This document shows positions 1 to 62,385 of a DNA stretch of 62,385 nt, one piece after another. This DNA is from Clostridia bacterium (GTDB lineage Bacteria > Bacillota > Clostridia > DUPQ01): contig JAWOHX010000103.1 of NCBI GenBank assembly GCA_046484975.1, forward strand, positions 1 through 62,385, written 5' to 3'. The number at the start of each line of letters is the position of its first letter. Within the stretch, counting starts at the first letter, position 1. Below the pieces are notes generated by a model. The model was not told where the DNA came from. It did no database searches and worked only from the letters and a program-made list of their open reading frames with translations. Made by a program: the position numbers and the translations under genes.

Positions 1-270
1 GAACAGGAAGACGATGATCAGCATGCCGTCCTGAAAGCCGCGGATCGGCGCCAGCAGCAGCGCTTCCGGGCCGGCCGGCTGCCGGGGGACATGGTGGAAC
101 GAGCCCGGGACCGTGACCAGGCGGGCGCTGCCGCCCACCTCGGTCTTGACGCGCTGGAACTCGCCGGCCGGGACGATCCAGGTAAGGACGACCATCAGGA
201 CGACCAGGGCGTAGATAAGGACGATCGGATGCGGCAGGGAGAAGCGGGGTCTTTTCGTCGGTTCAGGCAT
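1..270 (-). CDS. YfcC-family (C4-dicarboxylate anaerobic carrier-like) membrane protein, N-terminal part; the gene runs off the left edge
   Basis: The reverse complement of 1-270 starts at an ATG (268-270) and reads MPEPTKRPRFSLPHPIVLIYALVVLMVVLTWIVPAGEFQRV...APIRGFQDGMLIIVFLF. The pattern (TM helix, then TWxxPxGxF) is typical of YfcC N-termini. Third codon positions are almost all G/C, unlike the rest of the window. This ORF is not in the supplied track because it has no stop inside the window. Confidence 0.55.
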   Translation of the reverse strand, partial: MPEPTKRPRFSLPHPIVLIYALVVLMVVLTWIVPAGEFQRVKTEVGGSARLVTVPGSFHHVPRQPAGPEALLLAPIRGFQDGMLIIVFLF

Positions 271-335
271 TTCGGGATTATAAGGAATTGGGAAATGAAT
301 ATCAACGGTCTATCGTGACGCGTAACGCGTGACGT

Positions 336-782
336 ATGACAAGTCGCACGCTTCGCGTGCCCATCGTCGCCAATCACAGTGTCAATCATCCAAGCCTCCC
401 GGGAAAAAACGACTTGGAGGTCATCGAGGAAATTCTCGGGCTGGAAAGGCGGTATTATGAGGCCTTTGGCAGGAACATGAAATATTTCAGGGCGCCAATG
501 GGAGAATACAGCGAACGGGTCCTAGCCATCACCTGGGATTTGGGGTATCATTCCGTGTTCTGGAGCTTCGCCTACCGGGACTGGGAGACAGACAACCAAA
601 AGGGCGCGGACCATGCATACAATGAGATCATGCCCTACCTGCACAACGGTTGTGTGCTCCTGCTTCATGCGGTCTCGCAGGACAACGCCCTGGCCCTTGA
701 CAGAGTCATCCGGGATGCCAAGGCACAGGGATATGTGTTCAAGACACTGGATGATCTTGTGGAATCCGTTTACCGGCCATGA
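336..782 (+). pseudogene. 5'-truncated polysaccharide deacetylase (PdaA / delta-lactam-biosynthetic de-N-acetylase-like), C-terminal part only
   Basis: From about 363 the translation IVANHSVNHPSLP...YFRAPMGEYSERVL...GYHSVFWSFAYRDWETDNQKG...LLLHAVSQDNALALD...GYVFKTLDDL matches the C-terminal part of PdaA-type NodB-fold deacetylases. The N-terminal region of roughly 110 aa that carries the metal/Asp motifs is absent. Confidence 0.6.
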
Positions 783-880
783 GAAAAACCCGGCGCAGGG
801 TGGATTTGTCCTTTCTCCCGATTGCCAAAGCTGTGGATATCCGATATGATAGAAGCAAATAAGCAATGAGGTAACCAAGC

Positions 881-1756
881 ATGTCCTTGCCCGTCGATAT
901 TTTGAAGAAAATAAACGATTCCATGGATTCCTTCAGCAAAAGCCAGAAAAAGATAGCAGAATACATCCTCAGCAACTTCGACAAAGCGCCTTTCATCACC
1001 GCGGCGAAGCTGGCGGGGGAAGTGGAAACCAGTGAATCCACCGTGGTCCGGTTCGCCCTGGACCTGGGGTTCGAGGGGTTCCCGGAAATGTCCAGGGCAA
1101 TGCAGGAGCAGGCCAGGAACAGCCTCACGGCCACACAGAGGCTCCGGTCCTCCAATGAAACCATCGACCGGAAGGATGTGCTCAAAAGCGTCCTGAAGGC
1201 GGACATGGCCCGAATCCGCGACACCTTGGACAACATAGACAAAGAAACTTTCAACCAGACCATCGAACGCCTCATATCCGCAAAGAAAATATACATCCTG
1301 GGAGTGAGGAGTTCTGCCGCCCTGGCCATCCACATGGCATTCTACCTGAATTTCATCTTTGACGACGTCCATCTGGTCCAGACCATCAGTTTCGGTGAGA
1401 TTTTCGAACAGATCCTGAATGTGGGGAAAGAGGATGTGGTGATTGGCATCAGTTTCCCCAGGTATTCAACCCGGACCGCCAAGGCCATGGAATATTCGGG
1501 GAAAAAGGGCGCTTATGTTGTGGCCGTCACGGACAGCGTGAATTCCCCCGTCGCCAAATGGGCCAACAGCACCTTGATTGCCAAAAGCGACATGACATCT
1601 TTCATCGATTCACTGACTGCACCGCTGAGCCTGATCAATGCATTGATGGTGGCATGCGGACTGAAAAGGGAGGTCCAGGTGACAAAGACACTCACGGCGC
1701 TGGAAAAAATCTGGGATGAATACCAGGTTTACGAGAAAGATAAAAAAGAGCAGTGA
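881..1756 (+). CDS. MurR/RpiR-family transcriptional regulator (HTH_6 + SIS domain)
   Basis: The N-terminus SQKKIAEYILSNFDKAPFITAAKLAGEVETSESTVVRFALDLGFEGF is the RpiR HTH. The C-terminal half has a SIS-like pattern (KKIYILGVRSSAALA). Confidence 0.85.
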   Translation: MSLPVDILKKINDSMDSFSKSQKKIAEYILSNFDKAPFITAAKLAGEVETSESTVVRFALDLGFEGFPEMSRAMQEQARNSLTATQRLRSSNETIDRKDVLKSVLKADMARIRDTLDNIDKETFNQTIERLISAKKIYILGVRSSAALAIHMAFYLNFIFDDVHLVQTISFGEIFEQILNVGKEDVVIGISFPRYSTRTAKAMEYSGKKGAYVVAVTDSVNSPVAKWANSTLIAKSDMTSFIDSLTAPLSLINALMVACGLKREVQVTKTLTALEKIWDEYQVYEKDKKEQ

Positions 1757-3012
1757 CAAAAAATCAATCCGACAGGGAGACGGACGTCCTCATCATCGGT
1801 GCAGGGGCTTCGGGACTCATGGCCGCTGCGGCTGTTGCCCGGGAAGGGAAAAAATGCCTGGTGGTGGACCGGATGCCCCGTGCGGGATCGAAGATCCTGG
1901 TCACGGGAAAAGGACGATGCAACATCACCAACCATTGCGAAATCGAGACAGTGATCAGGAACACGCCCGGCAACGGAAGCTTCCTGTATTCCGCGTTGCA
2001 CGGGTTTTCTCCTTCTGACATCATGGAATATTTCGAAAGCAGGTCCGTCCCCCTGAAAACCGAACGGGGAGGAAGGGTCTTCCCGGTTTCCGACAAAGCA
2101 TCGGATGTCCGGGATGCCTTGCTGGTTGATGCCCTGGCACAGGGTGTGTCATTTGCATACAACACGAGGATATGCGGGCTCCTGGAGAAGGACGGCGTAA
2201 TCATGGGCGCATTTTCAAGGGACAGGGAATTCCCAGCGAAAAAGGTGATCCTGGCATGCGGTGGCGCATCATATCCCCAGACCGGAAGCGACGGGTCCGG
2301 ATACGGGCTCGCCAAGCACTGTGGGCATACGGTCATCCCGCCCAGGGGTGCCCTCACCGGGCTGGAGACCCGTGAGAAATGGCCTTACGGCCTGTCCGGA
2401 CTCACGCTGAAAAACATCAGGTTCTCCCTTCACGAAAAGGACAAGACATTGTTCACCGAGGCCGGGGAACTGCTGTTCACCCATTTTGGAATCTCAGGCC
2501 CCGTGGTGTTGACGGCCAGCCGGTTCCTGCCTGGTTTTGGAAAGGGAGTGGTACGGGGACGCATTGATATGAAGCCCGCCCTGGACTTTGAAAAGCTGGA
2601 TGCAAGGGTCCGGCGGGACTTTCTGGAATATGACATGAAACAATTCAAGAATTCCCTGGACATGCTGCTGCCCAAGGTCATGATTCCTGTGGCAGTCAAT
2701 CTGTCTGGGATCCACCCGGAGAAGCAGGTGAACCAGATCACCAAAGAGGAGAGGCAAGGATTGGTCAGGCTCATGAAATCCCTGGAGCTTGAGATCATGG
2801 GCCCAAGGCCCATCGGGGAGGCCATTGTGACAACCGGCGGGATATCGGTCACGGAAGTACACCCCGGGTCAATGGAATCAAAGCTGGTCAAGGGACTGTA
2901 TTTTTGCGGGGAGATCCTGGATGTGGATGCGTTGACCGGAGGATTCAACCTGACCATCGCCTTTTCAACGGGGCACCTGGCAGGGAAAAAGGCAGCGGAG
3001 GCACTGGAATGA
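1753..3012 (+). CDS. HI0933/YhiN (BaiN-like) family NAD(P)/FAD-dependent flavoprotein
   Basis: It carries the dinucleotide motif DVLIIGAGASGLMAA and the family signature GSKILVTGKGRCNITN. The GTG start overlaps the upstream stop (GTGA). Confidence 0.8.
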   Translation: MTKNQSDRETDVLIIGAGASGLMAAAAVAREGKKCLVVDRMPRAGSKILVTGKGRCNITNHCEIETVIRNTPGNGSFLYSALHGFSPSDIMEYFESRSVPLKTERGGRVFPVSDKASDVRDALLVDALAQGVSFAYNTRICGLLEKDGVIMGAFSRDREFPAKKVILACGGASYPQTGSDGSGYGLAKHCGHTVIPPRGALTGLETREKWPYGLSGLTLKNIRFSLHEKDKTLFTEAGELLFTHFGISGPVVLTASRFLPGFGKGVVRGRIDMKPALDFEKLDARVRRDFLEYDMKQFKNSLDMLLPKVMIPVAVNLSGIHPEKQVNQITKEERQGLVRLMKSLELEIMGPRPIGEAIVTTGGISVTEVHPGSMESKLVKGLYFCGEILDVDALTGGFNLTIAFSTGHLAGKKAAEALE

Positions 3013-3836
3013 TCTATATCTCCGACCTGGACGGGACCTTGCTGGATTCACATGGAAATGTGAGCGGTTTCACCCGGGAAACCATCAGGGGACTGGTCCG
3101 GTCCGGCATCAAATTCACCGTGGCTTCCGCCCGGTCCTGGCATTCGGCGAATCACATCATGGAGGAACTGGGCCTGGTCCTGCCTGTCATACTGAGAAAC
3201 GGCGCTGTCATCTATGATCCCGCCGGGAAAAAAATCCTGAGGAACAGATTTCTGGGTTACCGGGCCGGCATGGGTATCATCCACCGGATGACTGCCCTCG
3301 GGCTCAATCCAATCGTTCACAGCGCCAGCGGGGACATAGAGCATGTGGACTACGTACACATCACGAACCCGGGGGAAGAGACATACATCTCCAGCAGGTT
3401 GCGGCACGGGGACAGGCGGATCAGGAAAATGGACGGCTTCTCTTATCCTAAAAATACCCGTTTTATGGCACTGTGCGCCATCGACGGTCACGAAAAGCAA
3501 CGGAAAGCTTTCGAAGCCATTGGCCACGGGGCGGGCAGGGAGGCATCGGTGCATCTTTATCCCGACAACTACAGCCCGTATACCTGGCTGGAATGCAACC
3601 ATGCCGGGGCGACCAAGGAGCTGGGGGCCAGGGACATTCTGGAATTGACCGGGGAAACGGAATACATCGCATTCGGGGACAATGAAAACGACCTTGGGAT
3701 GCTGTCCCTGGCCAGGTCTGCCTATGTCACGGCGGAGTCCTTCCTGGATGCAAAAGGTCATGATTTCCTGACCATTCCCTCCTGTGACGAGGACGGGGTG
3801 GCGAGGAAGCTGCTGGAACTCAACCCGGTGTTGTAA
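3009..3836 (+). CDS. Cof-type HAD-IIB family hydrolase (sugar-phosphatase-like)
   Basis: It begins MIYISDLDGTLL (HAD motif I) and has GDNENDLGML (motif IV). The internal ATG at 3009 overlaps the upstream stop as ATGA; the track ORF starting at 2904 is an upstream over-extension. Confidence 0.8.
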   Translation: MIYISDLDGTLLDSHGNVSGFTRETIRGLVRSGIKFTVASARSWHSANHIMEELGLVLPVILRNGAVIYDPAGKKILRNRFLGYRAGMGIIHRMTALGLNPIVHSASGDIEHVDYVHITNPGEETYISSRLRHGDRRIRKMDGFSYPKNTRFMALCAIDGHEKQRKAFEAIGHGAGREASVHLYPDNYSPYTWLECNHAGATKELGARDILELTGETEYIAFGDNENDLGMLSLARSAYVTAESFLDAKGHDFLTIPSCDEDGVARKLLELNPVL

Positions 3837-3875
3837 ACGGGTCTGATTTTATATATAATATTAAAAAAGAATGAG

Positions 3876-4301
3876 GTGAATGCTCTGACCGGTTTGATAG
3901 GAAGCAAGGAAGTCGCGAGGGCTGCCATCGAGATATCCCTCACCTCCACCAGGGTGGAGGAAAAGAAGGTCCAGGAGCGGCTGATGGCCAGCGGGATATT
4001 GTCCGTCGCCGTGGATTTCGGGGGTGAATACGTCTCTTCCGTGATGAAGGTGGTGGAACGCGCCGTTGTGGGCTCCAAAAGGGAGAATGTCATCGTTGGG
4101 ACCCATCTGGAGGAAGGCGCTGTCGCCGGGGCGACCCGGGATGCCCTCGGGCAGATCATGCCCAAGGCCCTTGGCTGCAATTTCGGAGGAAAAATCGGGA
4201 TTGCGCGTTACGAGGACCATGTGAGTGTCTCTGTATTTGCGGGAATCGGCCTCCTCCACCTCAATGAGGTGGCCATCGGCCTGGGACACCGGGTGTTGTA
4301 G
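3876..4301 (+). CDS. HutP-family protein (RNA-binding antiterminator-like)
   Basis: The size is 141 aa. The C-terminal ...HVSVSVFAGIGLLHLNEVAIGLGHRVL resembles the HutP C-terminus (..IAVSLYGTIGAP..GLEHETFGVGINHI). It has a GTG start and a weak RBS. Confidence 0.5.
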   Translation: MNALTGLIGSKEVARAAIEISLTSTRVEEKKVQERLMASGILSVAVDFGGEYVSSVMKVVERAVVGSKRENVIVGTHLEEGAVAGATRDALGQIMPKALGCNFGGKIGIARYEDHVSVSVFAGIGLLHLNEVAIGLGHRVL

Positions 4302-4309
4302 GAGGAAGC

Positions 4310-4972
4310 ATGACTTTTTCAATTGCCATCGATGGTCCCGCGGGTTCGGGGAAAAGCACCATGGCCAAGCTGCTGTCCCAGAAGCTGGGGGCGGTTTACC
4401 TGGATACCGGTGCAATGTACAGGACAGTGGCCCTGAAAGTCATCGCCTCGGGAAAATCCACCCGGATGGAGCAGGATGTCAACGAAATCCTGGAACACAT
4501 CAATATGAAAGTGGAGATTGTGGAGGGAGAACAACGAAACATCCTGGACGGGGTGATTGTCAACGAAGCCATACGCTCCCCGGAAGTCTCCATGGGGGCT
4601 TCGGACGTGGGAGCTTTCGGAAAGGTGCGGGAGAAAATGGTTGGGTTACAGAGGGAACTGTCCTCCGAGTACAGCATCGTCATGGAAGGCAGGGACATCG
4701 GCACCTATGTCCTGCCCCATGCGGATTATAAATTCTTCCTCACGGCATCTGTTGATGAGAGGGCCCGCAGGAGACAGCTTCAGCTTGAAAAAGAAGGAAG
4801 CAAAGCCATACTGGAGGACATCAGGAAGGATATGGAGCACAGGGACCGGAACGACTCGCAAAGAAGCATCGCCCCGCTGAAAATGGCGGAGGATGCCATT
4901 CATATTGACACAACACTGCTGAGCATTGAGCAGGTGGTGGAAGAAATGATGAGGGTGATCCATGGAGAATAA
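4310..4972 (+). CDS. cmk: Cytidylate kinase
   Basis: IAIDGPAGSGKSTMAKLLSQKLGAVYLDTGAMYR is a P-loop plus the Cmk signature. An AGGAGG RBS lies upstream. Confidence 0.95.
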   Translation: MTFSIAIDGPAGSGKSTMAKLLSQKLGAVYLDTGAMYRTVALKVIASGKSTRMEQDVNEILEHINMKVEIVEGEQRNILDGVIVNEAIRSPEVSMGASDVGAFGKVREKMVGLQRELSSEYSIVMEGRDIGTYVLPHADYKFFLTASVDERARRRQLQLEKEGSKAILEDIRKDMEHRDRNDSQRSIAPLKMAEDAIHIDTTLLSIEQVVEEMMRVIHGE

Positions 4973-5561
4973 ATGCTTGCGGATATTCACAAGGGCAGCC
5001 TTGCGGCTGATCATGAACCTGATGTTCAGGATCCGTTTCAAGGGAGCAAAGGATTTCCCGAAGGAGGGAGGGCTCATTGTCTGCGCCAACCACACCAGCC
5101 TCTTTGACATCCCCATCCTTGCTTTCATCAGCAAGAGATGGATTCATTACATGGCCAAGAAAGAGCTGTTTGAGAAATGGTTCGGCAGGAAGTTCGTCAC
5201 CGCCATGGGCGGGTTCCCAGTGGACCGGGGAAGAGGCGACATTGGCAGCATCAAGACAGCCTTGAGGCTTTTAAAGAGCGGGAAAATCCTGGGGCTCTTC
5301 CCCCAGGGGACAAGGGAGAAGAAGGGGGAGAGGCTTCCCGCCAGGAAAGGCGCCGCCATGCTTGCGGCCCTCTCCGGCTCGCCCATCGTCCCGGTGCTGA
5401 TTGAAGGGGAGTACAGGCTGTTTGGCAGGGTCACCGTCACTGTGGGCAAGCCCTATGACCTGGGGCTTCAGAAAGGCGGGAAATATCCGGCTGAGGTCAT
5501 CGAGCAGAAAAGCATGGAGATCATGGACCGGATCTATGCACTGAGAGGTGTGTACGCTTGA
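4962..5561 (+). CDS. plsC: 1-acyl-sn-glycerol-3-phosphate acyltransferase
   Basis: It has the HX4D motif (CANHTSLFD) and a FPQGTRE block. It overlaps the cmk 3' end by 11 nt. Confidence 0.85.
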   Translation: MENKCLRIFTRAALRLIMNLMFRIRFKGAKDFPKEGGLIVCANHTSLFDIPILAFISKRWIHYMAKKELFEKWFGRKFVTAMGGFPVDRGRGDIGSIKTALRLLKSGKILGLFPQGTREKKGERLPARKGAAMLAALSGSPIVPVLIEGEYRLFGRVTVTVGKPYDLGLQKGGKYPAEVIEQKSMEIMDRIYALRGVYA

Positions 5562-7657
5562 GGATTGTGATGGCGAAGAATGCCGGTTTTTGCATCGGGG
5601 TCCAAAAAGCCATGGAAAAAGCGGAGGAGATGCTGCGGGAGGAAGGCGCAAAATACAGCCTGGGGGAACTCATACACAACCCGCGGGTCACAGAGGCTTT
5701 CCGGGACCGGGGACTTCTGGTCGCAGAGGACATCAGGGATGTCCCGGATAAAAGCCTTCTCATCATCCGGGCCCACGGGGAAGGGCCTGATGCTGCCCGC
5801 ATGGCCAGGGAGAAGCAATTGAGAGTGTATGATGCCACCTGCTCATATGTGCACAATATCCAGAAACTCATCGCCGAGAAATTCAAACAGGGCTACCGAA
5901 TCATTCTTTTCGGCTACAAAACCCACCCTGAGGTCATCGGAATCAACGGATACTGTGAAAACAAGGCCGTTGTGATCGGAAATGTCTCCGAGGCCATGGC
6001 ATTCGTTCCTGACGGGCAGGATGTCTGCCTCATCGCCCAGACCACCATGGTGCAGGAGGAATATGACCTTATCCATGAAATATTGAAAAAAAGAATTGCA
6101 AACCTAGTTAAATTTGATACAATATGTACAGCGACCCGGAAAAGGCAGTCAGAAGCCGCTGAAATGGCCAAAACAGCGGATGTCATGCTGGTGGTGGGAG
6201 GCAAAAACAGTTCCAATACATGCAGGTTGTTTGAGATCTGCAGGGAGCATTGCAAGAACACATTCCTGATCGAAAACACCGGCGACTTGTCGCCGATAGA
6301 AATAAAGGATAATATGACAGTATGCATCACAGCAGGGGCCAGTACCCCGGACTGGGTTGTCAAGGAGGTAAAGGAAGCAATGGAAGAAAAAGAAAAACAA
6401 GGTGAGGTTTTTAATTTTGAGCAGGCATTAGAAGCATCCCTTGTTCCAGTGAAGAACGGAGATGTTGTCAAAGGCAGGATCATCAGCCTGAACAACAACG
6501 AAGTCTATGTGGACCTGGGTTTCAAGATCGACGGGACCATTCCGATCGAGGAGTTCGAGAAGGACAGTGAAGGAAACCCCATGGTCAAGGTCGGAGAATC
6601 CATCGAAGCCCTTGTGGTGAAAGTGAAAGAGAGCGAAGGGGTTGTCACCCTCTCTAAAAAGAGGGTGGATGACAGGAAGAAATTCGAGAAGATAGATGAA
6701 TTGTTCGAAACAGGGGAAGCTGCGAAAGTAACGGTCAAGGAAGCCGTTTCCGGCGGCCTTATCGTGGACGTCTACGGGATGGACGGGTTCATACCTGCAT
6801 CCCAGCTCAGCGACAGGTACGTGAGGAACCTGGACAAGTACGTGGGCAGGAAGATAAAGGCAAGGATCATCGAGAACAACCGCAAGAAAAGAAAACTCAT
6901 CCTGTCCCGCCGGGTCCTGATTGAAGAGGAAAACGAAAAACTGGAAAGGGAAGTCTGGAGCAACCTCGAGATCGGAAAGACGATTCCCGGGAAGGTGAAA
7001 AGCTTCACCAGCTTCGGCGCATTCGTGGATGTGGGTGGCATGGACGGACTGATCCATATCACGGAATTGTCCTGGAACAGGATCAAGCACCCCAGCGATG
7101 TGCTGGAGATCGGACAGGAGATCGAGGTCATCGTCAAGGACTTCAGCAAAGCGGACAAGAGGATATCCCTGGGATACAAGAAAGCAGAGGATGATGTCTG
7201 GTACAAGGCCGACGAGAAATACGCATCGGGCACGGTGGTGAAAGGGACGGTCGTCAGAATCCTGCCCTTTGGCGCCTTCGTCCAGATAGAGCCCGGTTTG
7301 GATGCCCTTGTCCATATCTCGCAGATTTCAACCAGGAGAATCAACACCCCGTCGGAAGTCCTTTCTGAAGGCATGGAGATTGAAATGGCCATCATCGACG
7401 TGGATATGGAAGCAAGGAAGATCAATGCCAGCATCAAGGCCGTCAAGCCCTACGACCCGGAATTCGTTGAGGAGCCCCCCGTTGAAATCAAAAGGCCCGC
7501 CAGAGCGCCTGAAGGGGAGAGAAAACCTTCCAGGCCGAAGGAGAAAAGGGAGCCGGAAAGACTTCCCGGCAGTTACTCCGAGAATTTCAGCAACACCATC
7601 GGCGACATACTCGGCAAGATCGACATCAAGGAGAAACCGGAGGAAGACAAAGAATAG
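5558..7657 (+). CDS. ispH: Bifunctional 4-hydroxy-3-methylbut-2-enyl diphosphate reductase (IspH/LytB) fused to 30S ribosomal protein S1
   Basis: The N-terminal region of about 280 aa (AKNAGFCIGV, IRAHGE, DATCSYV, VVGGKNSSNT) is IspH. It is followed without a stop by four S1 repeats (GDVVKGRI.., VSGGLIVDV.., GKVKSFTSFGAFVDVGG.., GTVVRILPFGAFVQI..) and a K/E/P-rich tail. Confidence 0.9.
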   Translation: MRIVMAKNAGFCIGVQKAMEKAEEMLREEGAKYSLGELIHNPRVTEAFRDRGLLVAEDIRDVPDKSLLIIRAHGEGPDAARMAREKQLRVYDATCSYVHNIQKLIAEKFKQGYRIILFGYKTHPEVIGINGYCENKAVVIGNVSEAMAFVPDGQDVCLIAQTTMVQEEYDLIHEILKKRIANLVKFDTICTATRKRQSEAAEMAKTADVMLVVGGKNSSNTCRLFEICREHCKNTFLIENTGDLSPIEIKDNMTVCITAGASTPDWVVKEVKEAMEEKEKQGEVFNFEQALEASLVPVKNGDVVKGRIISLNNNEVYVDLGFKIDGTIPIEEFEKDSEGNPMVKVGESIEALVVKVKESEGVVTLSKKRVDDRKKFEKIDELFETGEAAKVTVKEAVSGGLIVDVYGMDGFIPASQLSDRYVRNLDKYVGRKIKARIIENNRKKRKLILSRRVLIEEENEKLEREVWSNLEIGKTIPGKVKSFTSFGAFVDVGGMDGLIHITELSWNRIKHPSDVLEIGQEIEVIVKDFSKADKRISLGYKKAEDDVWYKADEKYASGTVVKGTVVRILPFGAFVQIEPGLDALVHISQISTRRINTPSEVLSEGMEIEMAIIDVDMEARKINASIKAVKPYDPEFVEEPPVEIKRPARAPEGERKPSRPKEKREPERLPGSYSENFSNTIGDILGKIDIKEKPEEDKE

Positions 7658-7668
7658 AGTGGACCGAT

Positions 7669-7700
7669 GAATGCAAAAGAACCCTTTTGCATTCTTCTTA
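7669..7700 (+). terminator. Rho-independent terminator after ispH-rpsA
   Basis: A perfect 11-bp stem pairs GAATGCAAAAG (7669-7679) with CTTTTGCATTC (7684-7694) around the loop AACC, followed by TTCTT. Confidence 0.75.
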
Positions 7701-7712
7701 TAGGAGAAAGAT

Positions 7713-7943
7713 ATGATCACAATAAATGACATGAACAAAGAACAACTCCTGGAGTTGCTCGAGGCCAAAGACAATGAGATCGCCAGGCTGAAAGAGGAAG
7801 TCTCGATACTGGATGAAATCGCAAGGCAACTCTTCGGGAAGTTGAATCCGGCGGATGGAGAAGGTGAACATGAAGGCTGCTGTGCTGACAGGCATAAAGG
7901 AAATGGAGATCCGGGATGTTCCTGTTCCTGTGGCAAAGGATGA
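7713..7943 (+). CDS. Hypothetical small coiled-coil protein; its 3' part overlaps the next gene out of frame
   Basis: There is a good RBS (AGGAGAAAG, 4 nt before the ATG). The first ~47 aa, MITINDMNKEQLLELLEAKDNEIARLKEEVSILDEIARQLFGKL, are heptad-like. The tail (GCCADRHKGNGDPGCSCSCGKG) lies inside the dehydrogenase CDS in another frame. Confidence 0.3.
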   Translation: MITINDMNKEQLLELLEAKDNEIARLKEEVSILDEIARQLFGKLNPADGEGEHEGCCADRHKGNGDPGCSCSCGKG

Positions 7944-8877
7944 CCAGGTCCTTGTAAAAATCGAATATGTGGGCATCTGCGGCTCCGACATCCATTATTA
8001 CGAACATGGCAGGATTGGGGACTTCGTGGTCTCTTTTCCCATGATTCTTGGACATGAGTGCGCCGGGGAGATCGTGGAGGCTGGGAAATCTGCAAAGGGC
8101 TTCCAAAGGGGTGACAAGGTGGTCATCGAGCCGGGGTACGGCTGCAGGGTCTGTGACATGTGCAAACAGGGAAAATACAACCTTTGCGGGGACATGACGT
8201 TCATGGCCACCCCGCCTGTGGACGGAGCCTTCTGCGAGTATGTGGCATATCCCTGTGACATGGTGTATCCCTTGCCGCCTGGGCTTTCCTCCCTGGAAGG
8301 TGCACTGGTGGAACCCCTGGCCATTGGTGTTTATGCGGCTGAAAAAGCCGGTGTGGTTCCGGGAATGGATGTATTGGTCCTTGGGGCTGGTTGCATCGGG
8401 ATTCTCACCATGATGTCCTGCAAGGCCTACGGGGCAAGGTCCGTGGGCATCACGGACCTGAATGGCTTCAGGTTGGAAAAAGCGAGGGAACTGGGCGCGG
8501 ACGAGACTTTTTTGGCCGGGAAGAAACAGCTGCGGGAAAACTTCTTTGACGTGGTCATTGATTGCGCCGGAGTTGAGGAGACACTGGCCCAGGGCATCAG
8601 GGCTGTAAAAAAGGGAGGCAAGGTGCTTCTTGTGGGGCTGGGCTCCGAAGGGGACATTCCCCTGGACATCCACCGGGCTGTTTCAAAGGAAATATCAATT
8701 GATACGGTTTTCAGATACAGGAATGTATTCAAAAAGACCATTTCCCTTATTGCCGGGGGGAAAATCGATGTCAAGGGAATCGTGACCCACACCTATCCGC
8801 TGGAAGACATCGGCAAAGCCTTCGCCTTTACGGCAAACAACAAGGGAAAGGTGCTGAAATCTGTTGTCAGGATATAA
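7870..8877 (+). CDS. Zinc-type medium-chain dehydrogenase (sorbitol / L-iditol 2-dehydrogenase-like)
   Basis: It contains GICGSDIHYYEHGRIG...ILGHECAGEIVEAG (catalytic Zn site), CRVCDMCKQGKYNLC (structural Zn) and GAGCIG (Rossmann). The ATG at 7870 has a GGAGAAGG RBS; the track start at 7855 is also possible. Confidence 0.85.
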   Translation: MKAAVLTGIKEMEIRDVPVPVAKDDQVLVKIEYVGICGSDIHYYEHGRIGDFVVSFPMILGHECAGEIVEAGKSAKGFQRGDKVVIEPGYGCRVCDMCKQGKYNLCGDMTFMATPPVDGAFCEYVAYPCDMVYPLPPGLSSLEGALVEPLAIGVYAAEKAGVVPGMDVLVLGAGCIGILTMMSCKAYGARSVGITDLNGFRLEKARELGADETFLAGKKQLRENFFDVVIDCAGVEETLAQGIRAVKKGGKVLLVGLGSEGDIPLDIHRAVSKEISIDTVFRYRNVFKKTISLIAGGKIDVKGIVTHTYPLEDIGKAFAFTANNKGKVLKSVVRI

Positions 8878-8880
8878 AGA

Positions 8881-8967
8881 TGGTGCGAGAAGCGGGACTC
8901 GAACCCGCACGTACTTTCGTACACTAGAACCTGAATCTAGCGAGTCTGCCAATTCCACCATTCTCGC
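8881..8967 (-). tRNA. tRNA-Leu (anticodon CAG), class II with long variable arm, CCA encoded
   Basis: The reverse complement is GCGAGAATGGTGGAATTGGCAGACTCGCTAGATTCAGGTTCTAGTGTACGAAAGTACGTGCGGGTTCGAGTCCCGCTTCTCGCACCA. It shows a 7-bp acceptor stem, anticodon stem CTAGA/TCTAG with loop TTCAGGT, and a GTTCGAGTC T-loop. Confidence 0.9.
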
Positions 8968-8978
8968 ACGCAAGTTAT

Positions 8979-9007
8979 ATTATAATGAATTTATCCGCCC
9001 AATACAA
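8979..9007 (-). promoter_or_regulatory. Sigma-A-type promoter for tRNA-Leu
   Basis: On the minus strand: TTGTAT (9002-9007), a 17-nt spacer, and TATAAT (8979-8984), ending about 11 nt before the mature tRNA 5' end. Confidence 0.5.
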
Positions 9008-9043
9008 TAGAAAGTTTTAGAAAATTAAATGAAGGTGACTGTG

Positions 9044-10441
9044 ATGAACAAATTGTTTGAAGACTACAAGAAGCAGTTGAGGGACAAACGCATTGCCGCC
9101 GTGGGGCTGGGGATCAGCAACAGGCCCCTGGTGAAATACCTGGCGGACCAGGGCATGGAGGTAACCGGCTTCGACAATGCATCCTATGAAAAACTTAAGG
9201 ATTTCGTCGATGAATTCAGCCGGTACAAGAATGTGCGGTTCTTCCTCGGGGAAAATTGCCTGGATGAGCTCTCAGGCTTCGACGTCATCTTCAAGACTCC
9301 GGCCATGCGGCCGGACCTGAAGCCTTTCCTCAGGGAGATCAATCGCGGTGCTGTATTGACAAGTGAGATTGAGGCCTTGATCGAGAACTGTCCTGCTGAA
9401 ATATTTGCGGTCACAGGAAGCGACGGAAAAACCACGACAACGACCCTGATCGGCATGATGCTGGAAGAACAGGGGTACAAAGTCTGGGTGGGGGGAAACA
9501 TTGGAACCCCTCTTTTCGACAAGCTGGACGAGATTGATGAGGACCATAAGGTGGTCCTGGAGCTGGGTTCCTTCCAGCTGCAGACCCTGAAGAAAAAAAG
9601 CCCCGGAATATCCGTCATCACCAACATATCCCCGAACCACCTGGATTTCCACCTGTCCATGGAGGAGTATGTGGATTCGAAAAAAAACATATACAAGCAC
9701 CAGGACGGGTCGGGCAGGCTCATCCTCAATCTGGACAACGAAACCACCAGGGGCTTCAGGCATGAGGCAAAAGGGGAGGTCTTGTTCTTTTCCATCCGTG
9801 AAATCCCTGAAAAAGGCGCATATATGAAGGAAAGCAAGCTTTATCTGCGGGACGGATCCAGGGATACATTCCTGATGAACGCAAGCGAAGTCAAACTGAA
9901 AGGGCTTCACAACATCGAGAACCTCCTGGCCGCCATCACAGCCGTTGACGGCCACGTGGATCCGGAAAGCATCCGGAAGGTCGCCTCAGGCTTCATGGGA
10001 GTGGAACACAGGATGGAATATGTCAAGGAAGTCAACGGGGTCTCCTTCTACAATGATTCCATCGGAAGCACCCCCACGAGGACATGTGCGAGCCTGCAGG
10101 CCTTTGACGGGAAGCTTATCCTGATTGCAGGAGGATACGACAAGCACATCCCCTATGACATCATGGGGGAGCTGATTGCGGAAAAGGTGAAAGCCCTGGT
10201 CCTCATCGGGCAGACCGGGCCACTGATCAAGCAAGCCTATCTGAAGGAAACGGAAAAAAGGAACTTAGCACCCGTACCCATCGTGGAGGCGGACAGGCTG
10301 TCCGAAGCCGTACAGGAGGCATTCAAACTGGCCGTGAAGGGGGACACGGTGATCCTGTCCCCGGCCAGTGCCAGTTATGACATGTTCCCGAATTTCGAGA
10401 TCCGTGGGAAATTGTTCAAGGATTGTGTGAACAGACTCTAG
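9044..10441 (+). CDS. murD: UDP-N-acetylmuramoyl-L-alanine--D-glutamate ligase
   Basis: It has GSDGKTTTTTLIGMML (Mur ligase P-loop) and NISPNHLDFH. The ATG at 9044 is preceded by GAAGGTG; the track start at 9029 is possible. Confidence 0.9.
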   Translation: MNKLFEDYKKQLRDKRIAAVGLGISNRPLVKYLADQGMEVTGFDNASYEKLKDFVDEFSRYKNVRFFLGENCLDELSGFDVIFKTPAMRPDLKPFLREINRGAVLTSEIEALIENCPAEIFAVTGSDGKTTTTTLIGMMLEEQGYKVWVGGNIGTPLFDKLDEIDEDHKVVLELGSFQLQTLKKKSPGISVITNISPNHLDFHLSMEEYVDSKKNIYKHQDGSGRLILNLDNETTRGFRHEAKGEVLFFSIREIPEKGAYMKESKLYLRDGSRDTFLMNASEVKLKGLHNIENLLAAITAVDGHVDPESIRKVASGFMGVEHRMEYVKEVNGVSFYNDSIGSTPTRTCASLQAFDGKLILIAGGYDKHIPYDIMGELIAEKVKALVLIGQTGPLIKQAYLKETEKRNLAPVPIVEADRLSEAVQEAFKLAVKGDTVILSPASASYDMFPNFEIRGKLFKDCVNRL

Positions 10442-10468
10442 ACCTGCGAAGGGATTCGAAAGGCCTGT

Positions 10469-11965
10469 ATGAAGAAATACATCATTGCATTTGACCAGGG
10501 AACCACAAGCTCAAGGGCTGTGGCTTTCGACCGGGAAGGTACGCTGGTGGCCATCAAGAACAAGGAGTTCCCGCAGATTTTCCCCCGTCCCGGATGGGTG
10601 GAACACAATCCTGAGGACCTTGTCTCCAGCCAGTTGTCTGCTTTCAGGGATCTTCTGAAGGAAAACGACATACTTCCACAGGAAATCGACTCCATCGGAA
10701 TCACCAACCAAAGGGAAACCATCGTGGTATGGGACAGGACCACCGGCCTGCCTGTCTACAATGCCATCGTCTGGCAGTGCAGAAGGACAGCCGCCATCTG
10801 CGAGGATCTCAAGGCCAGGGGGTATGCGGAAACAATCCGCTCAAGGACGGGCCTTCTTCCGGATGCATATTTCTCCGCCACGAAAATCCAATGGATCCTG
10901 GACAACGTGGAGGGTGCCAGGGAACGGGCGGAAAAGGGTCAGCTGATGGCCGGGACAGTGGATTCCTGGCTGATATTCAATATGAGCGGCGGCAGCATCC
11001 ATGTGACGGACATCACGAATGCATCAAGGACCATGCTTTTCAACATCATCCATCAGGAATGGGACCCGGAACTGCTTCGCATGATGAATATTCCTGCAGG
11101 CATCCTGCCGGAAGTCAGGGGATGCTCGGAACCCCTGGGCCATTATGACTGCGACGGCGTCAGGATTCCCGTCTGCGGATGTGCGGGAGACCAGCAGGCC
11201 GCCCTTTTCGGCCAGCTCTGCCTGGATTCCGGGGACACAAAGAATACTTACGGGACGGGGTGTTTTCTTTTGATGAACACCGGGAAAGAGCCCGTTTTCT
11301 CCGGCAGCGGTCTATTGACCACCGTCGCCTGGAGAATTGGAGGAGACATCAGGTACGCCCTGGAGGGCAGCGTCTTCAATGCGGGCTCCTCCATCCAATG
11401 GCTCCGGGATGAGCTGGGAATCATTGCGGACGCGGCTGAAAGCGAAGGGTTTGCCAGGCAGGTGGAGGACACAGGCGATGTTTACTTTGTTCCGGCTTTC
11501 ACAGGATTGGGGACACCCCACTGGGACATGTATGCCCGGGGAATCCTCATTGGAATCACCCGGGGGACCAACAAATGCCATATCATCCGGGCAACACTGG
11601 AATCCATCGCTTTCCAGAGTGACGACGTCCTGACCTGCATGAAAAAGGATTCCGGCCTGGAAATGGGGACACTGAAAGTGGACGGCGGCGCCAGCAGGAA
11701 TGGCTTTCTGATGCAGTTCCAGGCGGACCTTCTGGGAGTCCGGGTGTTTCGACCGAAAATCACCGAAACCACCGCCTTGGGGGCGGCTTTCCTGTCCGGA
11801 CTGCATACGGGGTTCTATGAAAGCACAGACACCCTGAAAAAAATCTGCAGGGCGGACATGATATATTATCCGGGCCGGGACGAGAGTTTCCGGGAGAAGG
11901 CGAGGAAACGATGGTCCATGGCGGTGGAGAAGGCAAAGGGGTGGGCCATGGTTGACAAAAAGTAA
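10469..11965 (+). CDS. glpK: Glycerol kinase
   Basis: KYIIAFDQGTTSSRAVAFD, GITNQRETIVVWD and WQCRRTA are FGGY kinase / GlpK signatures. Confidence 0.95.
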   Translation: MKKYIIAFDQGTTSSRAVAFDREGTLVAIKNKEFPQIFPRPGWVEHNPEDLVSSQLSAFRDLLKENDILPQEIDSIGITNQRETIVVWDRTTGLPVYNAIVWQCRRTAAICEDLKARGYAETIRSRTGLLPDAYFSATKIQWILDNVEGARERAEKGQLMAGTVDSWLIFNMSGGSIHVTDITNASRTMLFNIIHQEWDPELLRMMNIPAGILPEVRGCSEPLGHYDCDGVRIPVCGCAGDQQAALFGQLCLDSGDTKNTYGTGCFLLMNTGKEPVFSGSGLLTTVAWRIGGDIRYALEGSVFNAGSSIQWLRDELGIIADAAESEGFARQVEDTGDVYFVPAFTGLGTPHWDMYARGILIGITRGTNKCHIIRATLESIAFQSDDVLTCMKKDSGLEMGTLKVDGGASRNGFLMQFQADLLGVRVFRPKITETTALGAAFLSGLHTGFYESTDTLKKICRADMIYYPGRDESFREKARKRWSMAVEKAKGWAMVDKK

Positions 11966-11978
11966 GGCATTTCCCACG

Positions 11979-12007
11979 TTGACCTTGCCATTGGATGTTG
12001 ATATAAT
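11979..12007 (+). promoter_or_regulatory. Sigma-A-type promoter upstream of glpQ-like gene
   Basis: TTGACC (11979-11984), a 17-nt spacer, and TATAAT (12002-12007). Confidence 0.55.
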
Positions 12008-12059
12008 GGCCTTACAATGCAGGCATGCATTTTTTTCACAGGAGAATATTTGAGAGGAT

Positions 12060-12809
12060 GTGGTTACATTGATATCAAAAACGCTGGTATATGCCCACAG
12101 GGGCGCATCCGGGACGATGCCCGGCAACACCATGGCAGCTTTCGAAAAAGCTTGTGAGATGGGTGCCGACGGGGTGACGGCGGATGTGCTCTTTTCAAAA
12201 GACCATCACATCATGGTCCACCATGAGGCAGGTCTCGGGCAATCGGATGTGGGCAAAGGAAAAATAAAGGACCATACCTGTTTTGAACTGAGGAAATTAG
12301 ACATGGGCGTATGGTTCGGAGAATCATTCAAAGGGCAGAAAATGCCATATATCGAGGAACTTCTGGAATTCATCAAAGACAAGAACATGAAACTGAACAT
12401 CGAACTGAAAGCAGGAAGCCCCCATGATGCAGGCATCGAGGAGAAACTCGTGAGCATCGTTCACAAATACGGGGTGGAAGACCAGGTGGTTTATTCCTCC
12501 ATCAACCACTACTGTCTGGTTTTCATCAAGAAGCTGAACCCACAGGCAAAGATTTGCGCCATCACCCTGTGCACCATGGTAAACCCCTGGGAATACCTGA
12601 AACTGCATGATTTCGACGGATACGAGCCCCATTACCTGTCCATCCACGAGAAAGTGATTGAAAAACTGAAGAACAGAAACATCTTCGTCAATGTGCACAC
12701 GGTCAATGACCATGCCCACATGGAACGCCTGGTCAAGGCAGGCGCTTCCGCCATCATCACGGATGTCCCGGACAAGGTCATCAGGATCAGGGACGGCCTT
12801 GCCGGCTGA
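12060..12809 (+). CDS. Glycerophosphodiester phosphodiesterase
   Basis: LVYAHRGASGTMPGNTMAAFEKA is the GDPD active-site region, and there is a C-terminal ..AIITDVPD. It has a GTG start and is adjacent to glpK. Confidence 0.85.
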   Translation: MVTLISKTLVYAHRGASGTMPGNTMAAFEKACEMGADGVTADVLFSKDHHIMVHHEAGLGQSDVGKGKIKDHTCFELRKLDMGVWFGESFKGQKMPYIEELLEFIKDKNMKLNIELKAGSPHDAGIEEKLVSIVHKYGVEDQVVYSSINHYCLVFIKKLNPQAKICAITLCTMVNPWEYLKLHDFDGYEPHYLSIHEKVIEKLKNRNIFVNVHTVNDHAHMERLVKAGASAIITDVPDKVIRIRDGLAG

Positions 12810-12820
12810 CGAAATATATA

Positions 12821-12849
12821 TGGACAACCCACTACATATAGGGTATAAT
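12821..12849 (+). promoter_or_regulatory. Sigma-A-type promoter of the pyrP leader
   Basis: TGGACA (12821-12826), a 17-nt spacer, and TATAAT (12844-12849). Confidence 0.6.
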
Positions 12850-12873
12850 TTTTTTAAAATAGAATATGTAGTA

Positions 12874-12975
12874 CCTTTAAACTGGTCCAGAGAGGCTTGA
12901 AAGGTTGAATAGAAGACGTTCTTTTATTTGGATATTTAAGTGCTTTCCGGTCATGGGAAGCACTTATATATATAC
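12874..12975 (+). promoter_or_regulatory. PyrR-binding attenuator (binding hairpin plus downstream terminator)
   Basis: The hairpin CCTTT..AAAGG (12874-12904) presents GGUCCAGAGAGGCU, a near-exact match to the PyrR loop consensus ARUCCAGAGAGGYU. An 11-bp terminator stem AAGTGCTTTCC/GGGAAGCACTT (12938-12965) follows, then an A/U-rich run. Confidence 0.75.
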
Positions 12976-12999
12976 AAATTTAACAGGGGGATATTGCAT

Positions 13000-14253
13000 A
13001 TGACAGAAAAAAGCAAGTTGGGCGGCAAGGAGTTCCTGCTCGGTTTCCAGCATCTCTTTGCCATGTTTGGGGCGACGGTCCTGGTTCCGGCACTGACAGG
13101 CCTGAATCCTTTGGTGGCCTTGTTCACCGCCGGTATCGGAACATTGATCTTCCACCTGGTCACCAAGGGGAAGGTGCCGGTTTTCCTGGGCTCGAGCTTT
13201 GCATTCATTGGCGGAATCGCCACCGTGACCGGAATGGGCACGGAAGCCGGGGTCACACCCGAAGGCATCGCAAAAGCCGGGGGAGGGATACTTTGCGCTG
13301 GTCTATTGTACCTTGTGCTTTCAGCCCTGGCATATTTTGTGGGCGTTGAAAGAATTAAAAGCTTTTTCCCGCCGGTGGTCACCGGACCCATCATCATGGT
13401 CATTGGCCTTTCGCTGGTCCCCGTCGCCATCTGGGGAGCAGAGGGCAACTGGCTGGTTGCCACCTTCACCGTTCTCGTCATTGTCGCGGTCATGCTGTTT
13501 ACGAAAGGTTTCTTCAAACTGGTCCCCATCCTGATTGGCATCGTGGCGGGGTACGTGTTGTGCGTCATACTGAAACTTATCGGCGGCCCGGACCTTGTGG
13601 ATCTGTCGGTGGTTGCCAATGCGGACTGGTTCAGCTTCAAACAGATAGCTGAAGGCACCTTCTTCTACCTGCCAAAATTTGACTGGGCGGCCATCACCCT
13701 GATTGCCCCCGTGGCCATCGTGACCTTTGTCGAGCACATGGGTGACATCACCACCAACGGAACCGTTGTGGGCAAGAACTTCCTGGTCGATCCCGGACTC
13801 CACAGGACCCTTCTCGGGGACGGGCTTGCCACCATGTTCGCAGGATTTTTTGGAGGCCCCGCCAACACCACCTATTCTGAAAACACCGGCGTGCTGGCCG
13901 TCACCAAGAACTACAATCCCGCCACACTTCGGATTGCCGCCATATTCGCCATCCTGCTGAGCATATTCGGAAAATTCGGCGCCATCATCAGCACCATCCC
14001 CGGACCTGTCATGGGAGGCATCAGCATCATCCTTTTCGGCATCATCGCCAGCGTCGGCCTGCGCACCGTTGCCGAGGCGGAGCTTGACTTCGCCCACTCC
14101 AGGAACCTCGTCATCGTCGCCCTGGTCCTGGGGCTTGGCATCGGCATCAGCTCCATCGGGGGGATTACCATCGGAAGCATCAACCTGTCGGGTCTCTTCA
14201 TCGCGGCCATTGTGGGTATCGTGTTCAACAAACTGCTACCCAAGGACATTTAA
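13000..14253 (+). CDS. pyrP: Uracil permease (NCS2 family)
   Basis: LLGFQHLFAMFGATVLVPALTGLNP...GIGTLIF..KGKVPVFLGSSFAFIGG closely parallels the UraA/PyrP N-terminus. The ATG at 13000 has an AGGGGGA RBS. A PyrR attenuator lies upstream. Confidence 0.9.
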   Translation: MTEKSKLGGKEFLLGFQHLFAMFGATVLVPALTGLNPLVALFTAGIGTLIFHLVTKGKVPVFLGSSFAFIGGIATVTGMGTEAGVTPEGIAKAGGGILCAGLLYLVLSALAYFVGVERIKSFFPPVVTGPIIMVIGLSLVPVAIWGAEGNWLVATFTVLVIVAVMLFTKGFFKLVPILIGIVAGYVLCVILKLIGGPDLVDLSVVANADWFSFKQIAEGTFFYLPKFDWAAITLIAPVAIVTFVEHMGDITTNGTVVGKNFLVDPGLHRTLLGDGLATMFAGFFGGPANTTYSENTGVLAVTKNYNPATLRIAAIFAILLSIFGKFGAIISTIPGPVMGGISIILFGIIASVGLRTVAEAELDFAHSRNLVIVALVLGLGIGISSIGGITIGSINLSGLFIAAIVGIVFNKLLPKDI

Positions 14254-14274
14254 GGCAACAGACTGTCTTTCAGG

Positions 14275-14310
14275 CACGGGTTGATGATATAATCAACCCG
14301 TGTTTGTTTT
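14275..14310 (+). terminator. Rho-independent terminator after pyrP
   Basis: An 11-bp stem pairs CACGGGTTGAT (14275-14285) with ATCAACCCGTG (14292-14302), followed by TTTGTTTT. Confidence 0.8.
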
Positions 14311-14337
14311 ATTCATAAGGATTTAGACAGGGAAAGG

Positions 14338-14916
14338 ATGGCCGGCATGCCAAGGGTCATCGCGGGAACCGCAGGAGGGCGACATCTGAAGACACCGGAT
14401 GGAAGGGGTACCAGGCCAACCTCGGACAGGGCGAAGGAGGCGCTGTTTAGCATCCTCCATCCATTTCTGGACGAAAACACCCGGTTCCTGGATCTTTTCG
14501 CCGGATCCGGGGCCATCGGCATAGAGGCCTTGTCCAGGGGTGCCCGGGATGCGGTGTTCGTGGATGAAGGCAGGGCATCCATCCGGCTGATCCATGCCAA
14601 TCTGGATGCCTGCGGGTTTTTGGAGCGTTCAAAAGTCTTGGAAATGGAGGTCATGAGGGCACTGGACCTGCTGGGAAAAGGGGGGGAGGCCTTTGACATT
14701 GTTTTCCTTGATCCTCCCTATATCAAAGATTATGCCCGGCCCTGCATTGAAAAAATCATCTGCTGTGGTATAATTACAGAAAGAGGAATCCTTGTCGCAG
14801 AGCATGAGAAAAGCCATCCGCCCCCTGATGAAATCCTTGGTTACCATTCCTATGACAGGAGGATTTACGGGATTTCCGGCTTTTCTTTCTATAGAAAACG
14901 GAGGAAGGAAACTTGA
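14338..14916 (+). CDS. rsmD: 16S rRNA (guanine966-N2)-methyltransferase
   Basis: It has RVIAGTAGGRHLKTPDGRGTRPTSDRAKEALFSIL, LDLFAGSGAIGIEALSRGA and FLDPPY. The start could be the ATG at 14347. Confidence 0.9.
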   Translation: MAGMPRVIAGTAGGRHLKTPDGRGTRPTSDRAKEALFSILHPFLDENTRFLDLFAGSGAIGIEALSRGARDAVFVDEGRASIRLIHANLDACGFLERSKVLEMEVMRALDLLGKGGEAFDIVFLDPPYIKDYARPCIEKIICCGIITERGILVAEHEKSHPPPDEILGYHSYDRRIYGISGFSFYRKRRKET

Positions 14917-15404
14917 AAGTATGGATTTGTCCCGGAAGCTTTGACCCGGTGACCATGGGCCACATGGACATCATCGAGAGGGCGTCGGGCATGTGCGACA
15001 GGCTCATCGTCGCCATCGGCGCCAACACATCCAAAAAGTGCTTTTTCCCGTTGGAGGAGAGGGTGGAGCTCCTCAGGAAAGCACTGTCTTGTTTTCCTAA
15101 TGTGGAGGTGGATTGTTTCAAAGGCCTTCTGATCAGGTATGCAAGGGAAAAAAAGGCGGTGGGGATTGTCAAAGGGTTGAGAGCGGTATCGGATTTTGAA
15201 TATGAGTTCCAGATGGCCTTGCTCAACAAAAGGCTGGATGAGAAAATCGAGACGGTTTTTCTCATGACCAGCATCAACTATTCGTTCTTGAGTTCCAGCG
15301 CGGTCAGGGAAATCGCATCAAACGGCGGGGACATCGAAGGGCTGGTTCCGGATACTGTCAGACAGCAGATAATCAATAAATTATATGATGGTGGTGAAAA
15401 ATGA
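14913..15404 (+). CDS. coaD: Pantetheine-phosphate adenylyltransferase
   Basis: It has CPGSFDPVTMGHMDIIERA and KGLRAVSDFEYE. The TTG start overlaps the rsmD stop. Confidence 0.9.
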   Translation: MKVWICPGSFDPVTMGHMDIIERASGMCDRLIVAIGANTSKKCFFPLEERVELLRKALSCFPNVEVDCFKGLLIRYAREKKAVGIVKGLRAVSDFEYEFQMALLNKRLDEKIETVFLMTSINYSFLSSSAVREIASNGGDIEGLVPDTVRQQIINKLYDGGEK

Positions 15405-15829
15405 TGGTGGTACATGAAAGACTGGCAAGCCTTGAGCGGATCATCGAGGAGGCGAAGCACATTCCCTTCACAACAAAGGTGTCCGTTGACAAGGAAGAGG
15501 TCAACGCCTTGCTCAATGAAATCAAATTGGCTTTGCCGGATGAATTGAAGCAGGCCAAATGGATCAGCGAGGAACGGCAGAAAATCATTCTGGAAGCCCA
15601 CATGGAGGCGGAAGGGATCATTGCAGAGGCAACGTCCAGGGTCGAAGAACACGAGATCACCAGAATGGCCAGAGAGAAAGCGGAGAAGCTGGTGGAGACC
15701 GCTAAAAAAGAAGCCGACCAGGTGAGAATGGCATCCCGGGAATATGCCGACACCCTTCTTGGGAACATACAGGACGAATTGACAAGAATGACAGACACCA
15801 TCAACAGGAACAGGGAAGAGTTGAAATGA
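15401..15829 (+). CDS. Coiled-coil protein of unknown function (ATPase-subunit-like charged helix)
   Basis: It is 142 aa and rich in E/K/A heptads (EERQKIILEAHMEAEGIIAEA..REKAEKLVETAKKEADQ). It overlaps coaD by ATGA. I recognise no catalytic motif. Confidence 0.5.
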   Translation: MMVVHERLASLERIIEEAKHIPFTTKVSVDKEEVNALLNEIKLALPDELKQAKWISEERQKIILEAHMEAEGIIAEATSRVEEHEITRMAREKAEKLVETAKKEADQVRMASREYADTLLGNIQDELTRMTDTINRNREELK

Positions 15830-15878
15830 GAAAATACCCCCAGAACGGCAAAGAAACCAATGGGAAGGGTCGCCCCGG

Positions 15879-17261
15879 ATGAGCCATATCATACAGGATG
15901 AGACCCGGTACATGGATGAGGTCAAAAGCCTGAACCTGAACCGGGAACAAAAGTACAGGATCAAGACATTCGGATGCCAGATGAACGAGAACGACAGCGA
16001 GAAGATCGCCGGGATTCTGGAGGCCATGGGCTATTCGCAAAGCACGGAGGATTCCGGCTATGACATTGTGGTCTACAACACCTGCTGTGTGAGGGAAAGC
16101 GCCGAGAATAAGATTTACGGACACCTGGGCATGGAGAAAAAGACCAAGGAGGCCAATCCGGATCTGATTGTGGCTCTCTGCGGTTGCATGGCGCAACAGG
16201 AAGAAGCGGTGGCGGCCATCCGAAAAAGCTACCCCCATGTGGACATTGTCTTTGGCACCCACAACATCCATCGGTTCCCCGCATTGCTCTTCCAGCTGCT
16301 GCGAAATGAATGCAGCCAGTTCGAGGTTGTCCCGGACAGCGAAGGGATTGTGGAATGCCTCCCCGTCAAAAGAAGGAGCAAGGCGGAGGCTTATGTCCCG
16401 GTGATGTACGGCTGCGATAATTTTTGTTCCTACTGCATCGTGCCGTATGTGCGGGGCAGGGAGAAAAGCAGGAGTTACGGGGAGATTAGGAGAGAGGTGG
16501 AAAGCCTGGTCCATGCCGGGGTCAGGGAGATTACTTTATTGGGACAGAATGTGAATTCCTATGGGAAGAACACAGAGGAATGCATGGATTTCGCAGGCTT
16601 GCTGAGCCGGCTGCAGGATACGGAGGGATTGGAAAGGATCCGATTCATGACCAGCCATCCAAAAGACATATCGGAGAACCTTCTGATTGCCATACGGGAC
16701 CTGCCAAAGGTATGCAAGCATCTGCACCTTCCCCTCCAGTCCGGGAGCACCAGGGTGCTCCGGGACATGAACAGGAACTATACAAAAGAACACTACATCA
16801 GCATCCTGGAAAACATCGCAAGGGAAATACCGGGCATCGGGTTGAGCACGGATGTCATCGTCGGATTCCCGGGTGAAACGGAAGAGGATTTCCAGGACAC
16901 CCTGGACATCCTGGAACGCATCCGGTTTGATTTCGCCTATACCTTCATCTATTCGAAAAGAAGGCACACCCCGGCGGCGGACAGGACGGACATGGTACCT
17001 GACGAAGTGAAAAGCGAACGGTTCGACAGACTTGTCCGCTTGCAGAATGCCATTACACTGGAGAACAACCTGAAGGAAATCGGGAAAACCATGCCGGTCC
17101 TGGTCACAGGTCCCAGCAGGAACCCTCCCGGGATGTTCACCGGAAGGACGGGTTCCAATAAAATTGTCCATTTCAGCGGGAATCCCGCAATGACGGGTAA
17201 AATAATAAATATATTGATCAAGGATGCAAAAACATGGCATCTGGAAGGAGAGGCATTATGA
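15879..17261 (+). CDS. miaB: tRNA-2-methylthio-N6-dimethylallyladenosine synthase (radical SAM methylthiotransferase)
   Basis: It has FGCQMNENDSEKIAG (UPF0004 Cys), GCDNFCSYCIVPYVRGRE (CxxxCxxC) and a C-terminal TRAM domain. Confidence 0.92.
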   Translation: MSHIIQDETRYMDEVKSLNLNREQKYRIKTFGCQMNENDSEKIAGILEAMGYSQSTEDSGYDIVVYNTCCVRESAENKIYGHLGMEKKTKEANPDLIVALCGCMAQQEEAVAAIRKSYPHVDIVFGTHNIHRFPALLFQLLRNECSQFEVVPDSEGIVECLPVKRRSKAEAYVPVMYGCDNFCSYCIVPYVRGREKSRSYGEIRREVESLVHAGVREITLLGQNVNSYGKNTEECMDFAGLLSRLQDTEGLERIRFMTSHPKDISENLLIAIRDLPKVCKHLHLPLQSGSTRVLRDMNRNYTKEHYISILENIAREIPGIGLSTDVIVGFPGETEEDFQDTLDILERIRFDFAYTFIYSKRRHTPAADRTDMVPDEVKSERFDRLVRLQNAITLENNLKEIGKTMPVLVTGPSRNPPGMFTGRTGSNKIVHFSGNPAMTGKIINILIKDAKTWHLEGEAL

Positions 17262-17638
17262 CGGTTTTGGAGAAAGCAAAGGAACTGGCCAGGGAGATTG
17301 GCAACACGGAGGAGTATCTGCGCTTGAAGGATGCGGAAGAGCAGTTGGCCGGTGATGCAACCGGAAACGCGCTCCTTCATGACTTGAGAAACTACAACCA
17401 TGAGTACCTGAAGGCCGAGAGGGAAGGCCTGGAGGACGAAGGCCTGAACAGCATCAGTGATATGATCAAACACAAGGAGCAGGAACTCATGGATTATGAC
17501 ATCACGTATGAGTTTATAACAGCGAAGAACGAGTTCGACCAGCTGATGCAAAAGATCAACCAGGAGATCGTCAACGAGATCCAGGGATGTGAAGGGGACC
17601 ATGAAGGTGGATGCGCATCCTGCAGCGGTTGCAAATAA
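17258..17638 (+). CDS. YlbF/YmcA (RicA-like) family protein with Cys-rich C-terminus
   Basis: It begins MTVLEKAKELAREIGNTEEYLRLKDAEEQL, a YlbF/YmcA-type helical N-terminus, and it sits after miaB as ymcA does in B. subtilis. The tail is GCEGDHEGGCASCSGCK. It overlaps miaB by ATGA. Confidence 0.7.
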   Translation: MTVLEKAKELAREIGNTEEYLRLKDAEEQLAGDATGNALLHDLRNYNHEYLKAEREGLEDEGLNSISDMIKHKEQELMDYDITYEFITAKNEFDQLMQKINQEIVNEIQGCEGDHEGGCASCSGCK

Positions 17639-17668
17639 ACAGCATCGGATAAGGGAGGTAAGACCATC

Positions 17669-20263
17669 GTGCCGGAGATGACGCCCATGATGCAGCAGTA
17701 TCTCGACATGAAGGAGAAATATCATGACTGCATCCTTTTTTTCAGACTCGGGGATTTTTACGAGATGTTCTTCGAGGATGCAAAGACGGCCTCCAGGGAG
17801 CTGGAAATCGTCCTGACCGGAAGGAACTGCGGCCAGGAGGAACGGGCTCCCATGTGCGGCGTCCCCTACCACAGCGCCGACAGCTATATCGCCAAACTGA
17901 TCAGCAGGGGATATAAAGTGGCCATCTGCGAGCAGGTGGAGGACCCTCAGCTTGCCAAGGGGCTTGTCAGGCGGGACGTGGTCCGAATCATCACACCGGG
18001 GACCGTCATCGAAAGCGCTCTCCTGGTGGAATCCAAAAACAACTATATCATGTCCATATACAAGGAGGGGGAATGCTACGGCCTGTCCGCCTGCGATATC
18101 TCCACCGGGGATTTCTATGCCACCCAGGTCGTCTGGGGCGACACCTTTTCCCAGGTGGTGAATGAAGTCGCCAGGTTCAGGCCTGCAGAGATTGTAGTCC
18201 CGGGGGACATGGGTGAGGACAGGGCTTTCTGCGATGCATTCAGGGAGCAGATGGGGATCTATATCTCAGGCATTGACGAGGCCCTCTTCCGGAAAGAGAG
18301 CGCGGAGCAGGTCCTCCGGGATCTTCTCAAGGACACCCGGAAAAAGGACTATGACATATGGCTGCATGCGGCGGGGGCTTTGTTTTCCTATCTGATTGAC
18401 ACCCGGAAGGCAAGCCTGGCCCACATCAAGGAAATCCGTGTCTACCAATCGGGGGAATTCATGGTCCTGGACCAGACTGCCAGGAAAAACCTGGAACTCA
18501 CCGAGAACCTGAAGGACGGGAAGAAACAGTCCACCCTGCTGTGGACAATCGACAGGACGAAGACGCCCATGGGGGCCAGGACCTTAAGGAAATGGATGGA
18601 ACAACCCCTGATGGACACGGCACAGATCGACATGAGGCTGGACGGGGTTGAAGAGATCAAGGACCTGTACATGGCCAGGATGGAGGTCATGGAGCTTCTG
18701 GAAAACATTTCAGACCTGGAACGGCTGACGTCGAAGGTCATGATGGAAAGTGTCAACCCGCGGGAGCTGACGGCAATGAAAAGGACACTGGCCAGGCTGA
18801 CCGGCATCAAAGAGGCTGCCAGGCCCTTTTCCAGCAGAATCTCCGGACAGGTGGGCGACGGGATGGATGAACTTGTCGATGTCCATCGTTTGATTGATGA
18901 GGCCATCGAGGATGATGCGCCCCTTTCCCTGAAGAACGGCGGAATCATCCGGGGGGGATATGACCAGGAAGTGGACAGGTTGCGCCTGGCGAAGACCGAC
19001 GGAAGAAAATGGATCGTGGAGCTGGAAGGGGAGGAGAGGAAAAAGACGGGAATCAAGTCCCTGAAAATAAGCTTCAACCGGGTGTTCGGATACTATATCG
19101 AAATCACACGGTCCCATATGGACCTGGTGCCTGAAACCTATGTGAGGAAGCAGACCCTTTCCAACAGCGAGAGGTACATCACCGAGGAGCTCAAGGATAT
19201 GGAAAGCACCATCCTGGGGGCGGAGGAAAAGCTGACACGCCTTGAACATGCCATTTTTGAGGAGATCCGGGGGAAGATTGCCCTCCAGGTGGACCGCTTG
19301 ATGCGGACGGCAAAGGCGCTGGGTGTGCTGGATGCATTGTGCGCCCTGGCCGAGACCGCTGAGAGGAACCAATATGTGCGTCCGGTCGTCAACGATGGGG
19401 GTGTCATCGACATCAGGCAGGGAAGGCACCCGGTTGTGGAGAAGAACCCCGATTGCCGGGAATTCATTCCCAATGACATCCATATCGACAATGACCAGGA
19501 AAGGACCCTTGTCATAACGGGACCCAACATGGCGGGGAAATCCACCTATATGCGCCAGACTGCGCAGATTGTCCTTTTGGCGCAGATGGGAAGCTTCGTC
19601 CCCTGCGGGAGTGCCGTGATTGGCATCACCGACAGGATATTCACAAGGATCGGGGCCTCGGACGACCTGGCCGGAGGGAAAAGCACATTCATGATGGAGA
19701 TGACGGAAGTGGCGGACATCCTGAAAAACGCCACCGACAGGAGTCTTTTGATACTGGATGAAATCGGGAGGGGCACCAGCACCTACGATGGTCTTTCCAT
19801 CGCCTGGGCGGTGATTGAGTACCTCATCAGCCGGAAAAAGTGCAAGACGCTGTTCTCCACCCATTACCATGAGTTGACCGAGCTGGAAGACAAGGTCCCC
19901 GGAGTCATGAACTATCGCATCACTGCGGAGAAGAAGGGCAGGGAGATCATCTTCCTGCGGAAGGTTGAACGGGGAGGGGCGGACGAAAGCTATGGGATTC
20001 AAGTGGCCGGTCTGGCCGGTGTCCCCGAGGACATCGTCATCCGGGCAGGGGAGATCCTTGCAGCATTGGAAAGCAACGACATCACCAAAAAAAGAATCAA
20101 GAGGAACATGGGTGTGGAAGGACAGATCAACATCATGCAGTACAACAGCAAAAACAAAAAGGAAGAGGACGTATTGCACTACCTGAGGTCAGGCGAGTTC
20201 CATGACATCACCCCGCTCCAGGCGCTGAACAAGCTCTTTGAGCTCAAAGACAAGCTTTCTTAG
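17669..20263 (+). CDS. mutS: DNA mismatch repair protein MutS
   Basis: It has TPMMQQYLDMKEKYHDCILFFRLGDFYEMFFEDA, the Walker A motif GPNMAGKSTYMRQ, and STFMMEMTE. Confidence 0.97.
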   Translation: MPEMTPMMQQYLDMKEKYHDCILFFRLGDFYEMFFEDAKTASRELEIVLTGRNCGQEERAPMCGVPYHSADSYIAKLISRGYKVAICEQVEDPQLAKGLVRRDVVRIITPGTVIESALLVESKNNYIMSIYKEGECYGLSACDISTGDFYATQVVWGDTFSQVVNEVARFRPAEIVVPGDMGEDRAFCDAFREQMGIYISGIDEALFRKESAEQVLRDLLKDTRKKDYDIWLHAAGALFSYLIDTRKASLAHIKEIRVYQSGEFMVLDQTARKNLELTENLKDGKKQSTLLWTIDRTKTPMGARTLRKWMEQPLMDTAQIDMRLDGVEEIKDLYMARMEVMELLENISDLERLTSKVMMESVNPRELTAMKRTLARLTGIKEAARPFSSRISGQVGDGMDELVDVHRLIDEAIEDDAPLSLKNGGIIRGGYDQEVDRLRLAKTDGRKWIVELEGEERKKTGIKSLKISFNRVFGYYIEITRSHMDLVPETYVRKQTLSNSERYITEELKDMESTILGAEEKLTRLEHAIFEEIRGKIALQVDRLMRTAKALGVLDALCALAETAERNQYVRPVVNDGGVIDIRQGRHPVVEKNPDCREFIPNDIHIDNDQERTLVITGPNMAGKSTYMRQTAQIVLLAQMGSFVPCGSAVIGITDRIFTRIGASDDLAGGKSTFMMEMTEVADILKNATDRSLLILDEIGRGTSTYDGLSIAWAVIEYLISRKKCKTLFSTHYHELTELEDKVPGVMNYRITAEKKGREIIFLRKVERGGADESYGIQVAGLAGVPEDIVIRAGEILAALESNDITKKRIKRNMGVEGQINIMQYNSKNKKEEDVLHYLRSGEFHDITPLQALNKLFELKDKLS

Positions 20264-20275
20264 GGAGGAGGAGCC

Positions 20276-22027
20276 ATGGCGGACAGGATCATCATCCTGG
20301 ATGAGAATACATCCAACCAGATTGCCGCAGGGGAAGTCATCGAGCGCCCTTCGTCCGTTCTGAAGGAACTCATCGAGAATGCCATCGATGCAGGCTCCAC
20401 CAGGATAGAGGTGGAGATCAGCAAAGGGGGAATCACATCCATCCGGGTCACTGACAACGGGAGCGGGATTTGCTCCGAGGATGTCATGATGGCTTTCGAA
20501 CGGCATGGGACCAGCAAAATCAAGCGTGCGGAGGATTTGACCAGCATATCCACCATGGGATTCAGGGGGGAGGCCCTGGCCAGCATCGCCAGTGTTTCCA
20601 GGACCATCATGACCACCAGGACCCCGGAGGAGGAAACAGGGACAAGGATACAGGTGCAGGGGGGAGAATATGCGGGAGCCTCGGAGCATGCAAGGACACC
20701 CGGAACCACCGTCCTGGTCAACGACCTCTTCTACAACACCCCGGCAAGGTACAAATTCCTGAAAAACGATGCCACGGAAGGCAGGTACTGTACCGAGGTG
20801 GTGTCCAGGCTGGCTTTGTCCAGGCCGGACATTTCCTTTTCCTTTCTGTCCAACCGGCAGGAGATTCTGAGGACACCGGGGGACGGGGACCTGCTGAGCG
20901 CGGTATATGCCGTCTACGGAAGAGAAACCGCAAGGGATCTGGTTCCGGTGGATTACATGGATATGGGCATCGGTGTGAGCGGTTTTGCCGGGAAGGCTTC
21001 CCTGGCCAGGGGGAACAGGCAGCACCAGATGATCTACCTCAACAAAAGGGGCATCAGGAGCCGTGACGTCACCCGGGCCTGTGAAAAGGCCTATGAGACA
21101 TTGCTTGCAAAAGGAAAATTCCCTTTCTTCATCCTCAGCATCACCATGGAAAGCAGCCACGTGGACGTGAATGTCCATCCCGCCAAGACGGAGGTGCGTT
21201 TCCAGGATGACAATGCCGTATTCAAGGCGGTTTACCACGGGGTGGGAAATGCATTGGCGGGAGGTCGAACCATTGAGAAAGCAAAACCCGGACCACCCGA
21301 GCCTCCCCCTCCTGCACAAACCGTGATGCTGCACGAAGTCCTTGTAAACGGGGCAACACTGGTCAAGGAGGCATTCAGGGAATACCAGGCGCCCCTTGCC
21401 ATAAGAGAGACACATCAGGCGGAGCAAGTCCCGAAACCGGCTGAGCGGATAGGCCTTTTTACGGTGGTGGGGCAGCTGTTCGGTACATACATCGTGCTGC
21501 AACGGGAGAATGACGTATTGTTCATGGACCAGCATGCAGCCCATGAACGGATCACATATGAAAAACTCCTCAGGGATTACGGGAACCGTTGGATGCACAG
21601 GCAGATGCTCCTGGTTCCCGTGGAGGTAAACCTCTCCCCACAGGAGATTGCCCTTATGGAGGAAAACATGGAGCTCGTGGGATCCCTCGGGTTCGATGCC
21701 GACCTGTTCGGGACGGGGTCCGTCCTGGTGCGCAGCGTTCCCAGGCAGATCGGGGAGGACAATGCCGCCGAGGCATTCAGGGCAATGGTGGACGGATTGT
21801 TGTCAAACAGGAAGAACGAGATGGACCAGAAAGCCAGGGAGGCCATCTACATGATGGCCTGCAAACACTCCGTGAAGGCGAACAGGAAGCTCCATGCCAT
21901 GGAAATGGAGGCACTGGCCAAGGAACTGGACGGGTTGGAGAATCCCTTCACCTGTCCCCATGGGCGCCCCGTGATTCTGAAAATGGAGAAACATGATTTC
22001 GAAAAAATGTTCAAAAGGGTGAAATAA
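20276..22027 (+). CDS. mutL: DNA mismatch repair endonuclease MutL
   Basis: The GHKL N-terminus reads IAAGEVIERPSSVLKELIENAIDAG, followed by GFRGEAL. The C-terminal endonuclease motif DQHAAHERITYE is present. Confidence 0.95.
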   Translation: MADRIIILDENTSNQIAAGEVIERPSSVLKELIENAIDAGSTRIEVEISKGGITSIRVTDNGSGICSEDVMMAFERHGTSKIKRAEDLTSISTMGFRGEALASIASVSRTIMTTRTPEEETGTRIQVQGGEYAGASEHARTPGTTVLVNDLFYNTPARYKFLKNDATEGRYCTEVVSRLALSRPDISFSFLSNRQEILRTPGDGDLLSAVYAVYGRETARDLVPVDYMDMGIGVSGFAGKASLARGNRQHQMIYLNKRGIRSRDVTRACEKAYETLLAKGKFPFFILSITMESSHVDVNVHPAKTEVRFQDDNAVFKAVYHGVGNALAGGRTIEKAKPGPPEPPPPAQTVMLHEVLVNGATLVKEAFREYQAPLAIRETHQAEQVPKPAERIGLFTVVGQLFGTYIVLQRENDVLFMDQHAAHERITYEKLLRDYGNRWMHRQMLLVPVEVNLSPQEIALMEENMELVGSLGFDADLFGTGSVLVRSVPRQIGEDNAAEAFRAMVDGLLSNRKNEMDQKAREAIYMMACKHSVKANRKLHAMEMEALAKELDGLENPFTCPHGRPVILKMEKHDFEKMFKRVK

Positions 22028-22983
22028 TGAAGGATGTCATCGTGGTGACCGGTCCCACTGCCTCCGGGAAGACCTCCGTGGCTGTGGAACTGGCGAAAAG
22101 GCTGGGGACCCAGGTTGTTTCCGCGGATTCCATGCAGGTCTACAGGGGAATGGACATCGGGACCGCCAAACCGGATGCCCAGGAACGCCAGGGAGTCATC
22201 CACCATCTGGTGGACATTGTGCAGCCTGACGAACCCTTCAGCGTGGCGGATTACCAGATGCATGCACGGGCCATCCTGCGTCAGATGACAGAAGCCGGGA
22301 TGATCCCCGTCATCGCAGGCGGGACAGGTCTGTACATCGAGGCGCTGCTCCATGACCTTGATTTTTCCGAAAAGGGCATTGACCGGGACAGAAGGATGCA
22401 TTACGAGGAGATATACAGGGAAAAAGGAGCCAACCACCTGCATGGAATCCTCACGGAAAGGGATGAGGAAGCAGCGAAAGCCATCCACCCAAACAACAAG
22501 AAAAGAATCATCCGCGCCCTGGAAATCCTGGACGAGTTCCACGGGACACTGGGGGACTACCAAAAAAATGCTCTCGGGAAAAGCCCTTATGACTTTCATC
22601 TGTTCATTCTGAATCCGGACAGGAAATTTCTGTATGAGAGCATCGAAAAACGTGTGGATGACATGCTGTGCAAGGGACTTGTTGATGAGGTCAGGGTCCT
22701 GACCGGCAGATATCCCGGGAAGGGCATGACCTCCTTCCAGGCCATCGGATACAAGGAGACAGCCGCTTATCTGAGGGGGACCAGCACGGAGGAAGAGATG
22801 GTGCGCCTGTTGAAAAGAAACACAAGGAGATATGCAAAAAGACAGCTGACCTGGCTGAGAAGATACAGGGAGGGGACATGGCTGGAAACGGATGAAACGA
22901 CTTCCCCTGCCATGCTGACGGAAAAAATCCTCCAGACACTCGGAAAAAATGGTATAATCATATCACATGAAATCTCAGAGTGA
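22027..22983 (+). CDS. miaA: tRNA dimethylallyltransferase
   Basis: It has VIVVTGPTASGKTSVAVELA, SADSMQVYRGMDIGTAKP and GGTGLYIEAL. It has a TAATG overlap with mutL. Confidence 0.95.
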   Translation: MKDVIVVTGPTASGKTSVAVELAKRLGTQVVSADSMQVYRGMDIGTAKPDAQERQGVIHHLVDIVQPDEPFSVADYQMHARAILRQMTEAGMIPVIAGGTGLYIEALLHDLDFSEKGIDRDRRMHYEEIYREKGANHLHGILTERDEEAAKAIHPNNKKRIIRALEILDEFHGTLGDYQKNALGKSPYDFHLFILNPDRKFLYESIEKRVDDMLCKGLVDEVRVLTGRYPGKGMTSFQAIGYKETAAYLRGTSTEEEMVRLLKRNTRRYAKRQLTWLRRYREGTWLETDETTSPAMLTEKILQTLGKNGIIISHEISE

Positions 22984-23001
22984 ATGCAGGAGGTAAAAAA
23001 A

Positions 23002-23259
23002 GTGGCGAAATCCATATCCATGAACTTGCAGGATGTATTTTTGAATCAACTCAGGAGGGATCGGGTTGGTGTTGTTGTATTTCTTGTCAACGGTTTTCAA
23101 TTGAGGGGCTTCATCAAAGGATTTGACAACTTTGTGATCGTCCTTGAGATTGAAGGCAAACAACAGGTTGTGTACAAGCATGCCATTTCCACAATATCAC
23201 CTGTACAGCCCATAAACATGATATTCAAAGAGGAAAAGAAGGAAGAAGAAGATCAGTAA
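23002..23259 (+). CDS. hfq: RNA chaperone Hfq
   Basis: [56 protein letters not shown] contains the Sm1/Sm2 motifs. The GTG at 23002 lies 8 nt after AGGAGG; the track start at 22984 and the ATG at 23020 are alternatives. Confidence 0.9.
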
Positions 23260-23849
23260 GTACGGAAAAGCCCGATGACTTTGCCTGCGATGAGCAGGTT
23301 GTCCTTTACGATGATGGGGGACATGGATTTGTTCTCGGGTTGCAGCCGGACATGGTCCTTCTCCCTGTAAAAAGTCTTTACCGTGGCCTCATTTTCTATG
23401 ACCGCCACCACAATGTCCTTATCCTGTGCGGTACTCTGCTGTTTCACCAGCAGCAGGTCGTTTTCTAATATGCCTGCGTCAACCATGCTGTCACCTTTGA
23501 CCCGGAGCATGAAGGTGACGGAATTCCTGGTGTACTCTTTTGGAACGGGGAAGGTATCCTCTATGTTCTCCACTGCAAGGATGGGGGTTCCTGCCGCCAC
23601 CCTGCCCACGACGGGGACATCGACGGTATCCTTCCTGGAAGGAAGGCGGATGGACCGGGATATGGAGTCGTTCATCTCGATGTAACCGTCTTCCGTCAAT
23701 CTTTTGAGGTATGAATGCACCGTGGAAGTGGAGGAAAAACCTGTGGCGGAACAGATGTCCCTGACCGACGGGGAATATCCGTTGTCATTGATGGACCTGG
23801 TGATGTAATCCAGGACCGCCATGTGTTTATCATTCATTTTTTTATTCAT
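23253..23849 (-). CDS. lexA: SOS repressor LexA
   Basis: It has a winged HTH ([28 protein letters not shown]), a cleavage region (VAAG), and an S24 Ser/Lys dyad context ([11 protein letters not shown] ... IAGKVIG). Confidence 0.95.
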
Positions 23850-23869
23850 CTCATACTCCTCCTGCCATC

Positions 23870-23898
23870 ATTTTAGCATCGAAAAGACAAAAAGTCAA
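23870..23898 (-). promoter_or_regulatory. lexA promoter
   Basis: On the minus strand: TTGACT (23893-23898), a 17-nt spacer, and TAAAAT (23870-23875). The -35 overlaps an imperfect LexA box (23897-23908, AAACAAATGTTC). Confidence 0.6.
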
Positions 23899-23966
23899 AC
23901 AAATGTTCATTTTCCCCTTGACGAGAGAACAATTGTTCTGGTAATATGGAAACAGAACAGTTGTTC
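23897..23966. promoter_or_regulatory. Three Cheo-type LexA operators (GAAC-N4-GTTC)
   Basis: There are two perfect palindromic boxes, GAACAATTGTTC (23927-23938) and GAACAGTTGTTC (23955-23966), plus one imperfect box, AAACAAATGTTC (23897-23908). Confidence 0.8.
23918..23947 (+). promoter_or_regulatory. SOS-controlled promoter of the yneA-like gene
   Basis: TTGACG (23918-23923), an 18-nt spacer containing LexA box 23927-23938, and TAATAT (23942-23947). A second box lies just downstream. Confidence 0.6.
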
Positions 23967-23980
23967 GGAGGTTTGCACAA

Positions 23981-24274
23981 ATGAAGAGACGATATGTTTT
24001 GAGGAATAAAAAAAGATTCATGGCCATCAGCATCATCATACTCTCCCTTGTCCTCAGTTCTTTCATGATCACCTTAAGGCCCACCCAAAGCAAGCAGCAG
24101 GATTCCTATTACGAAGTGGTCATCGTCAAAGGGGACACATTATGGGACATCGCCAGCTCCATCAATCATCAAAACCAGGATATCCGGAAAATTGTCCGGC
24201 ACATCAAACAGATCAATCACCTGGAGAGCGCGGAGATTTTCGTCGGCCAAACCATCCGGGTCCCTGGCAATTGA
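23981..24274 (+). CDS. YneA-like SOS cell-division inhibitor (N-terminal TM helix + LysM domain)
   Basis: It is 97 aa, with a TM segment (FMAISIIILSLVLSSFMI) and a LysM domain (YYEVVIVKGDTLWDIASSI...INHLESAEIFVGQTIRVP). It is divergent from lexA and sits behind LexA boxes, as B. subtilis yneA does. Confidence 0.7.
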   Translation: MKRRYVLRNKKRFMAISIIILSLVLSSFMITLRPTQSKQQDSYYEVVIVKGDTLWDIASSINHQNQDIRKIVRHIKQINHLESAEIFVGQTIRVPGN

Positions 24275-24362
24275 CACCCAGCCCCTTTTTCAACCTCCGG
24301 AGCCTTTGATTATCCCGTATATTCGTATATAATGGTAATCAATATCCACCGGAGGTATTTTT

Positions 24363-25580
24363 ATGGGTTTTTTACAGGACCTCAGGGACAGGATTCTGAT
24401 TCATGACGGTTCAAAAGGCTATGTGCTGCAGATGATGGGCCTGGAACCCGGGCATTCCCCTGAGGAGTGGAACCTGACCCATCCAGGGCAGGTGATGAAG
24501 ATGCACAGGGAATATGTGGAGGCCGGCTGTGATGTCATCCAGACCAACACATTCACCGGAAACAGAATCCAGCTGTCCAAACACGGACTGAAAGAAAAAA
24601 CGAAGGAAATCAACAGGAAAGCTGCCATGCTTGCCAGAAAAGCGGCAGGGGAGCGGGTTTATGTCGCCGGGTCCGTTGGACCAACAGGGATGCTCTTCGA
24701 GCCCATGGGAGAGATGAGCTTCGATTGGGCCTGTGACATATTCAAGGAACAGGTGGAGGCATTGGAGGACGGGGGCGTCGACCTGATCAATTTTGAGACC
24801 TTCATGGACATCTCTGAAATGCGGGCGGCCATCATTGCGGCCAGGGAAGTGACCAACTTGCCCCTGGTCTGTTCCATGGCTTTTGAAAAAAATGCCAGGA
24901 CCCTCATGGGCAACACGGCCTTTGGCGCAGGCCTTTGCATGAAAGCTCTGGGTGCGGACCTGGTCGGGGCGAACTGCTCCTTCGGACCGGAGTATATGGC
25001 CCCGGTCATGGAGGAACTTGAAAGGACAGGTTCATACCTGTCCTTGAAGCCCAATGCGGGCCTTCCGGAGAATATTGGCGGGGTGACGGTATACCGGCAG
25101 GGCCCGGAGGATTTTGCTTCTTCCCTGCAGCAGTCTTTGCGATACAATGTAAGGCTTGTGGGAGGCTGTTGCGGGACCACGCCGGCGTTCATCCATTCCA
25201 TCCGTCAGGCCGCCGCAGCAGGTGTGATGCGACCCGCCGCCGCCATAGGTCCCCATATCACATCCGCCACCCGGGTGCTGTCCGTTGACAAGGCATTCAA
25301 CATCGGGACCATTGTCCTTGAAAAAGGGAAATCAATCCAGGATATGCTTGACGAAGCCTATGAAATGGAAGGGTATGATGCCATCGAGATCATTCACAGG
25401 GGACAGGACGCATGCAATCTGGCAGAGGCCGTCCATGTGGTGATGCATGTGGTCAGGCAACCGTTGATCCTGTCCTGTCATGACAGGGAGATGCTTTCCA
25501 GTTCCTTACGCATCTACAACGGGATCGCAGGCATCCGGATGAACACATGCCCGGATTACGGCGCGGTCCTGTTGCTTTGA
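24363..25580 (+). CDS. Homocysteine S-methyltransferase family protein with about 110-aa C-terminal extension
   Basis: It has HDGSKGYVLQ, DVIQTNTF, GANCSFGPE and VGGCCGTTPAFI (Zn-binding Cys). I do not recognise a B12- or pterin-binding module. Confidence 0.75.
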   Translation: MGFLQDLRDRILIHDGSKGYVLQMMGLEPGHSPEEWNLTHPGQVMKMHREYVEAGCDVIQTNTFTGNRIQLSKHGLKEKTKEINRKAAMLARKAAGERVYVAGSVGPTGMLFEPMGEMSFDWACDIFKEQVEALEDGGVDLINFETFMDISEMRAAIIAAREVTNLPLVCSMAFEKNARTLMGNTAFGAGLCMKALGADLVGANCSFGPEYMAPVMEELERTGSYLSLKPNAGLPENIGGVTVYRQGPEDFASSLQQSLRYNVRLVGGCCGTTPAFIHSIRQAAAAGVMRPAAAIGPHITSATRVLSVDKAFNIGTIVLEKGKSIQDMLDEAYEMEGYDAIEIIHRGQDACNLAEAVHVVMHVVRQPLILSCHDREMLSSSLRIYNGIAGIRMNTCPDYGAVLLL

Positions 25581-25670
25581 AATTTTTAAGAGGGTGTGGA
25601 CCGGAAGAAAGGAACACCGGTTATGAGGTGGAATTCCTCTGTTCTATAACATCCGTCAAGGTGATATAAT

Positions 25671-26954
25671 ATGCATATGAAAAAGTATCTTTTCACATTG
25701 GCTGTCCTGTTTGCCTTCCTGCTGGTTTTCACCGCAGGCTGCAGGGCAACGGAACCCGAACCTGCCCCGACTGTACCTGTGCAGGAAACCGTGACGCCAA
25801 AGACCGTGGAGCCTGCTCCGGAGGAACCCGTCGACAATACTCCCGCACCCGCCGAGGAGACAACAAAACCCGAAGAGACCAGGGAGGAGTCCTTCACCAT
25901 GCTGGTCGTTGGGGACAACCTCTACCATGACGCCACTCTGGCAAGCGCCTATGACCCGGATGCCGGAACCTATGATTTCACTCCCTTTTACAGATACGTG
26001 AAACCATATATACAGGCGGTGGACCTGGCTGTGGCGAACCTGGAGGTGGTCATCGCAGGAAAGGAGCAGAGATTCACGGGTTATCCGGAATCCAACAGAC
26101 CCGATGAAGCGTTGCATGCCCTGAAGGATGCAGGATTCGACCTTCTGCTCACTGCAAACAACCACAGCCTGGACAGGGGCGTGCCCGGCCTGGTGCGCAC
26201 CATCGAAAAGATTGAGGAATATGGCATGCTGAGCACAGGCACGCAGACGGACCCGGAAATCCGCTGGACCGACGTGGAAGCCAAAGGCCTGACCATCCGG
26301 AACATGTGCTATACCTTTGCCCTGAATGGCAACGAGTACAAGATGCGGGATGACCAGTCATACATGGTCAACATGCTGGACGAGAAAATGATCAAGGCCC
26401 ATATCGACAGGGCCCGGATGGAAGAGGTGGACCTGATTGTGGTGTATCTCCACTGGGGGGTGGAGTATGTGCTGGAACCCCACAGGTGGCAGGAGGAGTT
26501 CGCCGTCCGGCTTTTCGAGTACGGTGCCGACATCATATTCGCCACCCACGCCCATGTGGTACAGAAAAGCGAGGTCCACCATATCAACGGAAAGGACCGA
26601 TACATCATATACTCGACGGGAAACTTTGTCTCCAATTTCACCCGGAATGACACCTCCCAGAGAAGCAACAAGCTGTATACGGAGGACGGGGTCATGGTGC
26701 AGGCAACATTCACCATCCGGGAAGACAACAGTGTCATACTGGAGGAAGTCGTGCACATCCCCACATGGGTGTATATCCACCGGGACGGGCAGGACAAGCG
26801 GCGTTATGCCATCATACCCGTGAAAGACGGGGAGGAGCTCCGTTCCATTGCCTTCCATCCCATGCCCGCCATGGAATACATGCTGGAGGAGGCAATGGCT
26901 TCCTACAGAAGGACATTTGAGCGGGTGGTTGATTTCAAGCGTTCCATCGACTGA
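25671..26954 (+). CDS. CapA-family (PGA_cap metallophosphatase-like) lipoprotein
   Basis: It has a lipobox (LLVFTAGC), a P/E/T-rich linker, then MLVVGDNLYH, TANNHSLD and LHWGVEY motifs typical of CapA. Confidence 0.8.
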   Translation: MHMKKYLFTLAVLFAFLLVFTAGCRATEPEPAPTVPVQETVTPKTVEPAPEEPVDNTPAPAEETTKPEETREESFTMLVVGDNLYHDATLASAYDPDAGTYDFTPFYRYVKPYIQAVDLAVANLEVVIAGKEQRFTGYPESNRPDEALHALKDAGFDLLLTANNHSLDRGVPGLVRTIEKIEEYGMLSTGTQTDPEIRWTDVEAKGLTIRNMCYTFALNGNEYKMRDDQSYMVNMLDEKMIKAHIDRARMEEVDLIVVYLHWGVEYVLEPHRWQEEFAVRLFEYGADIIFATHAHVVQKSEVHHINGKDRYIIYSTGNFVSNFTRNDTSQRSNKLYTEDGVMVQATFTIREDNSVILEEVVHIPTWVYIHRDGQDKRRYAIIPVKDGEELRSIAFHPMPAMEYMLEEAMASYRRTFERVVDFKRSID

Positions 26955-26983
26955 GAAGACATTTTTTCACTGGACCATTCCGA

Positions 26984-27013
26984 TTGACGGAATCCAAGAA
27001 AGTGATGTATAAT
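26984..27013 (+). promoter_or_regulatory. Promoter of the serS T-box leader
   Basis: TTGACG (26984-26989), an 18-nt spacer, and TATAAT (27008-27013). Confidence 0.55.
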
Positions 27014-27034
27014 TCATGTATGTCAATGAGAAAG

Positions 27035-27226
27035 TAAAGTAATCCGAGGGTGCCTTACAGAGAGTTGCCGGGTGGTGCAAGGCAACGGGCGCAGCGGATG
27101 AATTCCGCTTTTGAGACGAAGGCGATGAGCCTTCCCGTTTGGCCGGTTATCGCTGAAACAAGAGGGTATATGCCAATTTGGGTGGTACCGCGGAATTTCA
27201 TCCGTCCCATAGTGTGGGGCTTTTTT
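27035..27226 (+). promoter_or_regulatory. T-box riboswitch leader (seryl)
   Basis: It has an AGAGA box (about 27059), GGTGGTGCAA, and the T-box sequence AATTTGGGTGGTACCGCGG (27175-27193). A terminator GTCCCA/TGGGGC + TTTTTT lies at about 27204-27226. The candidate specifier is UCC (27104-27106), followed by G. Confidence 0.85.
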
Positions 27227-27245
27227 ATTGAAGGAGGATGATCAT

Positions 27246-28529
27246 ATGCTGGACATCAACAGGATCAGGGAGAACCCGGAGGAAATTGTCAGGAAATTGT
27301 CAAAAAGAAATCTTGCAGTGGACTTCACGGAGCTGCTGTCATGGGACAAGCAACGCAGGGAACTCATATTCCGCACGGAAAACCGCAAGTCGGAAAAAAA
27401 CATCATCTCATCCAGAATCCCCGCCTGGAAAAAGGAAGGCAGGGATGTCTCCTCATTGCTGGAGGATCTCAAGGCGACCGCAGACGGGATCCGGGAGGAC
27501 GAGGCCGCCATTGCGGAACTGGATAAAAAAATCCGGGGTTTCCTGGAGAATCTGCCCAATGTCCCGGCGGAGGACGTGGCTGCAGGGGACGCCTCCAGGA
27601 ACACGGTGGAAAGGGTCTTCGGGGAAAAACCCGTGTTCGCCTTCCCTGTGCTGGACCATGTGGCCCTCTGTGAAAACCTGGGACTGGTGGACTACCAGAG
27701 GGGCGTCAAGATCGGGGGCAACGGGTTCTGGCTCTATAGAGGGAAAGGGGCCATGATGGAGTGGGCCCTTCTCAACTATTTCATTGAAGAGCACCTGAAG
27801 GACGGATACGAGTTCATCCTTCCGCCCCATATCTTAAACTATGCGTGCGGATATACGGCGGGACAGTTTCCAAAATTCGAGGAGGATGTCTTCTGGCTCG
27901 AGGAAAACGAGGGGAAGGGATACCGGCAGTTCATCCTTCCCACGGCGGAGACCGCCCTGATCAATCTCCACAGGGACGAGATACTGGAGGAATCAGATCT
28001 GCCATGCAAATATTTCGCCTATACGCCCTGCTACCGCAAGGAAGCAGGCAGCTACAGGGCCGAGGAACGGGGAATGATCCGCGGCCACCAGTTCAACAAG
28101 GTGGAGATGTTCCAGTTTACAAAACCTGAGGACAGCGAATCCGCCCTGGAGGAATTGGTGGGAAAGGCGGAAGGGCTCATGCAGGGCCTGGGACTTCATT
28201 ACAGGGTCGCGAAACTTGCCGCCGGGGACTGTTCCCATGCCATGGGCAAGACATATGACATCGAGGTATGGATTCCCAGCATGGGAATTTACAAGGAAGT
28301 GAGCTCTGCATCCAATGCCTATGATTACCAGGCGAGGAGAGGCAACATCCGGTACAGGAGGAAAGAAGAAAAGAAAAATGATTTTGTGCACACATTGAAT
28401 GCATCCGGACTGGCCACAAGCAGGATCATCCCCGCCATCGTGGAGCAGTTCCAGAGAAAGGACGGGAGCGTTGCGGTTCCGTCCGTATTGAGAAAGTGGG
28501 TGGGTGACGATGTCATCAGCAATGGATAA
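27246..28529 (+). CDS. serS: Serine--tRNA ligase
   Basis: It begins MLDINRIRENPEE and has a coiled-coil arm and class II motifs (FRKEAGS-like YRKEAGSY, GSGLATSR-like ASGLATSR). There is a GAAGGAGG RBS. Confidence 0.95.
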   Translation: MLDINRIRENPEEIVRKLSKRNLAVDFTELLSWDKQRRELIFRTENRKSEKNIISSRIPAWKKEGRDVSSLLEDLKATADGIREDEAAIAELDKKIRGFLENLPNVPAEDVAAGDASRNTVERVFGEKPVFAFPVLDHVALCENLGLVDYQRGVKIGGNGFWLYRGKGAMMEWALLNYFIEEHLKDGYEFILPPHILNYACGYTAGQFPKFEEDVFWLEENEGKGYRQFILPTAETALINLHRDEILEESDLPCKYFAYTPCYRKEAGSYRAEERGMIRGHQFNKVEMFQFTKPEDSESALEELVGKAEGLMQGLGLHYRVAKLAAGDCSHAMGKTYDIEVWIPSMGIYKEVSSASNAYDYQARRGNIRYRRKEEKKNDFVHTLNASGLATSRIIPAIVEQFQRKDGSVAVPSVLRKWVGDDVISNG

Positions 28530-30204
28530 GGAGTTTGTTTTTGATGTCCATGAGGTCAGGGATCTAAAAGACATGATGCGAATCACCGTGCGGGACAACG
28601 GTCCGGGAAATGCCTTCCTGAGCAAGGAGGATGGCGTCTACACGGGAATCACATACAATGAGCTGCACCGGGACATGGAAGGACTGGGTACTGCGCTGCT
28701 GGAAGCGGGATACAAGGACGCTTTCATCGGCGTCATGGGTGAAAACTCCTATGCCTGGTGCCTGACCTACCTTGCGGTGGTGAACGGGACGGGGGTCATC
28801 GTTCCCCTGGACAAGGAGCTGGATGCCGCAGAGATGCTGTATCTTGCGGAGCAAAGCGGGATGCAGGTTCTGGTCTATTCATCCAAGCAAAAGGAAAAAG
28901 CGGAATATCTGAAGGAAAAATCCAGTACGATATCCCTGTTCCTCTCCATGGAAGAGGAGCTCCCTGCATTCATGGAAAAAGGAAAAAACGCGGTGGAATC
29001 CGGAAACAGGATGTACCTTGACATGGGGATCGACCCTGAGAAGCTCAGCATCCTGTTGTATACATCCGGCACCACAGGGATGGCCAAGGGCGTCATGCTG
29101 TGCCACAGGAACATCCTGACGGAACTCTACGGCATCTGCAAGATCGTGGACCTGGACCGGAAGGACACCCTGTTGTCCATCCTGCCCATCCATCATACCT
29201 ATGAATGCACCTGCGGGTTCCTTGCCACCATGTACAAGGGAGGGACACTGGCCTTTTGCGAGGGGATCCGTTACATCGCCCAGAACATCAAGGAGGTCAG
29301 ACCGACCAAAATCGTCCTGGTCCCCCTGATCCTGGAAGGGATTTTTGAGAAGATCAAGAAGAAGGCCGAGGCGACAACCGTCAAAAAGATATTGTTCCGC
29401 CTGATGGTCTCCGCAGGCTCCCTGCTAAAGAATGAAACAAGGAAAAAACTCTTCCACAAGGTGCATGATGTCTTTGGGGGAAGGCTGGAACAGGTGATCT
29501 GCGGCGCATCCGCGTTGAATCCCAAGGTTTCGAAGGCGCTTGAGAACATGGGATTGCAAATCCTCCAGGGGTACGGGCTCACGGAATGCGCCCCCATCGC
29601 CACGGGGAACAGGCAGTTCGCCAACAAACACGGTTCCATCGGGCTGCCCCTGCCCGGGGTGGAGGTGGCCATCCACAAGCCGGATGAAAAAGGCATCGGG
29701 GAGATCATCATCAGGGGCGGGAATGTCATGATTGGCTATTACAACAATCCTGAAGCCACCGCATCCACACTCCGCAACGGATGGCTCCATACGGGGGATG
29801 TGGGTTACGTGGACAAGGACGGGTTTTTCTACATCACCGGAAGGATCAAAAACCTGATCGTCACAAAAACGGGTAAAAACATATTCCCGGAGGAGCTGGA
29901 AGCAAAGCTCAACGAAAGCCCGTTCATCCTGGAATCCCTGGTCTCCGGGAGCGAGGAGGACATCACCAAGGAGGACACGGTCAAGGCGCACATTGTTCCG
30001 CGGATGGAGGCCATCAAGGAAAAACTCAACGCCATCAAACCTTCCCTGGAAGAGATCCGGAGGGTCATCGAGGAGGAAGTCCAAAGAATCAACAGGAAGC
30101 TTCCCATCTTCAAGCGCATACAGAAAATCCATGTGCAGGACGAGGAGTTTGAAAAGACAACAACAAAGAAGATCAAACGGCACAAACTCAGGAAAGAGAA
30201 TTGA
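28504..30204 (+). CDS. AMP-dependent synthetase / long-chain-fatty-acid--CoA ligase family
   Basis: It has LYTSGTTGMAKGVML (AMP-binding motif), GYGLTEC, and TGDVGYVDKDGFFYITGRIKNLI. The start is uncertain (28504, 28510 or 28522), and it overlaps the serS 3' end. Confidence 0.85.
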   Translation: MTMSSAMDKEFVFDVHEVRDLKDMMRITVRDNGPGNAFLSKEDGVYTGITYNELHRDMEGLGTALLEAGYKDAFIGVMGENSYAWCLTYLAVVNGTGVIVPLDKELDAAEMLYLAEQSGMQVLVYSSKQKEKAEYLKEKSSTISLFLSMEEELPAFMEKGKNAVESGNRMYLDMGIDPEKLSILLYTSGTTGMAKGVMLCHRNILTELYGICKIVDLDRKDTLLSILPIHHTYECTCGFLATMYKGGTLAFCEGIRYIAQNIKEVRPTKIVLVPLILEGIFEKIKKKAEATTVKKILFRLMVSAGSLLKNETRKKLFHKVHDVFGGRLEQVICGASALNPKVSKALENMGLQILQGYGLTECAPIATGNRQFANKHGSIGLPLPGVEVAIHKPDEKGIGEIIIRGGNVMIGYYNNPEATASTLRNGWLHTGDVGYVDKDGFFYITGRIKNLIVTKTGKNIFPEELEAKLNESPFILESLVSGSEEDITKEDTVKAHIVPRMEAIKEKLNAIKPSLEEIRRVIEEEVQRINRKLPIFKRIQKIHVQDEEFEKTTTKKIKRHKLRKEN

Positions 30205-30258
30205 CATTCTTCCCATGGTGGGGTATATTTTATAACAATAAAAGTGAAGGCGGACAAC

Positions 30259-31503
30259 ATGGAATACTACACCAGGAATACTGACTTTTTCAAAGGATAT
30301 GACCCGGACAGGATGCTGGACGAGTTCGGGTCCCCCCTTTATGTATACAATGAGGACATCTTGAGGCAGCGGTGCCGTGAAATGACCGGCTTCGTGCCAT
30401 ATGAGAATTTCAAGGTGACCTATTCCATCAAGGCCAATGCCAACCTGGAGCTGTTGAAGGTCATCCGGGAGGAAGGACTTCATGCCGACGCCATGTCTCC
30501 CGGGGAAATCCTCGTGCTGAGAAAAGCGGGGTTCAGGCCGGAGGAAATTTTTTACATCAGCAACAATGTGAGCGCGGAAGAAATGAAATATGCGGTGGAA
30601 AAAGGAATCATGGTCAGTGTCGACAGCCTTTCCCAGCTTGAGACCTACGGGAAAAACTTCAGCGGAAGCAAGGTCAGCGTGCGGCTCAATACTGGAATCG
30701 GCGATGGACACCACAGCAAGGTGGTCACTGGAGGCAGCAAGACAAAATTCGGCATCAACACAGGGCAGGCCGGGGAAATACAAAAAATCGCAAGGACGTA
30801 CCATCTGAGGATTACGGGACTGAACCAGCACATCGGATCCCTGTTCATGAGAGGGGACAATTACATCGACAGTGTCCAGGAACTGCTGGATGTGGCAAAG
30901 GGGTTCGAAGGCCTGGAATTCGTGGATTTCGGGGGAGGCTTCGGCATCCCCTACAAAAAGCAGGAAGGGGAGCGGCCCCTTCAGCTGGAGGCCTTCGGGG
31001 AGAAACTCAACAGGAAGTTCGAAGCCTTTGCCTCGGAATACGGCTCCAGGATCATGTTCCGGAGCGAACCCGGAAGGTACATCGTCGCGGAGTGCGGTAT
31101 TCTCCTGGGCCGGGTCCATGCCAGGAAGACCAACGGCAGCATCAGGTTCATCGGCACCGACCTTGGAATGAACGTCCTGGCACGCCCCTCATTGTACAAC
31201 AGCCACCATGACATCGAGGTGTACCGGGATGGCAGGCTTTTGGACGGACAGGAGAAAGAGATTGTCACCGTGGTGGGCAATATCTGCGAAAGCGGGGATA
31301 TCCTGGCTCATGACAGGCTGCTTCCCCTCATCCGGGAAGGGGATGTGCTGGGTGTGATGGATGCCGGTGCCTATGGTTATATCATGGCCTCCAATTACAA
31401 CAACAGGCCCCGCCCTGCAGAGGTCCTCATCAAATCCGACAAAAGCATCAAGCTCATCAGGACCAGGGAAACCATCGAGGACCTGCTGAGAAACTTCCTG
31501 TGA
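30259..31503 (+). CDS. lysA: Diaminopimelate decarboxylase
   Basis: It has YSIKANANLELL (PLP Lys), GGGFGIPY, EPGRYIVAE, CESGD and DAGAYG. Confidence 0.9.
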   Translation: MEYYTRNTDFFKGYDPDRMLDEFGSPLYVYNEDILRQRCREMTGFVPYENFKVTYSIKANANLELLKVIREEGLHADAMSPGEILVLRKAGFRPEEIFYISNNVSAEEMKYAVEKGIMVSVDSLSQLETYGKNFSGSKVSVRLNTGIGDGHHSKVVTGGSKTKFGINTGQAGEIQKIARTYHLRITGLNQHIGSLFMRGDNYIDSVQELLDVAKGFEGLEFVDFGGGFGIPYKKQEGERPLQLEAFGEKLNRKFEAFASEYGSRIMFRSEPGRYIVAECGILLGRVHARKTNGSIRFIGTDLGMNVLARPSLYNSHHDIEVYRDGRLLDGQEKEIVTVVGNICESGDILAHDRLLPLIREGDVLGVMDAGAYGYIMASNYNNRPRPAEVLIKSDKSIKLIRTRETIEDLLRNFL

Positions 31504-31592
31504 TTCCATGCAAAGCGGTTTATACCGGCGGATGAAACTTATTTCATTTTCCAATCGTTTAATTGGTATGAATAAAATAGGCGGTGAACAAA

Positions 31593-32816
31593 ATGAAAAA
31601 AACAATGATTGTCATCACAGCGTTGATTCTCTCGGCTGTCATGGCAGCCTGCAGTACCGGGGGGGTTCCCCAGACCATGAAGACCACGTATGCAGCAGAA
31701 AAAAGCAATGATGTGATTTCCGGGAACATTGATTTCGCCTTCGACTTTTTCAAAGAACTCAACATCGCGGACAGGGACGAAAACATCTTCGTGTCCCCCT
31801 TCAGCATCTCATCCGCCCTGTCCATGCTATATAACGGCGCAGCGGGCAGGACCAGGACGGACATGGCGCAGGCTTTGCGTTATGCCGGAATCAGCGACGA
31901 GGAGTTCAACAAGGGGCACAGGTATCTGTTGGACAGGCTGGAAAGCCTGGACGGGAAAGTCACCATCGACATCAACAATTCGGTATGGATCCGGGAAAAC
32001 TTCATCGTGAACCCAGACTTCATCCAGCTGAGCAAGAACACTTTCAGCGCCGAGGTGAGAAGCCTGGATTTCAGCAGGATGGATGCCACCCGGATCATCA
32101 ATGAGTGGGTGGAGGAAAAGACAAGAGGCAAGATCGACCAGATCATTGACCGGATTGACCAGGACGTGGTGATGTATCTCATCAACACAATCTATTTCCT
32201 CGGTGACTGGACATACAGTTTCGACAAGGACAAGACCGCGGACTATGCCTTTAAGAATTACAGCGGCGCTGTCACTGATGTGGACATGATGTACCTCAAA
32301 ACCACGTTGCGCTACATGGATAAGGACGGGTTCCGTGCGGTCAGGCTTCCCTACGGGGAAGGAAAGACTTCCATGGTCATCCTTCTGCCTGATGAAGGCA
32401 CGGACATCAACGAGTTCATCAAGAGCCTGGACAGGAAGAAATGGGAGGAAATCCTTTTGGGGATGCAAAGCCATGAGGATGTCCTGGTGCGGCTCCCGAA
32501 ATTCAAAATGGAGTATGGCATCCGCAACATCAGCAGTGAACTCATCAGCATGGGCATGGGATCCGCATTCTCCAATGCTGATTTCAGCAGAATTGCAAAC
32601 AACCTGGAAATCAGCCGTGTGCTCCACAAGGCCGTCATCGAGGTGGACGAGAAGGGGACGGAGGCCGCGGCAGTAACGGCGGTGGAGATCCGGCTCACCT
32701 CCTTTATCCCTGACGAAAAGCCCAGGGAACTCATCGCAGACAGGCCCTTCATCTACATCATCACCGACGATGAGGACCAGAGTATCCTTTTCATGGGAAA
32801 AATGCTACAGCCGTAA
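31593..32816 (+). CDS. Serpin-family serine protease inhibitor, lipoprotein
   Basis: It has a lipobox (LSAVMAAC), NIFVSPFSISSALSMLYNGAAGRT, an inhibitory-type hinge (EKGTEAAAVTAV), and a RPFIYII C-terminal motif. Confidence 0.85.
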   Translation: MKKTMIVITALILSAVMAACSTGGVPQTMKTTYAAEKSNDVISGNIDFAFDFFKELNIADRDENIFVSPFSISSALSMLYNGAAGRTRTDMAQALRYAGISDEEFNKGHRYLLDRLESLDGKVTIDINNSVWIRENFIVNPDFIQLSKNTFSAEVRSLDFSRMDATRIINEWVEEKTRGKIDQIIDRIDQDVVMYLINTIYFLGDWTYSFDKDKTADYAFKNYSGAVTDVDMMYLKTTLRYMDKDGFRAVRLPYGEGKTSMVILLPDEGTDINEFIKSLDRKKWEEILLGMQSHEDVLVRLPKFKMEYGIRNISSELISMGMGSAFSNADFSRIANNLEISRVLHKAVIEVDEKGTEAAAVTAVEIRLTSFIPDEKPRELIADRPFIYIITDDEDQSILFMGKMLQP

Positions 32817-32839
32817 TCTTAAAAAAATGTTATGTCAAC

Positions 32840-32867
32840 GCACCGGATGGCTCCGGTGCTATTTTTT
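32840..32867 (+). terminator. Rho-independent terminator after serpin gene
   Basis: The stem GCACCGGA (32840-32847) / TCCGGTGC (32852-32859) encloses the loop TGGC and is followed by TATTTTTT. Confidence 0.8.
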
Positions 32868-32870
32868 GCC

Positions 32871-32899
32871 TTGACATCCGGGGATTTGTTCAATAGAAT
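32871..32899 (+). promoter_or_regulatory. Promoter of the alaS T-box leader
   Basis: TTGACA (32871-32876), a 17-nt spacer, and TAGAAT (32894-32899). Confidence 0.6.
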
Positions 32900-32905
32900 G
32901 AGTTT

Positions 32906-33160
32906 AGAAAAAGGCGCTTGAAAAGGAAGAGTAACCTTTGGTCCTGCTCAATGAAAGAGAGGGGTGCACCGGTGAAAGCATCCCGGAGACCGGACAAAAG
33001 GCGAAGCTACCCTTACAGCCCCGGGGTCTCCAAAGCCCCGGCGTACCACGGCGTTAACGTGTTTTGAGTGTATCCGTCACTGCGGCGGATGAACTTGGGT
33101 GGTACCGCGAATGGCTCTCGTCCCATGATGGATAGAGGGCTGTTGCTATATAAAGGAGAG
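32906..33160 (+). promoter_or_regulatory. T-box riboswitch leader (alanyl, specifier GCU)
   Basis: It has an AGAGAGG box (about 32956), GGTGAAAG, the specifier context GAA-GCT-A (GCT at 33006-33008), and the T-box sequence AACTTGGGTGGTACCGCGA (33092-33110). Confidence 0.85.
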
Positions 33161-33166
33161 ATTGTC

Positions 33167-35782
33167 ATGAATGAACGCTCATTGAATGTCCTGCGGGAAA
33201 AGTTCCTGTCGTTTTTCGAAGGGAAAGGCCATCTTGTGGTACCGAGTTTTCCACTGGTCCCAAAGGATGACCCCAGCATCCTGCTCGTCAATGCAGGGAT
33301 GGCGCCCCTCAAGCCATATTTCACGGGAGCCAAGAAGCCCCCTTCCCCTCGCATGGCCAACTGCCAGAAATGCATCCGGACCCCGGACATCGAGAGGGTG
33401 GGGAAAACATCCAGGCACGGCACATTTTTTGAGATGCTGGGGAATTTCTCCTTCGGCGACTATTTCAAGGAGGACGCCATCCGGTGGGCTTGGGAGTTTT
33501 TGACCATGGAAATGAAAATCCCGGAGGAAAGACTGCTGGTCTCGGTATATCTGGAGGATGACGAGGCCTATGCCATCTGGAATGAACAGATGGGCCTTGG
33601 ACCGGAAAAAATCTTCCGTCTGGGGAAGGAGGACAACTTCTGGGAGCTCGGGACAGGCCCCTGCGGCCCCTGTTCCGAAATCCATTACGACAGGGGTGCG
33701 GACAAGGGGTGTCAGGAACCAGGCTGCGGGGTGGGCTGTGACTGCGACCGGTACATCGAGGTATGGAACCTGGTGTTCACCCAGTTCGACAAGCTGGAGG
33801 ACGGCAGTTATGTGCCTCTTGAAAAAAAGAACATCGACACAGGCATGGGCCTTGAGCGGCTGGCCTGTGTGGTACAGGGCGTGGACAATCTGTTCGAGGT
33901 GGATACGATCAGGGCCATTCTTGACAAGGTATGCGACATCGCAGGGAAGGATTACAAAAAAAACGAGAATGACGACGTCTCCATCCGGATTGTCACCGAC
34001 CACATCCGAAGCACCGTGATGATGATATCCGATGGCATTCTGCCCTCCAACGAGGGAAGGGGATATGTGTTGCGGCGTCTTTTGAGAAGGGCGGCCAGGC
34101 ACGGCAAGCTTCTGGGAGTGGAACGACCATTCCTCACGGAGCTGGCTGACGTTGCGATCGCGGAGTCCAGGAAGGCTTACCCTGAGCTTGTGGAAAAGGC
34201 AGAGTACATCCGCAAGGTGCTTTCGACGGAGGAAGACAGGTTCCGGTCCACCATTGAGCAGGGGCTTGTGATCCTCCGGGAAGCCATCGAGGAGATGAGG
34301 GTTGGAGACGCTGTTGAAATACCCGGGGAGAGTGCATTCAAGCTATATGACACCTATGGGTTTCCTTATGAGCTGACGGAGGAAATCGCCTTGGAAAACG
34401 GGCTGACGGTGGACAGGCAGGGATATGACCGGGAGATGGACAAGCAAAGGCAGATGGCAAGAAACGCAAAAAAAACAGGGCAATCCGATGGATGGGACAC
34501 GTCAAAAGGCATGTTCAACGGCATCAAGCCCACCGTTTTCACGGGATATGACGAAGAGCAAGGCCATGCGACGGTCCTGGGCATCCGGGAGGACGACGGC
34601 CAGACGACACTGGTATTGGACCGGACGCCTTTTTATGCAGAGGGAGGCGGCCAGGTCTGGGATACCGGGACCATCTCCAATGAAAACTTCCATATGAAGG
34701 TGGAACGCTGCATCCAGGATGACAACGGACTGTATCTTCACCAGGGACATGTGGAAAAAGGAACCGTTCTGCCAGGGGAACCGGTGAAGGCAGGCATTGA
34801 CGTGGAAAGGCGGAGCCACATCCGAAGGAATCACACCGTTACCCATCTTCTCCACCATGTGCTGCGCAACACCCTTGGCAATCATGTGAGGCAGGCAGGA
34901 TCCTATGTGGATGATGAAAGGCTTCGGTTCGACTTCACCCATTTCGCTCCTCTCACGGAAGAGGAGACGGCATTGATACAGGACACTGTGAACGGGATCA
35001 TCCTGGAAGCCCTTCCCGTCACCACCCGGCTGATGACGCTGGAAGAAGCACAAAAAAGCAACGTGACGGCTCTTTTCGAGGAGAAATACGGGAACCAGGT
35101 CAGGGTGGTCTCCGTAGGAGAAGCCAGCAGGGAACTGTGCGGGGGAACTCACCTGGGGAACACAGGGCAGGCGGGAATCTTCAAGGTGCTTTCAGAGAAC
35201 GGGATTTCAGCCGGGGTCCGGAGGATCGAGGCCCTGACGGGATGGAACGCATACCGGCATTACGAGGACACGGACAGGATGCTGAGGGGACTGGCCAGGG
35301 AACTAAAAGCCACGGACATCGGACTGGTTCCTTCCAGGGTTTTGAACCTTGCAAAGGAACTGAAGGAAAGCCGCAGGGAAAACGATGCCCTTCGGGGCAA
35401 TGCCCTGAAAGACGCCATGGAAGGATTCCTTGAAAAAGCCGAGACCATGGGAACGTCCAAGGTGATCGTGGAGAAGGTGGAAGGCATGGACATGGAGCAG
35501 CTGAGATCCTCCCTGGACAGGGTAAGGGAAAAACATGAGGATTGCGTGGCAATCCTTGCAGGGTTTTCCGGTGACACGGTGAATTTCGCAGGAGTGGCCT
35601 CGAAACCGGCCGTGCAAAAGGGCATCCACATGGGCAATCTCCTGAAGGAAGCCGCCAGGATGACCGGAGGGGGTGGCGGGGGAAGGCCCGACATGGCCCA
35701 GGCAGGAGGGAAGGATGCATCCAAGACGGATGAAGCGCTGGCTTTCGTGAAAAGCCGCATCAGGGAGGTGCTTGGGCGATGA
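33167..35782 (+). CDS. alaS: Alanine--tRNA ligase
   Basis: It begins MNERSLNVLREKFLSFFEGKGH and has NAGM, RHGTFFEMLGNFSFGDYFK, editing-domain HxxxH (HTVTHLLHH), CGGTH, and a C-terminal DHHA1 (GGGGGGRPDMAQAGG). Confidence 0.97.
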   Translation: MNERSLNVLREKFLSFFEGKGHLVVPSFPLVPKDDPSILLVNAGMAPLKPYFTGAKKPPSPRMANCQKCIRTPDIERVGKTSRHGTFFEMLGNFSFGDYFKEDAIRWAWEFLTMEMKIPEERLLVSVYLEDDEAYAIWNEQMGLGPEKIFRLGKEDNFWELGTGPCGPCSEIHYDRGADKGCQEPGCGVGCDCDRYIEVWNLVFTQFDKLEDGSYVPLEKKNIDTGMGLERLACVVQGVDNLFEVDTIRAILDKVCDIAGKDYKKNENDDVSIRIVTDHIRSTVMMISDGILPSNEGRGYVLRRLLRRAARHGKLLGVERPFLTELADVAIAESRKAYPELVEKAEYIRKVLSTEEDRFRSTIEQGLVILREAIEEMRVGDAVEIPGESAFKLYDTYGFPYELTEEIALENGLTVDRQGYDREMDKQRQMARNAKKTGQSDGWDTSKGMFNGIKPTVFTGYDEEQGHATVLGIREDDGQTTLVLDRTPFYAEGGGQVWDTGTISNENFHMKVERCIQDDNGLYLHQGHVEKGTVLPGEPVKAGIDVERRSHIRRNHTVTHLLHHVLRNTLGNHVRQAGSYVDDERLRFDFTHFAPLTEEETALIQDTVNGIILEALPVTTRLMTLEEAQKSNVTALFEEKYGNQVRVVSVGEASRELCGGTHLGNTGQAGIFKVLSENGISAGVRRIEALTGWNAYRHYEDTDRMLRGLARELKATDIGLVPSRVLNLAKELKESRRENDALRGNALKDAMEGFLEKAETMGTSKVIVEKVEGMDMEQLRSSLDRVREKHEDCVAILAGFSGDTVNFAGVASKPAVQKGIHMGNLLKEAARMTGGGGGGRPDMAQAGGKDASKTDEALAFVKSRIREVLGR

Positions 35783-36123
35783 AGGATTGCGTGTTCTGCA
35801 GAATCATCGAAGGAAGCATACCGGCTCAAAGAATATATGAAGATGAGAAGACCATTGTCATCAGGGACATCAACCCGGTGGCCCCGGTCCATCTGCTGGT
35901 CATCCCTAAGACCCATATCGAAGGCTTGAATGAACTCACAGCGGAACAGGCGGACATCAGCCATGCAATCCTCATGGCAGCCAGGAAGGCAGCCGGATTG
36001 ACGGGGATCGATGAGGACGGATACAGGCTGGTGAACAACTGCGGGGAAAAAGCGGGACAGACGGTGATGCACCTGCATTTCCATGTTTTGGGAGGAACCG
36101 AGATGAGGGAACTGAAAATATAG
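35779..36123 (+). CDS. HIT-family (Hint-like) nucleotide hydrolase
   Basis: It has CVFCRI.., VHLLVIPK, and the histidine triad HLHFHVLGG. It overlaps alaS by ATGA. Confidence 0.9.
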   Translation: MKDCVFCRIIEGSIPAQRIYEDEKTIVIRDINPVAPVHLLVIPKTHIEGLNELTAEQADISHAILMAARKAAGLTGIDEDGYRLVNNCGEKAGQTVMHLHFHVLGGTEMRELKI

Positions 36124-36153
36124 TTGACGGTACTTACGTTTATCGGTTATAAT
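36124..36153 (+). promoter_or_regulatory. Promoter of rpsU
   Basis: TTGACG (36124-36129), an 18-nt spacer, and TATAAT (36148-36153). Confidence 0.55.
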
Positions 36154-36239
36154 ACCACTTAGTGTTTATGAAATACAACCATTGCACCGGTAATAGGTTT
36201 TCCCTATATATATGGGTCGGAGGGGAGTGAAAGAGAAGC

Positions 36240-36416
36240 ATGGCAGAAGTCAGGATAAAAGACAACGAAACCCTTGAAAGCGCACTGAAAAGATTCAAGA
36301 GGCAGTGTGCCAAGGCTGGGGTACTTGCTGAGGTCAGGAAAAGGGAGCATTACGAGAAGCCCAGCGTCAAAAGGAAAAAGAAATCCGAAGCCGCAAGAAA
36401 AAGAAAAAAGAAGTAA
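36240..36416 (+). CDS. rpsU: 30S ribosomal protein S21 (58 aa; below the ORF-track length cut-off)
   Basis: My manual translation is [58 protein letters not shown], which is the canonical S21 pattern. There is a GGAGGGGAG RBS upstream. Confidence 0.9.
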
Positions 36417-36426
36417 AAAAGAATCC

Positions 36427-36458
36427 AAAAAAAAGCCTGATCCACATCAGGCTTTTTC
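36427..36458. terminator. Bidirectional rho-independent terminator between rpsU (+) and purA (-)
   Basis: The stem AGCCTGAT (36434-36441) / ATCAGGCT (36446-36453) is flanked by an A-run on the 5' side and a T-run on the 3' side. Confidence 0.8.
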
Positions 36459-37724
36459 TTATACCACAATCAGGGCTTCACGGCCGGGTCCCACGGACAC
36501 ATGGGTGATGGGGCAACCGCAGAGTTCCTCGATTCTTTTCAGATAAGCGACGGCCGCCCCGGGCAACCCGGACATCTCCCGGATGGCCGTGATGTCCTCC
36601 TCCCATCCCGGAAGGGTCTCATAGACAGGCTGGGCGGTCTCCAGTGTGCAGTTAAGGGGAAAATGCTCCGTGAGCCCATCCCCGGTGCGGTAGGCGGTGC
36701 AGATCTTCAGCTCCTTTTGTCCGCTGAGCACATCCAGGCAGGTGACGGTCATCTGCGTTGCGGCCTGCAGCCTGCACCCGTAGCGGGTGGCGACGGCGTC
36801 GAAGTGGCCGATCCGTCTGGGCCTTCCTGTTTTTGCCCCGTATTCCTTGCCTTTTTCCCGTATCGCATGTGCCTGCTCCCCGAACATTTCCGTGGTGAAG
36901 GGGCCTTCCCCCACACAGGTGGAATAGGCTTTGGTGATGCCGACGATTCCGGTGATTTCCCTGGGGGAGACGGGGATGGAGGCACAGGCGTAGCCGCTCA
37001 GGGTGGAGGAGGAAGTCGTGTAGGGATAGATGCCATGGGTGATGTCACGCAAAGCCCCGAGCTGGGCTTCGGCTATGATGGTTTTGCCGTTTTTCAACAG
37101 TTCCTCCACCATGGGTTGGATGTTCCGGATGAAGGGCTTGAGCAACTCCGCTTCCCGGATCAGTTTCTCATATATTTCCTCCGGGTCGATTTTTTCAGCG
37201 CCGTACCCTTTTTCGATGAGAATGTTCGCATAGGCCACGGATTCATGGACATGCCGCCTCAAATAATCCGGATGGAAGAGCTCTCCGGCCTGGATGCCCT
37301 TCTTCAGGTATTTGAACCCGTAGGTGGGAGCGATGCCGCTCATGGTGGAACCATATTTTTTGTCTTTGAGCCGACTCTCCTCCAAACGTTCCAGGATGTA
37401 TGCATAAGGAAGAATCAGGATGCACCGGTCGGAGATGTAAAGGTTGTCCAGGGCGAGTCCCTTGGAACGAACTTCCTCCAGTTCCCTGATGAAGGATTCC
37501 GGGCTCAACACCGACCCGCTGGCGATGATGTTGACAACATGGGGATAACAGACCCCGGAAGGGAAATTGTGGAAAGCAAACTTCCCATGCTCGTTCACAA
37601 CGGTGTGGCCGGCATTGTCGCCTCCCTGGTAGCGGATGACACAATGGGCATCCCGGGCGAAGTAATCCACCATCCTGCCCTTTCCTTCATCCCCCCAATT
37701 CAATCCAACAATGGATATCACCAT
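36459..37724 (-). CDS. purA: Adenylosuccinate synthase
   Basis: It has NWGDEGKGRMVDY, QGGDNAGHTV and GTTGRGIGP-like TKAYSTCVGEGPF, and ends with KTGRPRR. Confidence 0.95.
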   Translation of the reverse strand: MVISIVGLNWGDEGKGRMVDYFARDAHCVIRYQGGDNAGHTVVNEHGKFAFHNFPSGVCYPHVVNIIASGSVLSPESFIRELEEVRSKGLALDNLYISDRCILILPYAYILERLEESRLKDKKYGSTMSGIAPTYGFKYLKKGIQAGELFHPDYLRRHVHESVAYANILIEKGYGAEKIDPEEIYEKLIREAELLKPFIRNIQPMVEELLKNGKTIIAEAQLGALRDITHGIYPYTTSSSTLSGYACASIPVSPREITGIVGITKAYSTCVGEGPFTTEMFGEQAHAIREKGKEYGAKTGRPRRIGHFDAVATRYGCRLQAATQMTVTCLDVLSGQKELKICTAYRTGDGLTEHFPLNCTLETAQPVYETLPGWEEDITAIREMSGLPGAAVAYLKRIEELCGCPITHVSVGPGREALIVV

Positions 37725-37832
37725 GACAAACCCTCCCTTTCATTCCATGCTTGCAACGCCATTATATTACACCGCATGTCATAAGTATAATTAATATTAA
37801 TTATATTCCTCATTAGCTGAAATTATGAACTC

Positions 37833-37861
37833 TTGATATATCCGGGGATTCGCCATATAAT
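37833..37861 (+). promoter_or_regulatory. Promoter placed for a leaderless LysR-regulator mRNA
   Basis: TTGATA (37833-37838), a 17-nt spacer, and TATAAT (37856-37861). Only 6 nt separate the -10 from the ATG at 37868, and there is no SD. Confidence 0.5.
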
Positions 37862-37867
37862 GAAAGA

Positions 37868-38761
37868 ATGGAAATCAATTTGGAACTTTATAGGGTTTTT
37901 TATCATGTGGCCAGTGAAAAAAGTTTTTCCAGGGCGGCGGAAAAGCTTTTCGTCACGCAGCCCGCAGTAAGCCAGGCCATATCCCAGCTGGAGGGCAAAC
38001 TGGAACAGAGGCTCATCATCCGCCATTCCAAAGGAATCTCCCTCACCGAGGCCGGGGAGATCCTGTTCACCCACATAGAGCCCGCATTCCACATCATCCG
38101 GTCCGGAGAGGTGCAGTTGGACGCATTGAAGGACTTGAGAAAAGGCAGCATCACCATCAGCGCTTCAGACACCATCTGCATGTACTACCTGCCTGAGATC
38201 CTGGGCATTTTCAAGGGGAAATACCCGGAGATCAACATCAGGATTGCCAATAAGACCACCAGCGAGACCATCGAGGCGCTTCGGAGGGGGAAAGCGGACA
38301 TCGGCATCATCAACATCCCGGAGAAAATGGATGGAAGGATTCGGATCTGGAAGAAGACTGAGCTGAGTGAGTGCTTTGCAGCGGGAGAGGCATACCATGC
38401 CCTGGCCGGAAAAAAACTCAGCCCGGAGGAAGTGGCCGACCTGCCGCTGATGCTCCTGGAAAAAGGGACCAGCACCCGGATGTTCATCGATAAATTTTTC
38501 AATGAGCTCGGCATCAGGATTCAGCCGGAGATCGAACTTGGCTCGGTGGACCTGCTGTTGAAATTCGCCGCCATCGGCATGGGGGTCAGCTGCGTGACCA
38601 GGGAATACCTGCAAAAAAGTGAGTTCCGGGAAAAACTGTTCATCCTGGAGTCCGAGATGGAATTCCCGAAAAGATACCTGGGGGTCATCACCATCAGGAA
38701 TGTTCCGCTGACAAAGGCTGCCAGGGCTTTCCTGGACATCATACTGGAAGAGGAGAGATGA
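37868..38761 (+). CDS. LysR-family transcriptional regulator
   Basis: The N-terminal HTH reads LELYRVFYHVASEKSFSRAAEKLFVTQPAVSQAISQLE, followed by a periplasmic-binding-fold effector domain. Confidence 0.9.
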   Translation: MEINLELYRVFYHVASEKSFSRAAEKLFVTQPAVSQAISQLEGKLEQRLIIRHSKGISLTEAGEILFTHIEPAFHIIRSGEVQLDALKDLRKGSITISASDTICMYYLPEILGIFKGKYPEINIRIANKTTSETIEALRRGKADIGIINIPEKMDGRIRIWKKTELSECFAAGEAYHALAGKKLSPEEVADLPLMLLEKGTSTRMFIDKFFNELGIRIQPEIELGSVDLLLKFAAIGMGVSCVTREYLQKSEFREKLFILESEMEFPKRYLGVITIRNVPLTKAARAFLDIILEEER

Positions 38762-38764
38762 CCA

Positions 38765-39376
38765 ATGATCATCAAGAGCGCCGAATACGAGCTTACCGCG
38801 GTGAAACCCGAGCAATATCCGGAAGACGGGCTTCCAGAGGTGGCGTTCACGGGAAGGTCAAACGTAGGAAAGTCTTCCATGATCAATGCCCTGTGTGAAA
38901 GAAAAGGGATTGCAAGGACCGGATCAACACCCGGCAAGACCAGGAAGATCAACTTCTACCTGGTCAACGGTGCATTGCGGCTGGTGGATCTGCCGGGCTA
39001 TGGCTATGCCAAGGTCTCGAAAGCTGAAAAGAAGTCATGGCAGCAGCTACTGGACCGATATATCAGGGGAAGGAGCCGTCTGGGCCTGATTGTCCAGCTG
39101 ATGGATATCCGCCATGCCCCTTCGGCGCAGGACGTGGCCATGGTGGAATGGCTCAAGGGATCCGGGATCCCCTTCGCCATCTGTGCCGTCAAGTCGGACA
39201 AACTGCCCCGGTCCAGGCAGATGCAGCAAATGAAAGACATCATCAGGCCATTGGAATTGTCCATGGACACACCTGTCGTGCTTTTCTCTGCCCTGAAGAG
39301 ACAGGGGACGGCGGAATTGTGGAATGTCATTGAGGATACGGTAATGAAAGGGAATGATGGGAATGAAATACTATGA
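38765..39376 (+). CDS. engB: Ribosome biogenesis GTP-binding protein YsxC/EngB
   Basis: It has EVAFTGRSNVGKSSMINAL (G1), DLPGYGYA (G3) and VKSDK (G4). Confidence 0.92.
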   Translation: MIIKSAEYELTAVKPEQYPEDGLPEVAFTGRSNVGKSSMINALCERKGIARTGSTPGKTRKINFYLVNGALRLVDLPGYGYAKVSKAEKKSWQQLLDRYIRGRSRLGLIVQLMDIRHAPSAQDVAMVEWLKGSGIPFAICAVKSDKLPRSRQMQQMKDIIRPLELSMDTPVVLFSALKRQGTAELWNVIEDTVMKGNDGNEIL

Positions 39377-40106
39377 TGTCCATTGTCATGCGGACATGTT
39401 CAGCAAACACGAACTGGCCAACGTTCTTTCAGACAGGAGTCTGGTGGGACTGGCTTCGAATTCCACAGGCTACGAATCCTGCCTCGAGAACCTGAGGCTG
39501 GGAGCAAAACACCAGAAGATCAAAGCCTGCCTCGGGATCCATCCTGAACATCCGGAGAACTACAAGGATCTGGAAAAAGTGGTGGAGCTCATCAAAAAAA
39601 ATGAAAACAAAGTGGCGGGGATCGGAGAGATCGGGATACCCTGCTTTCTGGAAAACCTGGAGGACTTCTATGATGAATCCCTCGAGGTTTTCAGGGAACT
39701 TGTGAAAATCGCCCATGCCTTCAACAAACCCGTGACCGTGCACGCCTCATATGAAGCCGCAGGGAAGGCTGTGGCCATCCTGGAGGAATACAACATCAGC
39801 AAGGCTGTCTTCCACTGGTTCAACGGGGACGAGAAGGACCTGGTCCGCATCCAGAAAAACAATTACCATGTCTCGGTGGGGCCGGATATCCTGTACAACA
39901 CCGAATATGCGGATTTCGTACGGAAAATCGATGTGAAGCACATCTTCTTCGAAAGCGACAGCCCATGGGAATACGACAAGGTGAGATCCATGCCGCTGGT
40001 GATTCCCGAGGTCATCGTCTACACATCCTCCGTCAAATCCGTTTCCATCGACCGCTTGAGTTTTGAAGCCATGGAAAACAGCATTAAATTCTTCAGCATG
40101 CAGTGA
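39363..40106 (+). CDS. TatD-family metal-dependent hydrolase
   Basis: It has YYDVHCH (HxH), GEIGI, VHAS.. and FESDSP motifs. Confidence 0.8.
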   Translation: MKYYDVHCHADMFSKHELANVLSDRSLVGLASNSTGYESCLENLRLGAKHQKIKACLGIHPEHPENYKDLEKVVELIKKNENKVAGIGEIGIPCFLENLEDFYDESLEVFRELVKIAHAFNKPVTVHASYEAAGKAVAILEEYNISKAVFHWFNGDEKDLVRIQKNNYHVSVGPDILYNTEYADFVRKIDVKHIFFESDSPWEYDKVRSMPLVIPEVIVYTSSVKSVSIDRLSFEAMENSIKFFSMQ

Positions 40107-40944
40107 TTGGTTTCTTCTGCTGCCTTCTTTCCCGGATGGTGTTGATGATGATGCCCGAGAGAATGACCGCGGATGCGAACAAGGCATAGACGGAAGGAAC
40201 CTCGTGGAGGAAAAGCACCACCCAGACCGGATTCAGGATGGGTTCAATGAGGCAGAGGATGGACACATCCAGGGGGTGAAGCTTACGCAGCGCCATGAGG
40301 TAGAACACGTATCCCAGACCGATCTGCACAGTCCCAAGCAGGATGATTCCCAGCCAGCCCGCGGGGGAAAGTCCCTTGATGATGGCAACGGGTTGCGCCA
40401 CGAAAGGAAGGGCGAACAGAAAGGTGAAGAAATTACAGAGGGATATCAGGGAACCCGGACGGATGACGGTGACCTTTGAACTGAAATAGGCCACGAAGGC
40501 AAAGGCGAAGCCACTGGTCATGGCGATGAAATTCCCTAAGGCGCTGGTGCCGGATGCCGGCTCCAGAAGAAAAACCAGGAGGCCTGTGAATATCATCAGC
40601 ATGGGGAACAGCTTTTTCGGGTCATATTGTTTCTTGATGAAGGTATAAAAGAGAAAAAGCCAGACTGGCGCCGTGTATTGCAGGATGATGGCATTTGCGG
40701 CGGTGGTCATCTTGTTGGCCAGCACGAAACTGATGAGGGTGTATGAATAAAAGAGAATGAGCAGAACCAGGTCCTTGGTGAGGCGTATTTCCCGCAGACG
40801 GAGGGCGGGCAGAAAAAACAAAAAGGCGAAGAAGGATCTGGCGCAGGCGATGAAAATGGCGGGTGCATCCGTCAGTTTGATAAAAATGCCACCACTGCTC
40901 CACAAAAGAGCACCAATGACGGCATATGCAACACCTTTTTTCAT
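40093..40944 (-). CDS. EamA/DMT-family transporter
   Basis: It is 283 aa with about ten hydrophobic helices in two EamA-like repeats (ALLWSSGGIFIK ...). It overlaps the convergent tatD 3' end by 14 nt. Confidence 0.8.
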   Translation of the reverse strand: MKKGVAYAVIGALLWSSGGIFIKLTDAPAIFIACARSFFAFLFFLPALRLREIRLTKDLVLLILFYSYTLISFVLANKMTTAANAIILQYTAPVWLFLFYTFIKKQYDPKKLFPMLMIFTGLLVFLLEPASGTSALGNFIAMTSGFAFAFVAYFSSKVTVIRPGSLISLCNFFTFLFALPFVAQPVAIIKGLSPAGWLGIILLGTVQIGLGYVFYLMALRKLHPLDVSILCLIEPILNPVWVVLFLHEVPSVYALFASAVILSGIIINTIRERRQQKKPITAC

Positions 40945-40951
40945 CAGTTCC

Positions 40952-42013
40952 TCAGACTTCCACGGTCCACCCGAACGGATCTTTTTCCATGCCGTACTGG
41001 ATGTTGGTCAGTTGTTCATAGACCCTCTTGGAAATATCCCCGGTCATGCCGTTGTTGACCAGGAAGCTGTTTCCCTTGTAAACCAGTTCCCCCACGGGGG
41101 AGATGACGGCAGCGGTCCCTGCGCCGAAACATTCCCTCAGGGTTTTGTCGGAACATGCGCCGATGATCTCATCGATGGATATCTTCCTTTCATATGCGGG
41201 GACATCCCAGCTTCGCAGAAGCTCCAGAACGGACATCCGCGTGATGCCCGGCAGGATGCTTCCGGACAATGCCGGAGTGATGACCTGCCCGTCCAGGTTG
41301 AAGAACACGTTCATGGAACCCACTTCCTCGATGTACCGGTGTTCGAGGGCATCCAGCCAGAGAACCTGGACACAGCCGTTTTTATCCGCATTCTCATGGG
41401 CTTTCAGGCTGGCGGCATAATTCCCCATGGTCTTCACCTCTCCCGTGGCTCCGGGAACGGAGCGGACATACTCCTCCTCCACGTAGATCCTCACCGGGTT
41501 GATCCCGGTGGGATAATAGGACCCCACGGGGCTTAAGATGATCATGAACGTATATGTGGAGGAAGGACGCACACCGAGGAAAGCATCCGTGGCGATGACA
41601 AATGGCCTGATGTACAGGCTGGTCCCTGGCTGGTCGGGAATCCAGCCCTTCTCAATACGGAGAAGCTCCTTGAGGGCGTCAAGCACCAATGTGCCGTCCA
41701 GGGGAGGGATGCACATCCTTTCGCAGGACCTGTTCAGCCGCTCCATGTTTTTCTCGGGGCGGAAAAGAAGGATTTTGCCGGTTTTGGACAGATAGGCCTT
41801 CATTCCCTCGAACACACCCTGCCCGTAATGGAGGACGGTGGTGGAGGGATCCATGGAAAGAGGGGCGTAGGGAACGATTCTTGGGTCAAACCATCCTTTC
41901 TGGCGGGAATAGTCCATCACAAACATATGGTCTGTGAAAACCTTCCCAAAGCCCAGGTCGGCAAAGGAGGGCTTGGATTTCAAGCTTGTGGAGCGGATGA
42001 AGGACGGTACCAT
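40952..42013 (-). CDS. ilvE: Branched-chain-amino-acid aminotransferase (class IV)
   Basis: It has FGKVFTDHMF, LHYGQGVFEGMKAY, the PLP Lys context (GEVKTMGNYA) and GTAAVISPV. The ATG at 42013 has an AAGGGGG RBS; the track start at 42034 is possible. Confidence 0.9.
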   Translation of the reverse strand: MVPSFIRSTSLKSKPSFADLGFGKVFTDHMFVMDYSRQKGWFDPRIVPYAPLSMDPSTTVLHYGQGVFEGMKAYLSKTGKILLFRPEKNMERLNRSCERMCIPPLDGTLVLDALKELLRIEKGWIPDQPGTSLYIRPFVIATDAFLGVRPSSTYTFMIILSPVGSYYPTGINPVRIYVEEEYVRSVPGATGEVKTMGNYAASLKAHENADKNGCVQVLWLDALEHRYIEEVGSMNVFFNLDGQVITPALSGSILPGITRMSVLELLRSWDVPAYERKISIDEIIGACSDKTLRECFGAGTAAVISPVGELVYKGNSFLVNNGMTGDISKRVYEQLTNIQYGMEKDPFGWTVEV

Positions 42014-42063
42014 TTGGTTGGCCCCCTTGTACATTTTTCGTCGTATATATTATACTAAAAGAA

Positions 42064-42600
42064 ATGACGGATATCAAAACTATTTTAGGAGCAGCCATGT
42101 CCAAGCATCTCCCTGATTACATGTCGGAGGACCTTTTCACCATTGATTACAGGAAACTTCACGAGGCGGGAGTCCGTGGGATTGCCGTGGACATCGACAA
42201 CACCCTGGTGCCCATGCACCGGGCCCATGCCGATGAAAGGGCCAGGAAATGGGCTTATGACATGAAAAAAATGGGGTTTTCCGTGGTCATCCTCTCCAAT
42301 GCAAGCCGCAAAAGGACGGAGGCATTCATGAAGGACATGGGGGTTTTGGGGATATGGCTTTCCGGAAAACCTCTGCCAGGGGCATATTTGAGGGCGGCCG
42401 CGATGATGGGACTGGATCCCGGAAACTGCGCGATGATCGGGGACCAGCTGTTCACCGACATCAGGGGAGGGAAAAAAGCGGGCTTTTTCACCATCCTCAC
42501 CCGCCCGCTGGACACCAGGGAAATTCTGTTCGTGCGGCTGAAAAGGCTCTTGGAAAGGCCATTCTTGAAAAAACACGGGGAAAGGATCCAGAGGATATGA
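42064..42600 (+). CDS. YqeG-family HAD-IIIA phosphatase
   Basis: It has GIAVDIDNTLVP (motif I), VVILSNAS (motif II) and MIGDQLFTDIRGG (motif IV). Confidence 0.85.
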   Translation: MTDIKTILGAAMSKHLPDYMSEDLFTIDYRKLHEAGVRGIAVDIDNTLVPMHRAHADERARKWAYDMKKMGFSVVILSNASRKRTEAFMKDMGVLGIWLSGKPLPGAYLRAAAMMGLDPGNCAMIGDQLFTDIRGGKKAGFFTILTRPLDTREILFVRLKRLLERPFLKKHGERIQRI

Positions 42601-43427
42601 TACGTTTCGGACCCGGAGGCAACAGCGAGAGTTTTTATGCCCAGGGGTACAAGTCCACATACCAGGCCTTCAAATGGCTCCGGGACATGGGGCTGGACGC
42701 CTATGAATACCAGGGAGGCAAGGGTTTGTTCATCAAGGAGGAATCTGCAAGGCAGATCGGGGAGGAAGCCGGGAAGCATGGCATCGCCCTCAGCCTCCAT
42801 GCCCCGTATTTCATCAATCTGGCCAACAACGATGACGAAAAAATGGCCAGGAGCTTTGAGTATGTCGAGAAAAGCGTGCAGGTGGCGGAGTGGATGAATG
42901 CAGGAAGAATCGTCATCCATACCGGAAGCCCGGTGGGACAGAGCCGGGAAAAGGCCCTGGAAAGGATCATCGCCATGTTCGGGAAGCTGATGGAGCTGTA
43001 CGGGGACAGGGTCATCCTCTGCCCTGAACTCATGGGAAAGGTCAATCAGATGGGGGACCTGGGGGAAATCATCGAGATCTGCAACGTGGACGAGAGAATC
43101 CTGCCTGTGATTGACTTTGGCCATCTCAACGCCCGGACCCGGGGCATGCTGGACAGCAGCAAGGCCTTTGAAGACACCGTGGAGGCATTGGTCCGGGGCA
43201 TCGGCCTGGACAGGACAAAACGCATGCATGTCCATTTCAGCCGGATCGAATTCACGGACATGGGTGAGAAAAGGCATTGGACGGAAAAAGATACCCAGTA
43301 CGGCCCGGACTTCCTGGATTTTATCCCGGTCATTAAAAAATACGGGCTTGTGCCTGTGATCATATCCGAATCCGCCGGCACGATGGCGGAGGATGCATTA
43401 TGGATGAAGGAGATGTACAACCAATGA
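42597..43427 (+). CDS. TIM-barrel AP-endonuclease-2 / xylose-isomerase-like fold protein (Nfo-like)
   Basis: It begins MIRFGPGGNSESFY... and has LSLHAPYFINLAN, IVIHTGS, CPELMG and DFGHLNAR (metal-ligand pattern of the family). The ATG overlaps the yqeG stop (ATGA); the track ORF starting at 42354 is over-extended. Confidence 0.7.
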   Translation: MIRFGPGGNSESFYAQGYKSTYQAFKWLRDMGLDAYEYQGGKGLFIKEESARQIGEEAGKHGIALSLHAPYFINLANNDDEKMARSFEYVEKSVQVAEWMNAGRIVIHTGSPVGQSREKALERIIAMFGKLMELYGDRVILCPELMGKVNQMGDLGEIIEICNVDERILPVIDFGHLNARTRGMLDSSKAFEDTVEALVRGIGLDRTKRMHVHFSRIEFTDMGEKRHWTEKDTQYGPDFLDFIPVIKKYGLVPVIISESAGTMAEDALWMKEMYNQ

Positions 43428-43861
43428 AAATCATGGTCATCAGCGGTCCCAACCTGAACAAGCTGGGACAGAGGGATCCCGGGCACTACGGGAAGGCAAC
43501 CTACAGGGAGCTTATGGACATGGTCCGGGAGAGAGCCAAAACCCTTGGCATGGGAATCGAAGACAAACAAAGCAACTGCGAGGGCAGGATCATCGATTTC
43601 ATCCAGGAGGCCGATGCCCATTATGACGGCATCATCATCAATCCGGGAGCCTATTCCCATTACAGTTATGCCATCATGGACGCGCTTTTGGACATATCCA
43701 TTCCCGCCGTGGAAGTCCATCTCTCCGATGTGGAGAACAGGGAGGACTTCCGGAGGATTCTGGTCACCGCGAAAGCCTGCGGGAAGATGATATCCGGGAA
43801 AGGGGCCGCCGGATACCTGGAAGCGCTGGACCATCTGTATGAAGGAGGACGCAAGCCATGA
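43424..43861 (+). CDS. aroQ: Type II 3-dehydroquinate dehydratase
   Basis: It has MKIMVISGPNLNKLGQRDPGHYG, INPGAYSHYSYA and HLSDVENRE. It has an ATGA overlap upstream. Confidence 0.93.
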   Translation: MKIMVISGPNLNKLGQRDPGHYGKATYRELMDMVRERAKTLGMGIEDKQSNCEGRIIDFIQEADAHYDGIIINPGAYSHYSYAIMDALLDISIPAVEVHLSDVENREDFRRILVTAKACGKMISGKGAAGYLEALDHLYEGGRKP

Positions 43862-44928
43862 ACCTGAGAATGGACAAGATCAAGAAAATCATCAAGGACA
43901 AGGAACTGGACGCCATCCTGGTCACCTCCCGGGAAAACACCTTTTATCTTTCGGGATTCCGGGGCAGCGCCTCTTTGATCCTCATCACGCCTGGAAATGC
44001 TTTCTTTTGTACGGATTTCCGCTACATTGAGGCTGCCAAAGCCATCTGCGGGAAGCATTACGATGTGTCCATGTACAAAGGGGATGCGTTGCCCCACCTG
44101 CATGAAGTCACCGGGGGGGACAGCCTGGGGCGCATCGGCTTTGAGGAAAACGACCTTTCCTTCATGAGGTACAGTGGGTTCAAGGGAGTGTTTGGCAAGG
44201 CGGAACTCGTCCCTGTGCAATCTTTTGTGGACAGGACCAGGATCATCAAGGAGGATGAGGAGATCATACGTATCAAAAAGGCCACGGAGATCTCGGAAAA
44301 AGCCTTCGGGGAGGTCCTGCCATACATCCGCCCCGGGGTCCTGGAGCTGGACATCCTTGCGGAAATGGAATACCGGATGAGGAAGGGCGGGGCATCGAAG
44401 CAGGCCTTCGACACCATCGTGGCCTCAGGAAAACGTTCCAGCCTTCCCCACGGGGAGGCCAGCCTGAAAAGAATCGAGCAGGGCGACCCCGTCACCCTGG
44501 ATTTCGGCGCAGTCTGGGAAGGATACTGTGCTGACATGACCCGCACCGTCTTCGCCGGCCAGCCATCCGGAAAAATGAAAGACATATACCGGATTGTCCT
44601 GGAAGCGCAGGAGAGGGCACAGGAAGGTGTCGTGGCAGGGGCGTCAGGCAGGGAAATCGACAGGATCGCCCGGGAAATCATCAACAAAAACGGGTATGAG
44701 GGATGCTTCGGCCATGGCCTGGGACATGGTGTGGGGATTCTTGTTCATGAGGAGCCCAGATTGAGTGAAAAAAGTGAAAGCATCATGGAAAACAACATGG
44801 TGGTGTCCGTGGAACCGGGAATCTATGTGGAGGATATTGGAGGGGTCCGGATTGAGAACCTGGTGGCGATTCGTGACAACAACCCATATGTTTTCAATGA
44901 AACAGGAAAGGAACTGCTGATCCTGTAG
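43858..44928 (+). CDS. M24-family Xaa-Pro aminopeptidase
   Basis: It has DFGAVWEGYCADMTRT, HGLGHGVGILVHEEP and VEPGIY..GGVRIEN. It sits after aroQ, as yqhT does in B. subtilis. Confidence 0.9.
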   Translation: MNLRMDKIKKIIKDKELDAILVTSRENTFYLSGFRGSASLILITPGNAFFCTDFRYIEAAKAICGKHYDVSMYKGDALPHLHEVTGGDSLGRIGFEENDLSFMRYSGFKGVFGKAELVPVQSFVDRTRIIKEDEEIIRIKKATEISEKAFGEVLPYIRPGVLELDILAEMEYRMRKGGASKQAFDTIVASGKRSSLPHGEASLKRIEQGDPVTLDFGAVWEGYCADMTRTVFAGQPSGKMKDIYRIVLEAQERAQEGVVAGASGREIDRIAREIINKNGYEGCFGHGLGHGVGILVHEEPRLSEKSESIMENNMVVSVEPGIYVEDIGGVRIENLVAIRDNNPYVFNETGKELLIL

Positions 44929-46320
44929 TCACTTCACGTGATTCCTTCCGACGATGACCCTGGCGACATGGATTCCGCTGGCGGCGGCCTGGGAAAGGCC
45001 CCGGGTGATGCCGGCGCCATCCCCGATGGCAAACATGCTCGGGATCGGGGTCTCGAACTCATTGGTCAGTTCCACCCTGGAACTATAGAATTTGACCTCC
45101 ACTCCGTAGAGAAGGGTGTCCATGTTGGCAATGCCCGGCGCTATTTTATCCAGGGCGTAAATCATTTCGATGATGTTGTCCAGGTGACGTTTTGTCAGGA
45201 CAAGGCTCAGATCCCCGGGGGTGGCGTGGAGGGTGGGCTTGGTGAAACTGCTGGCGAGACGGTGCTCGTTGCTCCTTCTTCCCCTGATCAGGTCCCCGAA
45301 ACGCTGGACGATGATGCCTCCCCCCAGCATGTTGGAAAGGGAGGCAATCCTTTTGCCGTATTGATAGGGCTGGTTGAACGGATAGGTGAAGCGGTTGCTG
45401 ACCAGCAGGGCGAAGTTTGTGTTCTCGCTGCGCAAGGCCTTGTCCGCGTAACTGTGCCCGTTGACGGTCACAATTCCATCCACATTCTCCGACACCACGT
45501 ACCCGTAAGGATTCATGCAGAAGGTGCGCACGATATCACCGTATTGCTTGGTCCGGTAAAGGAGCTTGGCCTCGTAGACCACATCCGTGATGTGGTCGAA
45601 TACCCTGGCGGGTAGCTCGACCCTGACGCCGATGTCCACCTGGTTGTTGATCAGGCCGATGCCCAGGTTCTTGCATATGGATGAAAACCATTCGGCTCCC
45701 GACCTGCCCGGCGCCACGATGAGGTCCTTGCAGAGGACAAATCGTCCTCCGCCCAGGTCCAGCGTGAACAAATCGTCGCTTTTCGAAATCTGTTCCACAT
45801 GCGTGTCAAAGAGGATGGTGAGCTTGCCCTGTAAAAACTGATAAAGCTTTTTCAGGATGTTGAGGTTTTGCTCCGTGCCCAGGTGCTTGACCTGCGCCTT
45901 CAGGAGATGGAGGTCGTTCTCCAGTGCTTTTTTTTCAAGCAGCATGGCCTTTTCACCATCGGTGGAATATCTTTCCAGGGTAGCGCCGAACCCGACATTG
46001 ATGCTGTCCACGTATTCGATGAGCTCCAGGATGTATTTTTCATCCAGGTATTCATTGAGCCATCCTCCAAACTGGGTGGTGAAATTGAATTTTCCGTCGG
46101 AATAGGCACCGGCGCCGCCGAAACCGCTCATGATGGAACAAGGACGGCAGCCGATGCAGTCCGTGACCCTGCCTTCGATGATGGGGCAGTTCCTGCCCAG
46201 GAGGGATTTCCCCTTTTCGATGAGAAGGATGCGCCTGGAAGGATCCAGGACACACAGTTCATATGCGGCAAAAATGCCCGCGGTACCCGCACCGATGATC
46301 ACCACGTCGTATCTGTCCAT
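44929..46320 (-). CDS. NAD(P)/FAD-dependent oxidoreductase (COG2509-like FAD-dependent protein)
   Basis: It has YDVVIIGAGTAGIFAAYEL and a C-terminal AIGDGAGITRG. The start is uncertain (ATGs at 46338, 46326 and 46320; GGGAGG precedes the last). Confidence 0.75.
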   Translation of the reverse strand: MDRYDVVIIGAGTAGIFAAYELCVLDPSRRILLIEKGKSLLGRNCPIIEGRVTDCIGCRPCSIMSGFGGAGAYSDGKFNFTTQFGGWLNEYLDEKYILELIEYVDSINVGFGATLERYSTDGEKAMLLEKKALENDLHLLKAQVKHLGTEQNLNILKKLYQFLQGKLTILFDTHVEQISKSDDLFTLDLGGGRFVLCKDLIVAPGRSGAEWFSSICKNLGIGLINNQVDIGVRVELPARVFDHITDVVYEAKLLYRTKQYGDIVRTFCMNPYGYVVSENVDGIVTVNGHSYADKALRSENTNFALLVSNRFTYPFNQPYQYGKRIASLSNMLGGGIIVQRFGDLIRGRRSNEHRLASSFTKPTLHATPGDLSLVLTKRHLDNIIEMIYALDKIAPGIANMDTLLYGVEVKFYSSRVELTNEFETPIPSMFAIGDGAGITRGLSQAAASGIHVARVIVGRNHVK

Positions 46321-46490
46321 GTCCATCCTCCCATTCATGAAGTCAGTATAGCACGAGGGGGGAGCGAATACAACATGTTGTGGGAAGTCGTTTGCCCTAT
46401 ACCACATGTGAAAAAAATGTTGAAAAAATCATTGAATTCATCCTTGCTATCATATAGAATTGTTGCATGGCCCATTCCAAGGAGAAACCG

Positions 46491-47063
46491 ATGGACAACC
46501 TGAAAAAAAGAATACTGGAAGACGCCCGTGTGATGGACAAGGACATCCTGAAGGTCGACAGTTTCCTGAACCATCAGATTGATGTCAAACTGCTGGTCGA
46601 GATGGGCCTTGAGCTGCACCGACGATTTGCAGGGGAGCCTGTCACAAAAATCCTGACCATCGAGTCCAGCGGCATATCTGTGGCCTGCGCCACCGCCATG
46701 AATTTCCATGTGCCTGTCATTTTCGCCAAAAAAGGAAGCAGCCGGAAATCGGATGACGAGGTCTTTTCCGTGAATGCCTATTCCTATACAAAGCAAGAGC
46801 CCTATGTGATGAATGTCTCAAGGAAATACATCGGGAACAAGGACCATATCCTCATCATCGACGATTTTTTGGCCAACGGGGAAGCCGCGCTGGCCATGCT
46901 GGAGATTGTAAGGATGGCAGGTGCCACCCTGGCAGGCATCGGAATCGTCATCGAGAAAGCCTTCCAGAAGGGCGGGAAGGCCATAAGGGACAAGGGAATC
47001 CGCCTGGAGACCCTGGTCTCCATACAGTCCATGGAAAACGGAAGGATCATATTCAGGGATTGA
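46491..47063 (+). CDS. xpt: Xanthine phosphoribosyltransferase
   Basis: It has LKKRILEDARVMDKDILKVDSFLNHQID and the PRPP motif ILIIDDFLANGEA. An AAGGAGAA RBS precedes the ATG at 46491. Confidence 0.9.
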   Translation: MDNLKKRILEDARVMDKDILKVDSFLNHQIDVKLLVEMGLELHRRFAGEPVTKILTIESSGISVACATAMNFHVPVIFAKKGSSRKSDDEVFSVNAYSYTKQEPYVMNVSRKYIGNKDHILIIDDFLANGEAALAMLEIVRMAGATLAGIGIVIEKAFQKGGKAIRDKGIRLETLVSIQSMENGRIIFRD

Positions 47064-47115
47064 TGCATTGCCCATTCCGGCAATGACTTGATAAAGAAGA
47101 ATAAGGGGGAGAACA

Positions 47116-48210
47116 ATGAAAAAGAGAGTGTTTGCAATCGTGATGGTCATGGTGATGCTGTTCAGTTTTACCTTGTCGGCATGCAAGACGGACAAGGGAC
47201 AGACCGACGGCGTCAAGGTCGGCTTCATCTACATCGGGCCGGTGAACGACGGCGGATGGACACAGGCCCACGACGACGGCAGGAAAATGTTGGAACAGGA
47301 GCTGGGTGTCACCACCATATACAAGGAAAATGTGCCTGAGGATGATGCAGCGGTGGAGCAGGAAATCAGGATTCTCATCGACCAGGGGTGCACCATCATC
47401 ATCACCACCAGCTTTGGGTTCATGGACGCCACGAAAAAAATGGCGGACCAGTTCCCCAACGTGACCTTCCTGCATTGTTCGGGATGGGAACTCAGCGCGA
47501 ACCACGGAAACTATTTCGGAAGAATCTATGAACCCAGGTTCCTGTCGGGACTGGTGGCAGGCCTGAAAACAAAAACCAATAAGGTCGGATATGTCGCAGC
47601 CATGCAGATTCCCGAGGTTGTCAGGGGAATCAATGCCTTCACGCTTGGTGTGCAGGCTGTGAATCCTGATGCGGAAGTGCATGTGAGATGGACCAACACC
47701 TGGATTGACCCGGTGAAAGCGAAGGACGCCGCAGTGGTCCTCATCCAGGAAGGATGCGATGTGATCACCCAGCACCAGGACAGCCCGGGCCCGCAGATTG
47801 CAGCACAGGACGCAGGCGTATTCGCCATCGGATATGACCTGGCCACACCGGAAGTGGCACCGGACGCCTATATGACAGCGCCTGTGTTCCATTGGGGCTA
47901 CTACTATGTGGACACCGTCAAGGCCATCATGGACGGAAACTGGCAGCCATCATCCTACTGGAAGGGACTGGAATCCGGAATCGTGGACCTGGCCCCCCTG
48001 ACCAATGTCGCCCCTCCCGAATCCGTTGACCTGGTGGCTGAATACAGGGAAAAAATCATCGACGGTTCCTTCTTTGTCTTCCAGGGGGAAATCATGGACA
48101 GGCAGGGGAATGTGAAGGTGAAAGCGGGAGAAAAATTATCAGACGGCGAGATGCTGGGTATGATGTGGTTCGTTGCGGGTGTCAAAGGGACACTGGATGC
48201 AGAGCAGTAA
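47116..48210 (+). CDS. BMP-family (PnrA/NupN-like) nucleoside-binding ABC lipoprotein
   Basis: It has a lipobox (LSAC), VKVGFIYIGPVNDGGWTQAHDDG and IITTSFGFMD. Confidence 0.88.
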   Translation: MKKRVFAIVMVMVMLFSFTLSACKTDKGQTDGVKVGFIYIGPVNDGGWTQAHDDGRKMLEQELGVTTIYKENVPEDDAAVEQEIRILIDQGCTIIITTSFGFMDATKKMADQFPNVTFLHCSGWELSANHGNYFGRIYEPRFLSGLVAGLKTKTNKVGYVAAMQIPEVVRGINAFTLGVQAVNPDAEVHVRWTNTWIDPVKAKDAAVVLIQEGCDVITQHQDSPGPQIAAQDAGVFAIGYDLATPEVAPDAYMTAPVFHWGYYYVDTVKAIMDGNWQPSSYWKGLESGIVDLAPLTNVAPPESVDLVAEYREKIIDGSFFVFQGEIMDRQGNVKVKAGEKLSDGEMLGMMWFVAGVKGTLDAEQ

Positions 48211-48224
48211 AAGGATAAAGCAAT

Positions 48225-49739
48225 TTGAGTGACCGCACGGCGATACAACTGGTAAACGCCACAAAAACATTCGGAGACGTGATTGCCAACGACAGCATCA
48301 CGCTGGATCTCAGGAACCGGGAGATTCTGGCGCTGCTCGGTGAGAACGGTTCCGGAAAAAGTACTTTGATGAACATGTTATCGGGCATTTACATGCCCGA
48401 TAACGGTTCTATTTTTCTGCGGGGCAGGAGGATCGACATCCGCTCACCGCAGGACGCCAAGAAATTCGGCATCGGGATGATCCACCAGCACTTCAAGCTG
48501 GTGGACCGGATGACCGCAAGGGAGAACATCATCCTGGGGGAAAAAGGAAGAAGCTTCCTGAACAAGACGAAGACGGACAAGGAACTGACCAGGGTGATGG
48601 AGAAATACGGCCTTTTCGTGGACCTCGGGAAAAAGGCCGGGGACATGACGGTGAGCGAGAAACAGACCCTTGAGATCATCAAGGTTCTCTACAGCGGAGC
48701 GCAGATTCTTATTCTGGACGAGCCCACCGCCGTGCTGACCCCCCAGGAAATCAACAGGCTGTTCATGATCCTGAGGAAGATGAGGAATGAAGGCCATTCC
48801 ATCATCATCATCACACATAAGCTCAATGAGGTGATGCAGATCAGCGACAGGGTTTCCGTGCTCCGGAAAGGCAGGCTGGTGGCAACGGTGGATACGGCTT
48901 CGACCCACTCCATCGAGCTTGCCGAGATGATGATGGGCAAAGCCATGGATTTCAAGATCGACAGGCCTAAGTACGGGAACGGGAAGAAGATCCTGGAGTG
49001 CCGTGACCTGACGGTGGAGAACCAGGATAAGGTGGAGAAGCTTGCCGGGATCGGCTTTGATCTGTACGAGGGGGAGATTCTCGGCGTTGCAGGCATCGCC
49101 AACAGCGGACAGAAGGAACTCTGCGAATCCATCGCCGGCCTGATTGCCGTGAAATCCGGGGAGATTATGTATGAAGGGAGCGATATCGTCGGCAAAAATC
49201 CCAGGGAGATCCTGAAACTGGGGATCAGCATGAGTTTCATCCCGGAAGACCGGCTCGGCATGGGCCTGGTGGCAGACATGGACATGGTGGACAATCTCAT
49301 GCTCAAAGACTATTTCGTACAGAAGGGATTGTTTCTGGACCGTCGGTATGCCCAGAAAAAAGCCGAAAAGATCATCCGAACCTTCGACATCACCACCACC
49401 GGCATTCACCAGGCAGTGAAAAAAATGTCGGGGGGAAACATCCAGAAAGTCCTTCTGGGACGGGAACTGGATCAGAATCCCCATGTGCTCATCACAGCAT
49501 ATCCAATCCGCGGGTTGGACATAGGATCCACATACACGGTCTTCGATATCCTCAACAGGCAGAAAATGGAAGGGGTCGGCGTCATATTCATCGGGGAGGA
49601 CCTGGATATGCTGATGGCCCTGTCCGACCGCATCCTGGTTTTGTGCGGGGGCAAGGTCACAGGCATCGTGGATGCGAAAAACGTCACCAGGGACCAACTG
49701 GGGCTCCTGATGACAGGTGAGGTGAGCATCTATGCTTAG
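48225..49739 (+). CDS. ABC transporter ATP-binding protein, duplicated ATPase (nucleoside/sugar type)
   Basis: It has GENGSGKST (Walker A), LILDEPT, a second cassette with LSGGNIQK-like MSGGNIQKVLL, and FIGEDLDM. It has a TTG start. Confidence 0.9.
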   Translation: MSDRTAIQLVNATKTFGDVIANDSITLDLRNREILALLGENGSGKSTLMNMLSGIYMPDNGSIFLRGRRIDIRSPQDAKKFGIGMIHQHFKLVDRMTARENIILGEKGRSFLNKTKTDKELTRVMEKYGLFVDLGKKAGDMTVSEKQTLEIIKVLYSGAQILILDEPTAVLTPQEINRLFMILRKMRNEGHSIIIITHKLNEVMQISDRVSVLRKGRLVATVDTASTHSIELAEMMMGKAMDFKIDRPKYGNGKKILECRDLTVENQDKVEKLAGIGFDLYEGEILGVAGIANSGQKELCESIAGLIAVKSGEIMYEGSDIVGKNPREILKLGISMSFIPEDRLGMGLVADMDMVDNLMLKDYFVQKGLFLDRRYAQKKAEKIIRTFDITTTGIHQAVKKMSGGNIQKVLLGRELDQNPHVLITAYPIRGLDIGSTYTVFDILNRQKMEGVGVIFIGEDLDMLMALSDRILVLCGGKVTGIVDAKNVTRDQLGLLMTGEVSIYA

Positions 49740-50799
49740 GATATCGAAAAGAGGGGAAATCTCAAGAAAAAGAAGTTTCACCATAAAAATACTCGGGGTG
49801 CTGGGAGCGTTCGCCTTCACATCCATCCTTCTTCTCTTGTTGGGCCACAATCCTTTTGCGGTTTTCTATTCCATGCTGACAGGTGCCTTCTCCAACTTTT
49901 TCAGGATACGGGGGACCCTGATCCGCGCCATTCCCCTGGCCATCACGGCACTGGGCATTTCCATCGCCTTCCGGATGAAATTCTGGAACATCGGGGGGGA
50001 AGGACAAATCATGATGGGGGCATTCGCTGCGACTTTCGTGGCATTGAACTTCGGGGATCTCCCCAGGGCACTGATGCTGGTCCTGATGGCCCTGGCCGCT
50101 TTTCTTTTCGGAGGCCTGTGGGCCTTCATTCCTGCGGTCTTCAAGGTGAAGTTCGGGACCAATGAGACCCTGTTCACCCTGATGCTGAACTATATCGCCC
50201 TGAAATGGGTGGGCTATCTCCAGTACAATGCCTGGAAGGACCCCCGGGCCATGGGGTTCCCGAAAATTGCCACCTTCGGCACGAATGCCCGGCTCCCCGA
50301 AGTGCTTGGCATCCATGCCGGCTGGATCATCGCCATTCTCGTGGCTGTTTTCGTCTACCTGCTGGTCAGCCATACAAAAAAAGGATATGAGATCAATGTG
50401 GTGGGGGGAAGCGTGAACACCGCCAGGTATTCCGGGATGAAGGTCGGCAGAATCATCATCCTTTCCCTGATATTGAGCGGTGGCATTGCAGGCCTGACGG
50501 GTTTCGTCCAGGTCGCAGGGGTATCCCATACCCTGTCCGTGAACACCTCGGCGGGAGCGGGTTTCACCGCCATCATCGTCGCCTGGCTGGCAAAGCTCCA
50601 CCCGGCATATATCATTCTGGTTTCCATCCTGTTCGCGGGGATGATCCAAGGGGGTTCCTATATCCAATCCGCTTTTGCCATCCCGGAATCTGTGGCGGTG
50701 ATCCTTCATGGAATCATCCTGCTGTTCGTCCTGGGCAGCGAGTTTTTCATCCAGTACAGAATCAACATTGACAAGAAAGAGGAGGTGGAGGCTGAATGA
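49732..50799 (+). CDS. ABC transporter permease (BPD_transp_2 type)
   Basis: It is 355 aa and polytopic, and it overlaps the ATPase gene by 8 nt. Confidence 0.85.
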   Translation: MLRISKRGEISRKRSFTIKILGVLGAFAFTSILLLLLGHNPFAVFYSMLTGAFSNFFRIRGTLIRAIPLAITALGISIAFRMKFWNIGGEGQIMMGAFAATFVALNFGDLPRALMLVLMALAAFLFGGLWAFIPAVFKVKFGTNETLFTLMLNYIALKWVGYLQYNAWKDPRAMGFPKIATFGTNARLPEVLGIHAGWIIAILVAVFVYLLVSHTKKGYEINVVGGSVNTARYSGMKVGRIIILSLILSGGIAGLTGFVQVAGVSHTLSVNTSAGAGFTAIIVAWLAKLHPAYIILVSILFAGMIQGGSYIQSAFAIPESVAVILHGIILLFVLGSEFFIQYRINIDKKEEVEAE

Positions 50800-51731
50800 A
50801 CATGGTGTTGCTCCTGTCCGCAGCCATCCAGGCGGGCACTCCTCTTCTACTGGCCACCGTGGGGGAAAGCCTGACGGAAAAAGCGGGGAACCTCAACCTT
50901 GGGGTGGAGGGCATGATGCTGGTGGGGGCTGTATCGGGCTTCATCGGCGCATACAACACGGGGAGCGCACTTTTCGGCATCCTCATGGCAATCCTGTCGG
51001 GAATCCTCATTTCATCGGTGTACGCCTTCATCACTGTCACGCTGCGGGCGAATCAAATCGTCACCGGCCTTGCCATCACCATCCTGGGCACCGGTCTTGC
51101 AGGGTTCCTGGGCAAGAACTATGTGGGCATGGTCCTTTCCAACACGGTGAAAGGAATCCTCCAGACAAAGATCCGCATCCCCCTGCTGGGGGATATCCCT
51201 TTTGTCGGGGACATCCTGTTCAACAACGACATCATGATCTATATGGCTTTTCTCATTGCAGTGCTGGCGGGTCTTTACATCAGCAGGACCAGGACGGGGC
51301 TCAAGCTCCGGGCTGTGGGTGAAAATCCTTACGCTGCGGATGCAGCCGGCATCAACGTGTCGCTTTTCAAATACATCCATATCATGATCGGCGGGGCCCT
51401 CTGTGGCCTTGGAGGGAGTTATCTCTCCCTGGTGTATATCCCGGTCTGGCAGGACAATGTGGTGGCGGGGAGGGGATGGATCGCCGTTGCACTGGTGATA
51501 TTCGTCGGCTGGAACCCCATCAAGGCCGTATTGGGGGCCTATGTCTTCGGGGGATTGGACATCCTGGGGTTCAGGCTCCAGAAGTTCGAGTGGAAGATTC
51601 CCCAGGACTTCATCGACATGCTTCCTTACATCGCCACCATCATCGTGCTGGTTGCCTCGTCCATCAACAAGAAAAAGAAACATCCGCCGCCTTCATGGCT
51701 GGGCAGGGAGTATTTCAGGGAAGACAGATGA
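50796..51731 (+). CDS. ABC transporter permease (second subunit)
   Basis: It is 311 aa and polytopic, with an ATGA overlap with the first permease. Confidence 0.85.
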   Translation: MNMVLLLSAAIQAGTPLLLATVGESLTEKAGNLNLGVEGMMLVGAVSGFIGAYNTGSALFGILMAILSGILISSVYAFITVTLRANQIVTGLAITILGTGLAGFLGKNYVGMVLSNTVKGILQTKIRIPLLGDIPFVGDILFNNDIMIYMAFLIAVLAGLYISRTRTGLKLRAVGENPYAADAAGINVSLFKYIHIMIGGALCGLGGSYLSLVYIPVWQDNVVAGRGWIAVALVIFVGWNPIKAVLGAYVFGGLDILGFRLQKFEWKIPQDFIDMLPYIATIIVLVASSINKKKKHPPPSWLGREYFREDR

Positions 51732-51790
51732 TGTTGATTTTTGGCACGGTATATTGTAGACTCTATTTGATTGACTGAGGAGGTATATGT

Positions 51791-52348
51791 ATGTTATTCG
51801 CCGGTGATTTTAGAAACGGGCTGTCTTTTGAAATGGACGGGCAGCTTTTCCAGATTGTGGAGTTCCAGCATGTAAAACCGGGGAAAGGGGCAGCTTTCGT
51901 CAGGGCGAAGATCCGCAACATCCTGACAGGTTCCATCCATGAAAGGACGTTCAACCCCAACGAAAAATTCGAAAGGGCGATCATTGAGAGAAAGGACATG
52001 CAGTACCTTTACAAAGACGGCGAGCTTTTCTATTTCATGGACATGGAGTCATATGAGCAGATACCCCTCAATGCCAACACACTGGGGGATTCCCTGAAGT
52101 TCATCAAGGAAAACGAGACTGTCCAGATGCTCTCCCATAAAAGCAACATATTCGGCGTGGAACCGCCGAATTTTGTGGTGCTGGAAGTCATACAGACAGA
52201 GCCCGGATACAAGGGGGACACTGCCCAGGGAGCCACCAAGCCGGCGACCGTGGAGACTGGCGCCGTTGTGAAGGTTCCTCTGTTCATCAACATCGGTGAA
52301 AAGATCCGCATTGATACAAGAAGCGGCGAATATATGGAACGGGCATAG
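51791..52348 (+). CDS. efp: Translation elongation factor P
   Basis: It has [38 protein letters not shown] (with the conserved loop Lys) and a C-terminal [17 protein letters not shown]. Confidence 0.95.
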
Positions 52349-52364
52349 GCGGAAGGGGAAAATC

Positions 52365-53099
52365 ATGACAACGAACATCACTGTATGGAACGAAGGAAGG
52401 CACGAGAAAGAAAACAAGCAGATTGCGTCGGTCTATCCCAAAGGCATCCATGGGGCCATCGCCGACCACCTCGGAAAAGAGAAGAATTTCTCCGTGAGGA
52501 CTGCCACCCTGGACGATCCGGAACAAGGTCTGCCGGATGCGGTCCTTTCGGACACGGATGTTTTGATCTGGTGGGGGCACTGCGCCCATGGGGAGGTCAG
52601 GGACGAGCTGGTGGAAAGAATAAGGGAAAGGGTCAACGGCGGGATGGGCATCATCGTGCTGCATTCCGGCCACTATTCCAAGATATTCAAGAAACTGCTG
52701 GGGACCAGCGGGACCCTCAAATGGAGGGAGGTCAATGAGAAGACCAGATTATGGGTGGTCAATCCCAACCATCCCATCGCAGAGGGCATCGGCCCATATA
52801 TCGAGCTTCCCGGGGAGGAAATGTACGGGGAGCCCTTCGGCATACCAAATCCCGATGAATTGGTCTTCATCTCCTGGTTCGAGGGAGGGGAGGTCTTCCG
52901 TTCGGGCTGCTGCTTCCAAGTGGAAAGGGGCAGGATGTTCTATTTCCAGCCCGGCCATGAGACATATCCCATTTATCACCACCCGGAGATCATGAAGGTC
53001 ATCGCCAACGCCTGCCGCTGGGCAGCCCCCACGGGGAAGGTCATGGACAGGCTGGACTGCGAAAACGTCAAGGTTCCCCTGGAAGAGGTCGGGAAATGA
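52365..53099 (+). CDS. ThuA-domain (trehalose-utilisation-like) protein
   Basis: It begins [14 protein letters not shown] and has [29 protein letters not shown] and [11 protein letters not shown]. Confidence 0.8.
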
Positions 53100-54151
53100 G
53101 CAACATGAAATACAGGCATGTGACCATCGGGGCCGGAGGGGTGGCCTTGTACAAGCATATTCCCGGGTACATGGGACTTGGGAACGTCCAGGTGTGCGCC
53201 GCCTATGACCCCAGTGCAGGCGCACTGGCGAACCTGAAGGGGAAGTTCCCTTCCATCAATACCTATTCGGATTACGAGGAGATGCTCTGCAAGGAAACCC
53301 CGGACATCGCAAGCGTATGCTCACCAAATAAATTCCACAGGGACTATGCGGTGGATCTCCTGGGCAGGGGCATCCATGTGCATCTGGAAAAGCCCATCGC
53401 CATGAACGAGCAGGAAGCGGGGGACATCATCCGGGCGAAGGACTCCTCCACCGCCCTGCTCATGCTCGGACTCAACAACCGTTTCACCAACGAGGCCTGT
53501 TTTGTCCGGGACTATATATGTTCAGGCGGCCTGGGGGAAATCTACTATGTGCGCTGCGGATGGAGGAGAAGACGGAACATTCCCTCGCTGGGCAGTTGGT
53601 TCACCAGAAAAGATTTGTCGGGAGGGGGACCCCTCATCGACCTGGGAGTGCATTTCATTGATCTGACCCTGCATTTCATGGGGTATCCGGAAGCCTTGTC
53701 GGTATCGGCTTCCACCTATAGGAAATTCGGCGGATGCAAGTCTAAAAACCAGAGGAAGGCGGACGTGCCCGAAGCCGGGGATTATGATGTGGAGGACCTT
53801 GCGCTGGGTTTCATACGCCTTGACAACGGTGCGACCATGGCCTATGAGTTTTCCTATGCCCTCAATACCGAGAAGGAGGAATATTTCTATGAGATGTTCG
53901 GAACCAGGGGAGGGGTCACGTTCCATTCCGGGCAACTGAAAATTTATTCCGAGATCAATGACACCGTGGTGGACATCACGCCCGTCACGAATTATCCAAA
54001 ACCGGAGATCAACGAGTTCAAGCACTTCATCGACGCCATCGAGGGGAAGGCAGCGCTTCTCGCCCCTCCCGAGGAAGGAAAAAAGATGATGGCCATCATC
54101 GACGCCGCCTACCGTTCCGCAGAAATGAAGAAGGAAGTAGTGCTGACATAA
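53096..54151 (+). CDS. Gfo/Idh/MocA-family oxidoreductase
   Basis: It has an N-terminal Rossmann region ([17 protein letters not shown]), the EKP motif (HLEKPIA), and a C-terminal alpha/beta domain. It has an ATGA overlap with thuA. Confidence 0.85.
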
Positions 54152-55035
54152 TGCCGGAAAGAAAAAAACTGGACCAGGACAACTACAAGGAGATTCTCCC
54201 GTATTTTGCTTATTCGCCTCGATACATGTCCCTGGCGAAATTCTCCACCCAGTACATCTGGAGGCATCAGACGGGGCTTGAATACTATATCCTCGATGAC
54301 ATGCTCTTTTTGTTTGAAAGCAAATTCAATGATTCCGCGGTATGCCCAATGGGCCCCGGAGACTTGAAAAAAGCGGTGGACCATATCTTTTGCAATGAGA
54401 AGACCGGGATCATCTATTGCATCGGAAAAGAGCAAAAAATCATCCTGGAAGAATCATATCCGGTGGTCCCCTACAGGGATTTCTTTGAATATGTCTACTT
54501 CACAAAAGATCAGGTCGAGTTGAAAGGGAGACGCTACAACAAGAAGCGGAACCACATCAATAAGTTCCATTCCCTGTATCAGCACGAATACAAGCGGATC
54601 GATTGCCACGACCATGAAGAGATCAGGAAGGTCATCGGAAAGTGGTGCGAGAACAGCGATTTCGGGGATGAGGCCCTCTCCTGTGAGAAAAATGCCATCA
54701 CGGAGCTTCTGAGCAATGAAGTTGATATCGGCTGCAAGGCCGCTTCCGTCTATATCAATGGGAAAATGGTGGCCTTCACCATCGGCGAGCAGATTTTCCC
54801 CGACATGGTGGTGGTGCATTTTGAAAAGGCGGACACGGAATTTCAGGGGCTCTACCAGACCATGGCCAGGGAATACCTTGCCAATGAATGGCCGGACATC
54901 AAGTATGTGAACCGGCAGGAAGACATGGGGATACCCGGCCTTCGCAAGGCCAAGGAATCCTATTATCCTGAGTTTTATGTGGAGAACCATTGCATCCGAA
55001 AAGAGGGACAGGTTCATCAGGCGCTTTCCCTGTGA
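54151..55035 (+). CDS. DUF2156-like (MprF C-terminal / aminoacyl-PG-synthase-fold) protein
   Basis: It is 294 aa. The KGRRYNKKRNHINKF block and the overall size resemble the LPG_synthase_C/DUF2156 family. The assignment is from memory only. Confidence 0.45.
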   Translation: MPERKKLDQDNYKEILPYFAYSPRYMSLAKFSTQYIWRHQTGLEYYILDDMLFLFESKFNDSAVCPMGPGDLKKAVDHIFCNEKTGIIYCIGKEQKIILEESYPVVPYRDFFEYVYFTKDQVELKGRRYNKKRNHINKFHSLYQHEYKRIDCHDHEEIRKVIGKWCENSDFGDEALSCEKNAITELLSNEVDIGCKAASVYINGKMVAFTIGEQIFPDMVVVHFEKADTEFQGLYQTMAREYLANEWPDIKYVNRQEDMGIPGLRKAKESYYPEFYVENHCIRKEGQVHQALSL

Positions 55036-55061
55036 TATAATGCAGATGCCGGAGGTGGACG

Positions 55062-55454
55062 ATGACAGAAGAAACCAAGACGGGTGTCCAGAACGAAGAT
55101 GAATTCATAGGCGAACTCAAAGTCACCAACGAAGTGGTTGCCATCATAGCAGGTCTTGCAACTGTGGAGGAGGAAGGTGTATATGCTATGAGCGGAAACC
55201 TGACCGGAGGCATCGCCGAGGCATTGGGCATCAGGAATCTTTCCAAAGGAATCAAGGTGGACGTTCGGGAAGGCGCTGCCCACATCAACATCCACATCAT
55301 TGTGGAGTTCGGCGCCCGGATACCCGAAGTGGCATGGAACATCCAGGAAAAGGTGAAGAAGATCGTCCAGAAAATGACCGGCCTGAAGGTCACGGAAGTG
55401 AACATCCATGTGCAGGGTGTCAACATTCCCCGGAACATCGAGATGGACCGGTGA
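55062..55454 (+). CDS. Asp23/Gls24-family alkaline-shock/envelope-stress protein
   Basis: It has ELKVTNEVVAIIAGLATVEEEGVYAMSG and V.EVNIHVQGV. Confidence 0.9.
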   Translation: MTEETKTGVQNEDEFIGELKVTNEVVAIIAGLATVEEEGVYAMSGNLTGGIAEALGIRNLSKGIKVDVREGAAHINIHIIVEFGARIPEVAWNIQEKVKKIVQKMTGLKVTEVNIHVQGVNIPRNIEMDR

Positions 55455-55516
55455 CGCCCGGATGACCGTGGCCCGCTGAAAGGTATCGTATCAGAAGAAA
55501 GAAAGGATGAGTTTTT

Positions 55517-56056
55517 ATGAGGAAAATCAGATCGTTGTTGATCGCGTTGAATTTCATCATCACGACAGTTTTCAGTTTTTTCGGCATGTACCTGATGGTG
55601 AATGTATATTATGCCAGGGAAGTGGGGAACATCCTGTTTGACAGCAGAATCCTCTCTTCGGTGAGGATCATCCCGTTCCTGTGCTTTTTGATTGTCATCG
55701 TGTCGAACGTCCTGTTCCTGTTCACCTTCAAGCGGAAGGACAGGACAAAGGAAGCTGTCCGCATCTCCAATCCGGCAGGCGTCATCAGCATATCCGCCCA
55801 ATCCATTGAGAGCCTTGCCAAGCTGGAAGCCCAGCAGATGGAGAATATTTCAGACATCAGGACAAGGATCATCAGCACCGACAACAAAGCCACCATCGAG
55901 GTGATGGTAAAGGTTCCCCCGGTCATCTCCATACCGGAGGTGTCTGCTGCCCTGCAGAGCCGGATCAAGAACAAGATCATCGAGACGACCGGCATCGAGA
56001 TTGCAAGCGTCAGGATCATCGTGGACGGTATCCTGGAGCCCGTGAGGCACCAATGA
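55517..56056 (+). CDS. AmaP-like membrane anchor for Asp23
   Basis: It has two N-terminal TM helices followed by an Asp23-like soluble part (ISISAQSIESLA...ATIEVMVKV...VRIIVDGI), and it sits directly after asp23. Confidence 0.65.
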   Translation: MRKIRSLLIALNFIITTVFSFFGMYLMVNVYYAREVGNILFDSRILSSVRIIPFLCFLIVIVSNVLFLFTFKRKDRTKEAVRISNPAGVISISAQSIESLAKLEAQQMENISDIRTRIISTDNKATIEVMVKVPPVISIPEVSAALQSRIKNKIIETTGIEIASVRIIVDGILEPVRHQ

Positions 56057-56445
56057 GCAGAAAAAAAGCCAGGGAGACGGCATTCAAGCTCCTGTACCAG
56101 ACCCAGATCAACAAGGACGACATTCTGGAGCAGTTGCTGACATATTTTGAGGAGAATCCCACGGATGATGCCTCCAGGGAATACATCCAGGAGGTTGTCA
56201 CCGGTGTGAACACGCATCTGGAGGAGATCGACGCCAGCATCCGGAAATTCATCGCAGCCTCATGGAAGATTGAACGGATCTCCAAAATTGATTTGTCCAT
56301 CCTGCGGCTGGGGTATTATGAGATTGTTTACCGGGACGACATCCCGAAGGGCGTCGCCATCAACGAGGCCGTTGAGATCGCAAAGGAATATGGGTCGGAC
56401 CAGTCGGGAAGGTTTGTCAACGGGGTATTGGCAAATATTTCATAG
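56053..56445 (+). CDS. nusB: Transcription antitermination factor NusB
   Basis: It has RKKARETAFKLLYQTQI, LRLGYYEI, AINEAVEIAKEYG and FVNGVL. Confidence 0.93.
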   Translation: MSRKKARETAFKLLYQTQINKDDILEQLLTYFEENPTDDASREYIQEVVTGVNTHLEEIDASIRKFIAASWKIERISKIDLSILRLGYYEIVYRDDIPKGVAINEAVEIAKEYGSDQSGRFVNGVLANIS

Positions 56446-56457
56446 CAGGGAAAAGCA

Positions 56458-57675
56458 ATGACCGAGATTTATACCGTATCACAGATCAATGCATATTTTA
56501 AAACACTTGTGGCATCCGATGAGATCTTGTCGGATGTCGGCATAAAGGGGGAAATCTCCAATTTCAGGCACCATCATTCCGGGCACATGTATTTTACGCT
56601 CAAGGATGAACGGGCAGTGGTCCGGTGCGTGATGTTTTCCTATGCGGCCATGGATCTCGAGTTTGCTCCGAGGGACGGTATGCTGGTTGTGGCCAGGGGA
56701 TACATGTCCGTGTATGAGAGGGACGGCCAGTTTCAGCTGGTCGTCAAAGACATGGCGGAATACGGGCAGGGGGACCTCTTTGCCATGTTCCAGCAGCTTA
56801 AAGCAAGGCTCGCGGAAGAAGGACTGTTCCGGGAATCCCATAAAAAGGCCCTTCCCTTTCTTCCTTTGTCCATCGGTGTTGTGACCTCCCGGACAGGGGC
56901 GGTCATCAATGACATCCGCAATGTCCTGGACAGGCGTTTTTATAACCACAGGCTGATCCTGTATCCCGCCAGCGTACAGGGGAAAGGCGCGGAAAAGGAG
57001 ATCATCAAAGGCCTGGACTATTTCAACCGTACCGGAAGCGTGGACGTCATCATACTGGGAAGGGGAGGGGGATCCCTGGAGGACCTTTGGCCCTTCAATG
57101 AAGAAAGCCTTGCCCGTGCCATATACCGTTCCGGCATCCCCGTGGTGTCTGCGGTGGGCCATGAGACCGATTACACCATATCCGATTTTGTGGCCGATCT
57201 TCGGGCACCTACGCCTTCTGCTGCGGCAGAGCTGGTGATGCCTGAGAAATCCGTGCTTTCAACAACCATCCGGAGCCAGTCGTCAAGGCTTTCCAACGCC
57301 ATGCAGGCGCTGGTCCGGGACAGGGAAAAAAGAATCGAAGGAATCAGGAACCGGCCCGTGTTCAAAAGGCCGCTGGAATATGTGCTGCTCCTTCAGATGA
57401 ATCTGGATTTCATTGCTGAGCGCTTCAGGAAGTCCATGCAGCGGATGGCCGAGGGAAAACAGGAAAAGCTGTCAAGGAACGGGGCCCTGTTGGAAGCGCT
57501 GGGCCCTGCCGGGGTCCTGAACCGGGGATACAGCATCACATACAAGGCTGACGGCATCCTCAGGAGCATCCGGGATGTGGAGGAAGGGGACATCGTGGTG
57601 ACGGAGCTGAAAGACGGGAAATTCGCCGGGAAGGTGACCGGCAAGGAGGACAGGAATGAAGAATCTGACATTTGA
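56458..57675 (+). CDS. xseA: Exodeoxyribonuclease VII large subunit
   Basis: It has VSQINAYFKTL, GEISNFRHHHSGHMYFTLKD, IGVVTSRTGAVINDI and GHETDYTISDFVADLRAPTPSAAAE. Confidence 0.95.
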   Translation: MTEIYTVSQINAYFKTLVASDEILSDVGIKGEISNFRHHHSGHMYFTLKDERAVVRCVMFSYAAMDLEFAPRDGMLVVARGYMSVYERDGQFQLVVKDMAEYGQGDLFAMFQQLKARLAEEGLFRESHKKALPFLPLSIGVVTSRTGAVINDIRNVLDRRFYNHRLILYPASVQGKGAEKEIIKGLDYFNRTGSVDVIILGRGGGSLEDLWPFNEESLARAIYRSGIPVVSAVGHETDYTISDFVADLRAPTPSAAAELVMPEKSVLSTTIRSQSSRLSNAMQALVRDREKRIEGIRNRPVFKRPLEYVLLLQMNLDFIAERFRKSMQRMAEGKQEKLSRNGALLEALGPAGVLNRGYSITYKADGILRSIRDVEEGDIVVTELKDGKFAGKVTGKEDRNEESDI

Positions 57676-57871
57676 CGGGATGATGAAGGAACTCGAGGAG
57701 ATCGTGGCAATGCTGGAAGCCGGGGATGTTCCCCTGGAGAAGGCCATGGAAAAATACAAGGAAGGCGCTTTGCTGATCAGCCGGATGGATGAAATCCTCC
57801 AGAAGGCGAAGAAAGAGATCATCACCGTGGGACCGGATGAGTCCTTGGAAAAAGACCATGAACCTGTCTGA
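57656..57871 (+). CDS. xseB: Exodeoxyribonuclease VII small subunit
   Basis: FDGMMKELEEIVAMLEAGDVPLEKAMEKYKEGALL is the canonical XseB pattern. It overlaps xseA by 20 nt. Confidence 0.92.
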   Translation: MKNLTFDGMMKELEEIVAMLEAGDVPLEKAMEKYKEGALLISRMDEILQKAKKEIITVGPDESLEKDHEPV

Positions 57872-58736
57872 TTTTCATTGCAGGCTGACTGCATGCAGGG
57901 AAATGGTGGATGAGGCGCTGATGAAGACCCTGGACGGGTTTTCGGGCTGCCCTCCGGCACTGAAGGAAGCCATGCGCTACAGCATCTGTGCAGGAGGAAA
58001 AAGGGTCAGGCCCATGTTGTTGATTCTTACATATGAGGCATCAGGAAAGACGGACCTGGATGGGGTCATGCCTTTTGCCTGCGCGCTGGAGATGATCCAC
58101 ACCTATTCCCTGATCCATGACGACCTTCCAGCAATGGACAATGACGACTACAGGAGAGGCATCCCCACAAGCCACAAAGTGCATGGGGAAGCCCTTGCCA
58201 TATTGGCGGGAGATGCTCTTCTAAACGGTGCATTTGAGGTCATGCTTGATCATGCAACCACGGAGCAGGCCATCCGGGCGGCTTCCATCATTGCCAGGGC
58301 ATCGGGGGCAGGAGGGATGATCGGCGGCCAGGTGTATGACCTGGAAGGAACAAGGGACGAGGCATCCCTGATGCAGATGCATGCCATGAAAACGGGAAAA
58401 CTGATTGAAGCCGCCGTTCTTGCGGGGGGATGCCTGTCTAGTGCGAAGCCCGGGACCATGAAAAAACTTCAGGAATATGCCGTGCACATCGGCATCGCTT
58501 TTCAGATCAGGGATGACATCCTGGATGTCACCTCCAGCAGGCAGTCACTGGGGAAAGATCCGGGAAGCGACGAAAAAAACGCCAAAATGACGTATCCGGT
58601 CCTGTTCGGAATCAAGGGTTCCCTGGAACGACAGGCAATGCACACCCGCAGCGCGGTGGATGCACTGGTGGGACTGCCCAAGGCATATGGCATCCTGGCG
58701 CAATTCGCGGACATGCTGGAGGAAAGAGAGGGCTGA
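57858..58736 (+). CDS. ispA: Polyprenyl (farnesyl/geranyl) diphosphate synthase
   Basis: It has GGKRVRP, the first DDxxD (LIHDDLPAMDNDDYRRG) and the second (FQIRDDILD). The ATG at 57858 overlaps xseB by 14 nt. Confidence 0.9.
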   Translation: MNLSDFHCRLTACREMVDEALMKTLDGFSGCPPALKEAMRYSICAGGKRVRPMLLILTYEASGKTDLDGVMPFACALEMIHTYSLIHDDLPAMDNDDYRRGIPTSHKVHGEALAILAGDALLNGAFEVMLDHATTEQAIRAASIIARASGAGGMIGGQVYDLEGTRDEASLMQMHAMKTGKLIEAAVLAGGCLSSAKPGTMKKLQEYAVHIGIAFQIRDDILDVTSSRQSLGKDPGSDEKNAKMTYPVLFGIKGSLERQAMHTRSAVDALVGLPKAYGILAQFADMLEEREG

Positions 58737-58737
58737 T

Positions 58738-59184
58738 ATGACATTCATACAAATATTCGCTGAGTTCAAGTTCATCATCATCCCCTGCATCGCCTGGGTG
58801 ACAGCCCAGTTCATCAAATTCGCCATCCATCTCTTCAAAACGAGGAGAATTGACTTCACCAAATTCACCGGGTCGGGGGGGATGCCCAGTTCCCATACCG
58901 CCCTGACCGTCTGCCTGGCCACCCTCATCGGTTTTTCAGAAGGGCTCAGGTCCCCCTTGTTCGGCCTCGCATTGATTTTCGCCCTTGTGGTGATGTACGA
59001 CGCAGCCGGGGTCAGGAGGGCAAGCGGAAAGCAGGCCAAGGTGCTCAACAGGATGCTGTATCACCAGAAAGGGGACGATTACCATCTGGAGGAGGTGCTC
59101 AAGGAGCTCATCGGACATACCCCGGTGGAAGTCATCACCGGCGCGGCGCTCGGTATCCTGATTGCCTATCTCCTGATGCCATAA
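58738..59184 (+). CDS. Divergent PAP2 (DUF212, acid-phosphatase/haloperoxidase-related) membrane protein
   Basis: It has FIKFAIHLFKTRRIDF..GSGGMPSSHTALT and VVMYDAAGVRRASGKQA, which are family signatures. The ATG lies 1 nt after the ispA stop. Confidence 0.8.
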   Translation: MTFIQIFAEFKFIIIPCIAWVTAQFIKFAIHLFKTRRIDFTKFTGSGGMPSSHTALTVCLATLIGFSEGLRSPLFGLALIFALVVMYDAAGVRRASGKQAKVLNRMLYHQKGDDYHLEEVLKELIGHTPVEVITGAALGILIAYLLMP

Positions 59185-59292
59185 GAGGCAGATAATGAAA
59201 GAAACAGAGAGGTATTGTGGTGTAATCGACTTCCTTGCACCCCGGCCCATGCTTTTCGGGTGGACATGTGGATTCCTAATCACCCGGAAGTA

Positions 59293-59301
59293 TGCTATAA
59301 T
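59293..59301 (+). promoter_or_regulatory. Extended -10 promoter element upstream of the large ncRNA
   Basis: TGcTATAAT (59293-59301). The -35 is weak (TTCCTA, 59273-59278). Confidence 0.45.
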
Positions 59302-59304
59302 GAC

Positions 59305-59925
59305 AATCCTAATTGCAGATTGAAAATGAAATAAGGGTGGCGCAGTATTCTAGTCAGTGCTGCCGGCATCGAAGACGGGCCTAAAAATCCGTTAAAGAGC
59401 ACATCGATGAAGTTCCTTGCATTGGCTTGTTACGCCCAGTAGTGGGCTGGTGCCGGGAGTTAAGATTTAGGGGCAGCCTGCAATGGCATGCAGGCGGCGA
59501 CCCCTTTATCGTGGAGATTCTGTTGTCAGGGAGAGGCTGCTTGTCAGCAAGGACGTGGCACGGAAGAAAACCTGTTCAGGGAAGCCTGTTCAGTGTAGCT
59601 TGCCTTGAGTGGAGTTGAGCGGATTACGGATCATGTCAATGGGCAACGGCCGTTGCCATAAAGATAATTGCTGCATGAAACCAACTTTGCAAAAGAGGAT
59701 AGGTGCCGGAAAAGCTGTTGAGGAAATCTCCTAGACTGTTCTTTGGAGATGCATCAAGCATTGCGGTGTAGACTAAGTGGCAATCAGGCAATATTACCGG
59801 TAACGGAGTAACGTAGGCTTTAATGGGAAACCACTGTTCCGGCGACGGGCAGCAGCGTATGGGGAAATCCGGCCTGACCTGAAGTCGCAAAATTTACTTG
59901 GTGTATCGCCACTCTTATTTTTTTT
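59305..59925 (+). ncRNA. ole: OLE (ornate, large, extremophilic) RNA candidate
   Basis: There is a 758-nt gap (59185-59942) with no credible ORF. A long-range 10-bp closing helix pairs AAGGGTGGCG (59333-59342) with CGCCACTCTT (59907-59916). There are many local hairpins and GNRA loops. The position ispA-(PAP2)-RNA-4TM protein-dxs, downstream of nusB-xseA-xseB, is the canonical OLE context. Confidence 0.7.
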
Positions 59926-59942
59926 ATTCGGAGGGTTCATCA

Positions 59943-60542
59943 TTGGGCGTGTCAAAAAATAAAAACAGGACTTCAAAAAAAGACCATGGGAAAAAATGGA
60001 TCTTATTTTTGTTCATCTCCTCTTTCTTCATAGCTGCCTTCCTCATACTGATATCGACCAAAATCATGGAATCCCTGAACATCTATCTGGCAGTCGTTGT
60101 CATCCTCATCATCATATTCATCGGAATCCTGTTTGACACCATCGGCATGGCCGTGGCAGTGGCGGATATCTCCGTGTTCCATTCCAAGGCCTCCCACAAG
60201 CTCTTTGGCGCGCAAAAGGCCATCTGGCTCATCAGGCATGTGGACAAGGTCACCAGCATCTGCAACGATGTGGTGGGCGACATATGCGGGATCATCAGCG
60301 GTGCGGCAAGCACCATGGTCGTCTTTTATGTCGCAGGAACATTTGACAACAGCGGACGCTCCTGGGCAAATCTTGTGATAAGCGGGGCGGTTGCATCCCT
60401 GACCATCGGCGGCAAGGCCATCGGAAAAAGAATTGCTTTGAATAAAAAGAATGATATAGTATATAAAACAGGGATCATCCTGCAAGTTTTTTCCGGGAGA
60501 GATAGACCGAATGCGAAAGACAGCAAAAAGATTGATAGATGA
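59943..60542 (+). CDS. oapA: OapA-like (OLE-associated) four-TM membrane protein
   Basis: There are four predicted helices (WILFLFISSFFIAAFLILIS; IYLAVVVILIIIFIGILFDTIGMAVAVA; VVGDICGIISGAASTMVVFYVA; LVISGAVASLTIGGKAIG). It lies immediately 3' of the ncRNA and 5' of dxs. The TTG at 59943 lies 7 nt after GGAGGG; the track start at 59898 lies inside the RNA. Confidence 0.6.
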   Translation: MGVSKNKNRTSKKDHGKKWILFLFISSFFIAAFLILISTKIMESLNIYLAVVVILIIIFIGILFDTIGMAVAVADISVFHSKASHKLFGAQKAIWLIRHVDKVTSICNDVVGDICGIISGAASTMVVFYVAGTFDNSGRSWANLVISGAVASLTIGGKAIGKRIALNKKNDIVYKTGIILQVFSGRDRPNAKDSKKIDR

Positions 60543-62274
60543 GATCAACCTCCCCGATGGGATCAAGTCCCTGAACCATGAACAACTGGATAAACTGTGC
60601 GTAGAAATCAGGGGGATCATCATCGATGCCATCTCCCAAAACGGAGGGCACCTGTCCTCCAACCTGGGCATCGTGGAGCTGACCGTCGCCATGCACAGGG
60701 TTTTTGATTTCAAGGAGGACGTCGTTGTCTGGGACGTGGGGCACCAGTCCTACGCCCATAAGATACTCACCGGCAGGAAAGACCTGTTCCATACCGTCAG
60801 AAGATACAAGGGGATTTCCGGCTTTCCCAAAAGAGAGGAAAGCGCATATGATTTCTTCAATACGGGACACAGCAGCACCGCCATCTCCGCGGCTTACGGG
60901 TATGCGAAAGCCAAGACCATGCGCAAGGAAAAGGGAACCTGTATCGCGGTGGTGGGGGACGGGGCCATGGCGGGAGGCATGTCCTTCGAGGCTCTCAACG
61001 ATGCAGGCTCCTACCAGGACGACCTGCTGGTCATTCTCAATGACAACGAGATGTCCATTTCAAAAAACGTCGGAAGCCTTCCAAGATATCTGGAAAGGAT
61101 CCGGGAGAAAAGCATTTACGCAAAAACGAATAAAAGAGTGAAGAGCCTGGTGGAACGGATCCCATGGATAGGGAAATGGCTCCGTGATTCCATCCATCGG
61201 TTGAAAGGCGCCATCAAATACTATTACACCCGGGAAGCCCTCTTTGAGGAGTTCGGCTTCAGGTATTATGGCCCTGTGGACGGCCACGATGTCAAAGCCC
61301 TTGTGAAAATCCTGGAAAGCATTAAGATCGTTCCCGGGCCTAAGCTGCTGCATGTCATCACAAAAAAAGGAAAGGGTTATGAAAAGGCCGAATGCCAGCC
61401 CCAGCAATACCACGGCGTAGGAAAGTTCGATGTGCTTAACGGGGTGGACAGCAACGGCATCGGCAAGACATTTTCCGAAGTAACCGGGGAGTTGCTGACC
61501 GGACATGCGGACCTTGATCCGGATGTGGTGGTGGTCTGTCCGGCCATGGCCATCGGGGCAGGCCTTACACCCTTCTGTGAGAAGTATCCGGAGCGGTTCT
61601 TCGACGTGGGCATCGCGGAACAGCATGCAGTGACCTTTGCGGCGGGAATGGCCTGCCAGTCCCTGAAACCCGTCGTGGTGATGTATTCTTCCTTCATGCA
61701 GAGGGCATATGACCAGATGCTGCATGATGTGTGCCTGATGAACCTGCATGTGGTGTTCTGCGTTGACCGGGCGGGGATTGTACCCTGCGACGGAGAGACC
61801 CACCAGGGCATCTATGACCTGGCCTATCTTGGGCACATGCCCAACCTGGAGATTTTTGCGCCTTCCAACCGGAAGGATTATGAGGCCTTCCTCAGCCACG
61901 GGCTTTACAAAGCAAAGGGACCTGTCGCCATCCGTTATCCCAAGGAAAGCTGCCGTGAGGAGCAATGGGAGGAACTGGATCCTTTCAAAGCCAGGATCTT
62001 ACGAAACGGGGAACACATCACGCTGATATCCTATGGCCGCATCCTTCATGAATGCATGAAGGCGGCTTTACTTCTGGAGGAGCAGGGGATACGGTGCGCT
62101 GTCATTGACCTAAGGTGCCTCAAGCCATTGGATCTTGCGACGATCGGGGAAATTGCACCGGAAACAACCCATATGATCTGCTTTGAGGACAGCATCCGGG
62201 AATCCGGATGCGGGGAGAAGATCGGATATTATCTGAAAGAGCATCATCCCCATGTAGCAGACATGGGATGTTAA
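60511..62274 (+). CDS. dxs: 1-deoxy-D-xylulose-5-phosphate synthase, apparently 3'-truncated at a sequence junction
   Basis: It has GGHLSSNLGIVELTVAMH, GHQSYAHKILTGR, VVGDGAMAGGMSFEALN (TPP motif) and DVGIAEQHAVTFAAG. It ends ..HHPHVADMGC*, where full-length Dxs continues with the (I/M)G(L/I)PDxFxxHG... block of about 30-35 aa. Confidence 0.9.
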   Translation: MRKTAKRLIDEINLPDGIKSLNHEQLDKLCVEIRGIIIDAISQNGGHLSSNLGIVELTVAMHRVFDFKEDVVVWDVGHQSYAHKILTGRKDLFHTVRRYKGISGFPKREESAYDFFNTGHSSTAISAAYGYAKAKTMRKEKGTCIAVVGDGAMAGGMSFEALNDAGSYQDDLLVILNDNEMSISKNVGSLPRYLERIREKSIYAKTNKRVKSLVERIPWIGKWLRDSIHRLKGAIKYYYTREALFEEFGFRYYGPVDGHDVKALVKILESIKIVPGPKLLHVITKKGKGYEKAECQPQQYHGVGKFDVLNGVDSNGIGKTFSEVTGELLTGHADLDPDVVVVCPAMAIGAGLTPFCEKYPERFFDVGIAEQHAVTFAAGMACQSLKPVVVMYSSFMQRAYDQMLHDVCLMNLHVVFCVDRAGIVPCDGETHQGIYDLAYLGHMPNLEIFAPSNRKDYEAFLSHGLYKAKGPVAIRYPKESCREEQWEELDPFKARILRNGEHITLISYGRILHECMKAALLLEEQGIRCAVIDLRCLKPLDLATIGEIAPETTHMICFEDSIRESGCGEKIGYYLKEHHPHVADMGC

Positions 62275-62385
62275 CGCCGTTGCGTTCGAAGTCGCGGGAC
62301 GGGCATGGTTTGGCACCGGCGGCGGCGTGAGCCTCTTTGACGGCGTGACCTGGACGACCTATACCGAAGCCGACGGCCTGGCACG
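62273..62385 (+). CDS. Fragment of a beta-propeller repeat protein (two-component-regulator propeller / Reg_prop-type repeat); runs off the right edge
   Basis: The frame starting at 62273 reads NAVAFEVAGRAWFGTGGGVSLFDGVTWTTYTEADGLA. This is the typical repeat (..W.GT..GvS.FDG..WttYt..DGL) of propeller domains in hybrid sensor kinases. Codon usage is GC-rich, unlike the interior. Confidence 0.5.

Follow-up and report, generated by a model that had tools for sequence, protein, structure and literature searches.

Within the window analysed here (the whole 62,385-nt stretch of DNA), the 758 nt between a DUF212 gene and the gene preceding dxs (59185-59942) hold no credible open reading frame, as an earlier note on this DNA had pointed out; there are only frames of 41-63 aa on the + strand and one of 84 aa on the - strand. 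That note attributed the interval to OLE (ornate large extremophilic) RNA, keeping a new large RNA class at the OLE locus as a fallback. OLE is ~600 nt long, associates with the membrane and serves the stress response of Gram-positive bacteria that are anaerobes or extremophiles. Does the interval encode a genuine OLE RNA and, if so, what sets it apart from those already described?

Identity of the RNA and its genomic setting

The Rfam OLE covariance model (RF01071), whose gathering threshold is 50 bits, matched positions 59321-59928 of the + strand at 443.9 bits (E = 4.7e-127), which bears out the identification and rules out the fallback. The match spans model positions 1-616 end to end, untruncated; 132 of its 153 consensus pairs (86%) are canonical, and the non-canonical ones cluster in distal P7 and mid P9. 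A scan of the whole window with all Rfam families at gathering score returned only OLE, T-box, PyrR and one tRNA. About a quarter of OLE positions are nearly invariant, and in comparison with 106 other OLE RNAs the window RNA keeps 205 of the 211 columns conserved at ≥95% (the retrieval pattern itself having fixed ~42 of the 211) and is substituted at the other six.

In a MAFFT alignment of these 107 sequences, which is not structure-guided, the OLE consensus structure was 84.7% paired versus 39-45% in slid controls, with a covariation score of 0.455 versus 0.09-0.14. The earlier note had proposed covariation as a check, and both this family-wide pairing and the covariation of helices P1 and P3 (below) uphold its reading. 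Minimum free energy folding of 59333-59916 gave an unremarkable stability relative to shuffles (z = -1.5); stability does not set the window RNA apart, and the evidence for it is comparative. Taken as a whole, 59321-59928 is almost certainly the ole gene, with the general ribonucleoprotein role of its family. It is a full-length copy of an already described RNA in its usual position between ispA and oapA/dxs, and the only new point is the host, an unsampled lineage of Clostridia. The locus comprises the following features:

56053-56445, + strand: nusB (Pfam/NCBIfam)
56458-57675, + strand: xseA (Pfam/NCBIfam)
57656-57871, + strand: xseB (Pfam/NCBIfam)
within 57789-58736, + strand: ispA (Pfam/NCBIfam)
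within 58660-59184, + strand: DUF212 divergent PAP2 gene (Pfam/NCBIfam)
59321-59928, + strand: ole gene, full-length RF01071 match (covariance model)
59333-59916, + strand: structured core of ole, from P1 to P1, 584 nt
59943-60542, + strand: oapA, 199 aa, TTG start, 6 nt past the ribosome-binding site GGAGGG (59931-59936)
60511-62274, + strand: dxs, 1-deoxy-D-xylulose-5-phosphate synthase, overlapping the end of oapA (Pfam DXP_synthase_N, E = 3.3e-115)

The gene order nusB-xseA-xseB-ispA-ole-oapA-dxs anticipated by the earlier note holds, except that DUF212 sits between ispA and ole. A pattern search of genome contigs found at least 120 OLE loci, and most of the 120 listed share this order; among them, the genes upstream of ole included IspA in 103, XseA in 84 and NusB in 63, with DUF212 directly upstream in 16, and those downstream included an OapA homologue in 96 and Dxs in 80.

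Pfam and NCBIfam searches with the window OapA yielded no useful match; oapA was assigned by its homology to OapA genes occupying the corresponding place at other OLE loci. The protein is 38% identical over 188 aa (E = 7e-41) to the gene that follows ole in Halalkalibacter wakoensis, and its residues 109-113 (DVVGD) align to the reference DVIGD, an instance of DxxxD, the motif by which OapA can be told from CNNM domains (PMC11332333). In a database of 5.8 billion proteins it has more than 7400 homologues, some matching the CNNM family PF01595, the closest being at most 56% identical. Against the four transmembrane helices characteristic of OapA, Kyte-Doolittle analysis gave strong hydrophobic segments at residues 20-38, 45-63 and 110-132, and a weaker one, below threshold, at ~141-160. 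OapA is related to the CNNM transmembrane domain found in the MpfA/CorB Mg2+ transporters, and the window protein conforms to the OapA type in being ~200 aa long, hydrophobic, endowed with DxxxD and encoded directly after ole; the CBS and CorC domains that MpfA/CorB possess are missing from it, as from all OapA proteins. Neither oapB (ybzG) nor oapC (ybxF) was found in the 62-kb window, where a Pfam survey showed no protein of the L7Ae family, to which OapC belongs, and none like OapB, a KOW-motif protein of ~100 aa. Annotated accordingly, the 758 nt left as a "gap" after DUF212 should become ole, and the hypothetical or "CorB-like" gene downstream of it should become oapA.

The gene content of the window is typical of Clostridia. 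An exact-sequence search with XseA gave no match. Metagenome-assembled genomes of Clostridia and Acetivibrionales supplied the best homologues of its alanyl-tRNA synthetase (AlaRS) and OapA, AlaRS being ≤59% identical to anything found, and judged by these two sets of protein matches the host is placed as a member of Clostridia, apparently near Acetivibrionales. Such a host fits the known range of OLE, namely Bacillota that are typically anaerobes or extremophiles. The RNA itself is at most ~72% identical to the closest OLE gene among the 120 listed.

Long-range and local architecture

All elements listed in the earlier note are present in the sequence, and we examined each against the family. 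Two long-range helices organise the RNA:

59333-59341, + strand: P1, 5' strand AAGGGUGGC, pairing with 59908-59916
59908-59916, + strand: P1, 3' strand GCCACUCUU
59355-59370, + strand: P3, 5' strand, composed of CAGU, the internal-loop strand GCUG and then CCGGCAUC
59702-59717, + strand: P3, 3' strand, composed of GGUGCCGG, AAAA and then GCUG

P1, a part of the published OLE consensus (PMC12265935, PMC3413148), has 9 bp in the window. Across the 107 aligned sequences its inner 5 bp are 97% paired, with two-sided changes in four of the five, and its outer 4 bp are 84.7% paired with covariation in all four, giving two-sided changes in 8 of the 9 pairs overall. The long-range helix drawn in the earlier note between AAGGGTGGCG (59333-59342) and CGCCACTCTT (59907-59916) corresponds to this covarying P1, apart from its innermost pair, G59342-C59907, which is in competition with the pair that closes the following Rfam helix. 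P3 encloses P4-P9 in the current published OLE consensus and is proposed by published models as a membrane-crossing stem. Its 12 pairs are 93.4% paired in the 107 sequences, versus 39-58% in slid controls, with two-sided changes in 9 of the 12. In the window it consists of 4 + 8 bp around an internal loop of 4x4 nucleotides (GCUG/AAAA), at which close relatives appear, by eye, to have about three extra pairs (CUG/CAG).

The structure line of the Rfam model shows both P1 and P3 as unpaired. The two helices omitted there are confirmed here on an alignment made without structure guidance.

Between and beside these helices, the following elements could be located:

59374-59393, + strand: P4 hairpin with A-rich loop CCUAAAAAUC; 6 of 6 pairs canonical, 98.8% paired in the family
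59404-59411, + strand: conserved strand CGAUGAAG of the predicted OapC-bound k-turn, flanking P5
59413-59459, + strand: P5/P5.1 stem with conserved loop GCCCA at 59434-59438; 20 of 20 pairs canonical
59464-59510, + strand: P6/P6.1 with loop AAUGGCAU (family helices 6 and 7)
59518-59565, + strand: P7, variable stem; 11 of 17 pairs canonical, only the basal 10-11 pairs fitting Rfam
59572-59593, + strand: P8, CUG-UU-CAGG-GAAG-CCUG-UU-CAG, unusually short
59602-59699, + strand: P9, long stem with palindromic loop GGCC at 59648-59651
59720-59747, + strand: P10 hairpin GAG-GAAAU-CUC with conserved strand CUAGACUGU and a vestigial P11 (family helices 18 and 19)
59748-59907, + strand: 3' multi-helix domain, P12 to P15 (family helices 20-26), 91-99.5% paired with many two-sided changes
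59748-59758 with 59897-59907, + strand: P12, 11 of 11 pairs canonical
59791-59811, + strand: P13, putative OapB site, CCG-GUAA-CGG with GUAA tetraloop and single bulged A59796
59842-59845, + strand: GCGA tetraloop of P14.1

P5/P5.1 is 96.5% paired in the family, with two-sided changes in 13 pairs. The P7 region aligns poorly (44% paired in the MAFFT alignment). The spans of P7 (58 nt, family median 59) and P9 (94 nt, median 96) are ordinary, and that of P8 is 26 nt against a median of 37, or about the 3rd percentile.

Several of these elements coincide with contacts described elsewhere for OLE. In cryo-EM structures the A-rich P4 loop forms an A-A dimer bridge (PMC12265935, PMC12286853), the P6.1 loop kisses the P5.1 loop in the RNA dimer and the palindromic P9 loop serves as a kissing-loop dimer bridge (both PMC12265935); in the window, the corresponding motifs CCUAAAAAUC, GCCCA, AAUGGCAU and GGCC all fall at the expected loops. 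OapC recognises a k-turn at the base of P5, formed by J4a/5 with J6/7 or J5/6 (PMC9723947, PMC12286853), and in the covariance-model alignment both conserved strands of the predicted k-turn, CGAUGAAG and CGUGGAGA, are present in the window RNA. The OapB site requires a GNRA tetraloop on P13 together with a single-nucleotide bulge in its stem (PMC7936274). At the level of sequence, the window OLE carries the known motifs of the dimer loops and the OapB site, matching PMC12265935, PMC12286853 and PMC7936274.

The individual hairpins proposed in the earlier note fared unevenly. GGGG..GCCUGCA/UGCAGGC..CCCC, GGCAAC-GGCC-GUUGCC and CCG-GUAA-CGG match the OLE consensus. The direct repeat CCUGUUCAG exists and represents the two strands of the short P8, its first copy, CCTGTTCAG, lying at 59571-59579, one position from where it had been placed. 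The GCCCA/UGGGC hairpin is pairable in 96% of the family, but its bases are invariant and it clashes with the covarying P5.1 stem, of which GCCCA is the loop; we reject it. AUCUCC/GGAGAU, which lies at 59726-59731/59745-59750 and had likewise been placed one position off, is only 55.6% paired and shows no covariation above shuffles, and the outer pair of UGG-GAAA-CCA forms in just 14 of the 107 sequences (13%); neither hairpin is a structure of the family.

Transcript boundaries and alternative readings

Two further elements lie at the edges of the RNA:

59293-59301, + strand: extended -10 element of ole, TGCTATAAT
59918-59925, + strand: T8 run ATTTTTTTTATT, directly 3' of P1

The extended -10 reported in the earlier note stands, in a place typical of the family: 78 of 116 OLE loci have TGNTANNAT at a distance of 30-49 nt before the GCAGUAU anchor (in the window it lies at -49), so that about two thirds of the sampled loci have an extended -10 at a fixed distance before ole. 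No good -35 box was found upstream of the element. A promoter just upstream of ole has been demonstrated experimentally in B. halodurans (PMC3413148), and by analogy 59293-59301 would act as a promoter in the window organism; we infer a transcription start near 59308-59310. At the other end, the T run noted after the long-range helix is present, as T8 and not T9, and is possibly a partial terminator or a pause site. A comparable U-rich tail follows only 26 of 105 OLE loci and is thus not a feature of the family, for which we do not regard the U-run as a terminator. A small hairpin at 59899-59911 picked up by a terminator scanner was also rejected, as it conflicts with P12 and P1.

These boundaries bear on the possibility that the region is only a long structured 5' leader regulating oapA-dxs in cis, with no separate functional RNA. 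Because oapA begins just 15 nt past the Rfam match, with its own ribosome-binding site and no strong hairpin terminator in between, cotranscription of ole with oapA is likely, and in B. halodurans some OLE RNA is indeed carried on a longer transcript with neighbouring genes (PMC3413148). We nonetheless consider a mere leader very improbable: members of this family have been shown by experiment to be abundant, stable (half-life about 3 h), protein-bound and membrane-held, and the retention of those 205 conserved positions, along with every known protein and dimer contact motif, goes far beyond what a leader needs. No more credible is a decaying, non-functional remnant of OLE, which the short P8, the off-consensus distal P7, the six substitutions and the 4x4 P3 loop might suggest. 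Such an origin is at odds with a full-model match at 444 bits in which 86% of pairs are canonical, many through compensatory changes relative to other species, and with an intact oapA bearing its signature motif and a promoter element in place; functional OLE variants, moreover, also vary in P7 and P8 or lose them.

The chance that an OLE-like class of a new kind merely occupies the OLE locus is negligible, as the threshold of the OLE model is exceeded by almost 400 bits and the invariant nucleotides of the family are shared; nothing was found in its favour, the departures amounting to a short P8 and a few substitutions. Equally remote is the idea of one or more small proteins encoded here. 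Frames of 63 aa (+) and 84 aa (-) do exist, but they cut through conserved RNA helices and have no protein-family evidence, and variation over the 107 sequences tracks base-pair covariation rather than codons.

Relation to known systems and likely role

As a genuine ole gene, the window RNA compares most closely with full-length OLE of the type represented by Halalkalibacterium halodurans, Clostridium acetobutylicum and C. botulinum (Fernando and Breaker 2024). It has the same model coverage and a similar length, shares the invariant nucleotides and helices P1 and P3-P14, and has in common with this type the dimer loops, the P13 GNRA tetraloop with its bulge and the P14.1 GCGA tetraloop; its promoter element upstream, oapA immediately downstream and ispA/dxs setting are likewise shared. 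It differs in its short P8, distal P7, 4x4 P3 loop and six substitutions. The shortened P8 is reminiscent of OLE variant 1, in which P7, P8 and P9 are shortened and the OapB site at the P13 tip is often lost; variant 2 has neither P7 nor P8. Since P7 and P9 are of typical length, the P13 GNRA is intact and only P8 is short, the window OLE belongs to neither variant. GOLLD, ROOL and the raiA motif are, like OLE, non-coding RNAs of large size and elaborate structure whose biochemical function is unknown; they share no sequence or structure similarity with the window RNA. Cryo-EM shows homo-oligomers for three of these four (PMC12286853): cages in the case of GOLLD and ROOL, a membrane-bound dimer in that of OLE.

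If what is known of the OLE RNAs of H. halodurans and Clostridium carries over, the window ole would give rise to an abundant, stable transcript that folds as two domains, one of P3-P9 and the other of P1/P2/P10-P15. Two copies would then associate by contacts of the A-rich loop of P4, of the GCCCA loop with the AUGGCAU loop, and of the palindromic GGCC in which P9 ends, with an OapA dimer anchoring the RNA at the cell membrane, OapB seated on the P13 GNRA hairpin and OapC on the k-turn beside P5. The resulting complex would be expected to promote tolerance of short-chain alcohols, cold, excess Mg2+ and poor carbon sources.

How it might do so can be suggested only tentatively. By analogy, the likeliest mechanism, in which we place rather low confidence, is that the OLE dimer scaffolds and regulates an OapA module; OLE, itself non-catalytic, would couple divalent-ion handling at the membrane to signals from the proteins it binds. 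The resemblance of OapA to CNNM/MpfA and the anticorrelation of MpfA with OLE across genomes (PMC11332333) are consistent with such a scheme. Groups working on OLE, who describe its biochemical function as unknown, still lean towards a ribozyme or a master regulator ('bTOR').

Few bacterial non-coding RNAs whose biochemical function has yet to be established are as large or as well conserved as OLE, and recent cryo-EM work suggests that it may span the membrane. One further standard member leaves the general picture unchanged, and what it offers to covariation analyses, a divergent sequence from a lineage of Clostridia not sampled before, is of modest value. There is a slim chance that the minimal P8, the 4x4 P3 loop and the six substitutions, in a lineage with no close public relative, constitute a natural variant informative on function; should such changes alter the way in which OLE and OapA are seated together in the membrane, comparison with this locus would be useful for testing the transmembrane model.

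Identity and genomic setting of the RNA gene

Searched with every Rfam family at its gathering threshold, the window as a whole gave four matches: an OLE RNA, a tRNA, a T-box leader and a PyrR site of borderline score. The earlier note had read the region as OLE RNA and suggested the Rfam covariance model as a check; that model (RF01071) matched 59321–59928 (+) with 443.9 bits (gathering score, 50; E = 4.7e−127), covering model positions 1–616 without truncation. All elements listed in that note were found in the window, two of them one nucleotide away from the positions given (the first CCTGTTCAG copy, at 59571–59579, and the ATCTCC/GGAGAT pair). Its claim that no credible ORF lies between 59185 and the next gene was borne out, as the ORFs in the 758 nt after the DUF212 gene end (59184) are all short (41–63 aa on the + strand, 84 aa on the − strand). 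When the Rfam consensus structure was projected onto the window, both partners were present for 153 pairs, of which 132 were canonical; the non-canonical ones cluster in P7, in its distal half, and in mid-P9, which are variable regions across the OLE family. Thermodynamic stability was uninformative (MFE −204.6 kcal/mol; z = −1.5 versus shuffles).

Genes around ole
Upstream cluster, same strand as ole: two Asp23-family genes, nusB, xseA, xseB, ispA (farnesyl diphosphate synthase) and a DUF212 divergent PAP2 gene
58660–59184 (+): the DUF212 (divergent PAP2 phosphatase-like) gene, between ispA and ole
59943–60542 (+): oapA, 199 aa, TTG start 6 nt past GGAGGG
Directly after oapA: dxs

The 199-aa ORF at 59943–60542 had no Pfam match. 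It has more than 7400 homologues, several labelled CorB-like or matching the CNNM family, is 38% identical (E = 7e−41) to the Halalkalibacter wakoensis gene at the equivalent position after ole, and bears the OapA signature DxxxD as DVVGD. For comparison, at least 120 OLE loci were pulled from one-genome-per-species contigs by a pattern of conserved 5′ nucleotides. Among the matches listed, IspA was encoded upstream of ole in 103, XseA in 84 and NusB in 63 of 120 loci; on the downstream side, 96 loci encoded OapA and 80 encoded Dxs. The extra DUF212 gene between ispA and ole is a recurring arrangement, since it directly precedes ole in 16 of the 120 listed loci, mostly of Clostridia type, and in 12 of these ends about 90–100 nt before the conserved 5′ anchor GCAGUAU. 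A Pfam survey of predicted genes found no oapC (L7Ae family) or oapB-like gene in the window, as expected because these genes are unlinked to ole.

Pairing and conservation across the OLE family

The listed loci span a wide range of hosts (Bacillaceae, Alicyclobacillus, Clostridium and Alkaliphilus, together with numerous metagenome-assembled genomes), and every listed locus is at most about 72% identical to the window RNA. The window and the 106 listed loci holding a full-length copy were aligned with MAFFT, blind to structure. For the consensus structure plus P1, 84.7% of cells were paired, compared with 39–45% in controls with the same pairings slid along the alignment; the covariation score was 0.455 versus 0.09–0.14, and changes on both sides were seen in 130 of 162 pairs. 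The window agreed at 205 of the 211 columns at least 95% conserved in the other 106 sequences, about 42 of these positions having been fixed by the retrieval pattern itself.

Departures of the window from conserved columns
59398: A (others G)
59454: C (others T)
59518: T (others C)
59600: T (others C)
59759: C (others G)
59765: G (others A)

The long-range helix proposed earlier, in which AAGGGTGGCG (59333–59342) is complementary to CGCCACTCTT (59907–59916), is real and is the P1 helix of published consensus models, left unpaired in the Rfam structure line. Pairing reaches 97% in its inner five pairs (one of them, for example, being U-A in 63, C-G in 23 and U-G in 11 sequences) and 84.7% in its outer four, all of which covary; the innermost of the ten base pairs claimed, G59342–C59907, competes with the P12 closing pair of the Rfam structure. 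P3, a proposed membrane-crossing stem, is likewise omitted from the Rfam structure.

59355–59358 with 59714–59717, plus 59363–59370 with 59702–59709 (+): P3

It is 93.4% paired versus 39–58% in slid controls, with both-side changes in 9 of 12 pairs. In the window its two parts are split by a 4 × 4 internal loop, GCUG (59359–59362) opposite AAAA (59710–59713); judged by eye, a close relative (locus L007) seems to have about three further pairs (CUG/CAG) there.

Several local hairpins noted earlier coincide with consensus elements: GGGG..GCCUGCA/UGCAGGC..CCCC with P6/P6.1, GGCAAC-GGCC-GUUGCC with the tip of P9, and CCG-GUAA-CGG with the tip of P13; the direct repeat CCUGUUCAG represents both strands of a short P8. 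Three others did not hold up as family structure. AUCUCC/GGAGAU (59726–59731/59745–59750) is 55.6% paired, with covariation not above shuffles; UGG-GAAA-CCA retains only its two invariant G-C pairs across the family; and both strands of GCCCA/UGGGC (59434–59447) are invariant, GCCCA being the loop of the covarying P5.1. In 96% of the 107 OLE RNAs (alignment columns 120–133) this loop could pair with the invariant UGGG(Y) in the 3′ strand of the P5.1 stem, a figure that follows from the invariance of both strands. An alternative local hairpin is thus possible almost everywhere in the family, and the complementarity, which lacks covariation, may simply reflect two separately constrained motifs.

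Probable promoter, ends and functional motifs

The extended −10 element noted earlier, TGCTATAAT, is present at 59293–59301. Among the matches listed, TGNTANNAT occurs 30–49 nt 5′ of GCAGUAU in 78 of 116 OLE loci (at −49 in the window), drawn from a very broad range of Bacillota. A six-base motif would not recur at such a rate within 20 nt by chance, so that a dedicated promoter directly before P1 seems to be a family-wide feature. Experimental documentation comes from B. halodurans only: there, expression rises over 100-fold through a promoter immediately 5′ of ole, 5′ ends have been mapped close to P1, and the RNA persists with a half-life of about 3 h (PMC3413148). This analogy lends the element good support as a promoter, with presumed activity in the window organism. 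At the other end, a T-rich run does follow P1, ATTTTTTTTATT, with eight rather than nine T residues; a comparable run follows P1 in 26 of 105 listed loci, and it is not a family feature.

All literature-linked functional motifs are readable in the window through the Rfam OLE alignment.

Loop motifs present in the window
P4 loop (+): A-rich, CCUAAAAAUC
P5.1 loop (+): GCCCA, with P6.1 loop AAUGGCAU
P9 loop (+): palindromic GGCC

These four loops are dimer bridges in OLE cryo-EM structures (PMC12265935, PMC12286853). P13 is capped by the GNRA tetraloop GUAA and has one bulged base, A59796, three pairs beneath it; this matches what OapB binding requires (PMC7936274) and makes the P13 tip a predicted OapB site. 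P14.1 carries GCGA, and the strands of the putative OapC k-turn, CGAUGAAG and CGUGGAGA, are conserved. Because P7 and P9 are of typical length (58 and 94 nt, with family medians of 59 and 96) and only P8 is short (26 nt versus a median of 37, about the 3rd percentile), this is a full-length OLE RNA with a compact P8; neither reduced variant of Fernando and Breaker fits.

Host, remaining features and possible role

Other features of the window
5558–7657: IspH (LytB) fused to four S1 RNA-binding domains, 699 aa
8881–8967 (−): lone tRNA-Leu(CAG), between alcohol dehydrogenase and Mur ligase genes
12870–12973: PyrR binding-site match, 54.4 versus a gathering score of 54
27017–27212: T-box leader, 115.3 bits, directly upstream of seryl-tRNA synthetase (27228–28529)
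31584–32816: full-length bacterial serpin gene (Pfam Serpin, E = 7.7e−113)

Serpins are uncommon in bacteria. The PyrR match is located 5′ of a xanthine/uracil permease gene and runs a short way into the longest ORF of that gene (12940–14253), whose true start codon is probably further downstream. With the IspH–S1 fusion, in which IspH is joined to ribosomal-protein-S1-like repeats, the window has a second gene of the isoprenoid pathway. No Pfam match was obtained for ORFs 36501–37784 (427 aa), 3048–3761 (−; 237 aa), 36307–36546 (79 aa) and 7713–7943 (76 aa), the last two of which may not be genes. In a 5.8-billion-protein database, the best OapA homologue besides the window's own was 56% and the best AlaRS 59% identical, and the nearest labelled matches were Clostridia and Acetivibrionales metagenome-assembled genomes; an exact-sequence search with XseA gave no match. 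The gene content (the IspH–S1 fusion, a miaB-mutS-mutL-miaA-hfq run and lexA) fits Clostridia, pointing to a lineage of that class without close relatives in the databases searched.

The analysis thus establishes OLE membership and anatomy: with a full-model match, family conservation and the usual gene context all supporting the earlier reading, the feature is a further member of a well-described RNA class with minor local peculiarities. According to published work, OLE RNA is abundant, stable and dimerises; OapA keeps it at the membrane, OapB and OapC bind it, and cells need it to withstand alcohols, cold, too much Mg2+ and poor carbon sources. Papers up to 2026 assign it no biochemical step; a ribozyme role and a 'bTOR' master-regulator role have been proposed, and either may yet hold. 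The likeliest role, tentatively favoured because of OapA's kinship with the CNNM domain of the MpfA/CorB Mg2+ transporters and the anticorrelation between MpfA and OLE across genomes (PMC11332333), is that the RNA would both scaffold and regulate an ion-handling OapA module. The DUF212 product, a lipid-phosphate-phosphatase-like membrane protein encoded beside isoprenoid genes and a membrane RNA, may have a functional link to them.
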